64,000 nucleotides of DNA from an uncultured Chryseobacterium sp. (GCA_964649165.1 CAZYPC010000003.1:11430-75429), one strand, 5' to 3'. Positions 1 to 64,000 are shown, counted from the first letter of the stretch. The notes: a model not told the origin generated them from the sequence alone. Translations and numbers: made by a program.

Positions 1-83
1 GTGCGCTTTGAGAAGAGGCGTTAGACGTTATCGCGTGCTTGTCCCACGACGCCGGACAACCAACAACCGTCAACCGACAACCC

Positions 84-713
84 TCACGACGCTCTCCGCA
101 TCTGCACCGGCCGCTCCACCTGCACTTCGGCCGTGGGGTCGATGAAGTAGATGCGTCGGTCGTTGAGGCACCTGCATTTGTAGCGCTTGCGCAGTTGCGG
201 ACCCTTCACGAAGATCTTCTGCTGGAAGCGGAAGACCGTGGTTTCGCGCAGTTCCTCCAGGAAGGGCAGGGGGTCGGCGTCGTACCGGCGGAGCACCCGC
301 ATCAATCCATGGTCGGTGCAGCTGCTGCTGGGCGCGTCCTCCAGGTGATGCTCCAAGGCATGAAGGACATCCGCCGGGAAGACCTCCCGACTGAGGAAGG
401 GGCGCATCAGCCGGCGATACTCCGCTTTCCATTCCTTGCCATGGGGCTGGTGGCGCTTGAACTTCTCGAACGTGCAGTAGTGCGCGAACTCATGCACCAG
501 CACCGTGAGGAAGGCGTACTTGTTCAGGTCCGTGTTCACCGAGATGCGGTGCGGCATGAGCTTGTTGCCCACCCGGTAATCGCCCAGCTTGCTCTTGCGG
601 CTCGGGCTCAGGCGCACCACCACCGGATGACGGCGCAGCCAGCTGACGACCACGGGCCAGGAGGCGGCCGGTACATGGGCCCGCAGGGCAAGGATGTCAG
701 TTGATCGCGTCAT
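84..713 (-). CDS. SprT-like zinc metalloprotease domain protein
   Basis: ATG start. HEFAHY (HExxH) zinc motif, about 200 aa, basic C-terminal part typical of the SprT family. Confidence 0.7.
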   Translation of the reverse strand: MTRSTDILALRAHVPAASWPVVVSWLRRHPVVVRLSPSRKSKLGDYRVGNKLMPHRISVNTDLNKYAFLTVLVHEFAHYCTFEKFKRHQPHGKEWKAEYRRLMRPFLSREVFPADVLHALEHHLEDAPSSSCTDHGLMRVLRRYDADPLPFLEELRETTVFRFQQKIFVKGPQLRKRYKCRCLNDRRIYFIDPTAEVQVERPVQMRRAS

Positions 714-936
714 GCTCCGTAATTGCTGGAGGGTTCCCGTTCATGCTCCATATCCCATCTCTGCCCTCCTGCTTCGGAACAGCGTTCCAATGCGGGCAAT
801 CACATCCTTTCTTGCGGCTCTTGCGCGCCGCGCCGTATTTGGGTCCGCTCGCGCAGCCCGTGCCGACGATCGTGGTGGTGAGGAACGCTCCGGCGAGGAT
901 CATGGTGGCGAGGGAGCGTTTCCTGTGCATTTCCAT
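697..936 (-). CDS. small putative lipoprotein (hypothetical)
   Basis: Internal ATG of track ORF 697..960 (-) giving MEMHRKRSLATMILAGAFLTTTIVGTGC... Basic n-region, hydrophobic core and a lipobox-like GTGC. High GC3 codon usage matching the genome, unlike the overlapping + strand ORFs 694..966 and 701..946. Confidence 0.35.
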   Translation of the reverse strand: MEMHRKRSLATMILAGAFLTTTIVGTGCASGPKYGAARKSRKKGCDCPHWNAVPKQEGRDGIWSMNGNPPAITEHDAIN

Positions 937-982
937 CCCGAGGTAACGGGATACAGGCAAATGTAATTGCCAACCACCCGGT

Positions 983-1792
983 GTGGAAGACCCTCGCGAA
1001 AAGAGGTCGGGGACCCTTGACCGGGCCTATTTTGGCCCTCGTTCCCGCGCCTTGAACCTCCTGTTCCATACCGGCCATTACTTCCAGTTGCTGGGGGAGG
1101 TTTTTTCCAAACCCGAGCGGTTCAGCTTGTACTGGAAGCGCACGGTGGAGGAGATCGACCTGCTGGGCGTCAAGAGCTTGGGTATCGTGGCGCTGCTCTC
1201 GGTCTTCATGGGGGCGGTCATCACCATCCAGACCAAGACCAACATCGATTCGGCCTGGATACCCCAGTACGTGGTCGGGTTCACCGCCCGGCAAAGCACC
1301 ATCCTGGAGTTCAGCCCCACCATCATCAGCCTGATCCTGGCCGGGAAGGTGGGCAGCAACATCGCGGCGGAGATCGGCTCCATGCGCGTGAAGGAGCAGA
1401 TCGATGCCTTGGACATCATGGGCGTGAACAGCGCGGGCTACCTCATCCTGCCGAAGGTGGCCGCCGCCATCATCATCAACCCCTTCCTGGTCATCATCAG
1501 CATGTTCCTCAGCATTTTCGGGGGTTGGCTGGTGGGGACCGGAACGGGCATCATCAGCACGAGCGCCTATGTCCAAGGCATCCAGTGGGACTTCGACCCC
1601 TACATCATCCAGTACGCGCTGATCAAGACGGTGGTCTTCGCCATCATCATCACCACGATCAGCGCTTACCAGGGCTACTACACGAAGGGTGGCACCCGCG
1701 AAGTGGGCATCAGCAGCACCCGTGCCGTGGTGTACAGCGATGTGGTGATCCTGATCATGAACTACCTGCTCACCCAGCTCCTGCTCATATGA
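983..1792 (+). CDS. mlaE: ABC transporter permease, MlaE family (phospholipid/toluene-tolerance type)
   Basis: About 270 aa polytopic membrane protein with the conserved MlaE core (ILEFSPTIISLILAGKVGSNIAAEIGSMRVKEQIDAL). GTG start. Its stop overlaps the start of the next ATPase gene. Confidence 0.8.
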   Translation: MEDPREKRSGTLDRAYFGPRSRALNLLFHTGHYFQLLGEVFSKPERFSLYWKRTVEEIDLLGVKSLGIVALLSVFMGAVITIQTKTNIDSAWIPQYVVGFTARQSTILEFSPTIISLILAGKVGSNIAAEIGSMRVKEQIDALDIMGVNSAGYLILPKVAAAIIINPFLVIISMFLSIFGGWLVGTGTGIISTSAYVQGIQWDFDPYIIQYALIKTVVFAIIITTISAYQGYYTKGGTREVGISSTRAVVYSDVVILIMNYLLTQLLLI

Positions 1793-2550
1793 TCGAGGTG
1801 CAACACCTCAGCAAGCGCTTCGGGAACAACCAGGTGCTGTCCGACATCAGCGCCGTGTTCGAGAAGGGGCGTGTGAACCAGATCATCGGCAAGAGCGGAA
1901 GCGGGAAGAGCGTGCTGTGCAAGTGCATCGTCGGGCTTTTCGTACCGGAGGAAGGGGAGGTGCTTTACGATGGCCGCTCCTTCCACCACCTGGACAAGGA
2001 GCAGAAACGCGAGGTGCGGCAGGAGATCGGCATGCTGTTCCAGAGCAGCGCACTGTTCGACTCGCTCACCGTGCTCGAGAACGTGCTCTTCCCCCTGCGC
2101 ATGTTCGCCACGATGGAGGAGAGCGAAATGGAGGACCGAGCGCAACTCTGCCTGAAGCGCGTGAAGATCGAGGGAAAGGACAAGCTCTATCCCAGCGAGA
2201 TCAGCGGGGGCATGCAGAAGCGCGTGGGCATCGCAAGGGCCATCGCCATGAACCCCAAGTACCTGTTCGTGGACGAGCCCAACAGCGGCCTCGATCCGCA
2301 GACGAGCATCGTGATCGACAACCTGATCAACGAACTGACGGAGGAATACGACATGACCACGATCATGATCACGCACGACATGAACAGCGTGATGGAGGCC
2401 GGGGACAACATCCTGTTCATCCACGAAGGGAAGGCCTGGTGGAAGGGCACGCGCCAGGAGATGTTGGAGAGCGACAACCGCGAGCTGAACGACTTCATTT
2501 TCGCCAGTGGCCTCATGCGCAAGGTGAAGGAGGCCGCGAAGAGGGGGTGA
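1789..2550 (+). CDS. mlaF: ABC transporter ATP-binding protein, MlaF family
   Basis: Internal ATG (MIEVQHLSKRFG...) of track ORF 1525..2550. Walker A GKSGSGKS, signature SGGMQKRV, Walker B LFVDEP. ATGA overlap with mlaE. Confidence 0.85.
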   Translation: MIEVQHLSKRFGNNQVLSDISAVFEKGRVNQIIGKSGSGKSVLCKCIVGLFVPEEGEVLYDGRSFHHLDKEQKREVRQEIGMLFQSSALFDSLTVLENVLFPLRMFATMEESEMEDRAQLCLKRVKIEGKDKLYPSEISGGMQKRVGIARAIAMNPKYLFVDEPNSGLDPQTSIVIDNLINELTEEYDMTTIMITHDMNSVMEAGDNILFIHEGKAWWKGTRQEMLESDNRELNDFIFASGLMRKVKEAAKRG

Positions 2551-2679
2551 GGCCGGAGGCCGGTTGACGGTTATCTGTTGTTGGTTGTCAGGCTGCCGAT
2601 GGCGCGCCTTGAAGATCGGTCAATCGACCGCTATCGCGCGCTTGTTCCGTTCCGACGGACAACCACCAACCGACAACAG

Positions 2680-2720
2680 AAACCCCGGCATCCGGAGTCC
2701 GCTCCGGGTGCCGGGGTTTC
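2680..2720. terminator. GC-rich hairpin between convergent mlaF and T9SS cargo gene (bidirectional terminator candidate)
   Basis: AAACCCCGGCATCCGGAG-tcc-gCTCCGGGTGCCGGGGTTT perfect about 18-bp stem, followed by TTCTTCGGGG. Confidence 0.6.
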
Positions 2721-2733
2721 TTCGGGGCTGACG

Positions 2734-4566
2734 TCAGAACCGCTGCACCTTGCCGGTGTGGCGAACGCCGTTGATGATCACGCTATAGTGGTAGACCCCG
2801 GCGGTGAGCGCCGCGCCATCGAGGCGATAGCGCTGCTGTCCGGCGGTGAGCTTTCCGAGGCTCTTCGCCACCACCTGACGTCCCAATGCATCATGCAGTT
2901 CGATGCGCACATCGGCGGTGCGGGCCAGCTCGAAGCGCAGGTCGCAGGCGTTGTCGAAGGGGTTCGGTCCCGCCTGTACCACCGATACCAGACCGTCCGT
3001 TTCGGCGATGCCGATGGGACCGCTGGCCAGCACCGCACGCACCATCGGCGTCTTGGTGATGGTGAACTCCATGTTCGCCGCCAGGTTGGGGTAGTGGATC
3101 AGCGCGATCTGCAGGGGTACGAAACCGCTGGTCGCGAAACGGATGCTGTCCGAGGCCTGGAACGTGCCAGCCATCACCTGCACCACGTCGCCTGAGAACA
3201 CGTCGATCGGGTTGGTGAAGTTCATGGTGAAGAACGAAGTACCACCGATGTCGTTGAGGTCGGCTGCTTCGATCGTGTGCTCCACGCTGAAATCACCACG
3301 CAGGGAAGGGTGGGATGCATTGTCCGCCGCCAGGTCATACACCGCGCCATAGACGAGACCGCCTACCGGTGTCGCATTGTGAACGGCGGCCTGCACGGCG
3401 ATGATCTGGTCGTCCACTTGGAACTGGAACTTCGACCCCACCTCATAGTTCTCGGCGAGGTTGTCCGGAGCCTGACGCTGGAACCCGGTCACCGCGCCAT
3501 TGTCCAAGGCATATACGCTTCCGGAGACGGCGAATTCCCGCACCTCCGTGTTGTTCTCAGGAACTTCGTCCGCCTCGTTCTGTGTGAGGGAGAAAGTCAC
3601 CTCGTAGTTCCCGATCTCGCCATTGGGCTGGAACAGGTCGAAGAGCTGCTCGTACTCGTTGCCGGGATCAACGTCCACAGCGTCCGCAGACCAGGTGAAG
3701 TCGTCACCGTTCGGACCAACGATGGCCATCGTGGCTACAACACCGGTCTGCTGCATATAACCCTTGTTCTTCACCTTGGCCTTCGCTTCCAGCGCAACGA
3801 GGTGCGCCTGTGGGTAAATGGTGTAAGGCTGGAAGTCCGGTCCGGTGTTGGCGAAATCGAAGGAGGTGGTGAAGGCGCTGAGCAGGGCCATGTCGTTCTC
3901 CGGCAGCTCATCGATGGCGATGTTGTCCACCTGCCAGCCATAATCCCAGGTGGCGGCGTAGCGGAAACGGATGCGCACGTTGGCCGGGTTGGCAGCTACA
4001 AGGTCGCTGATGTTCACATCGACCGCCTCCGGATTCGGGCGGCCGTCGCGGCCCACACCATCGTTGATCAGGATATCGTCCCAGTTGGCGCCGTCGTCGG
4101 TGGAAACACCCACCCACACATCCACCAGGTCCTCGTCGAACACTTGGTAGTACTGATCGAAGGTGAGGCGCAGGTTCGCCGGAGCGCTGGACAGGTCGAT
4201 CACGGGGCTCACCAACGAGCTCTCGTTGAAGAGGCCGGATTCGCCCTCGAAGTCGTCGTCGAAAATGGCCCAGCCCGTGGTCGTATTCATCACGGGCACG
4301 GGGTATTGGCTGGAGGTCGGGCCGGGACCGGTGTTGGTCCAATGCCACACCACGGAGCCCTCATCGTTCGTCACCGTCCATCCGTTCAGGTCATTGTCGA
4401 AATTCTCCGTGAAGAATGCGCTGCCCTTGGGCATGCCTCGCTCGCCTTTGACGCATGGTTGATGATATCCGTGTTTGGCCTCCGGATGCAGCGGGAATTC
4501 AACGCGGTTCTGCGCCGTCGCGCAAAGGGCCATCATGCACAATGGCCAGGTGTAAAGTCGTTCCAT
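2734..4566 (-). CDS. secreted MAM-like (choice-of-anchor-J-like) domain protein with T9SS C-terminal sorting domain, paralog A
   Basis: Signal peptide MERLYTWPLCMMALCATAQ (internal start of ORF 2734..4626). ENFDNDLNGWTV...WHWT MAM-like N-domain. C-terminal about 80 aa ends ...GVYHYSVIINGVRHTGKVQRF, typical of a Por/T9SS CTD. Confidence 0.7.
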   Translation of the reverse strand: MERLYTWPLCMMALCATAQNRVEFPLHPEAKHGYHQPCVKGERGMPKGSAFFTENFDNDLNGWTVTNDEGSVVWHWTNTGPGPTSSQYPVPVMNTTTGWAIFDDDFEGESGLFNESSLVSPVIDLSSAPANLRLTFDQYYQVFDEDLVDVWVGVSTDDGANWDDILINDGVGRDGRPNPEAVDVNISDLVAANPANVRIRFRYAATWDYGWQVDNIAIDELPENDMALLSAFTTSFDFANTGPDFQPYTIYPQAHLVALEAKAKVKNKGYMQQTGVVATMAIVGPNGDDFTWSADAVDVDPGNEYEQLFDLFQPNGEIGNYEVTFSLTQNEADEVPENNTEVREFAVSGSVYALDNGAVTGFQRQAPDNLAENYEVGSKFQFQVDDQIIAVQAAVHNATPVGGLVYGAVYDLAADNASHPSLRGDFSVEHTIEAADLNDIGGTSFFTMNFTNPIDVFSGDVVQVMAGTFQASDSIRFATSGFVPLQIALIHYPNLAANMEFTITKTPMVRAVLASGPIGIAETDGLVSVVQAGPNPFDNACDLRFELARTADVRIELHDALGRQVVAKSLGKLTAGQQRYRLDGAALTAGVYHYSVIINGVRHTGKVQRF

Positions 4567-4679
4567 CAGAACAAGGGGTTTCCGGCGAAGATATCGCACA
4601 CTGCTGTACGCCTCCGAACGTTCCACCCCGTGGTTGATGGACGGTTGTGGATAGGTTGTGACGCGACCGCATCAGGCCC

Positions 4680-4735
4680 AAAAAAAAGCGAAGCCCCCCG
4701 GAACCCCGGAGTTTCATCCAGGGCCGGGGGGCTTC
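4680..4735 (-). terminator. Rho-independent terminator of paralog B (minus strand)
   Basis: GAAGCCCCCCGG...CCGGGGGGCTTC 12-bp stem immediately 3' of the gene, followed on the minus strand by a T8 tract (A8 on plus at 4681-4688). Confidence 0.7.
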
Positions 4736-4756
4736 GTCTATCAGGTCCGTCGATCC

Positions 4757-6673
4757 TTAGTGGATCACGGTCATGCGCTTGGTCAAACGGGTGCCGTCGG
4801 CGGTGAGCGAGTAGAAGTACACGCCCTCGTTCAGGCTCGTGGTATCGAACTGCAGGCGATGGCTACCCGCGCCGCGCTTGCCCACGGCCTGTGTGGCCAC
4901 GAGCTTGCCGCTCATGTCATGCACCTCCAGGTTCAGGTTGGCGGCCTCCTTCAGGTCGAAGGGGATCACCGTGATGCCCGTGGCCGGGTTCGGGATGTTC
5001 TGGCCCAGGCCGATGCCGTTCTGGCGGTCGCCTTCTTCGATGCCCACGCTCGGGTTGAAGTTCATGCGCACCAGCGGCATGTCATTCGTGTAGAACCATA
5101 CCAGACCCGCGTCCGGTTCATCCGTGGGGGGATCATAGTAGATGAAGGTCGTTTGGTCTTCGGACACCCCATTGATGGCCGTCCGCACCTCTGCGCCGCC
5201 GAAGTGCTTGATACAAACGAAGTAATCCAGTCCAGCTTCCAGGAACTGGGGTTCGCTGAAGATCAACGAGATCACCTTGGTGCCATTGGTCCCATTCAGT
5301 TCGCTACTGGCGATGGTGTGGTCCATCGTTTCGGAGAGCTCGACCTCCACGTCGCTTCCGTCCTTCAGCAGGCCCACGATCGGAACCCCAACAGGGCTGG
5401 GGCTGCCACCGTTACGGATGGCCACGTCAACGGCGTACAGTTCCACATCGTTCGCGATATGGAAACCGTTGCACAACTCGTATTCGCCGCTGCCGATGTC
5501 CTCATAGGAAGCCGCCGTTCCTCCGTCACGTGAGTAGATGAACTCCTTCACCTTGAAGGAACTCTCTGCAGTGTTGTTGTCGTCCGTGGTGTCCCCCACG
5601 GTTGAAGTTGCCGTGTACGTGACATCATAGGTGCCTTCCGTGGCCGGCGGGATGAAGTCGGGTGAAACGTACACCGTCTGTTGGCAGGCGTCCACATCCA
5701 CGGTCTGGTTCTGGTCCAGCACCGTGTTGGCGCCTTCCATGACCTTGAAGTTCAAGACTGTGCCGGTCTGAGCCAGAGAGCCGTTGCTCCTCACCGTCAT
5801 GCTGAGCGGAACCGGGCGCAGTTGGCTGAAGGGATACACCGTGTAGTTCAACGAATCGTAGGAGATGGCCGTGTTCAGGTCCCAGTAGGACTGTGAGGCG
5901 CTCTCCAGCACCAGGTCATGTTGTGCCGGCTCGATCAATTTCACATCATCGATCTGCCAGTGGTAGTGGGAGGATCCCGAGTTGGTACCGTCGTGCATGA
6001 ACCGGAATTGCACCTGGCTGGCGTTCCCTGAAAGGATATCGCAGGAAATGTTCGCGGTCGCCGTCACTGTCCCGGTCCCCGCATTGATCGGGGTGCTGGG
6101 AAGGACATGGACGCCCGAGGACCACAAGCTGCCCCCGTTCGTGCTCACTTGCACATACCAAGGCACTTCACCGCAGCACCAGCGTCCCGCCATCTCGAAC
6201 TCGACGACCACGTTGGGCGTCGCGCTCAGGTCGAGTACGGGGGAAACCAGTCCGGCATCCCAGTTGACAGGCGAAGAGACGATGGTCGTATCGCTCCAGT
6301 CCGTGTTGGCTGAATCCGTGGCCAGCAGCATCCAGCCATTATCGGCGGTGGTCGAGTTGATCACCTCGCCGGGGTCGGTGTACGCGCCGTTCGGGGCGCT
6401 GTGCGTGTAGTGCCAGAGGCTGCCGTCGGCTTCGTTCGTGGTCCATGCGCCAAAACCGTTGTTACCTGCCATGCCGTTGGCGAAGTCCTCGCTGAAGACG
6501 ACATCACCGGGCGCGCGGTCTTGTGCCTCCGCCGTACCAGCGCCAGTAAGGGATGTTGCGTGGGTCAGGCCATGAGGACGGGCCCACTGAGGCAGTTGCG
6601 GTTTGTTCACACGCTGCGCTTGCGCGGCCCCGGCCGTGCAGGCCAGCAGGAGCAGAAGGTACTTGTGGTTCAT
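4757..6673 (-). CDS. secreted MAM-like domain protein with T9SS CTD, paralog B
   Basis: Signal peptide MNHKYLLLLLACTAGAAQAQ (internal start of ORF 4757..6712). EDFANGMAGNNGFGAWTT...WHYT N-domain. C-terminal ...GVYFYSLTADGTRLTKRMTVIH. Confidence 0.7.
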   Translation of the reverse strand: MNHKYLLLLLACTAGAAQAQRVNKPQLPQWARPHGLTHATSLTGAGTAEAQDRAPGDVVFSEDFANGMAGNNGFGAWTTNEADGSLWHYTHSAPNGAYTDPGEVINSTTADNGWMLLATDSANTDWSDTTIVSSPVNWDAGLVSPVLDLSATPNVVVEFEMAGRWCCGEVPWYVQVSTNGGSLWSSGVHVLPSTPINAGTGTVTATANISCDILSGNASQVQFRFMHDGTNSGSSHYHWQIDDVKLIEPAQHDLVLESASQSYWDLNTAISYDSLNYTVYPFSQLRPVPLSMTVRSNGSLAQTGTVLNFKVMEGANTVLDQNQTVDVDACQQTVYVSPDFIPPATEGTYDVTYTATSTVGDTTDDNNTAESSFKVKEFIYSRDGGTAASYEDIGSGEYELCNGFHIANDVELYAVDVAIRNGGSPSPVGVPIVGLLKDGSDVEVELSETMDHTIASSELNGTNGTKVISLIFSEPQFLEAGLDYFVCIKHFGGAEVRTAINGVSEDQTTFIYYDPPTDEPDAGLVWFYTNDMPLVRMNFNPSVGIEEGDRQNGIGLGQNIPNPATGITVIPFDLKEAANLNLEVHDMSGKLVATQAVGKRGAGSHRLQFDTTSLNEGVYFYSLTADGTRLTKRMTVIH

Positions 6674-6884
6674 ATAGGTCAGGTCTTTCGTTTTTTCTGA
6701 AGGAGCGGCCAATTTAACCGGTTGGCGGCTGAGTCCGATCGTTGTTCGGGATCTTCCTCACGGTCCATCACCGGCCATCTTTCAGACGCCACGGAGGGCA
6801 TTCGCCGTTGCAGGACCGCAGGCCATGGACCCATTGGGTCTATACAGGTCCAACCGGTCCTGTGTGATCTTCCGGCTGGGGAAG

Positions 6885-6929
6885 TTGCGAAAAGATGAAC
6901 GCCCCCCGGGGAACCGGGAGGCGTTCATC
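6885..6929 (-). terminator. Rho-independent terminator of paralog C (minus strand)
   Basis: GAACGCCCCCCGG-ggaa-CCGGGAGGCGTTC hairpin 3' of gene 6946.., followed on the minus strand by a TCTTTTCG tract. Confidence 0.6.
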
Positions 6930-6945
6930 AGATGTGATGTCGGTA

Positions 6946-8820
6946 TCAGTTGAGCGAAATGCGCTGCACGGTGGCCTTCTCCTTGTTCGAGATACGCACC
7001 GAGTACACGCCCTTCGCCAGGTCGCTCAGGTCGACCGTGCTCGTGCCGTTCAAACGCCGGGTCGAAACCGTTTCGCCCAGGGCGTTGATCAGCTCCACGG
7101 TGTAGGTGCCTTGAACGGTGAAGTTCAAGTTCACCAGGCCGCTGGTGGGGTTGGGGAACAGGTTCACCCCCGTCAGTTCCTCGCGCTCTTCCATGCCGAT
7201 GTTGGGGTCGGATAGGAGGCGGATGACGAACGCGTTCCCGTTGCCGGCCGTTCCCGGCTCATCTCCCGCTTGTGTCGGCTCTGGCAGGTAGATGTAACTG
7301 CCCGGTTGTGGTACAGTGAAGTCGTCGTTGATGCGGATATCGAAGGTATTGCCTGCGCTGAACAGCTTCACCCCTGCGAAGTATCCGGTAGCGGGATCCA
7401 GGTCGTAGGACTCGGTGAAGGGCAGGATCACGAAGCCTGCATCGATGTCGGCCTGCGTAAGCGTGTATTCCGCGCTGCTGACGAGCGGCGCGGTGGGGTC
7501 ATCGGCGAACACATCCGTGGTGTCGTGCAGGGTAGCCTGGATGGAACCGCCCGGTACGGATTGGTCATTGATCCCGACATAGGCCCCGTAGGCCGTCCAC
7601 GTTTCCCGAGCGAAGTAGTTCGTGAAGCAGAACATGCCGTCCGGGTTGTTCGCGAACGAAGCCGTACCGAGGGATGAAAGGATGTTCTCGGGGTAGACAC
7701 CCAGACCATCGAGGGAGTACTCATCCTCGGTCACTTGGAACACGCGCACGATCGTATCGTTGGCGGGATCGCCATCGCTGGCCTGATCGTTCGTGGTGAT
7801 CCACATCGTGGTGGTGTAAGTGCCCACCGGCCAGTCGCCGATGGTCACATTCTCATCCGCGTTGTAGGATTCGCCCGAAGCCAGGTCCACTGCTGAAGTG
7901 GAATAGTCCAGTACCACCGCATTGGATTGATCCTTGGTCTGTACATGCAACACGACGTTGGTCTGCGGGTTGATGCCGAAATTGGCCAGTTCACCGCCCA
8001 GGTTGAGGTTGGTGCCGAGCTGACCCAGCGGAACGCGTGCGTATTCGTTGCCATCGCCGGTGTGGCTGATGAAGTTGCTCGCCAAGCCCACGTCATAAGG
8101 CAGCTGCTCGAAGATGTTCACGTCATCCACGTACCAGGTATAGCCCCAGATCCCGTAGAACAGGAAGCGCACATACACTGTGGACTGGCCACCGGCCGCC
8201 TCACTGATGTTGACCCGCTTGATCGTAGGGTTGGGTACAGGTACGCCGCTGGACAGTTCACCGGGATACCACACCGGGTAAATGCCCACCGGCAGGTCTA
8301 CGGTAGCGGTGTCGCTCGGGACCTGGGGCCAGTTGTTAGGATCGGTGGTGATCACCACATACGTCTGCTCATTGGAGTAGCGGCGGTACATGGTCTGGAA
8401 TTCCAGGATGACGTTCGGGTAGGCGCTCAGATCGATGGGGGCCACCGTCGAGAGCTCGGCCTTCTCGTAATCCGTCCCGTCCTGGTTGGCACCCAGATCG
8501 GAATCGTACATCGCGTAACCATCGTCAGACGTGCTGCTGGCGATCGCGGTAGTCGGGAAGCCGCCGGTGGACTCGAGGCCCACGCCCACTTCCCAATCCC
8601 AATCGAAGGCGTCGGCCGGGTGGGTGGCCACCCAATCCGCAGGAACGGCGAAGGTGTTGGACCAGATCACAGCCCGGTCCTCAGAGGCCGGGGTCGCGGT
8701 CGAGTGCCCGGTCCGCTGAAGGACGGGTTCGGCCATGCGGGCCTGACGGACGTGCGACTGCGCCAGAGCGGCGGAACCGATCGTCGCCAAAGCCAGGAAT
8801 GAAGCGTAACGCTTGTTCAT
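6946..8820 (-). CDS. secreted protein with T9SS CTD, paralog C (divergent N-terminus)
   Basis: Signal peptide MNKRYASFLALATIGSAALAQ (internal start of ORF 6946..8841). Central region alignable with the neighbouring paralogs. C-terminal ...GVYSVRISNKEKATVQRISLN CTD. Confidence 0.65.
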   Translation of the reverse strand: MNKRYASFLALATIGSAALAQSHVRQARMAEPVLQRTGHSTATPASEDRAVIWSNTFAVPADWVATHPADAFDWDWEVGVGLESTGGFPTTAIASSTSDDGYAMYDSDLGANQDGTDYEKAELSTVAPIDLSAYPNVILEFQTMYRRYSNEQTYVVITTDPNNWPQVPSDTATVDLPVGIYPVWYPGELSSGVPVPNPTIKRVNISEAAGGQSTVYVRFLFYGIWGYTWYVDDVNIFEQLPYDVGLASNFISHTGDGNEYARVPLGQLGTNLNLGGELANFGINPQTNVVLHVQTKDQSNAVVLDYSTSAVDLASGESYNADENVTIGDWPVGTYTTTMWITTNDQASDGDPANDTIVRVFQVTEDEYSLDGLGVYPENILSSLGTASFANNPDGMFCFTNYFARETWTAYGAYVGINDQSVPGGSIQATLHDTTDVFADDPTAPLVSSAEYTLTQADIDAGFVILPFTESYDLDPATGYFAGVKLFSAGNTFDIRINDDFTVPQPGSYIYLPEPTQAGDEPGTAGNGNAFVIRLLSDPNIGMEEREELTGVNLFPNPTSGLVNLNFTVQGTYTVELINALGETVSTRRLNGTSTVDLSDLAKGVYSVRISNKEKATVQRISLN

Positions 8821-8977
8821 GGGTCGTTGGGGTTGTTGCAATAAGGGGTTGAGGGGCGAAAGTAGTTACGAGCCGTTGTCCATGGGATAAATGGAGTGCC
8901 AGGTCCTCGTCACGGAATGCGCGTTCCGTTTCCAACGTTCGCACGAAGCGGTCATTCGACACGTGGCCTAGGGAGGG

Positions 8978-10750
8978 TCAGTGCCCCACAACCAAACGGG
9001 CAGTGCGCGCGGTGTCAGGACCTGAGATGCGGATCAGGTACACCCCGCTAGGCCACGCGCTGATATCCAGCCGGGTGGTTCGGACACCTGTCGGCAGTCC
9101 GGTCGTCATCATACGCAGGCCCCTGCTGTCGTAAACGACCAGCGTCGAGGGTCCTTCGAGGAGTCTGCCGAAGCGGATCGTTGCACTCTCTGTCGCCGGG
9201 TTCGGGGACAGGACCAGTTCCTTGGCATATCCAGATTGGTCGCTCGAAAGGCCCGTCACCGGCTCGCTGAGGTGCAATCGAACGATCGGAGCAACGGTGG
9301 GATAGGAGATCAGGAAGCTCTGCGCGTCAATGACGAACGCAGCGCCTTCGGGAACGGAACCGCCGGAAGCCACCCGCAACACTCCGCTATCCGGCAGGCA
9401 GCGAACGAGCGCCAGCACGTCCTCTCCTGTAACGGCATAGGCGCTGTCCAAGGGGATGTAAACGGACCCTCCCGCAAAACTGAGCCCCAGGTCCTCATCG
9501 CTCACGGTGTGCGCGGCCGATGAGGACAGCAGGTTCAATGTGCCGTCCATCAATAGCGCGTGGACCCGGGAGCCGGGAGCCGTGCCTGCCCCGAACCGTA
9601 CGCTGATGCCGCGGACCACGCTCCCATCCCCGGTCAGCTCATAACGGCAGCCAGCCGAAAAACCGCTATCCGTGCCACAAACGGTGCTCGCCAGGTCGTT
9701 GTCCAAGGCCATGGCATTATTCCCCTCACCGGCAGACGTGACCCGGTAGCCCAACCCGGCGGAATTGTCCGAGGGTTCCTCATCCGCATTCAAGGCCTCG
9801 ACGGTCAGGGTCATCGTGATCAGACCCGGTTCGTCCACCATGAAGCCGGTAGTCCAACTGACCAAGGTGTCCTGTAGTGGTGCGAGCGTCTCCAACACGT
9901 TGGTGGTGATCGTCGTGGGGGGATCCACGCCCAAAGAGATGTCAGCATGTACCCGCACCGTTGAGGCCGTGGACGTGCCGTTGTTGCGGATGCGTGCTGA
10001 TAGCTGAAGCGGGGTCTGCTGCTCGAAGGGCATGCGTGTATAGCCGAGGGACCGCACGCTGGTGTTGAAGGAACTGGCCGTCGTGTTACCGAGCCAGGCC
10101 CCGGACAATGCGATGTCGTTCGGAACGCGGGCGAACACGCACACATCATCGATCGCGATACCCGATGCCCATTCATTGTTGTCGTCGTACCGGAAGCGCA
10201 GTTGCACCTGGCCGCCGGCGAAAGCCCCCAGATCCGCTGTGCGCTGCTGCCACGCGCCAAGCAACGCCGGGATCTCCTCGATCCAGGTCCAGGAGCTGCC
10301 GTCCGGGCTTGCCCACAGGGAAGCTTGACCGTTGAACGGCCGACCATCGTGATAGACCCGATAGGTGACGGCCGGGTCCGTTGCTGCGGTGAGGTCGAAG
10401 AAGGGAGAGAACAGCGAGAGGTCGTTCATGGCGCAATCGCATGGCGCCGCGTCGTCGTTGGCCATGGCGAACGTGTTGCCGACGGGCTCATCCGGCACGG
10501 GGAAATACCCCGCGGCGTTGGCTTGGCTCGCGTCACCGACCTGCCAGGGAGCGACGAACGCACCGGTGCCGTTCCCATCGACGTCCAACCGTTCTACTTC
10601 GGCCGGTAGCCCGACCCAACCGGATGGCAGACCGCCGGCGGGAAAGCTCTCGCTGTACAGACACAGCGCCCGTGATTGCGCCCGGCATTGCCACATGGCC
10701 ATCATCAGAAGGATGCTGAAGGTCAGTCGGCCCATAACAGGTGTGCGCAT
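8978..10750 (-). CDS. secreted MAM-like domain protein with T9SS CTD, paralog D
   Basis: Signal peptide MRTPVMGRLTFSILLMMAMWQCRAQ is internal to ORF 8978..10936, and the 62 codons upstream of it contain the terminator of paralog E. C-terminal ...GVYLIRISGPDTARTARLVVGH. Confidence 0.65.
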   Translation of the reverse strand: MRTPVMGRLTFSILLMMAMWQCRAQSRALCLYSESFPAGGLPSGWVGLPAEVERLDVDGNGTGAFVAPWQVGDASQANAAGYFPVPDEPVGNTFAMANDDAAPCDCAMNDLSLFSPFFDLTAATDPAVTYRVYHDGRPFNGQASLWASPDGSSWTWIEEIPALLGAWQQRTADLGAFAGGQVQLRFRYDDNNEWASGIAIDDVCVFARVPNDIALSGAWLGNTTASSFNTSVRSLGYTRMPFEQQTPLQLSARIRNNGTSTASTVRVHADISLGVDPPTTITTNVLETLAPLQDTLVSWTTGFMVDEPGLITMTLTVEALNADEEPSDNSAGLGYRVTSAGEGNNAMALDNDLASTVCGTDSGFSAGCRYELTGDGSVVRGISVRFGAGTAPGSRVHALLMDGTLNLLSSSAAHTVSDEDLGLSFAGGSVYIPLDSAYAVTGEDVLALVRCLPDSGVLRVASGGSVPEGAAFVIDAQSFLISYPTVAPIVRLHLSEPVTGLSSDQSGYAKELVLSPNPATESATIRFGRLLEGPSTLVVYDSRGLRMMTTGLPTGVRTTRLDISAWPSGVYLIRISGPDTARTARLVVGH

Positions 10751-10882
10751 GGATCTGTTCCCGTCCTCGAACGTAGGTGGCGCACTGATCCGTACCGGCG
10801 CGTTGACGTTCTGGAGCGAAGGGCCGCGAAAGTAGCCCAAGTCAGTACGTGGCCCCGTGCTTGAAGCGGACGCCAGGAAATG

Positions 10883-10908
10883 AAAAGGTCCCCTCGCGGA
10901 GACCTTTT
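10883..10908 (-). terminator. hairpin terminator of paralog E
   Basis: AAAAGGTC-ccctcgcgga-GACCTTTT hairpin with T-rich flanks, 25 nt downstream of the stop of gene 10933..12759. Confidence 0.5.
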
Positions 10909-10932
10909 CTGTCACGGTCGATCGTGGGCCCG

Positions 10933-12759
10933 TCACCGTCGCGCTTGGTGGACGAGTTTCACCGTTGACCGCACACCACTTGATCCAACCATCACCGTGT
11001 AGACCCCTGCTCCAAGATCCTCACCATCCACGGTGAAGCGTTGTTCTCCGGCAGGCAGGTGGCCGAGGTTCCCGTTCCGCACCAGACGACCCGCCGCATC
11101 GCGCATTTCCCAGCGAACCGCTCCTGCGCGTTCGTTCGTGAAGCTGACTGTCGCCTCGCTCTCGAATGGCGATGGCCATGCGCGCAGTCCCGCCCTCACG
11201 GGCTCCAATACTTCCACGCCTACATCGTTGGCGAGCCTCATGCGCACCATGGGTGTGGCGGTCGTGTAGTACCATGATCCGGAATCGAGCGGACGGACAA
11301 AGGAGAGTTGTGGCTCGCTGGTACCGCTCGTCCCGGTGAAGACGTTCCCGTAGTCGGTCTGCACGTAAACACAGGCCAGGTACATCCTTTCGTTATCCAG
11401 CGTTGTTGGTATGAGCAGGGGCAGGTGAATGAAGTGTGTACCTCCGTACGCGTTGATGTCCGACTCCGAAATGGTGTAGAGGTCGCTGCTGCCCACGTAG
11501 CTGTTCAGTCCTTCGTAGACCATCGCTGTGATCAAGGCGCCAGGTTCTGTTCCCGGGCCCACGGCCACATCCACGCCTTCCAAGGTGCGATCATATCCCT
11601 GCACCCAGAAGCGGTTGCCCAATTCATATCCCTCCCCACCGTTGTCGCGCGAATTATCGACCTGGCCTTCGTCGCGGGCAAAGGCCTCCTGGTCGATGCG
11701 GATGGTGAACTCCTTCACGTTGTCGCCCGGTTCGGCATCTTCCTGGTCCTGCAGGATGGTGAACACATAGTGATAGTCCCCCACCACGTCCGGCGGCTCG
11801 ATGCCTGCAAGCACTAGCGTATCCTGCGCTGTCGGGGCCAACGAGATGGCTGGACTGATGTGGGTGGTGGTAAAGCCATCAGGGCCGGTCACCTCCGCGC
11901 GGAGGCGCACATTGGTCTGTACCAGGCTACCGTTGTTCGCGATCACGGCCTGATAGCTCAACGGGCGTACTTCGCCTTGTGGGTAGCTCGTACAGGGTGT
12001 TCCATAGTATCCTGTGCCCGGAGCGTGTTCTTCACCGATGAGATCCACCATCGTCAGGTTGTCCTGTGGGACCGGCAGGAGCGAGACCTCATCCACCTGC
12101 CAGCTGTAGGTGTATCCTTCATCGCTGATCCATTCGAAACGGATGCGGATGTCGTCGGAGATGGGCGTCAGCGCCGAACTGATGTTCAGTAACACCGTTT
12201 GCGCGCTTGGGGCACCCGGCGTCATCTGGTTACCGGGCAGGTCCTGGTTCACCGGGTAGGTCATCCAGTGATCCCCGCCATCACCGCTCACGTGCACGAG
12301 CGTCTGATCATCGTTCAGTTGGCGGAAGCTCTGTTCGAACCGCAGCAACATATAGTGCGTGCTTCCGAAGCCCAGCAGTGGGGGCGATGTGATCGTTGTG
12401 TTCTCCGGTGATCCGGCTGTGCCGTGGGCGTCACTGTCGGCCTGGATCCAATGACCTCCCGGATAGCCGGAGGTGCCTTGGAGCGGTCCCGGAGTGTAGC
12501 CTTCATCATTGCCGGTGCTGGTGAGTTCCCAAGGAACATTCCCGACCGGTGTCTCTACCGTCCAGCCGTTCAGTCCGTTCTCGAAATTCTCCGTCATCAG
12601 CGTCAGTGCATCGGACCGGTCGCCCGCCCTGCCCGCAGGTCGGTCACCGGAGACGAGTGCCGGAGTCTTGTGGTTCAGGACAGGTGCTTGAGCTGTCCCC
12701 TGTTGTGCGGCGAGCCATAAAGGCATCGACAGCAGCGCGATGGTAGATGTGCTTCGCAT
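10933..12759 (-). CDS. secreted MAM-like domain protein with T9SS CTD, paralog E
   Basis: Signal peptide MRSTSTIALLSMPLWLAAQ. TENFENGLNGWTVETPVGNVPWELT MAM-like motif. C-terminal ...GVYTVMVGSSGVRSTVKLVHQARR CTD. Confidence 0.7.
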   Translation of the reverse strand: MRSTSTIALLSMPLWLAAQQGTAQAPVLNHKTPALVSGDRPAGRAGDRSDALTLMTENFENGLNGWTVETPVGNVPWELTSTGNDEGYTPGPLQGTSGYPGGHWIQADSDAHGTAGSPENTTITSPPLLGFGSTHYMLLRFEQSFRQLNDDQTLVHVSGDGGDHWMTYPVNQDLPGNQMTPGAPSAQTVLLNISSALTPISDDIRIRFEWISDEGYTYSWQVDEVSLLPVPQDNLTMVDLIGEEHAPGTGYYGTPCTSYPQGEVRPLSYQAVIANNGSLVQTNVRLRAEVTGPDGFTTTHISPAISLAPTAQDTLVLAGIEPPDVVGDYHYVFTILQDQEDAEPGDNVKEFTIRIDQEAFARDEGQVDNSRDNGGEGYELGNRFWVQGYDRTLEGVDVAVGPGTEPGALITAMVYEGLNSYVGSSDLYTISESDINAYGGTHFIHLPLLIPTTLDNERMYLACVYVQTDYGNVFTGTSGTSEPQLSFVRPLDSGSWYYTTATPMVRMRLANDVGVEVLEPVRAGLRAWPSPFESEATVSFTNERAGAVRWEMRDAAGRLVRNGNLGHLPAGEQRFTVDGEDLGAGVYTVMVGSSGVRSTVKLVHQARR

Positions 12760-12976
12760 GTGCGCGATGGAATTTGTTCGTTCCGGTGATCGGCCAGGGG
12801 TGGACCGGTCTTGTCGGAAGCGAACGTACCCGCGCTGGAAGCCCTGCTGTTAGTGGAATGTGACCGTTCGGGATGACGCGCGCGAATGGTTCGCGTGGAC
12901 ACATCAAGGACAAAGCTGGGGCCTTGAACTGTGAAGGAACGTGAAAGGTGAGGAGCGGTTGTACCAGTGGTCAGTT

Positions 12977-13018
12977 GGCAGTGGCGGTGAGCGGTGCGCG
13001 CTGCTCACCGCCACTGCC
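12977..13018. terminator. perfect 16-bp stem hairpin 3' of gcvP
   Basis: GGCAGTGGCGGTGAGC-loop-GCTCACCGCCACTGCC, followed by a CACTGCCACTGCCAACTGG direct repeat. No obvious U-tract. Confidence 0.4.
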
Positions 13019-13033
13019 ACTGCCAACTGGAGT

Positions 13034-15898
13034 TCACGCCTCCTGTGTCTCGTACTCCTCGATCGGCGGGCAGGTGCAGATCAGGTTGCGATCGCCGAAC
13101 GCGTTGTCCACACGGCTCACGGTGGGCCAGTACTTCCACTCACGGTTCACGTGCGCGGGGAAAGCCGCCTGCTCGCGCGTGTATGCGTGGTTCCATTCGT
13201 TGCCGCAGACCTCCTCGCTCGTGTGCGGTGCGTTCTTCAGCACGTTGTCCGCCTTGTCGGCCTGGCCTTTCTCCAAGGCGGCCACTTCCTTCCGGATGCC
13301 CACCATCGCCTCGATGAAGCGATCGAGCTCGGCTTTGCTCTCGCTCTCCGTCGGCTCCACCATCAGCGTTTCCGCAACAGGGAAGCTAACCGTTGGCGCG
13401 TGGAAACCGTAATCCATCAAGCGCTTCGCGATGTCGCTCACGTCCACCCCAGCAGCGCGTTTGAAGTCGCGGCAATCAAGGATCATTTCGTGTGCCACCA
13501 TGCCTTCGCTGCCGACGTAGAGGATGGGGTAGTGCTTCTCCAGTTTCGCACGGAGGTAGTTCGCGTTCAGGATCGCGTAGCGTGTGGAGTCGGTCAGTCC
13601 ATCACCACCGAGCATCTTGATGTAGCCGTAGCTGATCAGCAGGATCAGCGAGCTTCCCCATGGGGCCGCACTCACCGCAGGCACGGCTTTCTCGCCGCCG
13701 GTCCTGATCACGGGGTGGCCGGGCAGGAAGGGCTTCAGCTTGTCGTTCACACAGATCGGACCCATGCCGGGGCCGCCGCCGCCGTGCGGGATCGCGAAGG
13801 TCTTGTGCAGGTTCAGGTGGCACACGTCGGCGCCGATGTCGCCCGGACTGGTCAGGCCCACCTGTGCGTTCATGTTCGCGCCGTCCATGTACACCAGGCC
13901 ACCGTTCGCGTGAATGGTGCTGGTGATCTCCTTTATCGTCTCCTCGTACACGCCGTGCGTGCTCGGGTAGGTCACCATCAGGCAGCTCAGCGTGTCCTTG
14001 TATTGTTCGGCCTTCGCCTTGAGGTCCGCAACGTCCACGTGGCCTTCCTCATCGGCTTTCACCACCACGATGTTCATGCCCACCATGGCGGCGCTCGCAG
14101 GGTTGGTGCCGTGTGCGCTGCTCGGGATGAGCGCGACATTGCGCTTGCCATCGCCCCGCGCTTCGTGATAGGCACGGATCACCAGCAGCCCGGCGTATTC
14201 GCCCTGCGCGCCGCTGTTCGGTTGCAGGCTCACCGCGGTGAAGCCCGTGCACTTCGCGAGCGCATCGCTCAACTGGCGGAAGACCTCCTGGTAGCCCTCG
14301 GTCTGATCGACCGGCGCGAAGGGGTGGATGCCCGCCCATTCCGGCCAGGTCAATGGCAACAGTGTGCTGGCTGCGTTCAACTTCATCGTGCATGAGCCCA
14401 GTGGGATCATGCCGTGCATCAGGGAGAAATCCTTGTTCTCGAGCCGCTTGATGTAGCGCTGTAGTTCGAGTTCGGTGTGGTGTGTATTGAACACCGGATG
14501 CGTGAGGATGGCACTCTTGCGTTGCAGGTCCGCAGGGACGGCCAACGTGCTGCCATTGCCGCTCATCGCCGGGGCCTTTGCGCCGATCGCCTCGGCCAAG
14601 GTGGCCACCACGTCGTTCGCATCGCTTGCGCGCACGGTCTCGTCGAAGGCGATGCTCACGTTGCTTCCGTCGTAACGGAAATTGATGCTGCGCTTCTCCG
14701 CAGCGGCCTTCACCGCTTTCACATCCTTCACGCCGCTCAGCGTAATGGTGTCGAAGAAGCCCGCGTTCGCCACGGTGTACCCGATCGCTTTCGCTGCTTC
14801 GGCCACGTTGCGCGTGTGCGCATGCACGTTGCGCGCGATGCGTTCCAACCCTTCAGGTCCATGGTACACGGCGTACATGCCGGCCATCACGGCGAGCAGT
14901 GCTTGTGCCGTACAGATGTTGCTCGTGGCCTTGTCGCGGCGGATGTGCTGCTCGCGCGTTTGCAGCGCCATGCGCAGGCCCTGCTTGCCTCGACGGTCCT
15001 GGCTCACACCGATGATGCGGCCCGGGATCAGGCGCTTGAACTCGTCCGTCGTGCAGAAGAACGCGGCGTGCGGACCGCCATAGCCCATCGGCACGCCGAA
15101 GCGCTGACTATTGCCGACGCAGACATCCGCGCCCCACTCACCGGGGGGGGTGAGCAGAACGAGAGCGAGCAGGTCGGCACACACCGCCGTGCGAACACCC
15201 GCGGCTTTCGCCTTGCTGACCAACGCGCGATAGTCGTTCACGCTGCCGTCGATCGCCGGGTATTGCAGCGCGAGGCCGAAATAGCCATCGGTCGGATTGA
15301 AGTCCTTCACATCACCCACGACGAGTTTTACGCCGATCGGCGTGCAGCGCGTGCGGAGCACGTCGATGTTCTGAGGGAAGAGGCCTTTGTCGGCGAAGAA
15401 CTTGTGTGCGTTGGTGAGTTCCTTCGGACGCGCGGCATAGAGCATGTGCATCGCCTCGGCGATGGCCGTAGCCTCGTCGAGCAGAGATGCGTTCGCGATG
15501 GGCAGACCGGTAAGCTCGCTGCACATCGTCTGGAAGTTCAGCAATGCTTCGAGCCGGCCCTGAGAGATCTCCGCCTGATATGGCGTGTAGGCCGTGTACC
15601 AACCCGGGTTCTCGAACACGTTCCGTTGGATGGGCGGTGGAAGTATGGTGCCGCTGTAGCCCAGGCCGATGTAGCTGCGGAAGACCTTGTTCTTCGCGCC
15701 GAGCGCACGCATGTTGTCCAGGTGCTGACGCTCGGTCATCGCCGGCCCTACATCGAGCGCGTTCGCACGGCGGATGCCTTTGGGTACGGTGCGATCGATC
15801 AGTTCATCGAGGCTGCCCACGCCAACGGCTTTCAGCATGGCGCTCGTCTCAGCGTCGTTCGGTCCGATGTGGCGCTCGCGGTAGGTGACGGAGTTCAT
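13034..15898 (-). CDS. gcvP: glycine dehydrogenase (decarboxylating), glycine cleavage system P protein
   Basis: 954 aa. N-terminal MNSVTYRERHIGPNDAE... Two aminotransferase-like halves and a PLP-lysine region. Full-length collinear with single-chain GcvP. Confidence 0.95.
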   Translation of the reverse strand: MNSVTYRERHIGPNDAETSAMLKAVGVGSLDELIDRTVPKGIRRANALDVGPAMTERQHLDNMRALGAKNKVFRSYIGLGYSGTILPPPIQRNVFENPGWYTAYTPYQAEISQGRLEALLNFQTMCSELTGLPIANASLLDEATAIAEAMHMLYAARPKELTNAHKFFADKGLFPQNIDVLRTRCTPIGVKLVVGDVKDFNPTDGYFGLALQYPAIDGSVNDYRALVSKAKAAGVRTAVCADLLALVLLTPPGEWGADVCVGNSQRFGVPMGYGGPHAAFFCTTDEFKRLIPGRIIGVSQDRRGKQGLRMALQTREQHIRRDKATSNICTAQALLAVMAGMYAVYHGPEGLERIARNVHAHTRNVAEAAKAIGYTVANAGFFDTITLSGVKDVKAVKAAAEKRSINFRYDGSNVSIAFDETVRASDANDVVATLAEAIGAKAPAMSGNGSTLAVPADLQRKSAILTHPVFNTHHTELELQRYIKRLENKDFSLMHGMIPLGSCTMKLNAASTLLPLTWPEWAGIHPFAPVDQTEGYQEVFRQLSDALAKCTGFTAVSLQPNSGAQGEYAGLLVIRAYHEARGDGKRNVALIPSSAHGTNPASAAMVGMNIVVVKADEEGHVDVADLKAKAEQYKDTLSCLMVTYPSTHGVYEETIKEITSTIHANGGLVYMDGANMNAQVGLTSPGDIGADVCHLNLHKTFAIPHGGGGPGMGPICVNDKLKPFLPGHPVIRTGGEKAVPAVSAAPWGSSLILLISYGYIKMLGGDGLTDSTRYAILNANYLRAKLEKHYPILYVGSEGMVAHEMILDCRDFKRAAGVDVSDIAKRLMDYGFHAPTVSFPVAETLMVEPTESESKAELDRFIEAMVGIRKEVAALEKGQADKADNVLKNAPHTSEEVCGNEWNHAYTREQAAFPAHVNREWKYWPTVSRVDNAFGDRNLICTCPPIEEYETQEA

Positions 15899-15964
15899 GG
15901 AGGGGTCTTCAGGAAAGGGCGACGAAGATAGAAGGGGGGATGCCGCCGTCTATCTTGGCCCGCG

Positions 15965-16591
15965 ATGCGCCCGAGCCTCCTGCTCCTGTTCCTGCTCCTG
16001 CTGCTGCCGGCTTGGGCACAGGACCGGATCAACCTGATGAACGGACAGGTCCTGGAGGGCAGGGTCCTTGGCCAAAGCACCCTGGAGATCCGCTACCAGG
16101 TGAAAAAGAAGGACCGGCTCATCGAACGCAGCGAACCGACGGAGGGGGTCTTCAGTGTGACCGATAGTCTGGGAAAAGAGAAGGTGTGGTACTTCATGGA
16201 CACCGTCTTCGGCAACGACCTGTCGATCCCACAGATGAGGCGGTACCTGGTGGGTGAACGCGATGCGCGCAATGGCTACAAGCCCTGGGGACCGATGATC
16301 GGTGGCTTCCTCGTCGGTGCGGGCACGGTGATCGCCATGGACCTAGAAGTGAATTCGCTCATCATACCGCCGGCCTACGCGGGCCTGATGGCCTGGCCAC
16401 GTGTGAACGTTACGCGTGGCTCGATCAGTGATCCGGGCATGGAAGGCGATCCGTACTACGCGATGGGTTATTCCGCCGCCGGCCGTCCGAAGCGGGTGAT
16501 CAAGAGCTTGATCGCATCGGCGCTTGGCGTGGGTGTGGGGCTCTTCGTCCGGCAGGTCATCATCAATCCGAACCAGCCATCCGGTTACTGA
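15965..16591 (+). CDS. hypothetical exported protein
   Basis: ATG start. Leu-rich signal peptide MRPSLLLLFLLLLLPAWAQ. Genome-typical codon usage. Divergent from gcvP. Confidence 0.5.
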   Translation: MRPSLLLLFLLLLLPAWAQDRINLMNGQVLEGRVLGQSTLEIRYQVKKKDRLIERSEPTEGVFSVTDSLGKEKVWYFMDTVFGNDLSIPQMRRYLVGERDARNGYKPWGPMIGGFLVGAGTVIAMDLEVNSLIIPPAYAGLMAWPRVNVTRGSISDPGMEGDPYYAMGYSAAGRPKRVIKSLIASALGVGVGLFVRQVIINPNQPSGY

Positions 16592-16635
16592 GCCTCGCCG
16601 GCAGGTTCGCAGGGCATCCGTGGTAGCTTTTGGCC

Positions 16636-17508
16636 ATGAATGATCCGCACGCCATACGGAACCCCGTGATGCAATGGCTGGTGTACGGCCATGTGTGGCT
16701 GGCGCTGTGCGTGGCCGCGCAGGTGTGGTGGACGGGTCTTTTCATGGCCGAGGCACCCGAACTGTGGCGGTATAACCTCGCTGCCGCATCGGGTACGATC
16801 GCTGGCTACGGCTTCATGCGCTGGGTGCGATCGCGTGAGCCCAAGCTGCGGGCGTCAGCCCACCTTAGCTGGTTCAGCGAGCGGTACGCGCTGATGCTCG
16901 CCATCGCTGTGGTCTGCTGCATCGCAGCAGCGGTCCTCTGCTGGCCCCCCCGGTGGCCCGTCCATCGCTGGCTGCTGCCCGCCGGCGCGCTCGCGTTCCT
17001 GTACGTGTCACCGTTCACGGCGAAGGACGGCCTCACCATCGGCCTTCGTCGCGTTCCGGGACTGAAGCTCTTCGTCATCGCCATCGTGTGGGTGCTCGCC
17101 GTGGTGGCCGTGCCCATGGAATACGACCTCGCCGGACACTCGCCCATGAGCATCGTGCTCATGATGTGCATGCGTTTGCCTCTGTTCCTGGCTCTCATCA
17201 TCGCCTTCGACATCCGGGACATGCCTTTCGACCCGCCGGTGCTCCGCACGATACCACAGATCATGGGTGCGCGTGGAGCGAAGACCGTGGCGCTCTTGCT
17301 GCTCGTTTGCTCCGCACTCTTCGAACATGTGTTCCTGCGATCATTGGAACACACCACGAGCGCCTGGCTCATCCTGCCGGCCTATGCGCTTGCGGCCGTG
17401 CTCATCTTCCGGGCCGCCCCCGGCAGGGGACCGTTGTACTACGCGATATTGATGGACGGGATCCTGGTCCTCATCCCCGTGGCGGTGAGGATCGGCATGG
17501 GCTTCTGA
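16636..17508 (+). CDS. polytopic membrane protein, possibly UbiA-superfamily prenyltransferase-like
   Basis: 8-9 predicted TM helices. Asp-rich DIRDMPFD (DxxDxxxD) motif in a cytoplasmic loop. Internal ATG start (track ORF begins with TTG at 16630). Confidence 0.4.
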   Translation: MNDPHAIRNPVMQWLVYGHVWLALCVAAQVWWTGLFMAEAPELWRYNLAAASGTIAGYGFMRWVRSREPKLRASAHLSWFSERYALMLAIAVVCCIAAAVLCWPPRWPVHRWLLPAGALAFLYVSPFTAKDGLTIGLRRVPGLKLFVIAIVWVLAVVAVPMEYDLAGHSPMSIVLMMCMRLPLFLALIIAFDIRDMPFDPPVLRTIPQIMGARGAKTVALLLLVCSALFEHVFLRSLEHTTSAWLILPAYALAAVLIFRAAPGRGPLYYAILMDGILVLIPVAVRIGMGF

Positions 17509-17515
17509 TACGCCT

Positions 17516-17881
17516 TTATTTCCGCCAGCCGCGCAGCTGGGCGAGTTCCTCCGGGGTCCAACGCAGGTCCGCGAACGAGTGCATCAGCTCTTTGGTCACG
17601 TCCCGGCCACCGCTCAGGTTGGTGCCCAGTGCTCCGGGGGTATAGATCAATCCCCAAGGGAAACCCCACCAACCAAGAAAGAACGAGATCAGCGTGAACG
17701 GAAGGCTATGCTTCCAATGCGACCCATCGTGGCGGATGAAGTACACGTCCGAGGAACGCCGGAAAGTCATGACGACGATCGAGATCGTATAGTCGAACAT
17801 CCGGAACGCCCCCCCATTCATCACCTCTGCTTTGATCATCTCGGGTGATAGTCCCTCGATGCCCTTGATCTTCGAGCCCAT
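17516..17881 (-). CDS. small hypothetical membrane protein
   Basis: Internal ATG (MGSKIKGIEGLSPEMIK...) of ORF 17516..17995 that avoids overlap with hemL. Trp-rich hydrophobic segment FFLGWWGFPWGLIY. Confidence 0.4.
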   Translation of the reverse strand: MGSKIKGIEGLSPEMIKAEVMNGGAFRMFDYTISIVVMTFRRSSDVYFIRHDGSHWKHSLPFTLISFFLGWWGFPWGLIYTPGALGTNLSGGRDVTKELMHSFADLRWTPEELAQLRGWRK

Positions 17882-17930
17882 CGTTCCGTGAAGGGCCTGA
17901 CTGACCCGTGTCCACGAAGATGATCTTTTC

Positions 17931-19232
17931 TCACGACCTGAGCGTGGCGTCCAGTGCTTCGCACCAGGCCGTTCCGATCCGGTCGATGTGCGCATCCGTG
18001 TGCGCTGCGCAGATAAAGCCTACCTCATATCCGGAAGGTGCCGCGTACACGCCGCGCTCAAGCAGGGCCGCGTGCAGTTTCGCGTAGCTCTTCATGCTGC
18101 CCGGGTCTATCGCGCTCGCTTCCTTGATGTGTTCGCCCCGCGCGAAGAAGCTCCAGAAGATCGAACCGAGGTGATCGACGTGGCAGTCGTATCCCTTCGA
18201 CCTCGCATGTGTGTTCACGCGGTCGCACAGCGTTGCGGTCTTCCGTTCCAGGTCCGGGTAGAATCCCGGTTTCGTGCATTCCTGCAATTGCGCGAGCCCG
18301 GCGGCCATCGCGACCGGATTGCCGCTGAGCGTGCCCGCTTGGTAGACCGGTCCGTCGGGCGCGATGTGCTTCATCAGTTCGAGCAGCCCGCCGTACGCCC
18401 CCACGGGCATGCCCCCGCCGATGATCTTGCCATAGGTCACCAGGTCCGGGATGATGCCGTAATGCGCCGTGGCCCCGCCGAAGCCGATGCGGAATCCGCT
18501 GATGACCTCATCGAAAATGAGCACGCCGCCATGCTTCGTGCACAGCTCACGTAGTTTCAGCAAGAACGACTTGTCCTGCAGGAGTAGCCCGTTGTTCGCC
18601 GGCACGGGTTCGATGATGGCGCAGGCGATGCGGTCCCCATGCTTCGCGAAGGCGGCTTCCAGTGCGGCCTCGTCGTTCAACGGAACGACGATGGTGAGCG
18701 CCGCGAGCGCTTCAGGAACGCCCGCCGAAGACGACGTGCCGAACGTCGCCAACCCGCTGCCCGCGTTCACCAACAGGCTGTCGAAGTGCCCGTGGTAGCA
18801 GCCGTCGAATTTGATGATGAGGTCCCGCTTCGTTGCACCGCGCGCAAGACGGATCGCGCTCATCACCGCCTCGGTACCGCTGCTGGTAAAGCGCATTCGC
18901 TGGATGAACGGGTTGCGCTCCATGATGAAGGAGGCCAGCGCATTCTCCTCCTCCGTCGGCGCACCGAACGTGCTGCCCTTGGCTGCTGTTCGTGTGATGG
19001 CCTCGACCACGCGGGGATGCGCGTGCCCGAGGATGAGCGGCCCCCAGCTATGGCACAGGTCGATGAAGCGGTTGCCATCGGCGTCGATGACCTCGGCGCC
19101 TTCGCCGCGCGCGAAGAACAGGGGCGTGCCACCGACACTCTTGAACGCACGGACGGGTGAATTCACCCCGCCAGGGAAGAGTTGAAGGGCCTTTTGGTAC
19201 AGCTGCTCGGAGCGTGTGCGTGCAATGGACAT
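17931..19232 (-). CDS. hemL: glutamate-1-semialdehyde 2,1-aminomutase
   Basis: 433 aa. N-terminal SEQLYQKALQLFPGGVNSPVRAF... PLP class-III aminotransferase fold. Full-length match to HemL architecture. Confidence 0.95.
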   Translation of the reverse strand: MSIARTRSEQLYQKALQLFPGGVNSPVRAFKSVGGTPLFFARGEGAEVIDADGNRFIDLCHSWGPLILGHAHPRVVEAITRTAAKGSTFGAPTEEENALASFIMERNPFIQRMRFTSSGTEAVMSAIRLARGATKRDLIIKFDGCYHGHFDSLLVNAGSGLATFGTSSSAGVPEALAALTIVVPLNDEAALEAAFAKHGDRIACAIIEPVPANNGLLLQDKSFLLKLRELCTKHGGVLIFDEVISGFRIGFGGATAHYGIIPDLVTYGKIIGGGMPVGAYGGLLELMKHIAPDGPVYQAGTLSGNPVAMAAGLAQLQECTKPGFYPDLERKTATLCDRVNTHARSKGYDCHVDHLGSIFWSFFARGEHIKEASAIDPGSMKSYAKLHAALLERGVYAAPSGYEVGFICAAHTDAHIDRIGTAWCEALDATLRS

Positions 19233-19284
19233 CGGTCAGGTTTCGGGGCGGCGAAGCTCCTACTTTCGTCGGCCTACCCGTCAC

Positions 19285-20595
19285 ATGTCCGTCACCTTCG
19301 AGAATTCCCTCGCCTTCGCCCAGCGTATGGACCAGCAGGATCCGCTGCGCGACCTCCGCAACGAGTTCTTGTTCCCGCAACACAACGGTACCCCCGTCAT
19401 CTATTTCACGGGCAACTCGCTCGGCCTTCAACCGAAGGGCGCCGCCGCCGCGTTGAAGCAGGAGCTGGACGATTGGGCCACCTTCGGGGTGGAAGGGCAC
19501 TTCCAGGCGAAGAATCCCTGGTATCCCTATCACGAGTTCTTCAGCGAGAGCCTGGCGCGCATCGTGGGTGCGAAGCCGACGGAAGTGGTCGCCATGAACG
19601 GGCTGACGACGAACCTTCACCTGCTTATGGTGTCGTTCTATCGGCCCAGCGGGAAGCGAACGAAGATCCTTTGTGAGGAACGACCGTTCCCGAGCGACAC
19701 GTATGCCTTCAAGTCACAAGCCGAATTCCATGGGCTCGACGCGAACAGCACGGTGATCGGCATGAAGCCGCGCGCCGGTGAGCATACGTTGCGCACCGAG
19801 GACATCGTGAAGCGCATCGAAGAACTCGGCGATGAACTCGCGCTCGTCTGCTTCGGTGGCGTGAACTTCCTGACCGGTCAGGCCTTTGATATGAGATCCA
19901 TCACCGAGGCCGGACAGCGGGTCGGTGCTGTGGTCGGCTTCGATCTCGCGCATGCTGCTGGCAACCTCAAGCTCGCGATGCACGATTGGAGCGTGGACTT
20001 CGCCTGTTGGTGCAGCTACAAGTACCTCAACAGCGGACCGGGAAGCATCGCGGGCGCGTTCGTTCACGAAAGACATCACCGCGAGAAGCTTCCGCGCTTC
20101 GCGGGCTGGTGGGGCCACGACAAGAACGAGCGCTTCCTGATGGAACCCGAGTTCAAACCGATGGCGAGCGCCGAAGCGTGGCAGTTGAGCAATGCCCCGG
20201 TCTTCAGCATGGCCGTGCATCGGGCGTCGCTCGACCTGTTCGACCGCGCAGGTATGGATGCGCTCCGCGCGAAGAGCGAACAGCTCACCGGTTTCCTGAA
20301 ACTGGTGCTGAATGAGATCTCGGTGGAGCACGCGAACCTCTTCGAGATCATCACGCCGAACGACCCTGCGGAACGCGGTTGCCAACTGAGCCTGCTTGTG
20401 CGCGAGAACGGAAGGGCACTCTTCGATGCGCTCACCAAGAACGGCGTGGTCGTCGACTGGCGCGAACCGAATGTCATCCGGATGGCGCCGGTGCCACTGT
20501 ACAACAGTTTTGAGGATGTGTTCCGTTGCGGTGAAGTGTTGAACAACGCATTGCGCGCTAACGCCTTCGCCGACGCTTCGGCGAGCAAAGCATGA
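19285..20595 (+). CDS. kynU: kynureninase
   Basis: Internal ATG (MSVTFENSLAFAQRMDQQDPL...) of ORF 19216..20595. Class-V aminotransferase fold with the conserved kynureninase N-terminal region. ATGA overlap with the downstream KMO gene. Confidence 0.85.
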   Translation: MSVTFENSLAFAQRMDQQDPLRDLRNEFLFPQHNGTPVIYFTGNSLGLQPKGAAAALKQELDDWATFGVEGHFQAKNPWYPYHEFFSESLARIVGAKPTEVVAMNGLTTNLHLLMVSFYRPSGKRTKILCEERPFPSDTYAFKSQAEFHGLDANSTVIGMKPRAGEHTLRTEDIVKRIEELGDELALVCFGGVNFLTGQAFDMRSITEAGQRVGAVVGFDLAHAAGNLKLAMHDWSVDFACWCSYKYLNSGPGSIAGAFVHERHHREKLPRFAGWWGHDKNERFLMEPEFKPMASAEAWQLSNAPVFSMAVHRASLDLFDRAGMDALRAKSEQLTGFLKLVLNEISVEHANLFEIITPNDPAERGCQLSLLVRENGRALFDALTKNGVVVDWREPNVIRMAPVPLYNSFEDVFRCGEVLNNALRANAFADASASKA

Positions 20596-21938
20596 GTAAC
20601 ATCACGATCGTCGGCGGTGGACTTGTGGGGAGCCTGCTCGCTGTCTTCCTCGCGAAACGCGGCCACAAGGTGAATGTGTTCGAGCGCCGCGGCGATCCAC
20701 GCAAGACGGATGTGTACGCGGGGCGCAGCATCAACCTCGTCGTTTCGCACCGCGGCTGGACGGCCTTGCGTGCGGCCGGTGTGGAGGATGCCGTGAAGGC
20801 GATCACCGTGCCCGTGTACGCGCGCATGATGCACGACCGCGATGGCAAGCTCAATCGTGTGCCGTACAGCATCGATAACCGCGCGATCTATTCGGTTTCA
20901 CGCGGCGAACTGAACCGTCGATTGCTCACGGAGGCGGAGAAGCTGCCGAACGTGAAGCTGTTCTTCGACCATAGATGTTTGGATGTCGATCTCGCGAACG
21001 CGGAATGTGTCTTCGAGAACGGCGGTGCGCGCGTGACCCGGAAGGCGGACGTTGTCTTCGGCAGCGATGGAGCATTCAGCGCCGTGCGCCAGAAGATGAT
21101 GCAAGGGCGCTTCACGTACAGCCAGGAGTACATCGAGCACGACTACAAGGAGGTGGCCTTCCCTGCGAACGCGGACGGTACGCCCAAGATGGACCCGCAG
21201 TGCCTGCACATCTGGCCGCGCCGCTACTACATGATGATGGGCCTGGCCAACCAGGACGGTGGCTTCACCGGTACGCTCTTCATGCCGAACACGCACACGG
21301 AGAACGCCCCGGGCTTCGATGTCGTGAAGACCGAGGAACAAGTGACGAAGTTCTTCGCTGACCATTTCGCGGATGCGATGCCCATCGTGCCTGACCTGGT
21401 GCAGCAATACCTGCGCAACCCTCAGAGCTCGCTTGTGATCATCCGCTGCAATCCGTGGCAGGTGAATGGCAAGGTGGCGCTGATCGGTGATGCGGCCCAC
21501 GCGATCGTTCCCTTCTACGGCGAGGGCATGAACGCGGGCTACGAGGATTGCAAGGTGCTGAACGACCTGCTGAACGAACACGGCGACGACAACTGGTCCA
21601 AGGTGCTCCCGCGCTACGCCGCCAAACGCAAGCCGAACGGGGACGCCATCGCCGACCTGTCACTCCGCAACTTCATCGAGATGCGCGACCTGGTGGCCGA
21701 TCCGAAGTTCCTGCTGCGCAAGAAGATCGAAGGCCACCTGCAAGCGAAGCACCCGGACCAATGGCTGCCGCTCTACAGCCAGGTGAAGTTCAGCGACATC
21801 GAGTACAAGGACGCGTGGAAGGAGGGGCTGCGGCACGACCGGATCATGGAGGAGGTGCTGGCGATGCCGGGGATCGAGGAGAAGTGGGGGAGTGAAGAGG
21901 TGGAGAAGAAGGCGCTGCAATTGATGCGGGCAACCTAG
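20592..21938 (+). CDS. kmo: kynurenine 3-monooxygenase (FAD-dependent)
   Basis: N-terminal FAD-binding IVGGGLVGSLLAVFLAKRG. About 450 aa. Translationally coupled to kynU. Confidence 0.8.
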   Translation: MSNITIVGGGLVGSLLAVFLAKRGHKVNVFERRGDPRKTDVYAGRSINLVVSHRGWTALRAAGVEDAVKAITVPVYARMMHDRDGKLNRVPYSIDNRAIYSVSRGELNRRLLTEAEKLPNVKLFFDHRCLDVDLANAECVFENGGARVTRKADVVFGSDGAFSAVRQKMMQGRFTYSQEYIEHDYKEVAFPANADGTPKMDPQCLHIWPRRYYMMMGLANQDGGFTGTLFMPNTHTENAPGFDVVKTEEQVTKFFADHFADAMPIVPDLVQQYLRNPQSSLVIIRCNPWQVNGKVALIGDAAHAIVPFYGEGMNAGYEDCKVLNDLLNEHGDDNWSKVLPRYAAKRKPNGDAIADLSLRNFIEMRDLVADPKFLLRKKIEGHLQAKHPDQWLPLYSQVKFSDIEYKDAWKEGLRHDRIMEEVLAMPGIEEKWGSEEVEKKALQLMRAT

Positions 21939-21943
21939 TTGTA

Positions 21944-22477
21944 ATGAAGTGGGGTGGCCTTACTGCCGTCGCCTCCTTGGTAGCGATCACCCTGCTGGAT
22001 GGGTGCAAGGGCCGTCTGACACTGACCTCTGCTTATCGGGATGCTTCGGGTCATCGCCTTTCGTTCTTTGACGATTCCCTTTTCATCGGTGCTGTCGGTG
22101 ATCCAAGTCAGGCGTTCTATCGTATGACATCTACGTCCCATGGGCACTACCGTATCCGACCCGACTCAAGCATCATCTTGTATTCGGACACAGATCGGGT
22201 CGACTCCTTCTGCGCGGCACAAGGACGCGACGTCACCGTCCTGAAGGGCTATCGACTGACAAGGATGAGGGATGGCCTGGAACCGGACCGACCCTATCGC
22301 GGAGATCCGACCAATGACCCGTTCTTGTTAGAAATGTGGTCGTATGGACCCGATCGGAGCGAAAGGCTCGATCTGGAGCGCGCTGCCTGGAACTTGAAAC
22401 ACTGTGGTCACCCGTATCGACGATGCCGGAAAAGGACCTGGCTGCGGTTGGGGGTGGCCAAGGTGCCACTGCGATAG
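21944..22477 (+). CDS. hypothetical lipoprotein (atypical codon usage)
   Basis: Signal/lipobox LLDGC. GC3 visibly lower than neighbouring genes. Confidence 0.4.
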   Translation: MKWGGLTAVASLVAITLLDGCKGRLTLTSAYRDASGHRLSFFDDSLFIGAVGDPSQAFYRMTSTSHGHYRIRPDSSIILYSDTDRVDSFCAAQGRDVTVLKGYRLTRMRDGLEPDRPYRGDPTNDPFLLEMWSYGPDRSERLDLERAAWNLKHCGHPYRRCRKRTWLRLGVAKVPLR

Positions 22478-22605
22478 ACCTCTGAGCCCTGGCAGGTGGA
22501 TCTGACTCATCCCTTGATGGATCTTGGCGACCGGCTGTCGAAGCCATTCAGAATGACGACATCAGACGCGTGCGCGCCGCTATCTTTGGACAACCAACGC
22601 GCCCC

Positions 22606-22842
22606 ATGTCCGAGACCGAACTGAAGAAGCGCCTCATCGGCCGCATACAGCGTTCGCGGAACAGCGCCTTGTTGCGCGAGGCCTACCGCTTGATGGGAAC
22701 GGATGCTGCCGACCTTGAGCCGTACAAGCTGAGCAAGGAGCAGAAGGCGTCCATCGCGAAGGGTAAAAGGGACATCAAGGAGAGTCGCACGCTTTCCGCA
22801 GCGAAGGCGAACAAGGCCATTGATGAGTGGCTCGGCAAGTAG
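22606..22842 (+). CDS. putative type II antitoxin (addiction-module component)
   Basis: About 78 aa charged helical protein (internal ATG MSETELKK of ORF 22570..22842). 16-nt overlap with the downstream RelE/ParE-like gene. Confidence 0.5.
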   Translation: MSETELKKRLIGRIQRSRNSALLREAYRLMGTDAADLEPYKLSKEQKASIAKGKRDIKESRTLSAAKANKAIDEWLGK

Positions 22843-23120
22843 TCTGGTCGTTGAACGCGCAGAGGGAGAAGGTCGCCATTCTGCACTACTGGGTGGAATG
22901 CAACGGTTCCACGGCCTACAGCGCCAAACTTGATGAGATGTTCAGGTCCGCTTTGAGCCGCGTAGCCCAGCATCCAAAGCTCGGTCGGTCGACGAGTGAT
23001 CCTGACGTCCGGATGAAAGTCGTCGGCGAGTTCGAGATCTTCTATTCGCTCACGCAGGACACTGTACATGTGTTGTCGGTCTGGCGCGGCACAAGGGATC
23101 CTGTGGGCAGACCCTATTGA
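22827..23120 (+). CDS. type II toxin, RelE/ParE family
   Basis: 97 aa. ILHYWVE...VHVLSVWRGTRDP motifs characteristic of the ParE/RelE fold. Confidence 0.6.
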   Translation: MARQVVWSLNAQREKVAILHYWVECNGSTAYSAKLDEMFRSALSRVAQHPKLGRSTSDPDVRMKVVGEFEIFYSLTQDTVHVLSVWRGTRDPVGRPY

Positions 23121-23135
23121 CGCCACCCTGCGCGC

Positions 23136-23951
23136 ATGCCCTACCTCGCCCGCTTCAGCCTGAACGCTCCGCGCAGCCATCCGTTCCCGTTCGATATCCC
23201 TTCAGTGCGCTTCGCCAAGGACATCGGCCTCGGTGCGCCGGTGACCTGCTTCGTCGGAGACAACGGCACGGGCAAGTCCACCTTGTTGGAGGTGTTGGCC
23301 TACCGGCTCCAGCTTCCGCGCATGGATGGCTCCGGCTACGGTGGGCGAGGGTTCGCAGCGGCCCGCAAACTCTTGCCTTTCCTGACGGTGGAATTCGCCT
23401 TGCATCGTACCACGGGCTTTTTCTTCCGGGCGGAGGATTTCGGTGACCTGCTGAACAGTGTGGACCGGCAGGACCAACGGCTGCATGCTCAGCTGGAGGA
23501 GTTGCATGGCGATGTACCGGACCACATCATCGCGGCGATGAAGGACAGCTCGAACCACCAGTTGCATCGGGTGCGCAGGAACTATGGCCAGGAACTGCAG
23601 GGATTCTCCCACGGCGAGGCCTACCTGCACATCTTGCAGCAACAGGTCCGTGGGCCAGGGATCTACCTGCTGGATGAACCCGAAGCTGCTCTTTCACCGG
23701 CGCGGCAACTCGCCCTGCTCCATTTCATGCAGGAACATTTGAAGGAGCACCGGTCCCAGTTCATCATCGCTACCCATGCGCCCATCATCATGGCCTTCCC
23801 GAAAGCGCTGTTGTACGAGATCGCCCCGGATGGCATGGAACTGAAACGATTGGAGGAATTAGAGAACTACACGTTCACCAAAGCGTTCCTTGCTGACCCA
23901 GGACGGTTCCTGGCCGCGCTGGACAACCGGGATGCGCGGTCTTTCGGATGA
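23136..23951 (+). CDS. stand-alone ABC/SMC-type (AAA_21-like) ATPase
   Basis: Walker A GDNGTGKST. Q-loop/signature region. Walker B LLDEPEAALS. H-loop ATHAP. No transmembrane or partner domain. 271 aa. Confidence 0.6.
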   Translation: MPYLARFSLNAPRSHPFPFDIPSVRFAKDIGLGAPVTCFVGDNGTGKSTLLEVLAYRLQLPRMDGSGYGGRGFAAARKLLPFLTVEFALHRTTGFFFRAEDFGDLLNSVDRQDQRLHAQLEELHGDVPDHIIAAMKDSSNHQLHRVRRNYGQELQGFSHGEAYLHILQQQVRGPGIYLLDEPEAALSPARQLALLHFMQEHLKEHRSQFIIATHAPIIMAFPKALLYEIAPDGMELKRLEELENYTFTKAFLADPGRFLAALDNRDARSFG

Positions 23952-24015
23952 GCCGCATGTCGCTGTCAGCCCAAGTGGGGACCATAAATGAGAGGCGGCC
24001 GACTTCCTTTGGGCC

Positions 24016-24543
24016 GTGGACACCGCCGCGACGTTCAGAGCGCTGTACGATGCGCACGCCCGCATGGTCTACAACCTCTGCCTGAACCATCTGCGCAACG
24101 CGGATGAAGCGGCCGAAGCCACACAGGATGTCTTCGTGAAGGTCCACGAAAAGCTGTCGGGTTTCAAGGGCGATGCGACCCTGCGCACCTGGATCTACAG
24201 GATCACGATCAATACGTGTCTGGACCGGTTGAAGGCGCGCAAGCGGAAGAAACGCGCGTTGTTCGGCTGGTTGAGCCTTTCGGATGAACATGTCGAACGC
24301 GCCGCATCCGCCGTGTTCGATCACCCTGGCGTTGCCGCTGAGGATCGAGAGGCCCTCGAACGCTTGTTCGTGATGGTCGATGACCTGCCCGGACAGCAGC
24401 GGACCGCCTTGCTGCTGAAGACCTCCGAGGACCTGTCGATGGTCGCCATCGCCGAGGTGATGGGTATTTCATCGAAGGCGGTGGAATCGCTTTTGTCCCG
24501 CGCCCGTGCCAACCTGCGTCAACGCCTGCCCAACGAAGGATGA
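24016..24543 (+). CDS. RNA polymerase sigma-70 factor, ECF subfamily
   Basis: Region 2 (VKVHEKLSGFKG...WIYRITIN) and region 4 (LPGQQRTALLLKTSEDLSMVAIAEVMGIS) motifs. 175 aa. Confidence 0.85.
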   Translation: MDTAATFRALYDAHARMVYNLCLNHLRNADEAAEATQDVFVKVHEKLSGFKGDATLRTWIYRITINTCLDRLKARKRKKRALFGWLSLSDEHVERAASAVFDHPGVAAEDREALERLFVMVDDLPGQQRTALLLKTSEDLSMVAIAEVMGISSKAVESLLSRARANLRQRLPNEG

Positions 24544-24574
24544 ACACGTATCTGTCGTCAAACACCGCAAGAAC

Positions 24575-24847
24575 ATGGACACGAACGCCCCGGAAGACCT
24601 GCTGAAGCGCGTAGCGCGCGTCGATCCGCCACCGTTCCTGTTCACGCGCATAGAAGCCCGCCTGGCGAGCGGGGCATTGATGCGGGTGCCGCGCGCTCGA
24701 CTGGTCGCCGTGGCTTGTGGGCTGGCACTGCTGCTGCTGGCGAACGTGAGCGTGATCATGCGGGCGTCACGCGCTGCGGCCGGCCCATCTTTGTGCGACG
24801 TGGCCGAAGGAATGGGCATGAACGTGACCAACCAGCTCTACCAATGA
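24575..24847 (+). CDS. putative anti-sigma factor (single-pass membrane protein)
   Basis: Immediately downstream of the ECF sigma gene. About 90 aa with one TM helix LVAVACGLALLLLANVSVIM. Internal ATG of ORF 24506..24847. Confidence 0.45.
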   Translation: MDTNAPEDLLKRVARVDPPPFLFTRIEARLASGALMRVPRARLVAVACGLALLLLANVSVIMRASRAAAGPSLCDVAEGMGMNVTNQLYQ

Positions 24848-25296
24848 CGCGCACCCGCTTGTTGTCCATCGCGGTGGTGGCGCTGGTAGTGCTCAACCTG
24901 ACCACGCTCGGTGTGCTCTTCTTCCGAAGGCCGCCGCACCCGCACGGGCGGCATGAGGGACCGAGGGCGATCATCATCGAACGGCTGCAACTGGATGCGG
25001 ACCAGGTGAAGGTCTATGAGGGCTTGATCCGGGACCACCGTGGCAAGATCGAAGAGCTCGACCGGCACATGCTGGAGTTGCGCGGGCGCCTCTACGATGC
25101 TGAGTATCCCTTGTCCGCGGACTCGATCATCTCCCTCATCGGCGAAACGCAGAGCACGATCGAGCGTACGCACACCGACCACTTCGCGCGCATCCGTGCG
25201 ATCTGCCGGCCCGATCAGTTGCCGTTGTTCGACAGTATGACCAAAGATCTCGCCGGTTTCTTCCGGAACGGCCCACCACCGCTGAAAGAGCCGTAA
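24844..25296 (+). CDS. membrane-anchored periplasmic sensor-like protein (CnrX / Spy-CpxP-like, His-rich)
   Basis: ATGA overlap with the anti-sigma gene. N-terminal TM anchor followed by HPHGRHEGP and a helical LxxQ-containing domain (LQLDADQ, ICRPDQ). Third member of a sigma / anti-sigma / sensor trio. Confidence 0.4.
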   Translation: MTRTRLLSIAVVALVVLNLTTLGVLFFRRPPHPHGRHEGPRAIIIERLQLDADQVKVYEGLIRDHRGKIEELDRHMLELRGRLYDAEYPLSADSIISLIGETQSTIERTHTDHFARIRAICRPDQLPLFDSMTKDLAGFFRNGPPPLKEP

Positions 25297-25973
25297 TGAA
25301 GGCGCTGCTGACGATCGTGTTGGGCGCCGCCCTGAGCATTCCCGATACCCGCGCGCAACGCATCGCGTTCACCCCGGTGGTACGCGATGTTCCGCTTGTG
25401 CTGGACAAGCCGTTCGTGCTCGGTGATCAAGGGCCGGTCACCATCACGCAGTTCAAGTTCTATGTCGGTCAATTCACGTTCTACCGCGCAGGGAAGCCGC
25501 TCGTGTATGACCACAGCTACTATCTCATCGACGCCGCGGATACCACGACCTTCGATGTGGGGACGGTCTTTCGGCCAACTCCCATCGACTCGGTTTCCTT
25601 CCTGCTTGGTGTGGACAGCCTCACCAACGTGAGCGGCGTCTTCGGCGGTGACCTCGATCCGATCAAGGGCATGTACTGGACATGGAACAGCGGTTACATC
25701 AACCTGAAGCTGGAAGGCACGAGCCCACGTTCACCCTACGCGACGCATGCGTTCGAATTGCATTTGGGCGGCTACCTGCCACCGTTCCCTACGGTGCAGC
25801 GCGTAACCCTTCCATTGCACGGCCTCGGACCTTGGCACTTCGGTGTTGACGTTGTACCGCTTCTCGAGTCCGCTGACGTCAGTACGCGATGCAATGTGAT
25901 GTCCCCGGGAGAACAAGCGCTGCGACTTTCCAAGGCCTCGGTTACGATGTTCAAGAGCGATGCGCTGCGGTAA
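25296..25973 (+). CDS. MbnP-like periplasmic (copper-binding-type) protein, WxW motif
   Basis: Signal peptide MKALLTIVLGAALSIPDTRAQ. YWTWNSGY (WxW) motif. Predicted beta-rich. About 225 aa. Overlaps the downstream di-haem peroxidase gene by 14 nt. Confidence 0.5.
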   Translation: MKALLTIVLGAALSIPDTRAQRIAFTPVVRDVPLVLDKPFVLGDQGPVTITQFKFYVGQFTFYRAGKPLVYDHSYYLIDAADTTTFDVGTVFRPTPIDSVSFLLGVDSLTNVSGVFGGDLDPIKGMYWTWNSGYINLKLEGTSPRSPYATHAFELHLGGYLPPFPTVQRVTLPLHGLGPWHFGVDVVPLLESADVSTRCNVMSPGEQALRLSKASVTMFKSDALR

Positions 25974-26988
25974 ATGGTTGGTGATCCCGTTGACAGGCGT
26001 GCTGTGCGCCTTGATGGCCGCTGGAACCATGCCGGCACATCCGGTACAACTCGGGGTGCCGAAAGGTTGGCCCCCGATGAGCTACGATCTTTCTCGGAAC
26101 CCGTTGACGCAGGAGGGCATCGCGCTCGGCCGGAAGCTCTTCCATGATCCCCTTCTTTCGCTCGACAGCAGTACTTCCTGCTCGAGTTGTCATCTCTCCT
26201 ACACGGCCTTCAGCCACACGGACCACCAGCTGAGCCACGGCATCCACGACAGCATCGGCACGCGCAACGCGCCCGCCCTGATGAACCTGGCGTGGAGCAA
26301 GACCTTCATGTGGGACGGCGCGGTGAACCACCTGGATATGCAGCCCCTCGCGCCGATCAACCATTCCGGGGAGATGGGTGAGAGCACGCAGCATGTCGTG
26401 TTCAAACTGGAGAACAGCCGCACCTATCGTCGTCTTTTCGCGGAGGCGTTCGGTGACTCCATGATCCTGAGCGACCGCATGTTGAAAGCGCTCGCGCAGT
26501 TCCAGCTTTCGCTCGTGTCCGCAGGTTCCCGCTATGACCGGATGAAGGCCGGCGTCGAGCTTTTCACCGAACAAGAGCGGAACGGCTACCTGTTGTTCCA
26601 GGCGCATTGTAACACCTGCCACAAGGAGCCGCTCTTCACCACCGGCGAGTTCGCCAACAACGGCCTGCCCCCGGACAGTCTGCTGCGGGATGGCGGGCGC
26701 ATCCGCATCACGCACGACCCCGAGGATTCGCTGAAATTCAAGATCCCCACGTTGCGCAACGTCGAGTATTCGTTCCCCTACATGCACGACGGGCGGTTCA
26801 AACGGTTGCGCCAGGTGATCGACCACTACGCGAGCGGGATCATGACCTCCGGATCATCGGCCCCCCAGTTGAAGAAGCCGATCATGCTGACACCGGAGGA
26901 ACGCACGGACCTCGTGGCCTTCCTCCTCACCCTGAGCGACCGGGAGTTCGTGATGGACCCGGACCATGCGGCGCCCAGGAACTACTGA
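25960..26988 (+). CDS. di-haem cytochrome c peroxidase family protein (MauG/MbnH-like)
   Basis: Two CxxCH haem motifs (CSSCH, CNTCH). Signal peptide. 342 aa, with the overall CCP/MauG length and spacing. Confidence 0.8.
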   Translation: MRCGKWLVIPLTGVLCALMAAGTMPAHPVQLGVPKGWPPMSYDLSRNPLTQEGIALGRKLFHDPLLSLDSSTSCSSCHLSYTAFSHTDHQLSHGIHDSIGTRNAPALMNLAWSKTFMWDGAVNHLDMQPLAPINHSGEMGESTQHVVFKLENSRTYRRLFAEAFGDSMILSDRMLKALAQFQLSLVSAGSRYDRMKAGVELFTEQERNGYLLFQAHCNTCHKEPLFTTGEFANNGLPPDSLLRDGGRIRITHDPEDSLKFKIPTLRNVEYSFPYMHDGRFKRLRQVIDHYASGIMTSGSSAPQLKKPIMLTPEERTDLVAFLLTLSDREFVMDPDHAAPRNY

Positions 26989-27036
26989 GCGAAGGATGCG
27001 TGCGCGGACGTCGTCCAACGGTCACACCCCACCGAG

Positions 27037-28857
27037 ATGAAGTCCACCACCGCACTCGCCTGTCTTCTCCTGGCGTCCGGAACAAGGGCCCAGCTGGGCC
27101 CGAACATCACGCAATGGCTCGTGAACACGACGGGCACGACGGGTCGCCACTACGTATCCGGCAACAGCACACCGATCAATGACGCGGTGCAGGTGAACGT
27201 GCAGAACGTGAAGTACAGCGCGAGCCAGGTGTACGTGACCTGCACGGGCATCCCGTCGTATGTCACCGGCCCTTTCCTGGACGGGAATCCTTCGTCGGCA
27301 ACGAACCAGAACGCGATCTTCCGGTTGCCGCGCATCCCTGTACAGAACACCGGAACGCCCACCAATACCACGGGTGGCAACATCGGCATCTTCATCAATG
27401 GCGTCGCGTTCTTCGACTACCGCGACGGTGTTTCCTGGAGGAACGCCACGCAGCAATTGTGCGGAGGTCCGATCCAACCGATGTGCACGGGTGATGGTGT
27501 CTGGAACCGCGACGCCGTGCCTGCGGAGCGTGCGGGCTTCGATTGCTCGAAGGGCCACCCGGCCATGGGCAACTACCATCATCATCAGAACCCGAGCGCC
27601 TTCAACCTGGACATCAATGTGATCTCCACGGTATGCAACCTGTACGCGGCGGATGGTCTCTATGCCATCGACAGCACGCGACATTCCCCGTTGCTGGGAT
27701 TCGCGTATGATGGGTTCCCGGTGTATGGCGCTTACGGCTACGCGAATGCGGATGGCACCGGGGGTCTCAAGCGCATCCGCTCGAGCTACCAGGTCCGGAA
27801 CATCACAGTGCGCACGCACTACGCGAACGGCACGGATGTCACCGATGGCCCTGCCGTGAACACGACCTATCCGCTCGGTTACTTCCGCGAGGACTATGAG
27901 TACATCGCGCATGCGGAACCGTACTATCTGGATGCGCACAACGGCCGTTCCTGCGTAACCCCCGAATATCCCGGCGGCACGTACGCCTACTTCTGTTCCG
28001 TGGACGCGAACTGGAATTCAGCTTACCCGTACATCGTGGGGCCGACGTTCTACGGCGTGGTGACGGGAGCGAAGGTGGCCTCCATCGCTGAGACGGTCAC
28101 CACGTACAGTTGGGTGAAGCTGGCGGCACGCGTCTACCTGCAGGGACCATATGATAGCGGTTCCGGTCTGATGAACGATGGGCTGCGCGCTGCTTCATTG
28201 CTTCCGACCACACAGCCGTACACCGCCTTGGGATACAGCTTTACGGGGACAACGGTGACCAATGGGACAGTGGCTCCGGGAGTCTTCACCACGACCACGG
28301 GGAACAACGCCATCGTCGATCATGTGATCGTTGAATTGCGCAACGCCGTCACACCTTCCACCGTGCTCGCGAGTTGCCCCGCCCTGCTGCAGCGCGATGG
28401 TGATGTGGTGGCGCTCGATGGCCGATCCACACTTGTCATCGCCATCGCACCGGGCACCTACCACGTGGCCCTGCGTCATCGCAACCATCTCGGTGTGATG
28501 ACGGGCACCGCGGTCGCGCTGGGCAACAACTCCACCACGGTGGATCTCACGTCCACCGGAACAACGTTGTACGGTAGCAATGCCACAGCGACGGTAGGTG
28601 CAACGCGTTTGTTGTGGTCAGGTGATGTCAGCTACAACAAGACGCTCGCCTACACCGGCAGCGGGAACGATCGCGATCCCATCCTCGTGACAGTGGGCAG
28701 CACCACGCCGAACAACACGGTTGCGGCTTACAGCTCATCCGACGTCGACCTCGATGGTTCGGTCAAATACACCGGCAGCAACAACGACCGGGACCGTATC
28801 CTGGTGAATGTCGGCAGCACGACACCCAACAGCATCCAGAACGAACAACTCCCCTGA
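27037..28857 (+). CDS. secreted YHYH-domain (His-rich) protein with C-terminal dockerin-like repeats
   Basis: Signal peptide. GNYHHHQNPSAF, DSTRHSPLLGFAYDGFPVYGAYGY and YAYFC motifs. C-terminal repeated DxDxDG/NNDRD calcium-binding-like repeats. About 70 % identical to the next gene across the core. Confidence 0.6.
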   Translation: MKSTTALACLLLASGTRAQLGPNITQWLVNTTGTTGRHYVSGNSTPINDAVQVNVQNVKYSASQVYVTCTGIPSYVTGPFLDGNPSSATNQNAIFRLPRIPVQNTGTPTNTTGGNIGIFINGVAFFDYRDGVSWRNATQQLCGGPIQPMCTGDGVWNRDAVPAERAGFDCSKGHPAMGNYHHHQNPSAFNLDINVISTVCNLYAADGLYAIDSTRHSPLLGFAYDGFPVYGAYGYANADGTGGLKRIRSSYQVRNITVRTHYANGTDVTDGPAVNTTYPLGYFREDYEYIAHAEPYYLDAHNGRSCVTPEYPGGTYAYFCSVDANWNSAYPYIVGPTFYGVVTGAKVASIAETVTTYSWVKLAARVYLQGPYDSGSGLMNDGLRAASLLPTTQPYTALGYSFTGTTVTNGTVAPGVFTTTTGNNAIVDHVIVELRNAVTPSTVLASCPALLQRDGDVVALDGRSTLVIAIAPGTYHVALRHRNHLGVMTGTAVALGNNSTTVDLTSTGTTLYGSNATATVGATRLLWSGDVSYNKTLAYTGSGNDRDPILVTVGSTTPNNTVAAYSSSDVDLDGSVKYTGSNNDRDRILVNVGSTTPNSIQNEQLP

Positions 28858-28880
28858 CGCACCTTCGCGCCCCAACGATC

Positions 28881-30257
28881 ATGAACAGAATATTCCCGCT
28901 CATTATGGCCCTGGCTATGTCCGCCTTCGCCTCCGCACAGACCGATCCGGTGATCATTGATTGGTTGTTCAACACAACGGGCATCACCGGCTCGCACTAT
29001 GTGTCCGGTAACTCGACGCCGATCCAGGATGCGGCGCAGGCGAACGTGCAGCAAGTGCAGTATTCGGACGACTGGTCTTACGTACACACGCAGGGCATTC
29101 CCGCATACATCACCGGACCGTTCCTGGACGGCAACCCGAACCAGGCGGGCGGGCAGAACGCCATCTTCAGGATCCCGCGTACGCCACAGCCCAACCAAGG
29201 CACCTTGGATGTGACCACTGGCGGTGATATCGGTGTGTTCATCAACGGGGTCGCGCTGTTCGATTTCCGCGATGGCTGCGGCTGGAACCCCAACACCAAC
29301 GCGCTTTGCGGAGGTCCCGGCAATCCGCCCTGTCCTGGTCCGCCCGGCCAACTGCAGGATTGGAACCGCGATGCGATCGTGGCCGAACGGGCAGGTTTCG
29401 ATTGTGCCAAAGGGCACCCGCAACAACAAGGGACTTACCACCACCATCAGAACCCCAGCGCGTTCAACCTCGACCTCACGGTGCTCTCCAACGTCTGCGA
29501 CCTCTACCTCGCCGATGGTCTTTATGCCATCGACAGCACGGAGCATTCACCGCTGCTGGGCTTCGCGTTCGATGGCTATCCGATCTATGGAGCATACGGC
29601 TATGCGAACGTGGACGGCACAGGCGGCATCACGCGCATCCGGTCGGGCTATCAGTGGCGGAACATCACCACGCGCACTACGCATGCCGATGGTACCGATG
29701 TGAGCGATGGCCCTGCTGTGAACGAGACCTACCCGATCGGCTATTTCCGCGAGGACTATGAATTCCTGACCCATCCGGAGCCTTTCTACCTGGACGAACA
29801 CAACGGTCGCTTCTGTGTGACGCCGGAGTTTCCCTCCGGCACGTACGCCTACTTCTGCACGGTCGACGCCGCTTGGAACTCGGTCTATCCCTATGTCGTT
29901 GGCCCAACCTTCTACGGTGTGAAGACGGCGACCCTGGTAACGACCATCACGGAGGCTGTGACCACCTACGATCCCTTGACCGCGGCTGTGGCTTCCATCG
30001 CGCCGGAAGATGACCGTGTGACCGTGTTCCCCAACCCCGGTGGCGATCTGATCGCGGTGCAGGTGCATGGCATCGTTCGCGAGAACCTGCCCATCGCACT
30101 TTACGACATGAGCGGCAAGCTCGTGCGTTCGGAGGTGATCAAGCAGGGAAGTACGATCTGGTACCTGGACACCCGCACCCTGTACGATGGCTTGTACAAC
30201 GTGCGCATCGGACAGGGCCGTGGGGCCATCTGCACCCAGGTGCAGGTGGTCCATTGA
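28881..30257 (+). CDS. secreted YHYH-domain (His-rich) protein with T9SS C-terminal sorting domain
   Basis: Paralog of 27037..28857 (GTYHHHQNPSAF etc.). C-terminal VFPNPGGDL...LYDMSGKLV...GLYNVRIGQ... CTD. Confidence 0.65.
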   Translation: MNRIFPLIMALAMSAFASAQTDPVIIDWLFNTTGITGSHYVSGNSTPIQDAAQANVQQVQYSDDWSYVHTQGIPAYITGPFLDGNPNQAGGQNAIFRIPRTPQPNQGTLDVTTGGDIGVFINGVALFDFRDGCGWNPNTNALCGGPGNPPCPGPPGQLQDWNRDAIVAERAGFDCAKGHPQQQGTYHHHQNPSAFNLDLTVLSNVCDLYLADGLYAIDSTEHSPLLGFAFDGYPIYGAYGYANVDGTGGITRIRSGYQWRNITTRTTHADGTDVSDGPAVNETYPIGYFREDYEFLTHPEPFYLDEHNGRFCVTPEFPSGTYAYFCTVDAAWNSVYPYVVGPTFYGVKTATLVTTITEAVTTYDPLTAAVASIAPEDDRVTVFPNPGGDLIAVQVHGIVRENLPIALYDMSGKLVRSEVIKQGSTIWYLDTRTLYDGLYNVRIGQGRGAICTQVQVVH

Positions 30258-30334
30258 TGGATCACACGTCGCGGGGTTGACACTTCGGCGTGGTCGGTGC
30301 GCGTTGTTGGGACGGGACAGCCCAACTTCGTGGC

Positions 30335-31174
30335 ATGAAGCGCTTGGTCCTGATCGGTTGTTTGTTCGTGCCCGTGTTGCTCTCAGCGCAGGGGTTGATG
30401 GAACGCAAGCACCCGGACATTTTCCCGCTCGATGGCAAGATGAAGCGCAGCGGCTTCTTCATTGCGCCGGGCGTGACATGGGCGCTTGCACCGTTCAAGG
30501 ACCGGGAGGAACACGATGAATTCGGTTCGGATACGATGGTCGATGCGGTGTATCACGGCATTGGCAAGCTCGGGCTGTATCTCGAAGCGGGCTGGTTCAT
30601 CTCCACGCGCGATCCAGTGATCATCGACTATTGGGACTTCGGGCTGGCGTACAAACAATTGAAAGGGCGGGAAGAGTCGGAGGGCTCGTTCGCACGGGGT
30701 GATAGCATTGGCCAGTGGTTCAGTGAGGGGGACTTCAACGATCAGCATCTCACCCTTGCGATCAACGCGAACAAACTGTTCTGCGTGCGCGACTATCGGT
30801 TCTTCCAGTTCAGCCTGGGGGCCAACGTGGACTGGCGCTTCGGAGAGGGCCGTGACTTCGAGGGCTTCTTCGTGCCCGACTCACAGGACTTTCCGCCGGA
30901 GTTCATCGGCCAGGCGCACGCCAAACTCGGCTTCGGCTTCAAGCTCACGCAGCAGTTGATGATCATTCCCGCGATCGAGACACCTTTCTTCAGCGTAATG
31001 CCGGAGGATCAGGGTTTCGGACGCCTTCAGTGGTTCAACACCACGTACCGCCCGCTCATCTTCAGTGTCCGTTTCCTCTTCCTCCGCTATCCCAACGGAT
31101 GGGCATGCCCTCCGGTGAAGAACAACGAGTTCGAACGGCACAAGGTGGTGAACCCGGAGTACAAGCGGAGGTAG
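30335..31174 (+). CDS. hypothetical exported / outer-membrane-like protein
   Basis: Internal ATG with signal peptide MKRLVLIGCLFVPVLLSAQG. Alternating aromatic / beta-strand-like pattern. C-terminal F-rich end. Confidence 0.45.
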   Translation: MKRLVLIGCLFVPVLLSAQGLMERKHPDIFPLDGKMKRSGFFIAPGVTWALAPFKDREEHDEFGSDTMVDAVYHGIGKLGLYLEAGWFISTRDPVIIDYWDFGLAYKQLKGREESEGSFARGDSIGQWFSEGDFNDQHLTLAINANKLFCVRDYRFFQFSLGANVDWRFGEGRDFEGFFVPDSQDFPPEFIGQAHAKLGFGFKLTQQLMIIPAIETPFFSVMPEDQGFGRLQWFNTTYRPLIFSVRFLFLRYPNGWACPPVKNNEFERHKVVNPEYKRR

Positions 31175-31178
31175 TGCG

Positions 31179-34100
31179 TCAACGTGGCGTGTGCGCCTGA
31201 ACGGTCTTCGTATCGGTCGGTCCCAGGACCAGTATCGGCCCGCTGTTGTTCAATACCAGGAGGCATTCGCCTCGACCGGCGATCGCGATGGGAAGCACGT
31301 GACGCGTATCGTATGGAATGGAGATGCCGCTTGCCCGACCCTCGACCGGAGTCAGCCCTCCCTTGCCGTCGCCGCGCAATAAGAGACCCATGCTCGCGTC
31401 GTACCGCGGGGTCTCAGCCTCGGCGCCGTAGTGGTTGCCGGCCACCAACAGATCCATCCGGCCATCCTTGTCGGCATCCAGCATCCGGAGAGATCGCGCA
31501 GCGGAGACCTGCGCGGCCATCGGCAACGGCCTTGCCTCGAAATGCCCGTTGACGTTGATGAACAGCGCACTCGCGAAGCTGGTCGCCTTCAACCGCAGAG
31601 CGTCATTGAGCGCCGCGCCATAGATGTTCTCCAAGGTGGCATCGGCGAATGCCTTGTAGGTAGGGAACCGGCCTTGGATGAACGGCATCTGTCGGCTTGA
31701 ACACTCGCGACCGCGCACCGGCAATTCACACTGGTCACCCGTTTTCGCGAGCACGATGTCGTTGGTGCCGCTGTGGTCCAGATCCCCCATATAGACCTGG
31801 AGCGGCTTGTCGTTGGACGGATGGAACTTGTTGTTCAGGCCGATGTTGCCTGCCGCCAGGTCAAGATCGCCGTCGCCATCGATGTCACCGACGGTCATTC
31901 CCTGCCACCAGCCGGTCAGCGACGTGTCGAGCACACTGGAGGAGATGTCCTTGAATGCACTGCCCGTGTTCTTGAGCACACGTATGGGCATCCATTCGCC
32001 GCATAGCAGGAGTTCCGCACGCTTGTCGTTGTCGATGTCCGAGAACAGCGCTTGCGTGATGAGTCCTGGTCGTGGAAGTGAGGTCAGCCATGTGGATGAA
32101 ACGTCCTTGAAGGTGCCGTGGTCGTTCAACAGCACCTGACTTGCCGGCGGGGAAGGCCAGGCCCCGGGAACGTTCCGGCCTCCGACGAAGAGATCGGGAT
32201 CACCGTCGCCATCGATGTCATCGGAGGCGATGGCCGATGCGCTCACCCGGAGGTCCGGCAGGGCCTGTTCGGCGTAGTCGAACGCACCGTGGCCATCGTT
32301 GGTGAACATCCGGGCCCGGTACCGCTCATCCCCCGGAGGGAATTCCGTGCTACCAGCGGCCAGGTACAGGTCCGCGTCATGGTCGCCATCCGCGTCGAAG
32401 AAAAGCGCGCCGTTGAACTCGGAGGTTCGGAAGACGTTCCACGGTTGCGCGGGTGCCGGAGCGAATTGTCCGGTGCTTTTCTGGAGGAGCAACAGGCATG
32501 GACTTCCGGCCGAAGCCGTCAGGAAAAGGTCGTCGAGACCATCACCGTTCACGTCGGCTACCGCAGCCGCAGGGCCGTGCATGCTCTGGCGGTGGGGCAG
32601 AAGGGACTCCGCCTTGAACTCATCGTAGGCGTTCTCATGATGACCGAAGCGCAATCCCAAATCACCGGCGATCTCCCTGAAAAGTGGTCGAGTGCGCGTT
32701 GTGCGCGGTCGTTCCCGCAACGATGAACGATCGACGGTGAGCCGTTCGTTCCGTTCCGGACCGATCAGCACTGTCTGCCGGCCATCAGGCCAATCGATCA
32801 CCACGGAATCGATGTGGTCATCGGGAACGCCGAAATGCAACACCGGTTCCACGCTGCCCTGGTACCCGCGCGCGGGGAACAGGGCACACACCTGGCGGCC
32901 GCTGGCCGAATGGAGTTCGGCTGACGCGCCAGTGGCGAACGGGTTTTTCGCCTCGCCTTTCAAGACCAGTTGCAGATAACCCGCGCCCGTGTTCTCGCGC
33001 GTGAGATTGCGCACCACCGTCGCCGGGGAGTTCACATTGACCGTCACCAGGTCCAGGTCCCCGTCCAGGTCAAGATCCGCGTACGTGCCCCCGTTGCTCA
33101 AGGTCTTCTGGTGATAGCCCCATTCGTCCATCGCCTTGGTGAACGTGAGATCATGCGCGTTGCGGAAGACCATCTTCTCCGGAACGTGCGTGGGCGCGAG
33201 GTCCAGGAGCGGTTCGAAAGCCACCTGCTTGCTGGAAGCACCGGTGAATTTGCGCACTTGGTCCCTGAAATCGTTGTTGCCCACATCCCGTGCGATGCCA
33301 TTGGTGACGAACAGGTCCTTCCACCCATCGTTGTCCAGGTCGACGAACAAAGGGGCCCAGCTCCAGTCGGTGCGGTCCACTCCGGCCATCTGCGCCACCT
33401 CGCTCCAGGTGCCATCACCGTTGTTGCGCTGGAGCGTGTTGATCATGTACTGGTAGTGCATTCCACGGTCCACCATCGCGTCGAACTGCCCCGGTGCCAT
33501 GCTCGCCATGTTCTCCTTGTTCAGCTTGTGGTCGCCGGGGGTCATGTCCAATACGCACAGGTCCGGATCGCCATCGTTGTCGTAGTCCGCGCGATCGATG
33601 CCCATGCTGAAGTAGGACGTGTGCTTCAGCGCCTGCCGGGAGATGTCGGTGAAGTGAGGGATGGCACCGGGTCCGCGTGTGCCGTCGTTCACCATCATGA
33701 GGTCGGGCGTGTAGAAATCGTTCGTCACATAGATGTCCAACAGACCATCCGCGTTCAGATCGCCCAGTGCGGCACCAAGGCCATAGTGGTGGCTCGCCAA
33801 CCCGGCTTCCAACGTCCCATCGACAAAGTGGCCACTGCCGTCATTCAGGTACAATTTGTTCGACGTGCCCGGGTCGTAAGGGGGCTTGGGGCCTGCGAGC
33901 TCCTTCCCGAGGGGGAGGAAGTCGGATCGGTGTGAAGCGATGAAGCAGTCGAGGTCGCTGTCTCGGTCCACATCGGCGAAGTAGGCCATCGTGTTGTGCC
34001 CTTCGTCCGCCAGACCGGCAGTGGCCGCATCTTCCTTGAACCGGCCTTCGCCGAGGTTGATGAACAACTTGTTGCGGCGGGTCGCCGCCGCCCACCCAGC

Positions 34101-34556
34101 GGGGCCGGATGCGCAGACATAGATGTCCAGGCGACCGTCCGCGTTCACGTCCGCCATGCTCACCCCCGTTGCCCAGATGGCGTCGATGTTGAACCCGGCA
34201 TCCTCAGATATGTCCTTGAACCTCATCCCGCCGAGATTCTTGTACAGGGCGCCTCCACTCCGGTAGCTCGCGAAGGCGAGGTCCGCCAGGCCGTCCCCAT
34301 CAATGTCACCGGCCGCGACGCCACCACCGTTGTACATGTAGAGGTAGCGGAAGTAATTGGCCTCGTTGTCCTCGATGATGGTGTTGCTGAAGGTTATTCC
34401 CGTGCTGTCTGGGCCTAGAACTTCCAGGCGGGTGCCGGACTTCGGAGCAACTGAAGTGTCTTGCCTGGGTGCTGGCCGCTCGCACGCGGCAATGAGGAGC
34501 GCGACGATGAAGCATGCGCTACAACCGTTCACAAAGGACCTCCGGGCTCCGTTCAT
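31179..34556 (-). CDS. CRTAC1-family lipoprotein with FG-GAP/VCBS repeats and ASPIC/UnbV C-terminal domain
   Basis: Lipobox LIAAC. Multiple DxDGDGxxD FG-GAP calcium-binding repeats. C-terminal UnbV/ASPIC-like region. 1125 aa. Confidence 0.75.
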   Translation of the reverse strand: MNGARRSFVNGCSACFIVALLIAACERPAPRQDTSVAPKSGTRLEVLGPDSTGITFSNTIIEDNEANYFRYLYMYNGGGVAAGDIDGDGLADLAFASYRSGGALYKNLGGMRFKDISEDAGFNIDAIWATGVSMADVNADGRLDIYVCASGPAGWAAATRRNKLFINLGEGRFKEDAATAGLADEGHNTMAYFADVDRDSDLDCFIASHRSDFLPLGKELAGPKPPYDPGTSNKLYLNDGSGHFVDGTLEAGLASHHYGLGAALGDLNADGLLDIYVTNDFYTPDLMMVNDGTRGPGAIPHFTDISRQALKHTSYFSMGIDRADYDNDGDPDLCVLDMTPGDHKLNKENMASMAPGQFDAMVDRGMHYQYMINTLQRNNGDGTWSEVAQMAGVDRTDWSWAPLFVDLDNDGWKDLFVTNGIARDVGNNDFRDQVRKFTGASSKQVAFEPLLDLAPTHVPEKMVFRNAHDLTFTKAMDEWGYHQKTLSNGGTYADLDLDGDLDLVTVNVNSPATVVRNLTRENTGAGYLQLVLKGEAKNPFATGASAELHSASGRQVCALFPARGYQGSVEPVLHFGVPDDHIDSVVIDWPDGRQTVLIGPERNERLTVDRSSLRERPRTTRTRPLFREIAGDLGLRFGHHENAYDEFKAESLLPHRQSMHGPAAAVADVNGDGLDDLFLTASAGSPCLLLLQKSTGQFAPAPAQPWNVFRTSEFNGALFFDADGDHDADLYLAAGSTEFPPGDERYRARMFTNDGHGAFDYAEQALPDLRVSASAIASDDIDGDGDPDLFVGGRNVPGAWPSPPASQVLLNDHGTFKDVSSTWLTSLPRPGLITQALFSDIDNDKRAELLLCGEWMPIRVLKNTGSAFKDISSSVLDTSLTGWWQGMTVGDIDGDGDLDLAAGNIGLNNKFHPSNDKPLQVYMGDLDHSGTNDIVLAKTGDQCELPVRGRECSSRQMPFIQGRFPTYKAFADATLENIYGAALNDALRLKATSFASALFINVNGHFEARPLPMAAQVSAARSLRMLDADKDGRMDLLVAGNHYGAEAETPRYDASMGLLLRGDGKGGLTPVEGRASGISIPYDTRHVLPIAIAGRGECLLVLNNSGPILVLGPTDTKTVQAHTPR

Positions 34557-34602
34557 GGTCGGCCAAGCTAAGACCGCGTGCGGCCAGCCCTGGCTCCGGT
34601 CC

Positions 34603-35235
34603 TCAGCGCAGGAAGGGGTTCAGTCGTCGTTCCTCGCCGATCGTGGTGTCCGGCCCATGGCCGCAATGCACGACCACATGGTCGCCCAGCGGAAAGAGCT
34701 TTTCACGGATGCTGGTGAGCAGGGTTTCCATGTCCCCGCCGGGGAGATCCGTGCGACCGATGCTCCGCTGGAACAGCACGTCGCCACTGATGACGAAGCG
34801 ATCCTCCGGGCACCACAAAGCAATGTGGCCAGGTGCATGGCCGGGTACGAACAGCACGTCCAGCGACCTGTCGCCGAACCGGATGATGTCGCCCTCCTTG
34901 AGGAACAGCGTCGGTTCCGGCGGGGCTTCACACGGCACACCGTACATCCGTCCCTGCCGCTCGGCCGCGTGCAGCAGGGGCAGGTCGCCCATGTGCATCT
35001 GAGGTGACAACCCGAAACGCTTGTGCATCAAAGCACAGCCGAGAACATGGTCGATATGCGCGTGGGTGAGCACAAGGCGGGTGGGGAGCAAGCCGTTCTC
35101 ATCAAGCCACGTTTCCAGCTCATGCTGTTCGGCCGTATCGAAGCATCCCGGATCCACCACGATGGCCTCGCGGCCGTCGTCCAAGACCCAGGTGTTCTCT
35201 TGGAAGGGGTTGAAGGTGAACCGGGTGACGCGCAA
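34603..35235 (-). CDS. MBL-fold metallo-hydrolase (glyoxalase II-like)
   Basis: THAHIDH zinc motif. 210 aa. Collinear with the hydroxyacylglutathione hydrolase family. Confidence 0.8.
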   Translation of the reverse strand: MRVTRFTFNPFQENTWVLDDGREAIVVDPGCFDTAEQHELETWLDENGLLPTRLVLTHAHIDHVLGCALMHKRFGLSPQMHMGDLPLLHAAERQGRMYGVPCEAPPEPTLFLKEGDIIRFGDRSLDVLFVPGHAPGHIALWCPEDRFVISGDVLFQRSIGRTDLPGGDMETLLTSIREKLFPLGDHVVVHCGHGPDTTIGEERRLNPFLR

Positions 35236-35327
35236 AACGGTCGGAAAAGCGTGAACTTCGCGGGGTCTCCCCGGTCCCAGGCACGGCCCTTGGAACGCGG
35301 GTCGGCGAAAATAGCCTTGGTGTCCCG

Positions 35328-38300
35328 GTGATCAAACGCGTCCAACTCCTCTTCCCGGTCCTTTTCCTGGTCTGTTCAGGGGCATTCGGCCAGTTCTACA
35401 ACGGCAGTCAACAGGAGTTCGGCAAGAACCGCGTCCAGTACCAGGATTTCCTCTGGCAGTATTATCGGTTCCCGGAACTGGAGACCTACTTCTACAAAGG
35501 TGGCCGCGATGTGGCCCGCTTCGTCTCCATCAGCGGACACCGGAACAAGCGTGAGCTGGAGAAGTTCTTCGACTTCACCGTGGACGACCGCATCCAGTTC
35601 GTGGTGTACAACTCGCTCACCGACTTCCGGCAGAGCAACGTGGGCGTCACGGGCGATGAGCAGTACAACATCGGGGGAGTAACGCGCATCGTAGGCACCA
35701 AGGTGTTCGTGTACAATGAAGGCGACCATGATCTGCTGGAACGTCAGGTGCGCAGCGGCATCGCGCAGTTGATGATCGACCAGATGATGTACGGGGGCAA
35801 CTGGCGTGAGGTGCTGAAGAACAGCACCCTGCTCAACCTGCCGGAGTGGTACACGAAGGGCCTGGTGGCTTATTGCGCCGGTCCGTGGGACGCACGCAGT
35901 GAGAGCCGTATCCGCGATGGTGTGCTCGGTACGCGGTTCAAGCGCTTCAACCGGTTGGAAGGGGATGACGCGATGCTCGCCGGCCTGACCGTATGGACAT
36001 ACGTGGCGGAGACCTATGGCCCCAGTGTGATCCCGAACATCCTGTACATGACGCGCGTCAGCCGGAATCCGGAGAGCGGGTTCAACTACGTGCTCGGCGT
36101 CGGCCTCAAGCAACTGACACAGGAGTGCATGGACCACTACCGCACTCGGTTCGCCGAAGAGGATCGCCTCCGCGCCGAGGTGAAGATGGACGAGCTGAAA
36201 GTGAAGACGCGGAAGACGCGCACCTACAGCGAATTCAAACTGAGCCCGGATGGCAAGTACGCGGCCTGGGTGAGCAATGAACTCGGGCAATACAAGCTGT
36301 GGCTCTATGACCGCACCACGAAGAAGGCCAAGCGGCTGGCCAAGGGCGAGAAGAAGCTCAACCGCATCGTGGACAAGAGTTTTCCCGTGATCGCATGGCA
36401 TCCCACGGGCCGTGCGCTCACTTGGACGAGCGAAAAAAAGGGTGAGCTCTTCCTGACCACCTACACGCTCGACGACAGGACATTCACCCGCAAGCCTGTG
36501 TTCATGCTGGAAAAGGTGCTCAGCATGGCCTACAGCGAAGATGGCCAGAACATGGTGTTCAGCGGAGTGCGCGAGGGAAGGACCGATCTGTATCTCTACT
36601 ACACCATCGGCAACAGGCAGGAACAACTGACCGATGACCAGTTCGATGATCTCGACCCCAGCTTCGCCGACGGTGGTGCATCGATCCTCTTCAGCAGCGA
36701 TCGCCCTGATGACACGTTGCGCGCGAACACCGATGTGGTCTGGAGCCACCTGCGCAAGGACATCTTCCGCTATGACCTCCGCTCGCGCTCGAACATCCTG
36801 GCCCGTCTGACGAGTACCCCGGACGCGGATGAGCGGGAGCCGATGACCTATGACAGTGCGAACTACACGTACCTCAGCACCGCAGGGCATGTGACGGATC
36901 GCTGGCTGCTGCACTTCGACAGTACGATCACCGCCATCGACACCACGGTCCATTACCGGTACTTCACCACCGAGGCACAGGTAACGAGGCAAAAGCGCGG
37001 CATCGATGAGCAGGATGTCGTCGCTCGCCGGGGTTGGCTTTCGCAGCTCGTCTATGCCAACGGCAAGTATCACTTCCATGTAGGCGGCACCAGCGAAGCC
37101 ATGGCCCCGACCGGAGATGGCGCCGTTGGGCCTGGACCGGAACACAAGGAAAGCCCAACGGGCAGCACCATCACGGACGACATGAGCCCGGTGGTGAAGG
37201 TGGATCCGATCATCGGTCGCGACACGTCGGCCCAGGCTGTCGACATCCACAACTACCGTTTCGTTGATGAAGGCCCGGCGGCGCCGGGAACACGCCCGGA
37301 GAATGTGCCCCCTACAGACCTGAACAATGGCGTCCATATGGCGCAAGCGGCGGCCACGGATACCACGATGATCACCCGACTGGTCTTCCCGGAACAGCGC
37401 AACTACAACGTGAACTTCGCCACGGACGAGGTGCTTACCCAATTGGACAACAGCTACGAGGGGCGCTTCTACCAGAACCTGACGGACAATTTCGCTTTGA
37501 ATCCCGGCCTCAGCGGATTCACGCGCATGGCCATGAGCGACCTGTTCGAGGACTACAAGGTGATCGGTGGCTTCCGTCTGGCGCTGGACCTGAACAACAA
37601 CGACTACATGCTGCGCCTGCAGAATTTCAAGCGCAGACTGGACAAGGACCTCATCCTGCAACGCCGCGCGATCCAGGGCGTGACCGATGTCGGCGTGGCC
37701 AAGCTGCACACGCACATGGCCACCTACCGCATGACCTGGCCCTTCAGCGAACTGGCCAGCATCCGCGGTTCGCTGATCTACAGGTACGACCGCGTAGTGA
37801 CGCAGAGCACGGACAATGCTTCACTCGCATTCCCGAACCGCTACGACCAGACCGCCGGGGCCAAACTGGAATACGTCTACGACAGCAGCATCCCGCGCGG
37901 GCTCAACCTCTACACCGGGTGGAAGGCGAAGGTGTTCGCCGAGTACTATGTGGAGCCCGATGGCCAGAAGACCGATATGAAGGTCGTGGGCCTGGACGTC
38001 CGGCATTCATTACGCGTGCATCGTGACCTGATCTGGGTGACGCGCCTGGCGGGCTCTTCCGCACTCGGCAGTCGCAAGGTCCTCTTCACCCTAGGGGGCG
38101 TGGACAACTGGCTTTTCCCCAAGGTGGACCAGTCAACCCCGGTGGATCAGAGCCAGAACTACTTCTATCAATCCCTCGCCGTGCCGATGCGCGGCTTCTT
38201 CTACAACGCGCGCAACGGCAACAGTTTCGCGGTGGCGAACACCGAACTGCGTGTGCCCATTTTCCGGTATCTCCTGAACAAGCCCATCCGCAGTGATTTC

Positions 38301-38579
38301 GTTCAGAACTTCCAGGTGGCCGCCTTCGGTGATGTAGGCACCGCCTGGACAGGGACGGATCCTTATTCATCGGACAACTCCTTCAACAATCAGGTGATCC
38401 AGAGCAATCCGTTCGTCATCACCATCAAGAACCAGCGGGAGCCCATCATCTACAGCTATGGCTTCGGTCTGCGCACCCGCCTCCTGGGCTACTTCGTACG
38501 TGCTGATTGGGCTTGGGGCATCGACGATAAGCGCCGCCTGCCGCAGGTCTTCCACTTGTCCCTGAACCTTGACATCTGA
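35328..38579 (+). CDS. large exported protein with PD40/TolB-like beta-propeller repeats and a C-terminal Omp85-like beta-barrel-like region
   Basis: GTG start with signal peptide. Conserved N-terminal domain. LSPDGKYAAWVS and FSSDR PD40-type repeats. C-terminal alternating-hydrophobic strands ending FGLRTRLLGYFVRADWAWGI. 1083 aa. Confidence 0.55.
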   Translation: MIKRVQLLFPVLFLVCSGAFGQFYNGSQQEFGKNRVQYQDFLWQYYRFPELETYFYKGGRDVARFVSISGHRNKRELEKFFDFTVDDRIQFVVYNSLTDFRQSNVGVTGDEQYNIGGVTRIVGTKVFVYNEGDHDLLERQVRSGIAQLMIDQMMYGGNWREVLKNSTLLNLPEWYTKGLVAYCAGPWDARSESRIRDGVLGTRFKRFNRLEGDDAMLAGLTVWTYVAETYGPSVIPNILYMTRVSRNPESGFNYVLGVGLKQLTQECMDHYRTRFAEEDRLRAEVKMDELKVKTRKTRTYSEFKLSPDGKYAAWVSNELGQYKLWLYDRTTKKAKRLAKGEKKLNRIVDKSFPVIAWHPTGRALTWTSEKKGELFLTTYTLDDRTFTRKPVFMLEKVLSMAYSEDGQNMVFSGVREGRTDLYLYYTIGNRQEQLTDDQFDDLDPSFADGGASILFSSDRPDDTLRANTDVVWSHLRKDIFRYDLRSRSNILARLTSTPDADEREPMTYDSANYTYLSTAGHVTDRWLLHFDSTITAIDTTVHYRYFTTEAQVTRQKRGIDEQDVVARRGWLSQLVYANGKYHFHVGGTSEAMAPTGDGAVGPGPEHKESPTGSTITDDMSPVVKVDPIIGRDTSAQAVDIHNYRFVDEGPAAPGTRPENVPPTDLNNGVHMAQAAATDTTMITRLVFPEQRNYNVNFATDEVLTQLDNSYEGRFYQNLTDNFALNPGLSGFTRMAMSDLFEDYKVIGGFRLALDLNNNDYMLRLQNFKRRLDKDLILQRRAIQGVTDVGVAKLHTHMATYRMTWPFSELASIRGSLIYRYDRVVTQSTDNASLAFPNRYDQTAGAKLEYVYDSSIPRGLNLYTGWKAKVFAEYYVEPDGQKTDMKVVGLDVRHSLRVHRDLIWVTRLAGSSALGSRKVLFTLGGVDNWLFPKVDQSTPVDQSQNYFYQSLAVPMRGFFYNARNGNSFAVANTELRVPIFRYLLNKPIRSDFVQNFQVAAFGDVGTAWTGTDPYSSDNSFNNQVIQSNPFVITIKNQREPIIYSYGFGLRTRLLGYFVRADWAWGIDDKRRLPQVFHLSLNLDI

Positions 38580-38589
38580 CGAGCACCCA

Positions 38590-38958
38590 ATGGCTTTGTC
38601 CACCGTGCTGATCCTTGTCGTGATCGGCGTGATGGCCGGGATGCTGAGCGGCTTCGTGGGCGTGGGAGGAGGGATCATCATCGTGCCTGCGCTCATGTGG
38701 GCGCTGGGTTACACCCAGCATCAGGCCACGGGGACCAGCCTTGCCGTGCTGTTGCTGCCCGTCGGGGTCCTTGCCGTGTGGAACTACTACAAGGCGGGCA
38801 ACGTCAATTGGCAGGCAGCGCTCGTCATCGGCGCGGGTTTCGTCGCAGGAGCATACTTCAGCAGCAGCTACGCGCTTACGCTTCCACCGGGAACGGTGAA
38901 GAAGGTCTTCGGCGGCGTGATGATCATCGCGGCGATCAAGCTCATCTTCGGCAAGTGA
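38590..38958 (+). CDS. TauE/SafE (DUF81) family small membrane transporter-like protein
   Basis: About 122 aa with 4 TM helices and Gly-rich GFVGVGGGIIIVPAL motif (half-size TauE). Internal ATG of ORF 38569..38958. Confidence 0.5.
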   Translation: MALSTVLILVVIGVMAGMLSGFVGVGGGIIIVPALMWALGYTQHQATGTSLAVLLLPVGVLAVWNYYKAGNVNWQAALVIGAGFVAGAYFSSSYALTLPPGTVKKVFGGVMIIAAIKLIFGK

Positions 38959-40139
38959 TCGAACACATCAAAGCCGAAGCCGCACGCCGGCTTCCGGACA
39001 TCATCGCCTGGAGACGACACCTGCACGCCCATCCGGAACTGAGCTATGCTGAACGCGAGACCGGCCGTTACATCGCGGCGCGCTTGCGCAGCCTTGGGAT
39101 AGAGGTGCGTGAAGGAGTGGCGGATACAGGCTTGATCGGCGTGGTGTATGGTGGGAAGTCGGGCCAGGGATGCGTTTGCCTACGGGCTGACATCGATGCG
39201 CTACCGATCCAGGAGAGCAACACCTGCGACTATCGCAGCGTGAACGATGGCGTGATGCATGCGTGCGGGCACGACGCGCATAGTGCGATGGTCCTGGGAG
39301 CTGGGGCGATCCTGCACGCGCTGCGCGAACATTGGGGCGGCACGGTGCTCCTGCTCTTCCAACCGGGCGAGGAGAAGATCCCCGGCGGGGCCACCCTCGT
39401 GTTGAAGGACGACGCCCTGCGCGACCCCAGACCCTCGGCGATCATCGGACAGCATTGCACGCCGGAACTTGAAGTGGGCAAGCTCGGTTTCCGCGCAGGA
39501 CCGTTCATGGCCAGCAGTGATGAACTGTACGTGACGGTGAAGGGAAAAGGGGGGCATGCCGCGCAGCCGGACAAGCTCATCGACCCGATCATGATCATGG
39601 CTCATCTGCTGCCCAGGTTGAAGGCGGATTTCGCAGCGCGCTATGGTGCGGCGACCATGCCATCACTGCTCGCCTTCGGTAAGGTGGAGGCCCTCGGTGC
39701 CACCAACGTGGTACCCGATGAAGTGAAGCTCGCCGGCACGTTGCGCGCCTTCAACGAGGAGGCGAGAGCCGATATGCACATCTGGCTTCCCGAACGAGCG
39801 AACGCCATCTGCGCCGAGCAGCGGGGTAGCTGTGACTTCCGGGTGATGAAGGGCTATCCCGTGCTGGTGAACAACGATGCGCTCACCGCCCACATGCGCG
39901 CGGCTGCGGTGGAGCTGGTGGGTGCGCGGAACGTGGTGGATATGGATCTCCGCATGGGCAGCGAGGATTTCGCCTTCTACACCCATGTGATGCCCGGGTG
40001 CTTTTTCAGGCTCGGCACCGGTGTGCCGGGTGCTCCGACGAGGAACCTGCATACGTCGGCATTCGACATTGACGAGGAGGCGATGCGGATCGGGAGCGCG
40101 ATGATGGCGCTTTCGGTTTCGCACGAGTTGGGTTTCTGA
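38955..40139 (+). CDS. M20D family amidohydrolase (hippurate hydrolase / aminoacylase-like)
   Basis: GTG start overlapping the TauE stop (GTGA). HACGHD metal-binding motif and dimerisation domain. Frame is internal to track ORF 38697..40139. Confidence 0.8.
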   Translation: MIEHIKAEAARRLPDIIAWRRHLHAHPELSYAERETGRYIAARLRSLGIEVREGVADTGLIGVVYGGKSGQGCVCLRADIDALPIQESNTCDYRSVNDGVMHACGHDAHSAMVLGAGAILHALREHWGGTVLLLFQPGEEKIPGGATLVLKDDALRDPRPSAIIGQHCTPELEVGKLGFRAGPFMASSDELYVTVKGKGGHAAQPDKLIDPIMIMAHLLPRLKADFAARYGAATMPSLLAFGKVEALGATNVVPDEVKLAGTLRAFNEEARADMHIWLPERANAICAEQRGSCDFRVMKGYPVLVNNDALTAHMRAAAVELVGARNVVDMDLRMGSEDFAFYTHVMPGCFFRLGTGVPGAPTRNLHTSAFDIDEEAMRIGSAMMALSVSHELGF

Positions 40140-40195
40140 ACTGCCCCGTCGGCGAGCGCCGCAAAGGTCCGCGCTGCTAGCGCAGACTCTTGACA

Positions 40196-40360
40196 TCACT
40201 TGAGCAATAGCCACCAGACCACCACCCAAACACCCAGCACGAAAGCACCCGTGCGGAATTCGTCCATGTGTTCTTGAAGGTCCTCCTTGACCAACCAACG
40301 GTAGAGGAACCATCCGATGGCGAACGCCGACATCGCGATCGATCCGAAGAAGAAGGTCAT
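40196..40360 (-). CDS. small (54 aa) two-TM hypothetical membrane protein immediately downstream of recQ
   Basis: ATG 4 nt after the recQ stop. MTFFFGSIAMSAFAIGWFLY...GAFVLGVWVVVWWLLLK. Genome-like GC3. Not in the ORF track because it is shorter than 60 aa. Confidence 0.35.
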   Translation of the reverse strand: MTFFFGSIAMSAFAIGWFLYRWLVKEDLQEHMDEFRTGAFVLGVWVVVWWLLLK

Positions 40361-40364
40361 CGCA

Positions 40365-42554
<2,190 letters not shown>

Positions 42555-42789
42555 TGAGCTTGTGCGGCTGGAGCATGCCGCCGAGAATGTTTTGGCGCTT
42601 AAATGTAGAACACGGCGATGAAATCAACGAACGCTCCTTAACACGTCTTGTGATCCTTCCGACGAAGCGGTTGAAGTGAGCGATGGAGCTGTTGAGAACT
42701 GCCGATGCGTCGCACTGAGGCCTTACCGGCACGGGCTATCTTTGGCGCGGAGCCGTATCCACGGCGCACAGCCCGAGGGAACCGTCCGC

Positions 42790-43626
42790 ATGGCCGCGCA
42801 GGGAAAGGAAATGTCGTTCCTCGAGCACTTGGAGGAGTTGCGATGGACCTTGGTGCGATCGGCCTTCGCGCTGGTGGCCTGTATGGTGGGCGTCTTCGTC
42901 TGGATCGAGGATATCTATGACGGTTTCGTCATGGGTCCGTCACGTTCGGACTTCATCACCTACCGTGTGCTTTGCGCACTTGGCCGCCGTTCGGGCATGG
43001 CGGATGCCTTCTGTGTGACGGATATGAAGTTCAACCTCTTCAGCAATTCGCCGCAGCAGGAATTCATGATGTCCTTCAGCCTGTCCTTCACCTTCGGCCT
43101 GATCCTGGCCAGCCCGGTGATCATCTGGCAGCTCTGGCGCTTCGTGGCTCCCGGGTTGAAACCGTCGGAACGATCCGCCGTGCGCGGCACCGTCTTCTTC
43201 GTGGCCCTGCTTTTTCTGCTCGGGGCCGCGTTCGCCTACTGGGTGCTTGCTCCAATGAGCCTCCAGTTCTTCTCCACCTACTCGTTGAGCCCCGACATCC
43301 AAAAGATCTGGACGTTGGATAGCTACGTGGGGATCTTCAACAGCTTCCTGCTCTGGACCGGTGTGGCGTTCGAGCTGCCCGTGATCATGGTCTTCCTGGC
43401 GCGCATCGGGATCGTGGGTCCCGCCTTCCTGCGGCAATACCGCAAGCATGCGTTCGTCGTCATCCTCATCGTGGCCGCCATCATCACGCCGCCTGACGTG
43501 GTCAGCCAGATCATCGTCACCGTTCCCCTGGTCGGGCTCTACGAGATCAGTATTTTTCTGGCCGCACGGACCGAGCGCCGGCGCCTCGCTGTGGAAACCG
43601 CCACCAGTACCGCCATCGCGCGCTGA
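42790..43626 (+). CDS. tatC: twin-arginine translocase subunit TatC
   Basis: Internal ATG (MAAQGKEMSFLEHLEELRWTL...). Six TM helices. Conserved TatC N-terminal motif. Track ORF 42676..43626 carries a 38-codon non-coding-looking 5' extension. Confidence 0.85.
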   Translation: MAAQGKEMSFLEHLEELRWTLVRSAFALVACMVGVFVWIEDIYDGFVMGPSRSDFITYRVLCALGRRSGMADAFCVTDMKFNLFSNSPQQEFMMSFSLSFTFGLILASPVIIWQLWRFVAPGLKPSERSAVRGTVFFVALLFLLGAAFAYWVLAPMSLQFFSTYSLSPDIQKIWTLDSYVGIFNSFLLWTGVAFELPVIMVFLARIGIVGPAFLRQYRKHAFVVILIVAAIITPPDVVSQIIVTVPLVGLYEISIFLAARTERRRLAVETATSTAIAR

Positions 43627-43634
43627 CCATCCCG

Positions 43635-46129
43635 ATGTGCCGCCTGTTCCGATCATTGCCGCGTGCGCTCCCGGTCCTTGGTTCCTTCATCGCCTCCAGC
43701 CTCCTCCACGCGCAAACAACGCGCGTCACCGGCAAGGTCACGGACGCCAATACGGGTGAGCCGCTCCCCTTCACCAGTGTGGCTTTTCTCGATAGTCGCA
43801 TCACCACCTCCACCGACTTCGATGGCGTCTATCACTTCGACACCTACTACGCCACGGACAGCCTGCGCGCCACGTCGGTAGGGTACCGGCCGCTCACTTT
43901 CGCAGTACGGCGTGATCAGGCACAGACGATCGACTTCGCCCTTCACCCCGCGCTCGCCGACCTGCCTGAGGTGGTGGTCACCTACACGGAGAACAGCGCC
44001 TTCGCCATCCTGCGGCAAGTGGTGCGCAACAAGCCGGCGAACAACCGCGCCAAGCTCGCCGCCTACGAGTACGAGAGCTACAACAAGGTGGAGTTCGACC
44101 TGAACAACATCACCGAGGACTTCAAGAAGAAGAAGCTCTTCAAGGACTTCAACTTCATCTTCGACTATGTGGACACCACCACGAAGAAACCCTCGTTGCC
44201 GATCTTCATGACGGAGACGCTCAGCGATGTCTACTACCGGCAGGAGCCGAAGACGCGCCGGGAGATCATCAAGGGCAACCGGGTGAGCGGGGTGGAGAAC
44301 GAGAGCATCACCCAGTTCATGGGCGACATGTACCAGAACGTGAACATCTACGAGAACTTCCTGACGCTCTTCGGGAAGAACTTCACCAGCCCGATCGCGG
44401 ATGGCGGCAAGGCGCACTACGACTACCTGCTCGTGGACAGCAACTGGGTGGGACACAACTGGTGCTATCGGATCCGCTTCAAGCCCAAACACCTCCAGCA
44501 GCTCTGCTTCACCGGTGAGATGTGGATCAACGATACCAGCTTCGCCGTACGTCGCATCGATGCCGGCATCGACCCCGGCACCAACCTCAACTTCGTGCAG
44601 GACTTCGCCGTGCACCAGGAGTATGACGAGGTGGCCCACGAGGTGTGGATGCTCACCAAGGACGAGCTCTTCGTGGACCTCAATCCTTTGAAGGACGACG
44701 GCACGAAGGAGAACCCGCTGCAGGGCCTCTACGGCCGCCGCAACGCGAGCTACCGCGATTTCACCATCAACAAGCCGCGCGACGACGCCTTTTTCTCCGG
44801 CGTGAGCGAAGTGGTCGTGGACGTGGATCCGCTGAGCGAGGGAGCCGATTTCTGGGATCAGCACCGCCACACGCAGCTGAGCAAGCGCGAGAACGACATC
44901 TACCACATGGTGGACACGATGAAGCGCGTGCCCAAGTTCAGAACCTACCTGGACATCATCAGCACGGTGGTGACCGGCTACTACAAGGCCGGGCTCGTGG
45001 AGATCGGCCCGTATTTCAACGTGTACAGCTTCAACCCGGTGGAGGGCAACCGCTTCCGCATGGGCCTGCGCACCAGCGACAAGTTCAGCAAGCGCACGGA
45101 GTACGATGCCTTCGGTGCCTTCGGAACGAAGGACGAAGAGTTCAAGTACGGGTTCGGCGGGCGCACCTTCATCTCCAAGGAGCCGCGCCAGATCCTGGGG
45201 GTGCATTATTCGCACGACATCGAACAGCTCGGACAGAGCACCAGCGCTTTCCGGCAGGACAATGTGTTGAGCAGCGCGTTCCGCCGCACGCCCAACAACA
45301 AGCTGACAATGGTGGACGAGTACAAGCTCACCTACGAACGTGAATGGTTCCAGGGCTTCAGCACCACACTGCTGCTGCGGTCGCGCACGCTCTTCCCGCG
45401 CGGCGGCCTCAACTACAAGCGCTATGTGGATGGTGAGCCGGAACCGCTCAACGTGCCTTCCATCCGGACCGCTGAGGTGGCCGTCAACACGCGGTATGCC
45501 TACCGGGAGAAGTTCGTGAGCGGCACGTTCCGCCGGGTGAGCCTCGGCACGAAATACCCGGCTTTCGAATTACATGCGGCGTTCGGCCTTCCGGATGTCT
45601 TCGGCAGCGACTATCGCTACCAGAAACTCGTCCTGCGCGGCAGCCAACGCGTGCCCACCGGCGCGCTCGGCAATCTGCGCTACGCGGCGGAGACCGGCCG
45701 CATCTGGGGAACGTTGCCCTATCCCTTGCTCATCGTACACCCCGGCAACGAGACCTTCTACTTCGATGAGGGCGCTTACAACACCATGAACTTCTTCGAG
45801 TTCATCAGCGACCGCTATGCGAGCCTCTGGGTGCAGCAACACTTCGATGGCTTTTTCCTGAACCGCATCCCACTGTTCCGACGGTTGAAATGGCGCGAGG
45901 TGATCGGCGCGAAGGCCCTCTTGGGCGACCTCGACCAGAAGCACGCGAACGAGCTCGTGCTGCTGGACATCATGCGGCGGTTGAACGACGGCCCTTTCGT
46001 CGAGGCCAGTGCGGGTCTGGAGAACATCCTCAAAGTGCTGCGCGTGGATGGGGTTTGGCGATTGACCTACCGAGATTCACCCCGGGCGACCAACTTCGCG
46101 CTCCGGCTGAAACTGACGATCAACTTCTG

Positions 46130-46130
<1 letters not shown>
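43635..46130 (+). CDS. CarboxypepD_reg-like domain / DUF5686-type conserved Bacteroidota exported protein
   Basis: Signal peptide. N-terminal [19 protein letters not shown] carboxypeptidase-regulatory-like domain. 831 aa. Confidence 0.6.
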
Positions 46131-46861
<731 letters not shown>

Positions 46862-46950
46862 GGAGGTCTATGGTCCGAGGTCTATGGTCCTAGGCCGCTC
46901 AAGACGTGACCTGCATGGCCATAGACCATAGACCTCGGACCAGATCACGT
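46862..46950. repeat. long imperfect palindrome with internal tandem repeat (bidirectional terminator / REP-like element)
   Basis: GGGAGGTCTATGGTCCGAGGTCTATGGTCCTAGG...CCATAGACCATAGACCTCGGACC. About 25-bp arms. GAGGTCTATGGTCC present twice in the left arm. Lies between convergent lptB and purS. Confidence 0.55.
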
Positions 46951-46966
46951 CATGATCGAGTTTTCC

Positions 46967-47221
46967 TCACGCCTCTTCCACCGAGAAGCTGTACTTCTCC
47001 ATGATCAGGTTGGCGAGCAGCTTCTTGCACGCTTCATCCACCTTGGCCTCCGCCGTCTTCTTGTCCGCGGCTTCCACCTGGAGTGTGATGTGCTTGCCGA
47101 TGCGCACACCGGTGATCTCCGGCAGGCCGAGGTTGTTCATGCTGCCGCTCACGGCCTTGCCCTGCGGGTCCAGCAGGTTGTCGTGCGGCATGACGTCGAT
47201 GTTGGCTTTGAAGGTCTTCAT
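46967..47221 (-). CDS. purS: phosphoribosylformylglycinamidine synthase subunit PurS
   Basis: Internal ATG (MKTFKANIDVMPHDNLLDPQGKAV...). About 84 aa. Canonical PurS sequence. Confidence 0.8.
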   Translation of the reverse strand: MKTFKANIDVMPHDNLLDPQGKAVSGSMNNLGLPEITGVRIGKHITLQVEAADKKTAEAKVDEACKKLLANLIMEKYSFSVEEA

Positions 47222-47320
47222 GGTTGGAATGCGTTCACCGCCACGGCGCAACGAACTCCAAGGCAACGCAACATTCTTGTTGCATGGCGAATACCGTTGC
47301 GTTCGTGGCGACGTGGCGGT

Positions 47321-48103
47321 TCAATTCTGAGCGGGTTTCGGGAAAAGCTTGCCCCACACCGGGCTCAGCAGGTAGGTGATCAGGATCAAAGGAACGGACA
47401 GGATGCCGTAGAGCAAAGCGAGCACCACACCCATGCCGATCAGCAGAAAGATCACTTCGTTGCCCCTCCAGCCCTTGTGCTTGAACTTCAGGGAGGGGAG
47501 GGGAAGTTCGGAGAGCATCAGGATGGCCATGCCAATGGCGACCACAAGTACCAAGTTCGGAGAAGAGAGCAGGGTAGACGTACCCTCCACCAGCCAGTCA
47601 TGACCGGGACCGGGATGGACGGCTGTTCCGGTCGCTCCCAAGATCATCGAAACCCAGAACAGACCGTTCGAAGGGGTCGGCAGGCCCAGAAAACCGCTGG
47701 TTTGGCGCGTGTCCAGATTGAACTTCGCGAGCCGCCAGCAAGAAGCGATCACCAGTAGCATGGAAGCCGTGAACACCGGCCAATTCTGTTGCACAATGGG
47801 CTCCTCTACAAGGTGCGGAGGGGGATAAATAGTCCATCCCGAACCACTCATGCTGAAGAGTGCGAAGGCCGGCGCCACCCCAAAGCTCACCATGTCCGCC
47901 AGGCTGTCCAACTGAGCGCCCAGCGGCGTACCCCCACCCAAGGCCCGTGCGGCCAGCCCATCGAACACGTCAAAGACCGCGGCCAGGAAGATCAACCCAC
48001 AGGCGATCGTGAGTTGTCCTTGAGAGGCCAGAAGAATGGAGGCCACCCCGCAGGCTAGGTTCGCCGTGGTAAGCAGGTCAGGAATGCGCGGGAAGCGGGC
48101 CAA
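47321..48103 (-). CDS. CDP-alcohol phosphatidyltransferase (phosphatidylserine synthase-like)
   Basis: DVFDGLAARALGG...GAQLDSLADMVSFG CDP-OH transferase motif and multiple TM helices. Probable TTG start giving MARFPRIPDLLTTANL. Track ORF extends to 48295 with a GTG start. Confidence 0.55.
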   Translation of the reverse strand: MARFPRIPDLLTTANLACGVASILLASQGQLTIACGLIFLAAVFDVFDGLAARALGGGTPLGAQLDSLADMVSFGVAPAFALFSMSGSGWTIYPPPHLVEEPIVQQNWPVFTASMLLVIASCWRLAKFNLDTRQTSGFLGLPTPSNGLFWVSMILGATGTAVHPGPGHDWLVEGTSTLLSSPNLVLVVAIGMAILMLSELPLPSLKFKHKGWRGNEVIFLLIGMGVVLALLYGILSVPLILITYLLSPVWGKLFPKPAQN

Positions 48104-48213
48104 TCGGTTGGGCGCCAAGTCGCCGACAGGCGTGGGGGCGCGCGAAGTTGGGATAAATTCGACGCAATAAGGGAGGCCACCCTCTGTTAGAGGTTGCGTC
48201 AATACGCAGACGA

Positions 48214-49317
48214 ATGAAGACCATCGGATCGAAGGGAGTGAAGTGCGCGCTGATCGCATCGGCCTTGGCGTGCGCCGTGGGCAACGGCCTGGCACAGGAC
48301 GCGCCCAAATACAGCAATGAGTTCCTCGCCATCGGCGTAGGTGCCCGCGCGTTGGGCATGGGCTACGCCTACACCGCCGGCGTGAACGATGTGACCAGCG
48401 GCTACTGGAACCCGGCAGGCCTCATGGGCATCCGTGGCGACCTGCAGGTGGCCGCCATGCACAGCGAGTATTTCGCCGGCATCGCCAAGTACGACTACAT
48501 CGGCATCGGCAAGCGCATCGACACCACCAGCGCGATCAGCTTCTCCGTGATCCGCTTCGGGGTGGACAACATCCCCAACACCACGGACCTCATCGACAAC
48601 AACGGGAACCTGGACTACGACCGCATCACCACGTTCACTGCCGCAGACCATGCCTTCCTGATCAGCTATGCGCGCAAGCTGAAGATCCCCGGTCTCCGCG
48701 TGGGCGCCAACGCCAAGATCATCTACCGTAAGGTGGGACCCTTCGCCAAGGCGTGGGGCTTCGGCTTGGATGCGGGCGCGCAGTATGACAAAGGCACCTG
48801 GAGATTGAGCGCCATGGCCCGCGATGTCACCAGCACCTTCAACGCGTGGAGCTACACACTGGATCAGCGCACCCTGGATGTCTTCGCGCAGACGGGAAAT
48901 GAGATCCCGACGAACGGCGTGGAGGTCACCCTGCCCCGCCTTGTGCTGGGCGTGGCCCGTGAGGTGAAGATCACTGGCAAGCTGGGCCTGATCGCATCGC
49001 TCGACCTGGAGAACACCTTCGATGGCAAGCGGAACACCGTACTCGCTTCCGATCTCTGGAGCGCTGATCCCCGCTTCGGCCTGGAGCTGGGATATGCAGG
49101 CGTCGTTTTCGTGCGTGGCGGCGTGAACAACATGCAGTACGTCACCGAGATCGACGGGCAGAAAGCGTTCGACTTCCAACCGAACATCGGCGTGGGCCTG
49201 AAGATCAAGAGCGTGGTGTTGGACTACGCGCTCACGAACATCGGCACAACGGGCGTGGCGCTCTATTCGAACGTGTTCTCGCTCCGCTTCGATCTGTACA
49301 AACCGAAGGCGACATGA
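48214..49317 (+). CDS. porV: T9SS outer-membrane beta-barrel protein PorV (LptO)-like
   Basis: Signal peptide. NEFLAIGVGARALGMGYAYTAGVNDVTSGYWNPAGL N-terminal motif typical of FadL-like PorV. About 367 aa. Terminal beta-strand ends with F/Y. Confidence 0.6.
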   Translation: MKTIGSKGVKCALIASALACAVGNGLAQDAPKYSNEFLAIGVGARALGMGYAYTAGVNDVTSGYWNPAGLMGIRGDLQVAAMHSEYFAGIAKYDYIGIGKRIDTTSAISFSVIRFGVDNIPNTTDLIDNNGNLDYDRITTFTAADHAFLISYARKLKIPGLRVGANAKIIYRKVGPFAKAWGFGLDAGAQYDKGTWRLSAMARDVTSTFNAWSYTLDQRTLDVFAQTGNEIPTNGVEVTLPRLVLGVAREVKITGKLGLIASLDLENTFDGKRNTVLASDLWSADPRFGLELGYAGVVFVRGGVNNMQYVTEIDGQKAFDFQPNIGVGLKIKSVVLDYALTNIGTTGVALYSNVFSLRFDLYKPKAT

Positions 49318-52300
49318 GGCGACTCGTACTCTCGGTGCTTTTGGCGGTCTCCGCTTGCTGGGCAACGGCACAGCAGAACTACGGCAACGAATGGATCAAT
49401 TACGACCAGCGCTACTGGGCTTTCTGGGTCGGAACCACCCAGGTGGCCTGGCCCGATCCCATCGACGGGTTCTGGCGCATCGATAGTGCCACACTGGCCA
49501 ACGCGGGTTTCCCCGTTGCCTCCACCGACGCACAGACGATACAGGTCTGGGGGCGTGAGCACCAAGTGCCTATCTGCTTTCCCGGTGATTCGGACCATGT
49601 GTTCAATGGCACGGACTTCATCGAATTCTATGTGCCGAAGAACGACGCGTGGCTCGATACCGCCTTGTGGGATGATCCGGCACACATCAACAACCCGTAT
49701 TACTCGGCCATCGGCGACAGCATCCAGTACTTCCTCACCATCGGCACTGCGGCCGAAAGCGAGCGTGTCCTGTACGAGGGGCCCGGCGATTGGGCGAGCC
49801 TGCCGGTGATCGAGGACTGGTACTGGGCCGAGTCCACGTTGGTGCCGACCTGGCCGTTCACGTACAAGCGTGGCAAGCGGGACTATCTGGGGACCACCAC
49901 ATCCTACATGTGCGAGGGCGAAGGGTTCTCGTTCAACGACTACGGAACGAACGGCGCTGACCTGACCGTCGTGGAGGACCTGCAACTGCCCTGGCCATGG
50001 ATCAACACTGCGGCACCTCCCCTCAAACTGTCAGCGGTGATCCTGGGGGCCAACTCGGCCAGCCAACTCCAGCACCCTGATCACCACCTGCGCTTCTCGG
50101 CCGGAACCGGATCCTTCAACCAGGTGATCGATACGATATGGACGGCGGAGAAGACGATCAAGCTGCAGGTGAGCATACCCGCAGGCGGGTATGCGAACCC
50201 CTGGGTTCCCACGACCTTCAAGCTCGTCCATGACCTGGATGATATTTACCAGGACCTGCCTCCGGACTACCCGGACCTCCAGTCCCTTTCCTACCTCCGC
50301 GCAGAGTATCCGCACGCGATCGGTGACGGCACGTTCCCCACGCAGTCCCACCGCATGAAGTTCCCCAACGATGGGCAGGACATCCGCATGCAGTTCTATA
50401 CGAACTGGGATCCGGTGATCTACGTGTTCGGGGATACAGTGCGGCGCATCACCACGGAACTGGCCAACGGTGGCTGGAAGAACTGCCGGTTACCCTACGA
50501 CCCGTCCAGCGACACCACGTTCGCCTACATGAGCAGCACTGGCACCATTCGGCTGGTGGATACCATCTTCCAGGTGAATGGTGATGGTTTCTTCAACGAC
50601 TACGGTGCGTTGAACACGGACAGCGCGTTGATCATCGTGACGCACCCCAAGCTCATGAACGGAGCGTTGCAGTACGCGCAGTACCGCGAATCGAGCCAGC
50701 ACAACCACTACAACACCGTGGTCGCGAACGTGATGGAACTCTACCAGCAGTTCGGGGGTGGCATCCTGCGTCATCCCGTGGCCATCCGCCGCTTCGCGAA
50801 GAACCTGCTCGACCGTTTCGATACGAAGCCCCAGGGTCTGTTCATCATCGGGAAGGGAACGCAGGCCCCTCGCTACGGATTCAATGATCTGAGCGGTTAT
50901 CGCAGCATGTGGCCTGGCGATTCCACGGCGCGCAAACTCTGCCTGGTTCCTTCGTTCGGCTATCCACCAAGCGACGCGCTCCTCACCATGGGGATCTCGG
51001 GGAATGACTGGGACCAGTCGATCCCCGTGGGCAGGCTCGCCGCGCAGACCGAGCAGCAGGTGATCGATTACAAGGACAAGGTGCAGGAATTGGAGCAACA
51101 GCAATCCGTTCCCGCTGCTTGGATGAAGAACATCCTGCATTTCCGAGGCGGTTTCAATGACAACGAGGTGCTCCTTTTCCAAGGCGCGCTCACCAACTTC
51201 CAGCTGATCGCCGAGGACACCTGTTTCGCGGGGCACGTCACCCAATTCGTGAAGAACCCGGATGAACTGATCTCCCAAGCCTCGGCCGACAGTGTGTATG
51301 ACCTCGTGGAACAGGGCGTAACGCTGATGACCTTCTTCGCGCACGCCAGCGGAGGTGGGTTCGATATCAGCATCGACCAACCGGGCAACTACCAGTGGAA
51401 CGGGCGCTATCCGTTCATGATCGGCAACTCCTGTTACACCGGCAACATCCACCTGCCCTCATCGAGCAGCGGAAGCGAGCAGTTCGTGTTACCCGCCGGC
51501 GCCGGCGCCATAGCCTTTCTGGCCTCCAATGACCTGGGGGTGAGCACGCCGCTGTGGGGCATGACCTCCAATTTCTACACGAGCTTCAGCCGCAAGCACT
51601 ACGGAAGCAGCATCGGCCGGCACATCCAGTACATGGATTCCGTTGCGCTCTTCACCGATTGGAGCGACATCACCACGGACGCCACCGTGCACCAATTCAC
51701 ACTGCATGGTGACCCGACGCTCAAGATGAATTCGCCGCTCCAGCCGGACATGGAGATCACACCTGCGGATGTCCGTCTCTCGCCGGATCCGGTCACAGCG
51801 GATGTGGACAGCTTCCAAGTGCGGGCCAGGGTACGAAACCTCGGCAATGCTTGCCAGTGCCCGGAATTCCCGGTAACGGCCACCCGGCTGGTCCCCGGGA
51901 ACAACGATCCGCTCACCGAAGCCACAGAACATATGGATCTGAACACCTTCGAGGATACGGTGCGGTTCACCTTGCCAGTGCTTGCGGATAGTGGCGGAGC
52001 AGGGATCAATACGCTTAACGTCAGCGTGGATCTTGTACAGAGTCCTTTCGGTATCGTTGACGAGTATGAGGATCTGTCGAACAACGAGGTCAGCAAGGCG
52101 TTCCTGGTAACGAGCGGGGATCTGATACCGGTGGACCCGTTCAATTTCGCCATCACGCTCGATCCCGCGCCAGTGCTGCAAGCGAGTACAGGGGATCCGT
52201 TCGCTCCCATGCGGGGCTACGTCTTCCAGATCGATACGATCGACACGTACGACAGTCCGATGATGGAGGAAGGTCACGTGAACGCCCCGGGTGGCGTCGT

Positions 52301-54557
52301 GAACTGGCAGCCGCCGTCCATCTATTCCTTGAACACGCTACAGGATAGCCTGGTCTACTTCTGGCGATGCAGCGTGGACAGCACAGGCAACGACGGCTTC
52401 GACTGGAAGGAGTTCTCCTTCCAGTACATCCCAGGCCGGAAGGGTTGGGGGCAGGCCCATCACATGCAGTTCAAGGACACCTCCGCGAACAACAGCTTCG
52501 AGAACCTGTTGCACCGCCGACCGGAGAGGGATTTTGAGTTCTACACAGGGGCGAGGAACGTCGGGGCGGTCGTTCAAGGGAATTCAGCAGCCATCGTGAA
52601 GTGGACGAAGGATCTCGTTACTCAGGAAGGCAGCCCGGGCTGTTTGGGTGCGAGCCCAAGTTTCATGGTGGCGGTGATCGATCCGTTCGACTTCACACCT
52701 TGGACGACCCGATGGAATGGAACCGGACACCATCTGGGCGCGATCAATGACCACATCGACGGCAGTGAACCAAGTCAACACCTCAACTACTGCTGGACCC
52801 CCACACGGCCGTACAAGGCTTTCCAGTTCCCGATCTTCGATCCGCTGTCGCCGTGGAGGGATAGTCTTCGCTACGCATTGGAGGATTCAATACCGGATGG
52901 GCACTACCTTCTCATGTACACAGTGGGTTTCCTGCTGAAGGACAGCCTGGAAAGTGATGGTATCGATGACCTGCTTATCGAGATGGGAGCGACCCAGTAT
53001 CCTTCACTTCCGGATTCCGTTCCATATATCTTTTTCTGTAGAAAGGGATTCCCCGGAACAGCCCAAGAGGTAGCCGGCACGACCAGTTCCTCTCTCATAG
53101 ATTTCGCCACGTTCGTTGACATCGTTGGCAACAGCGGCAGTATGCGGGCTCCGCGCTCTGCGGAGATGCTCCTATGGAATTCGCTGCACTGGGAGATCGA
53201 CCCGACTTTGCCCACGGATAGCGCTTGGATCCAATTGCGCACTGTGAACCAGGAAGAGAATGCCGAGGCACTGACGTACGAAGTGGACCCTGGCGCCACA
53301 ACGGATTCGCTCTGGTTGGATACGATCGGGGTCAACAGCGTGCTTCACCCGAGGATCCGGCTGAGCGGATCGTACAAGAGTGTTTTGAGCGATGATCCAT
53401 ATCCTGCCCAGACCAAGCGCTGGCAGATCGTGGGTACGCCCGCTCCGGAATGCGCGATCGATCCACCGCTCGGTTATTTCATGAACGTGGACAGCCTGTT
53501 CGAGGGCCAGACCGCACGTGTGATGGTGGCCGTACACAACATCAGCGATGTGCCTATGGACAGCCTGCTCATGGCGGCCTGGGTCACGGATGAGGACAAT
53601 GTGCGCCATACCGTGCATTGGGAGCGCAAAGCACCTCTTCCCGTGGACGGCGTGGTGCTGGACACCATCTCCATTACGCTGGCCGACGGTTATGCGGGCA
53701 TGAACGCGCTGGTGATCGAGGCGAACCCGGTGGATACGACCACGGGCATCTATGACCAACGTGAACAGTACCACTTCAACAACATCGCCACGCTCCGTTT
53801 TGAAACGTTGAAGGACCGCGAGAACCCGGTGCTTGACGTGACCTTCGACGGCGTGCATATCCTGGATGGGGACATCGTGAGCGCCAAGCCGGAGATCAAG
53901 ATGACGCTGGACGATGAGAACACCACATTGCTTTTCGACGACCTGAGCGATACAGCACAGATCAAGGTGTTCCTGCTACGCCCGGATACCACGGCTGAAG
54001 TGCGCATACCGTTCCACGACAACGCTACCGGGGAGGACATCATGCAGTTCATCCCTACCACGGGTTCCGAGAACGTGTGCAAGGTGATGTGGCATCCCGG
54101 CCAGCTTGCTGACGGGGTCCACAGGCTCCGCGTGCAAGCCTCCGACATCAGCCGGAACGAGAGCGGATCGCACGACTACACGGTGAAATTCGAGGTGATC
54201 AACAAGCCGACGATCACCGAGGTGCTCAACTATCCCAATCCGTTCACGACCAGCACCCGTTTCGTATTCACGCTTACGGGGAGTGAAGTGCCCACAGGCA
54301 TGCGCATCCGGATCATGACGATCAGCGGGCGCGTGGTGCGGGAGATCATGCAGAACGAGCTCGGGCCATTGCACATCGGGCGGAACATCACCGAGTACGC
54401 GTGGGATGGACATGACCAGTTCGGAGACAAGCTGGCTCGTGGTGTCTACCTCTACCAGGTGGTGGCCCAGTTGAACGGGCAGGACATCGAATACCGGGAG
54501 ACCAGCGCTGGTGGCTACTTCACCAAGGGATTCGGCAAGATGTACCTCCTGCGCTGA
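49314..54557 (+). CDS. porU: T9SS C-terminal signal peptidase PorU-like (gingipain/C25-family) protein, unusually long
   Basis: ATGA overlap with porV. Signal peptide. NEWINYDQRYWAF N-terminal motif. C25-like His (FFAHASGG) and Cys (MIGNSCYTGN) catalytic dyad. Own T9SS CTD at the C-terminus (NYPNPFTTSTRFVF...GVYLYQVVAQ). 1747 aa. Confidence 0.6.
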   Translation: MRRLVLSVLLAVSACWATAQQNYGNEWINYDQRYWAFWVGTTQVAWPDPIDGFWRIDSATLANAGFPVASTDAQTIQVWGREHQVPICFPGDSDHVFNGTDFIEFYVPKNDAWLDTALWDDPAHINNPYYSAIGDSIQYFLTIGTAAESERVLYEGPGDWASLPVIEDWYWAESTLVPTWPFTYKRGKRDYLGTTTSYMCEGEGFSFNDYGTNGADLTVVEDLQLPWPWINTAAPPLKLSAVILGANSASQLQHPDHHLRFSAGTGSFNQVIDTIWTAEKTIKLQVSIPAGGYANPWVPTTFKLVHDLDDIYQDLPPDYPDLQSLSYLRAEYPHAIGDGTFPTQSHRMKFPNDGQDIRMQFYTNWDPVIYVFGDTVRRITTELANGGWKNCRLPYDPSSDTTFAYMSSTGTIRLVDTIFQVNGDGFFNDYGALNTDSALIIVTHPKLMNGALQYAQYRESSQHNHYNTVVANVMELYQQFGGGILRHPVAIRRFAKNLLDRFDTKPQGLFIIGKGTQAPRYGFNDLSGYRSMWPGDSTARKLCLVPSFGYPPSDALLTMGISGNDWDQSIPVGRLAAQTEQQVIDYKDKVQELEQQQSVPAAWMKNILHFRGGFNDNEVLLFQGALTNFQLIAEDTCFAGHVTQFVKNPDELISQASADSVYDLVEQGVTLMTFFAHASGGGFDISIDQPGNYQWNGRYPFMIGNSCYTGNIHLPSSSSGSEQFVLPAGAGAIAFLASNDLGVSTPLWGMTSNFYTSFSRKHYGSSIGRHIQYMDSVALFTDWSDITTDATVHQFTLHGDPTLKMNSPLQPDMEITPADVRLSPDPVTADVDSFQVRARVRNLGNACQCPEFPVTATRLVPGNNDPLTEATEHMDLNTFEDTVRFTLPVLADSGGAGINTLNVSVDLVQSPFGIVDEYEDLSNNEVSKAFLVTSGDLIPVDPFNFAITLDPAPVLQASTGDPFAPMRGYVFQIDTIDTYDSPMMEEGHVNAPGGVVNWQPPSIYSLNTLQDSLVYFWRCSVDSTGNDGFDWKEFSFQYIPGRKGWGQAHHMQFKDTSANNSFENLLHRRPERDFEFYTGARNVGAVVQGNSAAIVKWTKDLVTQEGSPGCLGASPSFMVAVIDPFDFTPWTTRWNGTGHHLGAINDHIDGSEPSQHLNYCWTPTRPYKAFQFPIFDPLSPWRDSLRYALEDSIPDGHYLLMYTVGFLLKDSLESDGIDDLLIEMGATQYPSLPDSVPYIFFCRKGFPGTAQEVAGTTSSSLIDFATFVDIVGNSGSMRAPRSAEMLLWNSLHWEIDPTLPTDSAWIQLRTVNQEENAEALTYEVDPGATTDSLWLDTIGVNSVLHPRIRLSGSYKSVLSDDPYPAQTKRWQIVGTPAPECAIDPPLGYFMNVDSLFEGQTARVMVAVHNISDVPMDSLLMAAWVTDEDNVRHTVHWERKAPLPVDGVVLDTISITLADGYAGMNALVIEANPVDTTTGIYDQREQYHFNNIATLRFETLKDRENPVLDVTFDGVHILDGDIVSAKPEIKMTLDDENTTLLFDDLSDTAQIKVFLLRPDTTAEVRIPFHDNATGEDIMQFIPTTGSENVCKVMWHPGQLADGVHRLRVQASDISRNESGSHDYTVKFEVINKPTITEVLNYPNPFTTSTRFVFTLTGSEVPTGMRIRIMTISGRVVREIMQNELGPLHIGRNITEYAWDGHDQFGDKLARGVYLYQVVAQLNGQDIEYRETSAGGYFTKGFGKMYLLR

Positions 54558-54571
54558 GGAGCCTTGGCGCC

Positions 54572-55663
54572 ATGCACGGGCATTCACGCACCCGCTGGTC
54601 CTTCGTCGCCCTGTTCCTGTTGCTGCTGGCTGCGCTATGGGCGGCGCGCGGCATCCATGACGACAAGGAGGCGCTGAAGTACACAGGTTGCGCGCAGGAT
54701 CTCCTCAAAGGTGATGCGCATGACCTCTTCGGTCGCTACAAGGCCTACGCGAGTTATGTGCTGTTCCTCGTTCCGTGCATCGCCCTTGGAATGCCGGCGC
54801 TCGCGGTGATCGCGCAGGCCACGCTCGCGGTTCTTGCCGCGTTGGCCTTGGCCCGGCTGGTGGAACGCCTGTCAGGAAGCGTTCGGGCCGGTACGGTCGC
54901 GATGGCGATCGCCCTGTTGTGCTATCCTTTCCAGGAGTGGGTTCTTGCGTTGTATACGGAGTCCTTTTTCGCGAGCATCGCTGTGCTCTTTCTGGAACGG
55001 GCCACACAGCCTGGGCGGACGCCATGGACGGCTTTTCTGCTGGGGGGCGCTCTGTTGTTCGCCAGACCGAACGGGATCCTTTTCGTACTGCCGGTGCTCA
55101 TTTGGGGATCGCGCGAGCCGTTCGAACTACCGCATTGGATGCGACCGATGGCTTGTACCGTACTCCTTCTGCTGGTCTTGGTGCTTCCGGGGGTTCCACG
55201 TGACCACCTCGGTGTGATCGTTGAAGGTCATGTCATCTGCGGATTCCCTGAGCGTCCCGGCGCCCTGGAGCACTTCCAAGGGACCACGATACTCGACGCT
55301 CAGCGCGTCCTTTTCCAGGAGCCGACATACGCCGCAGGACTTTTTGTGCGCCGTGCGGCCTCGCTTTTCACGCTCACGCGCACGTACTATTCATCCGGAC
55401 ACAACTTGCTCCTCATGCCTCTCTATGCGCTGTTCGGCTTCGCCGCGCTGGGTTGGTGGAGAACCAGAGCCGATTCCATGGCCGGCCTCTTGCTTGCCAT
55501 CTTCCTGCTGAACGTCGCGCTCATCGGCTTGACCTACGATGAGTGGAACGGGCGCTTTCTCGTGCCTCTCTGGCCTTTGGTCATCGCATTCGCGGCGATA
55601 GGTCTGGACCGGGTTATCGAACGGTCCAGGAGTGGTGGGGCAACGGGTTCGACCACGTCCTAG
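54572..55663 (+). CDS. hypothetical polytopic membrane protein (possible glycosyltransferase-like)
   Basis: About 10 predicted TM helices. Genome-like codon usage. Located between porU and lnt. Confidence 0.4.
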   Translation: MHGHSRTRWSFVALFLLLLAALWAARGIHDDKEALKYTGCAQDLLKGDAHDLFGRYKAYASYVLFLVPCIALGMPALAVIAQATLAVLAALALARLVERLSGSVRAGTVAMAIALLCYPFQEWVLALYTESFFASIAVLFLERATQPGRTPWTAFLLGGALLFARPNGILFVLPVLIWGSREPFELPHWMRPMACTVLLLLVLVLPGVPRDHLGVIVEGHVICGFPERPGALEHFQGTTILDAQRVLFQEPTYAAGLFVRRAASLFTLTRTYYSSGHNLLLMPLYALFGFAALGWWRTRADSMAGLLLAIFLLNVALIGLTYDEWNGRFLVPLWPLVIAFAAIGLDRVIERSRSGGATGSTTS

Positions 55664-55739
55664 GTCCGTGGATGGACTATCCTCGATCCTACATTCGCCC
55701 CCTCGCCCGCAGCCGCTCCAGGGGGCCTGTGCGGACATC

Positions 55740-57404
55740 ATGCGCCAACGTCGCTACTACCTCTTCAGCGCGCTGCTGACCGGCCTTCTACTGGCTTTCT
55801 GCTGGCCCGCGAACGGCGGCCTGACACCGTTGGTCTTTCTGGCCTGGGTACCGTTGCTGTTGGCTGAGGAGCGCTTCGCGACGGATCATAAGACCCAACG
55901 GCCGCGGCACTTCATGCCTTTTGTGTTCGTGGCGGTGGCGACGTGGAACGCGCTCACCACCTGGTGGCTCTATTGTGTGAGCGAGCCCTTGGACGCCAAG
56001 CTGTTCGCGGTGATCGGGCCTAACATCGGGAATGATCTGTTGATGTGTCTCCCCTGGCTCGTGATGCGCTGGTCCCGGTGGTTCCTCACCGGTCGATGGG
56101 TGCGCGCAGTGCTCGTCGTCGCATGGATCGCTTTCGAACGCTTCCACATGCACTGGGATCTGAGCTGGCCCTGGCTCACACTGGGCAATGTGTTCGCTTC
56201 CCACACCGATTGGGTGCAGTGGTACGAGTACACGGGCCATCTCGGAGGAACGCTCTGGATATGGGGTGTGAACCTCGCGGTGTTCCACGTTCTGGCCACT
56301 GTACGCACCGATGGCGCGCGTCGCCGTCCGGGTATCGTCGCGGCCTGTTCGATCGCCGTGCCTTTCGTCGTTTCGGAATGGCGGTATGTCACGTTCCGTG
56401 AACAGGGAGAGCCGGCGGAAGTGGTCGTCGTGCAACCCGACATCGATCCCTACGACCAGAAGTTCGCCGAGGATCCGCTCGTGCAACTCGACCGTATGCT
56501 GGACCAGGCAGAGGGTGCGGTGACGGATAGCACGGTGCTGGTGGTGATGCCGGAAACCTCCCTGCAAGAGCAGCCGCGCTTGAGCGATGAGAACGGACAG
56601 CTGGTCTTTCATGGCCTTTGGGAGAACGATCTCGGACGTTCGTTGAGCGTCCAGCGCATCCGCACGTTCCTTGCGGCGCATCCCGGTCTTGCGCTGGTAA
56701 GCGGTATGTCCTCGGCCTATTTGTTCCCGGAAGGGGCGCGTCTGCCGGCTACGGCGCGTATCCTGGACGGTGCGGGTCGGGGCTTTGATGCCTACAACGC
56801 GGCGTTGCTCGTGCGGGCGAACGGTACGTTCGAGAGCTACCGCAAGAGCAAGCTCGTGCCGGGGGTGGAGCTTCTTCCGTTCGAAGAATATCTCGGGCCG
56901 ATCAGTGCGCTGGCGCTCGACCTGGGCGGCACCACCGGAAGCCTCGGCACCCAGGAGGAGCGCGAGGTGCTTGCGGCCACACCCCGGATCGCCTTCGCTC
57001 CGGTGATCTGCTACGAGAGCATCTACGGGGATCACGTCGCGGCACATGTCCGCAATGGTGCCAGATTCCTGGCGATCATGACCAATGATGCCTGGTGGGA
57101 TGATAGTCCTGCTTATCGGCAACACCTCGCCTACGGGGCACTTCGGGCCGTCGAAACGCGCCGGTCGATCGCCCGCTCGGCCAATACGGGGATCTCCTGT
57201 TTCATCGATCAGCGCGGGGATATTCATGATCCGACGCAGTGGTGGGTGCCGGCTGCGGAACGAGGCGTCGTCCTCCTTCGAGACGATCTGACCTTCTACG
57301 CGGCGCATGGTGACCTTATAGGAGGCGGAGCGCAGTGGGGTCTGGCGATCATCCTGGCGGGGTTGCTGGCCGGGTTGGTCTGGCGACTAGTGACACGTCG
57401 GTGA
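55740..57404 (+). CDS. lnt: apolipoprotein N-acyltransferase
   Basis: Internal ATG (MRQRRYYLFSALLTGLLLAF...). N-terminal TM bundle plus C-terminal CN-hydrolase domain with conserved ...ICYESIYG... About 555 aa. Confidence 0.8.
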   Translation: MRQRRYYLFSALLTGLLLAFCWPANGGLTPLVFLAWVPLLLAEERFATDHKTQRPRHFMPFVFVAVATWNALTTWWLYCVSEPLDAKLFAVIGPNIGNDLLMCLPWLVMRWSRWFLTGRWVRAVLVVAWIAFERFHMHWDLSWPWLTLGNVFASHTDWVQWYEYTGHLGGTLWIWGVNLAVFHVLATVRTDGARRRPGIVAACSIAVPFVVSEWRYVTFREQGEPAEVVVVQPDIDPYDQKFAEDPLVQLDRMLDQAEGAVTDSTVLVVMPETSLQEQPRLSDENGQLVFHGLWENDLGRSLSVQRIRTFLAAHPGLALVSGMSSAYLFPEGARLPATARILDGAGRGFDAYNAALLVRANGTFESYRKSKLVPGVELLPFEEYLGPISALALDLGGTTGSLGTQEEREVLAATPRIAFAPVICYESIYGDHVAAHVRNGARFLAIMTNDAWWDDSPAYRQHLAYGALRAVETRRSIARSANTGISCFIDQRGDIHDPTQWWVPAAERGVVLLRDDLTFYAAHGDLIGGGAQWGLAIILAGLLAGLVWRLVTRR

Positions 57405-57479
57405 TCTTCGCCGGCGCGTGCCGCCGTTATTTCGCGCCCCGTCGGATGAGCGCGCCCTCATCCCTTCCACCTCCGCTCA

Positions 57480-58529
57480 ATGGCTTCTTCCATCACCGGT
57501 GTATTGCTGATGAACGTGGGGACGCCGGACAGCCCACGCACTTCCGACGTTCGCCGCTATCTGGAACAGTTCCTGGGAGATGGACGGGTGATCGACCTGT
57601 CCTGGCTCGGCAGAAAGCTCCTGGTCAACGGGATCATCGCTCCTTTCCGCGCCCCCAAGAGTGCCAGGGCCTACGGCAAGCTCTGGACCCCGCAAGGTTC
57701 ACCGCTCGTCGTCCATGGCAACGCTTTGCGCGATGCGTTGTCGGTCGAGCTGGGCCCCGATCATCGGGTGGCCCTGGCCATGAGCTATCAGCGTCCATCC
57801 ATCCAGGAGGGCTTGCTGGCGCTACGGAGAGCGGGGGCGCAGCGTATCGTGCTCGTGCCCCTTTATCCCCAGTATGCTTCGTCCTCCACGGGCGCGTCAT
57901 TGCAGGCCGCCTTCCGGGAGATCGGGGAATGGAACGACATTCCATCGATCTCCACGATCCCTTCCTTCTACAGGGAAGAGGGCTATCTCGCGGCTTTCAC
58001 CGAGCGCATCCTGTCTTGCGTGCCGAAGGGCTACGACCACGTGCTTTTCAGCTTCCATGGATTGCCTGAACGGCATATGCATCGCTCCCACACACCCTGT
58101 TCGTCCTACCTCGATCGTAACGTGAACGAACGGCCGGTGTCAGGATGTCCCTGCGAGATCGCGGACCATGATGAGCATCCTAGCTGTTACAAGATGCAGT
58201 GCCATTGGACGGCACGCGCGCTCGCTATGCGATGCGGTCTTGAACAGGGCAGGTGGTCCGTAGGGTTCCAAAGCCGCCTGAACAGCGAATGGGTGCGCCC
58301 TTTCAGCGATGTGCGCGTTCAGGAACTTGCCAGGGAAGGGCACAAGAAGTTGCTCGTGGTCAGTCCGGCGTTCGTGGCGGATTGCCTGGAGACGCTCATC
58401 GAGATCGGCGAAGAATACGCTGAGCTGTTCCAACACCACGGTGGAGAGGAATTGCGGCTTGTTCCCAGCCTGAACGCATCCCCGATCTGGGTGGACGCCT
58501 TGGCCGCACTCGTCCGCAAAGCGGGTTGA
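57480..58529 (+). CDS. hemH: ferrochelatase
   Basis: N-terminal GVLLMNVGTPDSP. Conserved His in the FSFHGLPERH region. 349 aa. Confidence 0.9.
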   Translation: MASSITGVLLMNVGTPDSPRTSDVRRYLEQFLGDGRVIDLSWLGRKLLVNGIIAPFRAPKSARAYGKLWTPQGSPLVVHGNALRDALSVELGPDHRVALAMSYQRPSIQEGLLALRRAGAQRIVLVPLYPQYASSSTGASLQAAFREIGEWNDIPSISTIPSFYREEGYLAAFTERILSCVPKGYDHVLFSFHGLPERHMHRSHTPCSSYLDRNVNERPVSGCPCEIADHDEHPSCYKMQCHWTARALAMRCGLEQGRWSVGFQSRLNSEWVRPFSDVRVQELAREGHKKLLVVSPAFVADCLETLIEIGEEYAELFQHHGGEELRLVPSLNASPIWVDALAALVRKAG

Positions 58530-58569
58530 TCCGTGTTCAGCGGACCTTGGTACCGAACGGTCGGAAAGC

Positions 58570-58597
58570 AGAGAAGCCGCCCGAAGGCGGCTTCTCT
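58570..58597. terminator. bidirectional Rho-independent terminator between hemH and convergent T9SS cargo gene
   Basis: AGAGAAGCCGCC-cgaa-GGCGGCTTCTCT perfect 12-bp stem with GNRA-like tetraloop, followed by TTGAAAAT. Confidence 0.7.
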
Positions 58598-58614
58598 TGA
58601 AAATATGGGGACGA

Positions 58615-60000
58615 TCAGTGCAGGAACACGCGACGGGTCATCACGTCGCTGGAGTTCTGCAGGGTTACCACATACAGGCCCGTCGCGATACCGTTCTTGC
58701 TGATGTGCAAGGGCGTGAAGCCTTTGTTGATCGCTTGCGCGGGGCGGTTCAGCATCACCTTGCCTTGCGCGTCGGTGAGGATCACGTCATAGATGTTCGC
58801 GATCGTGGAACTGACGGTCACCTGAAGTTCGGAACCATCGTCCCAAGCGTTCACGATCTCCGTATTGTTCGCATCGCAACCGGCAGCGATGGCCGTGAAC
58901 ATCTCCACGCGGCCGTCCACATCGGTCTGGCTCAGGCGATAGTAGGCCAGGCCATCGGCATACTCATCATAGAACGTGTAGTTGACCTCGCTTGTTGAGT
59001 TGCCTGCGGCTTCCACGCGACCGATCTCTTCCCATACGTCGCCCGTAGGGCTCTTCTCGATCGTGAAGTAGTCGTTGTTCGTTTCCGTGGCCGTGCTCCA
59101 CTTCAACTGCACCTTCCCACCAACGCAGTCACCGTTCCAAGAGGTGAGCTCGATCGGGAGGGGATTATCCACCGATGAAAGTGTCCAACTGCGGAAGAAA
59201 TTAGCGTTCGTTACCAGGACGTTGCTCACCGTACTGCGACCAGCAGAGGGAAGACCGGGAGCGTAGGCCGAACCCAAGGGCTGCGATTGATAGTCGCCCC
59301 ATTTGTTCAAGCCCGGATTGAAGCGCTGAGCCTGAAGTTCGGTTGGGCTGGCCTGTGTACTAGGCACAAGCGCATCCCTGTCTACTCCCGGGGTCGCACC
59401 GGCCACGTCAATATCTTGACCATCATCGTTGATGAAGGTCATTTTCGCGTCAGGTGCGGTGGTGTATGCCCATGGTGCGGCTTTCGGGTCGATGATCCAG
59501 AAGCGGTTCACCGCGTTCATCGAGTTATCCGGGGAACCCAGGAAGAAATCGTTCATGTGGGTCACTCCGGTCGGCAGATACAGCGTGTTGTCCCACTGGG
59601 CGCCAGCAACGATCTGGTGATTGAAAGTCGAGAGTACGAACGACATGCTGTCGCTGCCTGCGGGGCCTGTGCCCGCTGTGGTTTTCTCAAAGGTGAGCGG
59701 GATCTTCGTATTGGTCTGGGCGATGAACGGTACGGTGTAGATGCCGGTCGTCGCGCTGTTGTTCCATCGGATCCGGTTGTTCTGATGCTCAGTTTTGATG
59801 TTCCCGTTGCCCGCCACCAATTGAGTAATGCCTGTAGTGGCCGGATTGTCGATGACCATGTACGTGGTGGTCGTCGGATTCGCTCCATAGACGACATACG
59901 CTTCGCCAAAGGCAGAACTGGCGAAGACCAAGCGCGCGTTCTGCCCGAAAGACAGCGTTGCGATCGTACCGGCAACAAGGAGGAGTACAGGTTTCTTCAT
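58615..60000 (-). CDS. secreted hypothetical protein with T9SS C-terminal sorting domain
   Basis: Internal ATG with signal peptide MKKPVLLLVAGTIATLSFGQ. C-terminal ...GLYVVTLQNSSDVMTRRVFLH CTD. Confidence 0.6.
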   Translation of the reverse strand: MKKPVLLLVAGTIATLSFGQNARLVFASSAFGEAYVVYGANPTTTTYMVIDNPATTGITQLVAGNGNIKTEHQNNRIRWNNSATTGIYTVPFIAQTNTKIPLTFEKTTAGTGPAGSDSMSFVLSTFNHQIVAGAQWDNTLYLPTGVTHMNDFFLGSPDNSMNAVNRFWIIDPKAAPWAYTTAPDAKMTFINDDGQDIDVAGATPGVDRDALVPSTQASPTELQAQRFNPGLNKWGDYQSQPLGSAYAPGLPSAGRSTVSNVLVTNANFFRSWTLSSVDNPLPIELTSWNGDCVGGKVQLKWSTATETNNDYFTIEKSPTGDVWEEIGRVEAAGNSTSEVNYTFYDEYADGLAYYRLSQTDVDGRVEMFTAIAAGCDANNTEIVNAWDDGSELQVTVSSTIANIYDVILTDAQGKVMLNRPAQAINKGFTPLHISKNGIATGLYVVTLQNSSDVMTRRVFLH

Positions 60001-60210
60001 GGCAGCGTCAAATGTAGTTGAAGACCGGTCTGGAAGACAACCCCCCGAACCACTTTTCGCCTGTTGCTGGGAACCCTTTTCGCGCCTGTTTTTCAGCAAG
60101 TTGCGAAAAATGGCGAAGGGAAAAGGGGGCATCAGGCGCGTCGTCATCAGTTGTCTTGGACCGACGGGTCAACGGAAGCATGACGCAATGTTCCCGGATG
60201 GGTTGCCACC

Positions 60211-61467
60211 ATGCGGATAACTTGGACCCGAACTAGTTATGAACAGTGGATGGCTTCTTTCCGCCCACCCGCCCAACCCCTGAATTGGGCAGCGCTCGCC
60301 GGCTTTCCGGATCTCCTCGTCAGGCGCAATTCGGACCGTGACGAGTGGTTGGTCGCAGCCCGCTCCGGCGGCGGGCCGATATCCCGGCGGCCGGGCAACA
60401 ACGGTGCTTGGGTCGGACATCTCGCTTTCGATCTTCAGGACGCTTGGGACCGGGTTCCAAGCCGCTTTCCCAACGGCCCGCTGCCCGGTTCCGCCTGGTG
60501 GGAACCGGAGCTGTTGCTGGTGCTGCGGTCAGGTCAGCCTCATGTGCTGGTCGATAAGGCCACTCGCTCTGCGGGAGAAGTAGGTGGTGATCTGCTGTCA
60601 CGACCTGGTGCCAGGACCAGCGGAACGGACCCCGTCAGTTGGAACCCAAGAACGACCAAGGCCCAGTACCTGGCTACCGTTGAAAAGCTCCTTGGGCACC
60701 TGCAGCGCGGGGATATCTATGAGGTGAACTATTGCACCGAACGGACGGCGACGTTGCGCGGATCAGACCCGTTCGATGTTTTTGGCCGACTTGTGGAGCA
60801 CACGAATGCGCCCTACGCGGCCTTCTATCGAAGCGGGGACTTTTTCGCCTTGTGCATGAGCCCGGAGCATTTTCTGCGGATCGAGAACAGGCGTGCATCG
60901 ACGCGGCCGATGAAAGGCACACGCCCACGGTCGAACGATCCAGCGGTGGATGCTCGTCTGAAGTATGAACTCGCCACCGATGTCAAGGAGCGCAGCGAGA
61001 ACATCATGGCCGTGGACGTCGCGCGCCATGATCTCAGTCGCTTTGCCGCATCTGGCTCCGTGCGGGTTGATGAGCTTTGCGCGGTGAAGTCCTATCCGAA
61101 CGTTCACCAATTGGTCAGCACAGTGAGCGCCGAACTCCGCGAAGGAGCTGATCCATGGGATGCCGTACGCGCCGCATTCCCTATGGCCAGCATGACAGGC
61201 GCGCCCAAGCGGAGCGCTTTGCGACTGATCGATGCCGTGGAGGACATGCCGCGTGGCCTGTTCAGCGGAAGCCTGGGTTACCAGCTGCCCGACGGTACGC
61301 TTGACCTCAATGTGGTGATCCGGACCATCACCTATGATGCCTCCACCGGCCGCGCGTCGCTCATCACCGGCAGCGCGATCACCGCGTTGAGCGATCCGGA
61401 GAAAGAGTGGGAGGAGTGCGAGCTGAAGGCGATGAGCGTGCTTCAAGCGCTGGGCCATGCTGGATGA
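60211..61467 (+). CDS. chorismate-binding enzyme, aminodeoxychorismate synthase component I-like (PabB/TrpE family)
   Basis: Conserved C-terminal chorismate-binding domain (...FPMASMTGAPKRSALRLIDAVEDMPRGLFSGSLGY...). About 418 aa. No adjacent trpG/trpD. Confidence 0.6.
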   Translation: MRITWTRTSYEQWMASFRPPAQPLNWAALAGFPDLLVRRNSDRDEWLVAARSGGGPISRRPGNNGAWVGHLAFDLQDAWDRVPSRFPNGPLPGSAWWEPELLLVLRSGQPHVLVDKATRSAGEVGGDLLSRPGARTSGTDPVSWNPRTTKAQYLATVEKLLGHLQRGDIYEVNYCTERTATLRGSDPFDVFGRLVEHTNAPYAAFYRSGDFFALCMSPEHFLRIENRRASTRPMKGTRPRSNDPAVDARLKYELATDVKERSENIMAVDVARHDLSRFAASGSVRVDELCAVKSYPNVHQLVSTVSAELREGADPWDAVRAAFPMASMTGAPKRSALRLIDAVEDMPRGLFSGSLGYQLPDGTLDLNVVIRTITYDASTGRASLITGSAITALSDPEKEWEECELKAMSVLQALGHAG

Positions 61468-62773
61468 GGTGCGGCGTTTCATCCGGCGCGAGCGGATGCT
61501 GAAGGACGGCGAGCCTGTATGGGTGGCGGTGAGCGGGGGCATTGACAGCATGGTCTTACTGCACATGCTTCGCGAACTGGGGCATGCATGCTCCGTCGCA
61601 CATGTGGACCATGGCCTGCGTGGCGAGCAGAGCGATGCCGATCGGCTTTTTGTGGAGGATCACTGCCGCGGGCTCGGCTTGCCCTTCCGGGCGCTGAAGG
61701 CGGATGTGAAGACCCGCGCGGAGGAGAATGACCTTTCCATGCAGCAGGCCGGGCGCGGGATCCGTTATGAATGGCTGGGTGAACTCTGGCGTGAACATCC
61801 CATGCCCATCGCGATGGGTCACCACGCGAACGATGCGATCGAAAGCCTCTTCATCAACCTGATGCGCGGCACCGGTGTTCACGGATGGAGCGCGATCCGC
61901 CCGGTCAGCGGCATCTACGTGCGTCCCATGCTATGCGTTGGGCGTGACGCGATCGCCCGCTACGCTGAAGAGCACGGCGTCCCTTTTCGCGAGGATCCCA
62001 GCAATGCCGATCCCAAGTACCTGCGCAACCGCATCCGCCATGAACTGCTGCCGCTGGTGGAAGCCATGCGCCCGGGTGCCCTCCAGACCATGGCGCGTTC
62101 CGTGGGCCTGCTGCGTGAGTTGGAGGAAGCCGGGCAACAAATGAGCATCGCGGCGCTCGCCGGGATCGGGCCATCTCCTGAGGGAGCGCTCCGGGTGCCC
62201 TTTGATCGTGTGGAGAATTCCACGATACCGGACCTTGTACTGCACCGACTGCTGCGCCATGTGGGATTCCACCCGTCCACCCTGGATCGCATTCGGGAGG
62301 CCATCGCCGAGCGCAGCACCGGAGCGGTGTTCACGGCAGGTCGGTGGCAGGCCTGCGTGGACAGGGATGCACTGATCATCAGCCGGGCGACGGCGGACCT
62401 CGTCTCGGTCACGATCGAACGGGAGCAGACCTCGGATTCCGCAGGTGAGTTCAGCTGGGAGACCAACGAGGGCACTTTTCCCCTACCGTTGAATGGCGCT
62501 CTGGAGGCCGTCCTCGATGCGGACCGCTTGTCCTTTCCTCTCGAGCTTCGCCCATGGCACGAAGGGGATCGGATCAGGCCGATGGGTCTGGACGGAAGCA
62601 AGCTCGTGAGCGATATCCTCATCGATGCCAAGGTGCCCCGGTCCGAAAAGGCTGGCGTGTATGTGCTTGTGAGCGATGGCACGATCGTCTGGGTCTGCGG
62701 ACATCGTATGGCCGAGGGCTATCAATTGACGCCTAACACGCGCACATCCTTCCGGATCATGCGCAGGCCCTGA
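61457..62773 (+). CDS. tilS: tRNA(Ile)-lysidine synthetase
   Basis: PP-loop VAVSGGIDSMVLL. About 438 aa with C-terminal domain. 11-nt overlap with the upstream gene. Confidence 0.85.
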   Translation: MLDEVRRFIRRERMLKDGEPVWVAVSGGIDSMVLLHMLRELGHACSVAHVDHGLRGEQSDADRLFVEDHCRGLGLPFRALKADVKTRAEENDLSMQQAGRGIRYEWLGELWREHPMPIAMGHHANDAIESLFINLMRGTGVHGWSAIRPVSGIYVRPMLCVGRDAIARYAEEHGVPFREDPSNADPKYLRNRIRHELLPLVEAMRPGALQTMARSVGLLRELEEAGQQMSIAALAGIGPSPEGALRVPFDRVENSTIPDLVLHRLLRHVGFHPSTLDRIREAIAERSTGAVFTAGRWQACVDRDALIISRATADLVSVTIEREQTSDSAGEFSWETNEGTFPLPLNGALEAVLDADRLSFPLELRPWHEGDRIRPMGLDGSKLVSDILIDAKVPRSEKAGVYVLVSDGTIVWVCGHRMAEGYQLTPNTRTSFRIMRRP

Positions 62774-62929
62774 TGTCGGACTCGAGGCCAGGCATCGCGA
62801 GAGGTGCTGTGGAACGACCGGTCGCGTTCGCCAGATCGTGTTAAGGCCGTTCCGCTCAGGATCCCAGTGATCCACGCATCGCGCATCCGCGCGGAAAACC
62901 TGCGGCCTACTTTAGCGGCCCTTCGGAAA

Positions 62930-63388
62930 ATGCCCATGCACCGCTCGCTCCTTTCCATCATCGCGTCTTTCTTCGTCGCGATGGCTTTCGCCGGTAACCC
63001 GGTGAGTTGGTCCTTCGCCACGAAGGAAACGGCCACCGGCAGAACGGTCGTGACCTTGCAGGCGACCTGCGAAGAGGGCTGGCACCTGTACGCCCTCACG
63101 CTGCCCCGTGATGATGGTCCTTTCCCCACGGTGATCGCCATAGCGCCGTCAACCGCATTCAAAGCGGGCGCGCCGGTGGAACCCGCGCCGGTAGAGGTGG
63201 AGGATCCCAATTTCCAGATGCTGGTGCGCTACCACGGCCACACGACCGAATTCACCATTCCCGTTGAGCGGGTCTCCAAAGAGGCGTTCAATGTGGAAGG
63301 ATCCGTGGAGTACATGTGCTGCAACGACAAGATGTGCCTGCCGCCTGTGACCGTGAAGTTCAGTGTGCCATTCCCTGCCGTGAAGTAG
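62930..63388 (+). CDS. DsbD N-terminal (alpha) domain-like exported protein
   Basis: Internal ATG with signal peptide MPMHRSLLSIIASFFVAMAFAG. Cys-cluster YMCCNDKMC near the C-terminus as in DsbD alpha domains. About 152 aa. Confidence 0.45.
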   Translation: MPMHRSLLSIIASFFVAMAFAGNPVSWSFATKETATGRTVVTLQATCEEGWHLYALTLPRDDGPFPTVIAIAPSTAFKAGAPVEPAPVEVEDPNFQMLVRYHGHTTEFTIPVERVSKEAFNVEGSVEYMCCNDKMCLPPVTVKFSVPFPAVK

Positions 63389-64000
63389 ATGAGGCCTCGA
63401 TCGCTCCTGCTCGCTTTCCTGCTCGCTCCGGTGCTCCTGCTCGCGCAAGGGGACCAGGGCTACACGCCGCCGATCGAGTGGAAGATCACCGTCGCGAAGG
63501 CCGACGCCGGTTCATACGATCTGCTCTTCAAAGGAGATCTGCAGCCAGGCTTCGTCCTGTACAGTCAGCACATCAACCCCGACATCATCGGGCCGTTGCC
63601 GACCGCATTCCGCTTTGACACCATCCCCGGCATCGAGGTAGCCAAAGAGGTGAGCGAGACCGGAAAGGAAGTGGATGAACATGCAGATCCCATTTGGGAA
63701 AATGCGGTCATCAAGAAATTCAAGGGCTGGGCCGCGTTCACCGCGTCGATCAAGACCACGCTGCCATCGCCCGTGATCACCGGGGCGCTGGACTACATGA
63801 CCTGCGATGATATGGGTTGCACTCCCGGCGGGTTGTACTTCCGGGCACATCTGGCGGAGAATCGCGTGGAGATCGGGACGGTGTCGTTCACTGATTCGTC
63901 GTTGGCCGAAGCGCCGGTTCTTGATCAGGCCGACTGCCGTGCATACGTGATGCCCGGAGTTGACCTGAACAACCCCGTTGTCGATTGTGCCCACTCCGGT
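63389..64000 (+). CDS. thiol:disulfide interchange protein DsbD-like (N-terminal part, truncated by window end)
   Basis: ATG directly after the previous stop (TAGATG). Signal peptide MRPRSLLLAFLLAPVLLLAQG. Second DsbD-alpha-like domain with YMTCDDMGC. The ORF runs off the window. Confidence 0.45.
   Translation, partial: MRPRSLLLAFLLAPVLLLAQGDQGYTPPIEWKITVAKADAGSYDLLFKGDLQPGFVLYSQHINPDIIGPLPTAFRFDTIPGIEVAKEVSETGKEVDEHADPIWENAVIKKFKGWAAFTASIKTTLPSPVITGALDYMTCDDMGCTPGGLYFRAHLAENRVEIGTVSFTDSSLAEAPVLDQADCRAYVMPGVDLNNPVVDCAHSG

Follow-up and report, generated by a model that had tools for sequence, protein, structure and literature searches.

We know of no member of the YHYH family (PF14240) with a tested function. 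In the described MbnP/MbnH system, MbnH converts a tryptophan of the WxW motif of MbnP to kynurenine, which gives a copper site. The type IX secretion system (T9SS) exports folded proteins, and many of its cargoes are hydrolases. The YHYH domain, annotated as of unknown function, was called “enigmatic” by Iyer et al. (2021), who predicted a site of three histidines and one aspartate for zinc in the phage members and proposed these to be tail-associated zinc hydrolases (PMC7824862). The copper site of MbnP consists of histidine, methionine and the kynurenine that MbnH makes in MbnP, and MauG-family enzymes build protein-derived cofactors (PMC11951088). MopE and CorA, two secreted kynurenine-copper proteins, have di-haem peroxidases as neighbours (PMC3621798).

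The locus described here lies in a window of 64,000 nt (the whole stretch of DNA analysed) and resembles the MbnP/MbnH system (Kenney and Rosenzweig 2013, PMC3621798; PMC11951088) in its adjacent pair of MbnP and di-haem MbnH genes, in which the WxW motif with its Met and His and the two CxxCH motifs are conserved. It differs from the MbnP/MbnH pairs of methanobactin operons in having neither a methanobactin gene nor a TonB-dependent MbnT, and in carrying a YHYH protein with predicted T9SS export and, in front, genes for an ECF sigma factor, an anti-sigma and a Spy-like protein. As in MopE/CorA with MCA2590/CorB of methanotrophs, the gene for an exported His-rich protein adjoins that for a di-haem MauG-like enzyme, and the context is one of copper (PMC3621798). 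However, the two YHYH proteins, P1 and P2, have no detected sequence relationship to MopE/CorA (no match to Cu-binding_MopE, PF11617, at E ≤ 0.01), and kynurenine, which is known there, is only a candidate in YHYH. Within PF14240, P1 and P2 match the model at no less than 180 bits and retain Y-H-x-H along with the remaining invariant His and Asp residues, but they belong to a subfamily with extra histidines (YHHH, H307), Cys pairs and an N-terminal extension, which is fused to a T9SS tag or a new module and found in MbnP/MbnH operons. We give about an even chance to the reading that P1 and P2 are the cargo of an envelope operon headed by an ECF sigma factor, as exported, probably copper-linked metalloproteins working with MbnP and MbnH.

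Two adjacent YHYH paralogues

P1 and P2 lie 23 nt apart on the + strand (Table 1), and the region picked out by the sequence-only reading consists of exactly these two ORFs. BLASTP aligns them over 373 aa with 66% identity and 74% positives (E = 2e-171), and their core DNA is 70% identical across 1018 bp, which confirms adjacent paralogues with a common core. Beyond residue 374 of P1 and residue 378 of P2, BLASTP found no significant similarity, and the modules that follow are unrelated; the complete divergence of the C-termini that had been proposed is thus borne out. The three motifs quoted for the core are present in both copies, as GNYHHHQNPSAF in P1 and GTYHHHQNPSAF in P2, DSTRHSPLLGFAYDGFPVYGAYGYAN in P1 and DSTEHSPLLGFAFDGYPIYGAYGYAN in P2, and GTYAYFC in common. 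The Pfam YHYH model is matched at 182.3 bits by P1 and 180 bits by P2 (gathering threshold 25). Both proteins are predicted to be Sec-exported; in the signal peptide of P2, all of 75 homologues share Q20 and at least 90% share A19.

The proposal of a tandem duplication holds for paralogy and adjacency but not for a recent event. A P1 orthologue with the same architecture occurs in another species (L012; 634 aa, with the core 75.5% and the module 62.7% identical), and a neighbour-joining tree places P1 outside the T9SS-type clade as a whole. Because the L012 orthologue carries the P1 module and P1 falls outside that clade, the duplication is read as old.

Table 1. Coordinates of the operon genes and of the features of P1 and P2 within the window
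Feature	Position	Strand	Basis
ECF-type sigma factor, operon gene 1	24016..24543	+	Pfam Sigma70_r2 and r4_2
Putative anti-sigma, short single-pass membrane protein	24506..24847	+	ORF; likely start M24 at 24575, ~90 aa
Spy/CpxP-like “Metal_resist” protein with HPHGRH stretch	24715..25296	+	PF13801, 30.7 bits vs 29.2
MbnP-family periplasmic protein, GMYWTW (WxW) motif	25296..25973	+	PF20243, 120.9 bits vs 27
MbnH/MauG-like di-haem cytochrome c peroxidase	25960..26988	+	Pfam CCP_MauG (PF03150), 169.5 bits
P1, YHYH protein with non-T9SS C-terminal module, 606 aa	27037..28857	+	ORF call, Pfam, BLASTP
P1 signal peptide (MKSTTALACLLLASGTRAQ)	27037..27093	+	Basic N-terminus, hydrophobic core, small-residue site ending AQ (as P2)
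P1 YHYH domain (residues 95-327)	27319..28017	+	Pfam, E 1.3e-53
P1 C-terminal module (residues ~358-606)	28108..28854	+	Homologue search, AlphaFold2, Foldseek
Module repeat 1 (GDVSYNKTLAYTGSGNDRDPILVTVGSTTPNN…)	28621..28737	+	Repeat reading; model helix at residues 202-208
Module repeat 2 (SDVDLDGSVKYTGSNNDRDRILVNVGSTTPNSIQNEQLP-COOH)	28738..28854	+	Repeat reading; model helix at residues 240-247
P2, YHYH protein with T9SS type A sorting domain, 458 aa	28881..30257	+	ORF call, Pfam, NCBIfam
P2 signal peptide (MNRIFPLIMALAMSAFASAQ)	28881..28940	+	Read from sequence
P2 YHYH domain (residues 96-332)	29166..29876	+	Pfam, E 6.4e-53
P2 T9SS type A C-terminal sorting domain	30024..30254	+	PF18962 and TIGR04183 above cut-off
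294-aa ORF closing the operon, signal peptide	30290..31174	+	Likely start M16 at 30335

Operon genes and their conservation

The two genes are part of an eight-gene operon (24016-31174) in the order ECF sigma, anti-sigma, Spy-like, MbnP, MbnH, P1, P2 and a 294-aa ORF. All are on one strand and tightly packed, neighbours overlapping or lying no more than 48 nt apart, and no terminator-like site was found between 24915 and 31500. This context, the chief clue to function, had not been part of the sequence-only reading.

The sigma gene matches NCBIfam TIGR02937 (sigma70-ECF) at 94 bits against a cut-off of 42.9, and a TTCCTTTG motif at ~24004-24011 recurs shortly upstream of the sigma start in relatives. 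The next ORF has no Pfam family and is taken for an anti-sigma because of its position after the ECF sigma gene; a gene of 89-91 aa occupies the same position in three related loci (L001, L003 and L006). For the Spy-like protein, M44 at 24844 is the likely start (~150 aa), being conserved in at least 80% of 32 aligned sequences. The closing 294-aa ORF has no Pfam or NCBIfam family and follows YHYH only in close relatives (L001, L003, L006 and 7 of 80 genome loci); its amphipathic beta pattern suggests an outer-membrane barrel.

The MbnP and MbnH genes overlap by 14 nt. In MbnP, G125, M126, Y127, W128, W130, H156 and M202 are conserved in at least 90% of 61 aligned sequences, and the retention of M-Y-W-x-W, H156 and M202 fits the His/Met/kynurenine copper site (PMC11951088). 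With the equivalog model TIGR04052, whose cut-off is 140, it reaches only 26.5 bits. MbnH has two CxxCH motifs (C74-H78 and C217-H221; at least 90% conserved in 67 aligned sequences) and scores 201.2 bits with TIGR04039, under the cut-off of 362.85, and 174 bits with TIGR03791 (MauG). Placed below the NCBIfam equivalog cut-offs, which sets them apart from the described system and weighs against the copper reading, both proteins are read as divergent family members.

Six relatives share this gene order, among them L006 with differing outer flanks. In other Bacteroidota, MbnP and MbnH lie on the same strand beside a T9SS-type YHYH gene in 40 of the 46 loci with sufficient flank, and MbnH is immediately upstream of the YHYH gene in 34 of those 40; L076 also has MbnH. 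An ECF sigma gene is upstream of YHYH in 35/59 loci with sufficient flank. When neighbouring ORFs were clustered, MbnH (70 loci), MbnP (62), ECF sigma (33) and Spy-like (33) recurred, and no other neighbour of YHYH was found at more than 12 loci. Against a copper reading, five of the 46 loci and one distant YHYH gene have no MbnP/MbnH nearby.

More distant YHYH genes have other partners. In a distant subfamily of short YHYH lipoproteins, the YHYH gene is followed by a HupE_UreJ_2 permease gene at a distance of about 0 nt in 25/60 loci. HupE/UreJ-type proteins (PF13795) are putative metal permeases; the zero-distance pairing concerns a different YHYH subfamily, and that partner is absent from the window. 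The pairing supports a general metal-trafficking role of the YHYH domain and, together with the MbnP/MbnH neighbourhood, provides two independent contexts that connect YHYH genes with metal trafficking. The usual association of HupE/UreJ proteins is with nickel or cobalt rather than copper, which counts against the copper reading. On a Cytophagales plasmid, the genes run in the row sigma, anti-sigma, LTXXQ/Spy-like, YHYH and TlpA thioredoxin, and an LTXXQ-like counterpart of the Spy-like gene also precedes a distant YHYH gene in L098.

Residue conservation in the YHYH core

Conservation was assessed across 124 diverse YHYH proteins (30-64% identity; P2 numbering). H179, Y186, H187, H189, H222, D231 and D174 are at least 93% conserved, as are D292, D305, W161, Y236, Y322 and Y324; for Y186, H187, H189, H179, H222 and D231 the figure is at least 95%. 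P2 has the Y-H-x-H motif as well as the rest of the family's conserved His and Asp residues, with equivalents in P1, where the conserved residues are W156, D169, H174, Y180, H181, H183, H216, D225, D286, D299, Y316 and Y318; all family-conserved core residues are kept in both copies. Cyanophage and Chondrinema YHYH proteins keep the same residues, and a Deinococcus protein keeps all except H222, which is aligned to Ala there, possibly through misalignment.

These data narrow the proposed set of invariant His, Tyr and Cys residues, since four His and several Asp and Tyr are family-wide but H188, H307 and the cysteines are not. None of the core cysteines is conserved across the 124 proteins; C143/C151 of P2 belong to a subfamily insertion, and only 19 sequences have both C175 and C206. 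Because of this lack of family-wide conservation, the cysteines are unlikely to be cofactor ligands and are more likely to form subfamily disulfides. Of the metal or redox site that had been suggested, the metal part is a reasonable reading, in which the four invariant His and the Asp/Tyr residues make up a putative metal site consistent with the two metal-related gene neighbourhoods, but the part given to cysteine does not stand. The predicted model of a P1/P2-type core is unreliable (pLDDT 51.5), and no solved relative of the core was found by sequence or profile. W161, R310, D292, D305 and four Tyr are invariant and are not obvious ligands, and they look more like the pocket of an enzyme than part of a simple carrier.

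Such a pocket could belong to a secreted hydrolase that depends on a metal (zinc) and attacks a polymer of the cell wall or outside the cell, with the MbnP/MbnH linkage reflecting shared envelope-stress regulation. The many invariant polar residues besides His suggest a substrate pocket, and hydrolases are common among T9SS cargoes. This function would also agree with the three-His-plus-Asp zinc site of the tail-associated hydrolases predicted by Iyer et al. (PMC7824862). The YHYH domain occurs in 464 phage records, nearly all of cyanomyoviruses, and in cyanophage S-SSM4 the YHYH gene adjoins baseplate genes. We nevertheless consider a zinc hydrolase unlikely, as the same-strand linkage to MbnP/MbnH and the linkage to HupE_UreJ_2 are then hard to explain and no likeness to any solved hydrolase was found.

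The enzyme-like conservation pattern also fits a copper enzyme or a second substrate of MbnH, loaded with copper by MbnP/MbnH or given an MbnH-installed cofactor (e.g., at W161/Y186) before T9SS export, which would yield an extracellular oxidase. Modification before export is possible given that T9SS exports folded proteins, and the invariant Trp and Tyr adjoin the HxH motif. The building of protein-derived cofactors by the MauG family and the making of kynurenine in MbnP by MbnH (PMC11951088) are in line with it, and the secreted kynurenine-copper proteins MopE/CorA with their di-haem peroxidase neighbours provide a precedent (PMC3621798). It is, however, a purely inferential proposal and a rather improbable one: YHYH subfamilies without MbnH retain the same Trp and Tyr, which thus do not need MbnH, and MbnP with its own WxW is always there as the expected substrate.

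Sorting domain of P2

Residues 382-450 of the 458 residues of P2 match Por_Secre_tail (PF18962) at 32.4 bits against a cut-off of 27, and the same tail, within the last ~80 residues, matches TIGR04183 at 29.6 bits against a cut-off of 23. The model of the tail (local pLDDT about 62-89) has the Ig-like beta-sandwich fold of solved T9SS C-terminal domains; Foldseek matched it to that of mirolase (8qb1, chain 8qb1_A; target-normalised TM 0.69-0.71, rmsd 2.7) and to the T9SS-bound NucA domain (8glk_D; target-normalised TM 0.78). P2 has >7000 homologues, of which the best 120 all pair PF14240 with PF18962, and the window also encodes a PorU2-type T9SS sortase (NF052324, 554.6 bits vs 450). Passing both HMM cut-offs, with the same fold and an extreme C-terminal position, the tail is a genuine T9SS type A sorting domain, as the sequence-only reading had it.

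C-terminal module of P1

P1 lacks this domain, and it is considered to be devoid of T9SS domains of type A and type B alike because no NCBIfam family matched at E ≤ 0.1 in the whole of P1 or in its last 252 residues. Instead, an N-terminal LQGPY segment leads into a beta-sandwich (~28312-28614) and two loop-helix repeats. The AlphaFold2 model of this module has a pLDDT of 92.2 and a pTM of 0.89 and shows the beta-sandwich and both repeats, the last 75 residues of P1 forming a helical, dockerin-like region. At E ≤ 1e-3 the module has 1286 homologues, and no precomputed Pfam hit spans it. It forms the exact C-terminus of the protein in 119 of 120 homologues, ending …TTPNNxRxxQLP, and its passengers elsewhere are subtilases, P-domains, Kelch and DUF5122 propellers, and fn3.

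The repeated unit of P1 is YTGS[GN]NDRD[PR]ILVxVGSTTPN (residues 539-550 and 578-589), in repeats of ~39 aa with a 6-residue YTGSGN loop insertion. Two repeats, each with NDRD, had been correctly recognised, but the DVDLDG start ascribed to both is found only in the second; the first lacks a DxDxDG start and reads GDVSYNK. A D-x-[DN]-x-D-G start is likewise present in the module-family consensus. Among 103 sequences, NDR is invariant in both repeats, the following D and PIL are at least 90% conserved in repeat 1, and D225, Y234, G236, N239, D240, R241, D242, Q260 and P262 (model numbering) are invariant in repeat 2.

For the description of these repeats as dockerin-like there is a weak resemblance in fold and no match in sequence. 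The best PDB matches in Foldseek are the X-module-dockerins 4u3s_B, 5k39_B and 3kcp_A (E 5e-3 to 4e-2), and the match to X-dockerins is weak overall (E 5e-3 to 8e-2, query-normalised TM up to 0.39). No Pfam family, Dockerin_1 (PF00404) included, matched the module at E ≤ 10, nor did a profile from 103 module homologues match a dockerin, or any other sequence, in the PDB at E ≤ 10. Like the cellulosomal type II X-module-dockerins (4u3s, 5k39, 3kcp, 2b59), the module combines a beta-sandwich with a C-terminal duplicated loop-helix, has loops rich in D, N and G, and is a C-terminal add-on for many different passengers. It differs from them in the weak fold match, the missing Dockerin_1 hit, the repeat length and YTGSGN insertion, and in its host, a Gram-negative Flavobacteriales bacterium. 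We know of no cohesin partner for it. The P1 module is an undescribed C-terminal docking-like module without a Pfam or NCBIfam family, and its role in surface targeting, which the sequence-only reading took for granted, is conjectural.

That P1 is not surface-targeted, but a periplasmic or drifting duplicate whose module is a lineage-specific binding domain with no sorting role, would suit the missing type A and type B domains, the helical end of P1 where known T9SS signals are beta-sandwiches, and the single YHYH gene that suffices in most relatives, but it is very unlikely, since P1 retains every conserved core residue, the L012 orthologue with the same module indicates a maintained copy, and the module, which occurs strictly at the C-terminus and has its terminal QLP conserved, sits on typical extracellular passengers, as sorting or anchoring tags behave.

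Proposed role and significance

In the preferred reading of P1 and P2 as operon cargo working with MbnP and MbnH, the four invariant His and the Asp/Tyr residues of the ~350-aa YHYH core would form a mononuclear metal centre. Copper would be the most likely metal for this Bacteroidota subfamily, and the partner would be the periplasmic MbnP/MbnH pair. P2 would leave via T9SS and act at or beyond the cell surface, where we infer that it may either capture copper for the periplasmic MbnP step or receive copper from it. P2 with MbnH would by analogy resemble secreted MopE/CorA and its MauG-like partner in methanotrophs. In P1, the core is conserved and the T9SS tag is swapped for the strictly C-terminal beta-sandwich and dockerin-like module, which probably serves to dock P1 elsewhere or to another partner.

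A wider claim, which we hold to be doubtful, is that YHYH proteins are widespread, unrecognised exported metal-trafficking proteins or copper enzymes, the T9SS form being the extracellular arm of MbnP/MbnH, and that, separately, the P1 module represents a third class of C-terminal signal for sorting or anchoring in Bacteroidota, so far undescribed, on >1000 proteins. If true, the T9SS-secreted YHYH protein would serve as a “chalkophore” made of protein, or else as a copper enzyme that matures in the periplasm and may bear a cofactor made by MbnH. The conserved copper-type operon gives the enigmatic YHYH family a testable link to metal handling.

A tandem YHYH pair with divergent C-termini

P1 and P2 are ORFs separated by 23 nt, with exactly the boundaries proposed in the sequence-only reading (Table). 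Each starts with a typical signal peptide and scores about 180 bits against Pfam PF14240 "YHYH"; they are ordinary members of a known, uncharacterised family. A 373-residue BLASTP alignment of their cores shows 66% identity (E 2e-171; core DNA 70% identical), with nothing significant past P1 residue 374 and P2 residue 378, in agreement with the common core and divergent C-termini described earlier. The three core motifs quoted for both paralogs are found in P1 and P2. The type IX secretion system (T9SS) tag proposed for P2 holds as well: its last ~80 residues score above both the Pfam and the NCBIfam threshold as a T9SS type A sorting domain, whose model (pLDDT ~62-89) resembles the solved C-terminal domains of mirolase (8qb1) and T9SS-bound NucA (8glk_D). 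Of the two DVDLDG...NNDRD repeats claimed for P1, the duplication stands, as YTGS[GN]NDRD[PR]ILVxVGSTTPN occurs twice in its tail, but DVDLDG precedes only the second copy.

Features of the P1/P2 cluster and other loci of the window
Feature	Position	Strand	Remarks
Five tandem genes	2734-12759	-	608-652 aa
Kynureninase and kynurenine-monooxygenase-like FAD enzyme	19216-21938	+	just upstream of the sigma-MbnP-MbnH-YHYH cluster
TTCCTTTG / TACCTTTG motif	~24004-24011		8-15 nt 5' of ECF sigma start codon
ECF sigma factor	24016-24543	+	
Short membrane protein		+	anti-sigma position, after ECF sigma gene
Spy/CpxP-like "Metal_resist" protein		+	upstream of MbnP gene; HPHGRH stretch
MbnP-family protein	25296-25973	+	GMYWTW motif
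Di-haem MbnH/MauG-like peroxidase	25960-26988	+	two CxxCH motifs
P1	27037-28857	+	606 aa
P2	28881-30257	+	458 aa
294-aa ORF	30290-31174	+	downstream of P2; no family match; convergent gene next
FG-GAP/ASPIC-UnbV protein	31179-34556	-	1125 aa
367-aa and 1747-aa proteins	48214-54557	+	in this order

A conserved operon with MbnP and MbnH

Five same-strand genes lie upstream of P1, overlapping or spaced by no more than 48 nt, and no terminator-like site was found within the cluster past 24915. Exact protein look-ups identified six relatives sharing the order sigma factor, ~90 aa, ~113-153 aa, MbnP, MbnH, YHYH-T9SS and ~290 aa; one of the six is L006, which has unrelated outer flanks.

A scan of one genome per species gave 80 loci from Flavobacteriales, Crocinitomicaceae, Saprospiraceae, Chitinophagales, Sphingobacteriales and others, 46 of which were informative (at least 2.2 kb upstream and at least 3.5 kb downstream). 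Same-strand MbnP and MbnH genes occur at 40 of these 46, with MbnH immediately upstream of the YHYH gene at 34 of the 40. At one more locus MbnH is present and a rhodopsin gene is inserted, and the remaining five are housekeeping neighbourhoods holding neither MbnP/MbnH nor alternative metal genes. Unsupervised clustering of all ORFs of the 80 loci recovered MbnH (70 loci), MbnP (62), a sigma factor (33) and a Spy-like protein (33) as recurrent neighbours, and no other family in more than 12. MbnP residues M126, W128, W130, H156 and M202 are kept in at least 90% of 61 aligned sequences. MbnP and MbnH form a conserved pair; in the characterised case, MbnH turns a tryptophan of the MbnP WxW motif into kynurenine, which yields a His/Met/kynurenine copper site (PMC11951088; PMC3621798).

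We give an even chance to the reading of P1 and P2 as exported metalloproteins with a predicted His4/Asp centre that would handle copper jointly with periplasmic MbnP/MbnH, the operon being controlled by an envelope ECF sigma factor; T9SS would deliver P2, and the C-terminal module would direct P1 elsewhere. The YHYH protein might capture copper for MbnP, receive copper from MbnP or act as an enzyme; its many invariant non-ligand residues argue for an enzyme. The closest functional analogue of the proposed system is the methanotroph pair of MopE/CorA and a MauG-like peroxidase (PMC3621798).

The proteobacterial ECF promoter pattern (GAAC…CGT) is not conserved upstream of the sigma gene, and a sigma-70 promoter scan is ill-suited to Bacteroidota. 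The TTCCTTTG / TACCTTTG motif recurs at the equivalent position in five of the compared loci (L010, L016, L079, L059, L040) and resembles the Bacteroidota -7 promoter element TAnnTTTG.

Kynurenine-pathway genes also lie upstream of the cluster in the relatives L001 and L003-L005 and are absent there in L006; that a free-kynurenine pathway adjoins a Trp-to-kynurenine protein maturase is probably a coincidence. Downstream, the 294-aa ORF carries a predicted signal peptide, and its alternating hydrophobic stretches hint at an outer-membrane beta-barrel. The ORF is conserved in the closest relatives only, and an OMP_b-brl protein takes its position in the compared locus L019. In L001 and L003 a metallo-beta-lactamase-fold gene directly follows the 290-aa ORF, and relative to their synteny the FG-GAP/ASPIC-UnbV gene is an insertion.

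Conservation and other neighbourhoods of the YHYH domain

P2-type proteins are widespread, with more than 7000 matches at E <= 1e-5; every one of the best 120 pairs YHYH with a T9SS tag, and the named sources are Flavobacteriales, Saprospiraceae and other Bacteroidota. Among 1.84 billion cluster representatives, a full HMMER scan identified 2287 with YHYH, in many architectures, of which 124 (30-64% identical) were aligned. Residues H179, Y186, H187, H189, H222, D231, D174, D292, D305, W161, Y236, Y322, Y324 and several Gly/Pro (P2 numbering) are conserved in at least 93% of these, and R310 is conserved as well; position 188 is H, Y, N or T, and position 307 is Y or H. The earlier proposal of invariant His, Tyr and Cys therefore survives for His and Tyr, to which Asp is added, and fails for Cys, none of which is conserved among the 124. 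P1 and P2 each keep the full set, as do a Chondrinema lipoprotein and a cyanophage protein; a Deinococcus lipoprotein keeps all but H222, which aligned to Ala, possibly by misalignment.

The AlphaFold2 model of P2, built with 75 homologues 62-88% identical, reached a pLDDT of 51.5 (core <50), and its Foldseek matches were confined to the C-terminal domain. Neither phmmer with P2 nor profile search found a solved relative, a profile from 83 diverse YHYH proteins matching T9SS C-terminal domains only.

On a Deinococcus plasmid (L097 5779-7855), a 325-aa YHYH lipoprotein gene is followed after 5 nt by one for a HupE/UreJ family protein. A metagenome scan seeded with this subfamily gave 80 loci (L099-L178), 60 of them with enough downstream sequence; at 25 of the 60 the next gene is a same-strand member of a single HupE_UreJ_2-domain family, with a median offset of 3.5 nt. 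In these partners the signal peptide would expose a His at the N-terminus; they also contain a DDDGDG stretch resembling an EF-hand and a HupE_UreJ_2 membrane domain that Pfam confirms. A plasmid of the Cytophagales species Chondrinema litorale (L098 4110-7714) encodes a sigma factor, a 105-aa protein (anti-sigma), an LTXXQ/Spy-like protein, a 313-aa YHYH lipoprotein, a 214-aa hypothetical protein and a TlpA-type thioredoxin, and thus keeps the sigma/anti-sigma/Spy-like/YHYH order without MbnP/MbnH. YHYH domains also occur in 464 phage records, nearly all T4-like cyanophages, at up to three places per genome. These are ~36% identical and retain the conserved His/Asp set; in Synechococcus phage S-SSM4 (L096 4902-6674) the gene lies between those for a giant virion structural protein and the baseplate wedge. 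Three distant representatives (P0289, P0368, P0339) had short contigs or uninformative surroundings. The domain thus has at least three settings, MbnP/MbnH, HupE_UreJ_2 and phage, the first two being metal trafficking.

The sole published account calls the domain enigmatic and predicts that it acts as a zinc hydrolase of phage tails (PMC7824862). The two independent metal-linked neighbourhoods challenge this prediction, and a zinc hydrolase core is in our view unlikely. We consider it less probable still that the YHYH protein is a copper enzyme or a substrate of MbnH.

The C-terminal module of P1

No Pfam or NCBIfam family matches P1 residues ~358-606, even at E <= 10. The module has 1286 homologues; 119 of the top 120 matches run exactly to the protein C-terminus and close with …TTPNNxRxxQLP. 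It is fused to varied passengers of typically extracellular kinds (proprotein-convertase P-domains, subtilases, Kelch/DUF5122 propellers, fn3, a MopE-type motif, YHYH), and the named sources are Flavobacteriales. The window holds one copy, on P1. A strictly C-terminal position, a conserved end and fusion to many kinds of passenger are traits of sorting or anchoring tags, from which we infer such a role. A shorter relative (LQGPY segment and sandwich only) is present on other YHYH proteins.

A mixed alignment for a single P1 model misaligned unrelated domains, and the module was modelled separately. The AlphaFold2 model of the module is confident (pLDDT 92.2, pTM 0.89) and shows an N-terminal segment followed by a beta-sandwich and a pair of loop-helix repeats. 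Its closest PDB matches, type II X-module-dockerin chains (4u3s_B, 5k39_B, 3kcp_A, 2b59_B), are weak, with E 4.8e-3 to 8e-2 and a query-normalised TM of at most 0.39. The sequence profile of the module found neither a dockerin nor any other solved relative. The earlier term "dockerin-like" therefore fits the predicted shape and not a family assignment.

P1-type modules were also called as separate ORFs, directly after a large DUF4082 passenger gene (L087 8001-8951) and overlapping a DUF5122 propeller gene (L089 8001-8735), which suggests assembly frameshifts or split genes at these two compared loci. A link of module-bearing genes to the 1747-aa protein of the window was suspected from a same-length gene near the module gene in L087; tblastn found no similarity, and the link is rejected. 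The 1747-aa protein matches Peptidase_C25 and scores 554.6 bits against NCBIfam NF052324 "putative T9SS sortase PorU2" (cut-off 450); it follows a 367-aa protein that is PorV-like by eye, so T9SS attachment machinery is encoded within the same window. The five tandem genes are mutual full-length paralogues (21-29% identity), each ending in a T9SS type A sorting domain behind a passenger part without a Pfam family.

Tandem duplication itself is ordinary and common. Most relatives carry a single YHYH gene, and other tandem pairs have T9SS tags on both members (L044, L065). Another Flavobacteriales species (L012) encodes a 634-aa YHYH protein with the module and then a 460-aa one with a T9SS tag, as in the window, with core identities of 75.5% to P1 and 72% to P2, respectively. 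P1 and its L012 orthologue fall outside the entire T9SS-type clade in a neighbour-joining tree; the duplication is therefore old, or P1 is fast-evolving. The P1 copy is maintained, and its acquired module is circulating in the lineage; that P1 is non-exported or merely drifting is the least probable of the alternatives.

Significance

The conserved MbnP-MbnH-YHYH(T9SS) operon, the YHYH-HupE_UreJ_2 pairing and the strictly C-terminal module look undescribed in the literature searched. No link of YHYH to copper or to MbnP/MbnH was found there, and an earlier mention in primary MbnP/MbnH papers is possible. The P1 module, present in more than 1000 proteins, may represent a new means by which Flavobacteriales dock or sort proteins at the cell surface. 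For MbnP/MbnH outside methanotrophs, a conserved, T9SS-exported third partner in Bacteroidota offers a concrete, testable model of how copper is handled across the outer membrane. Because two independent neighbourhoods are metal-linked, the YHYH family, whose members number thousands across bacteria, cyanophages and diatoms, gains its first context-based functional hypothesis.
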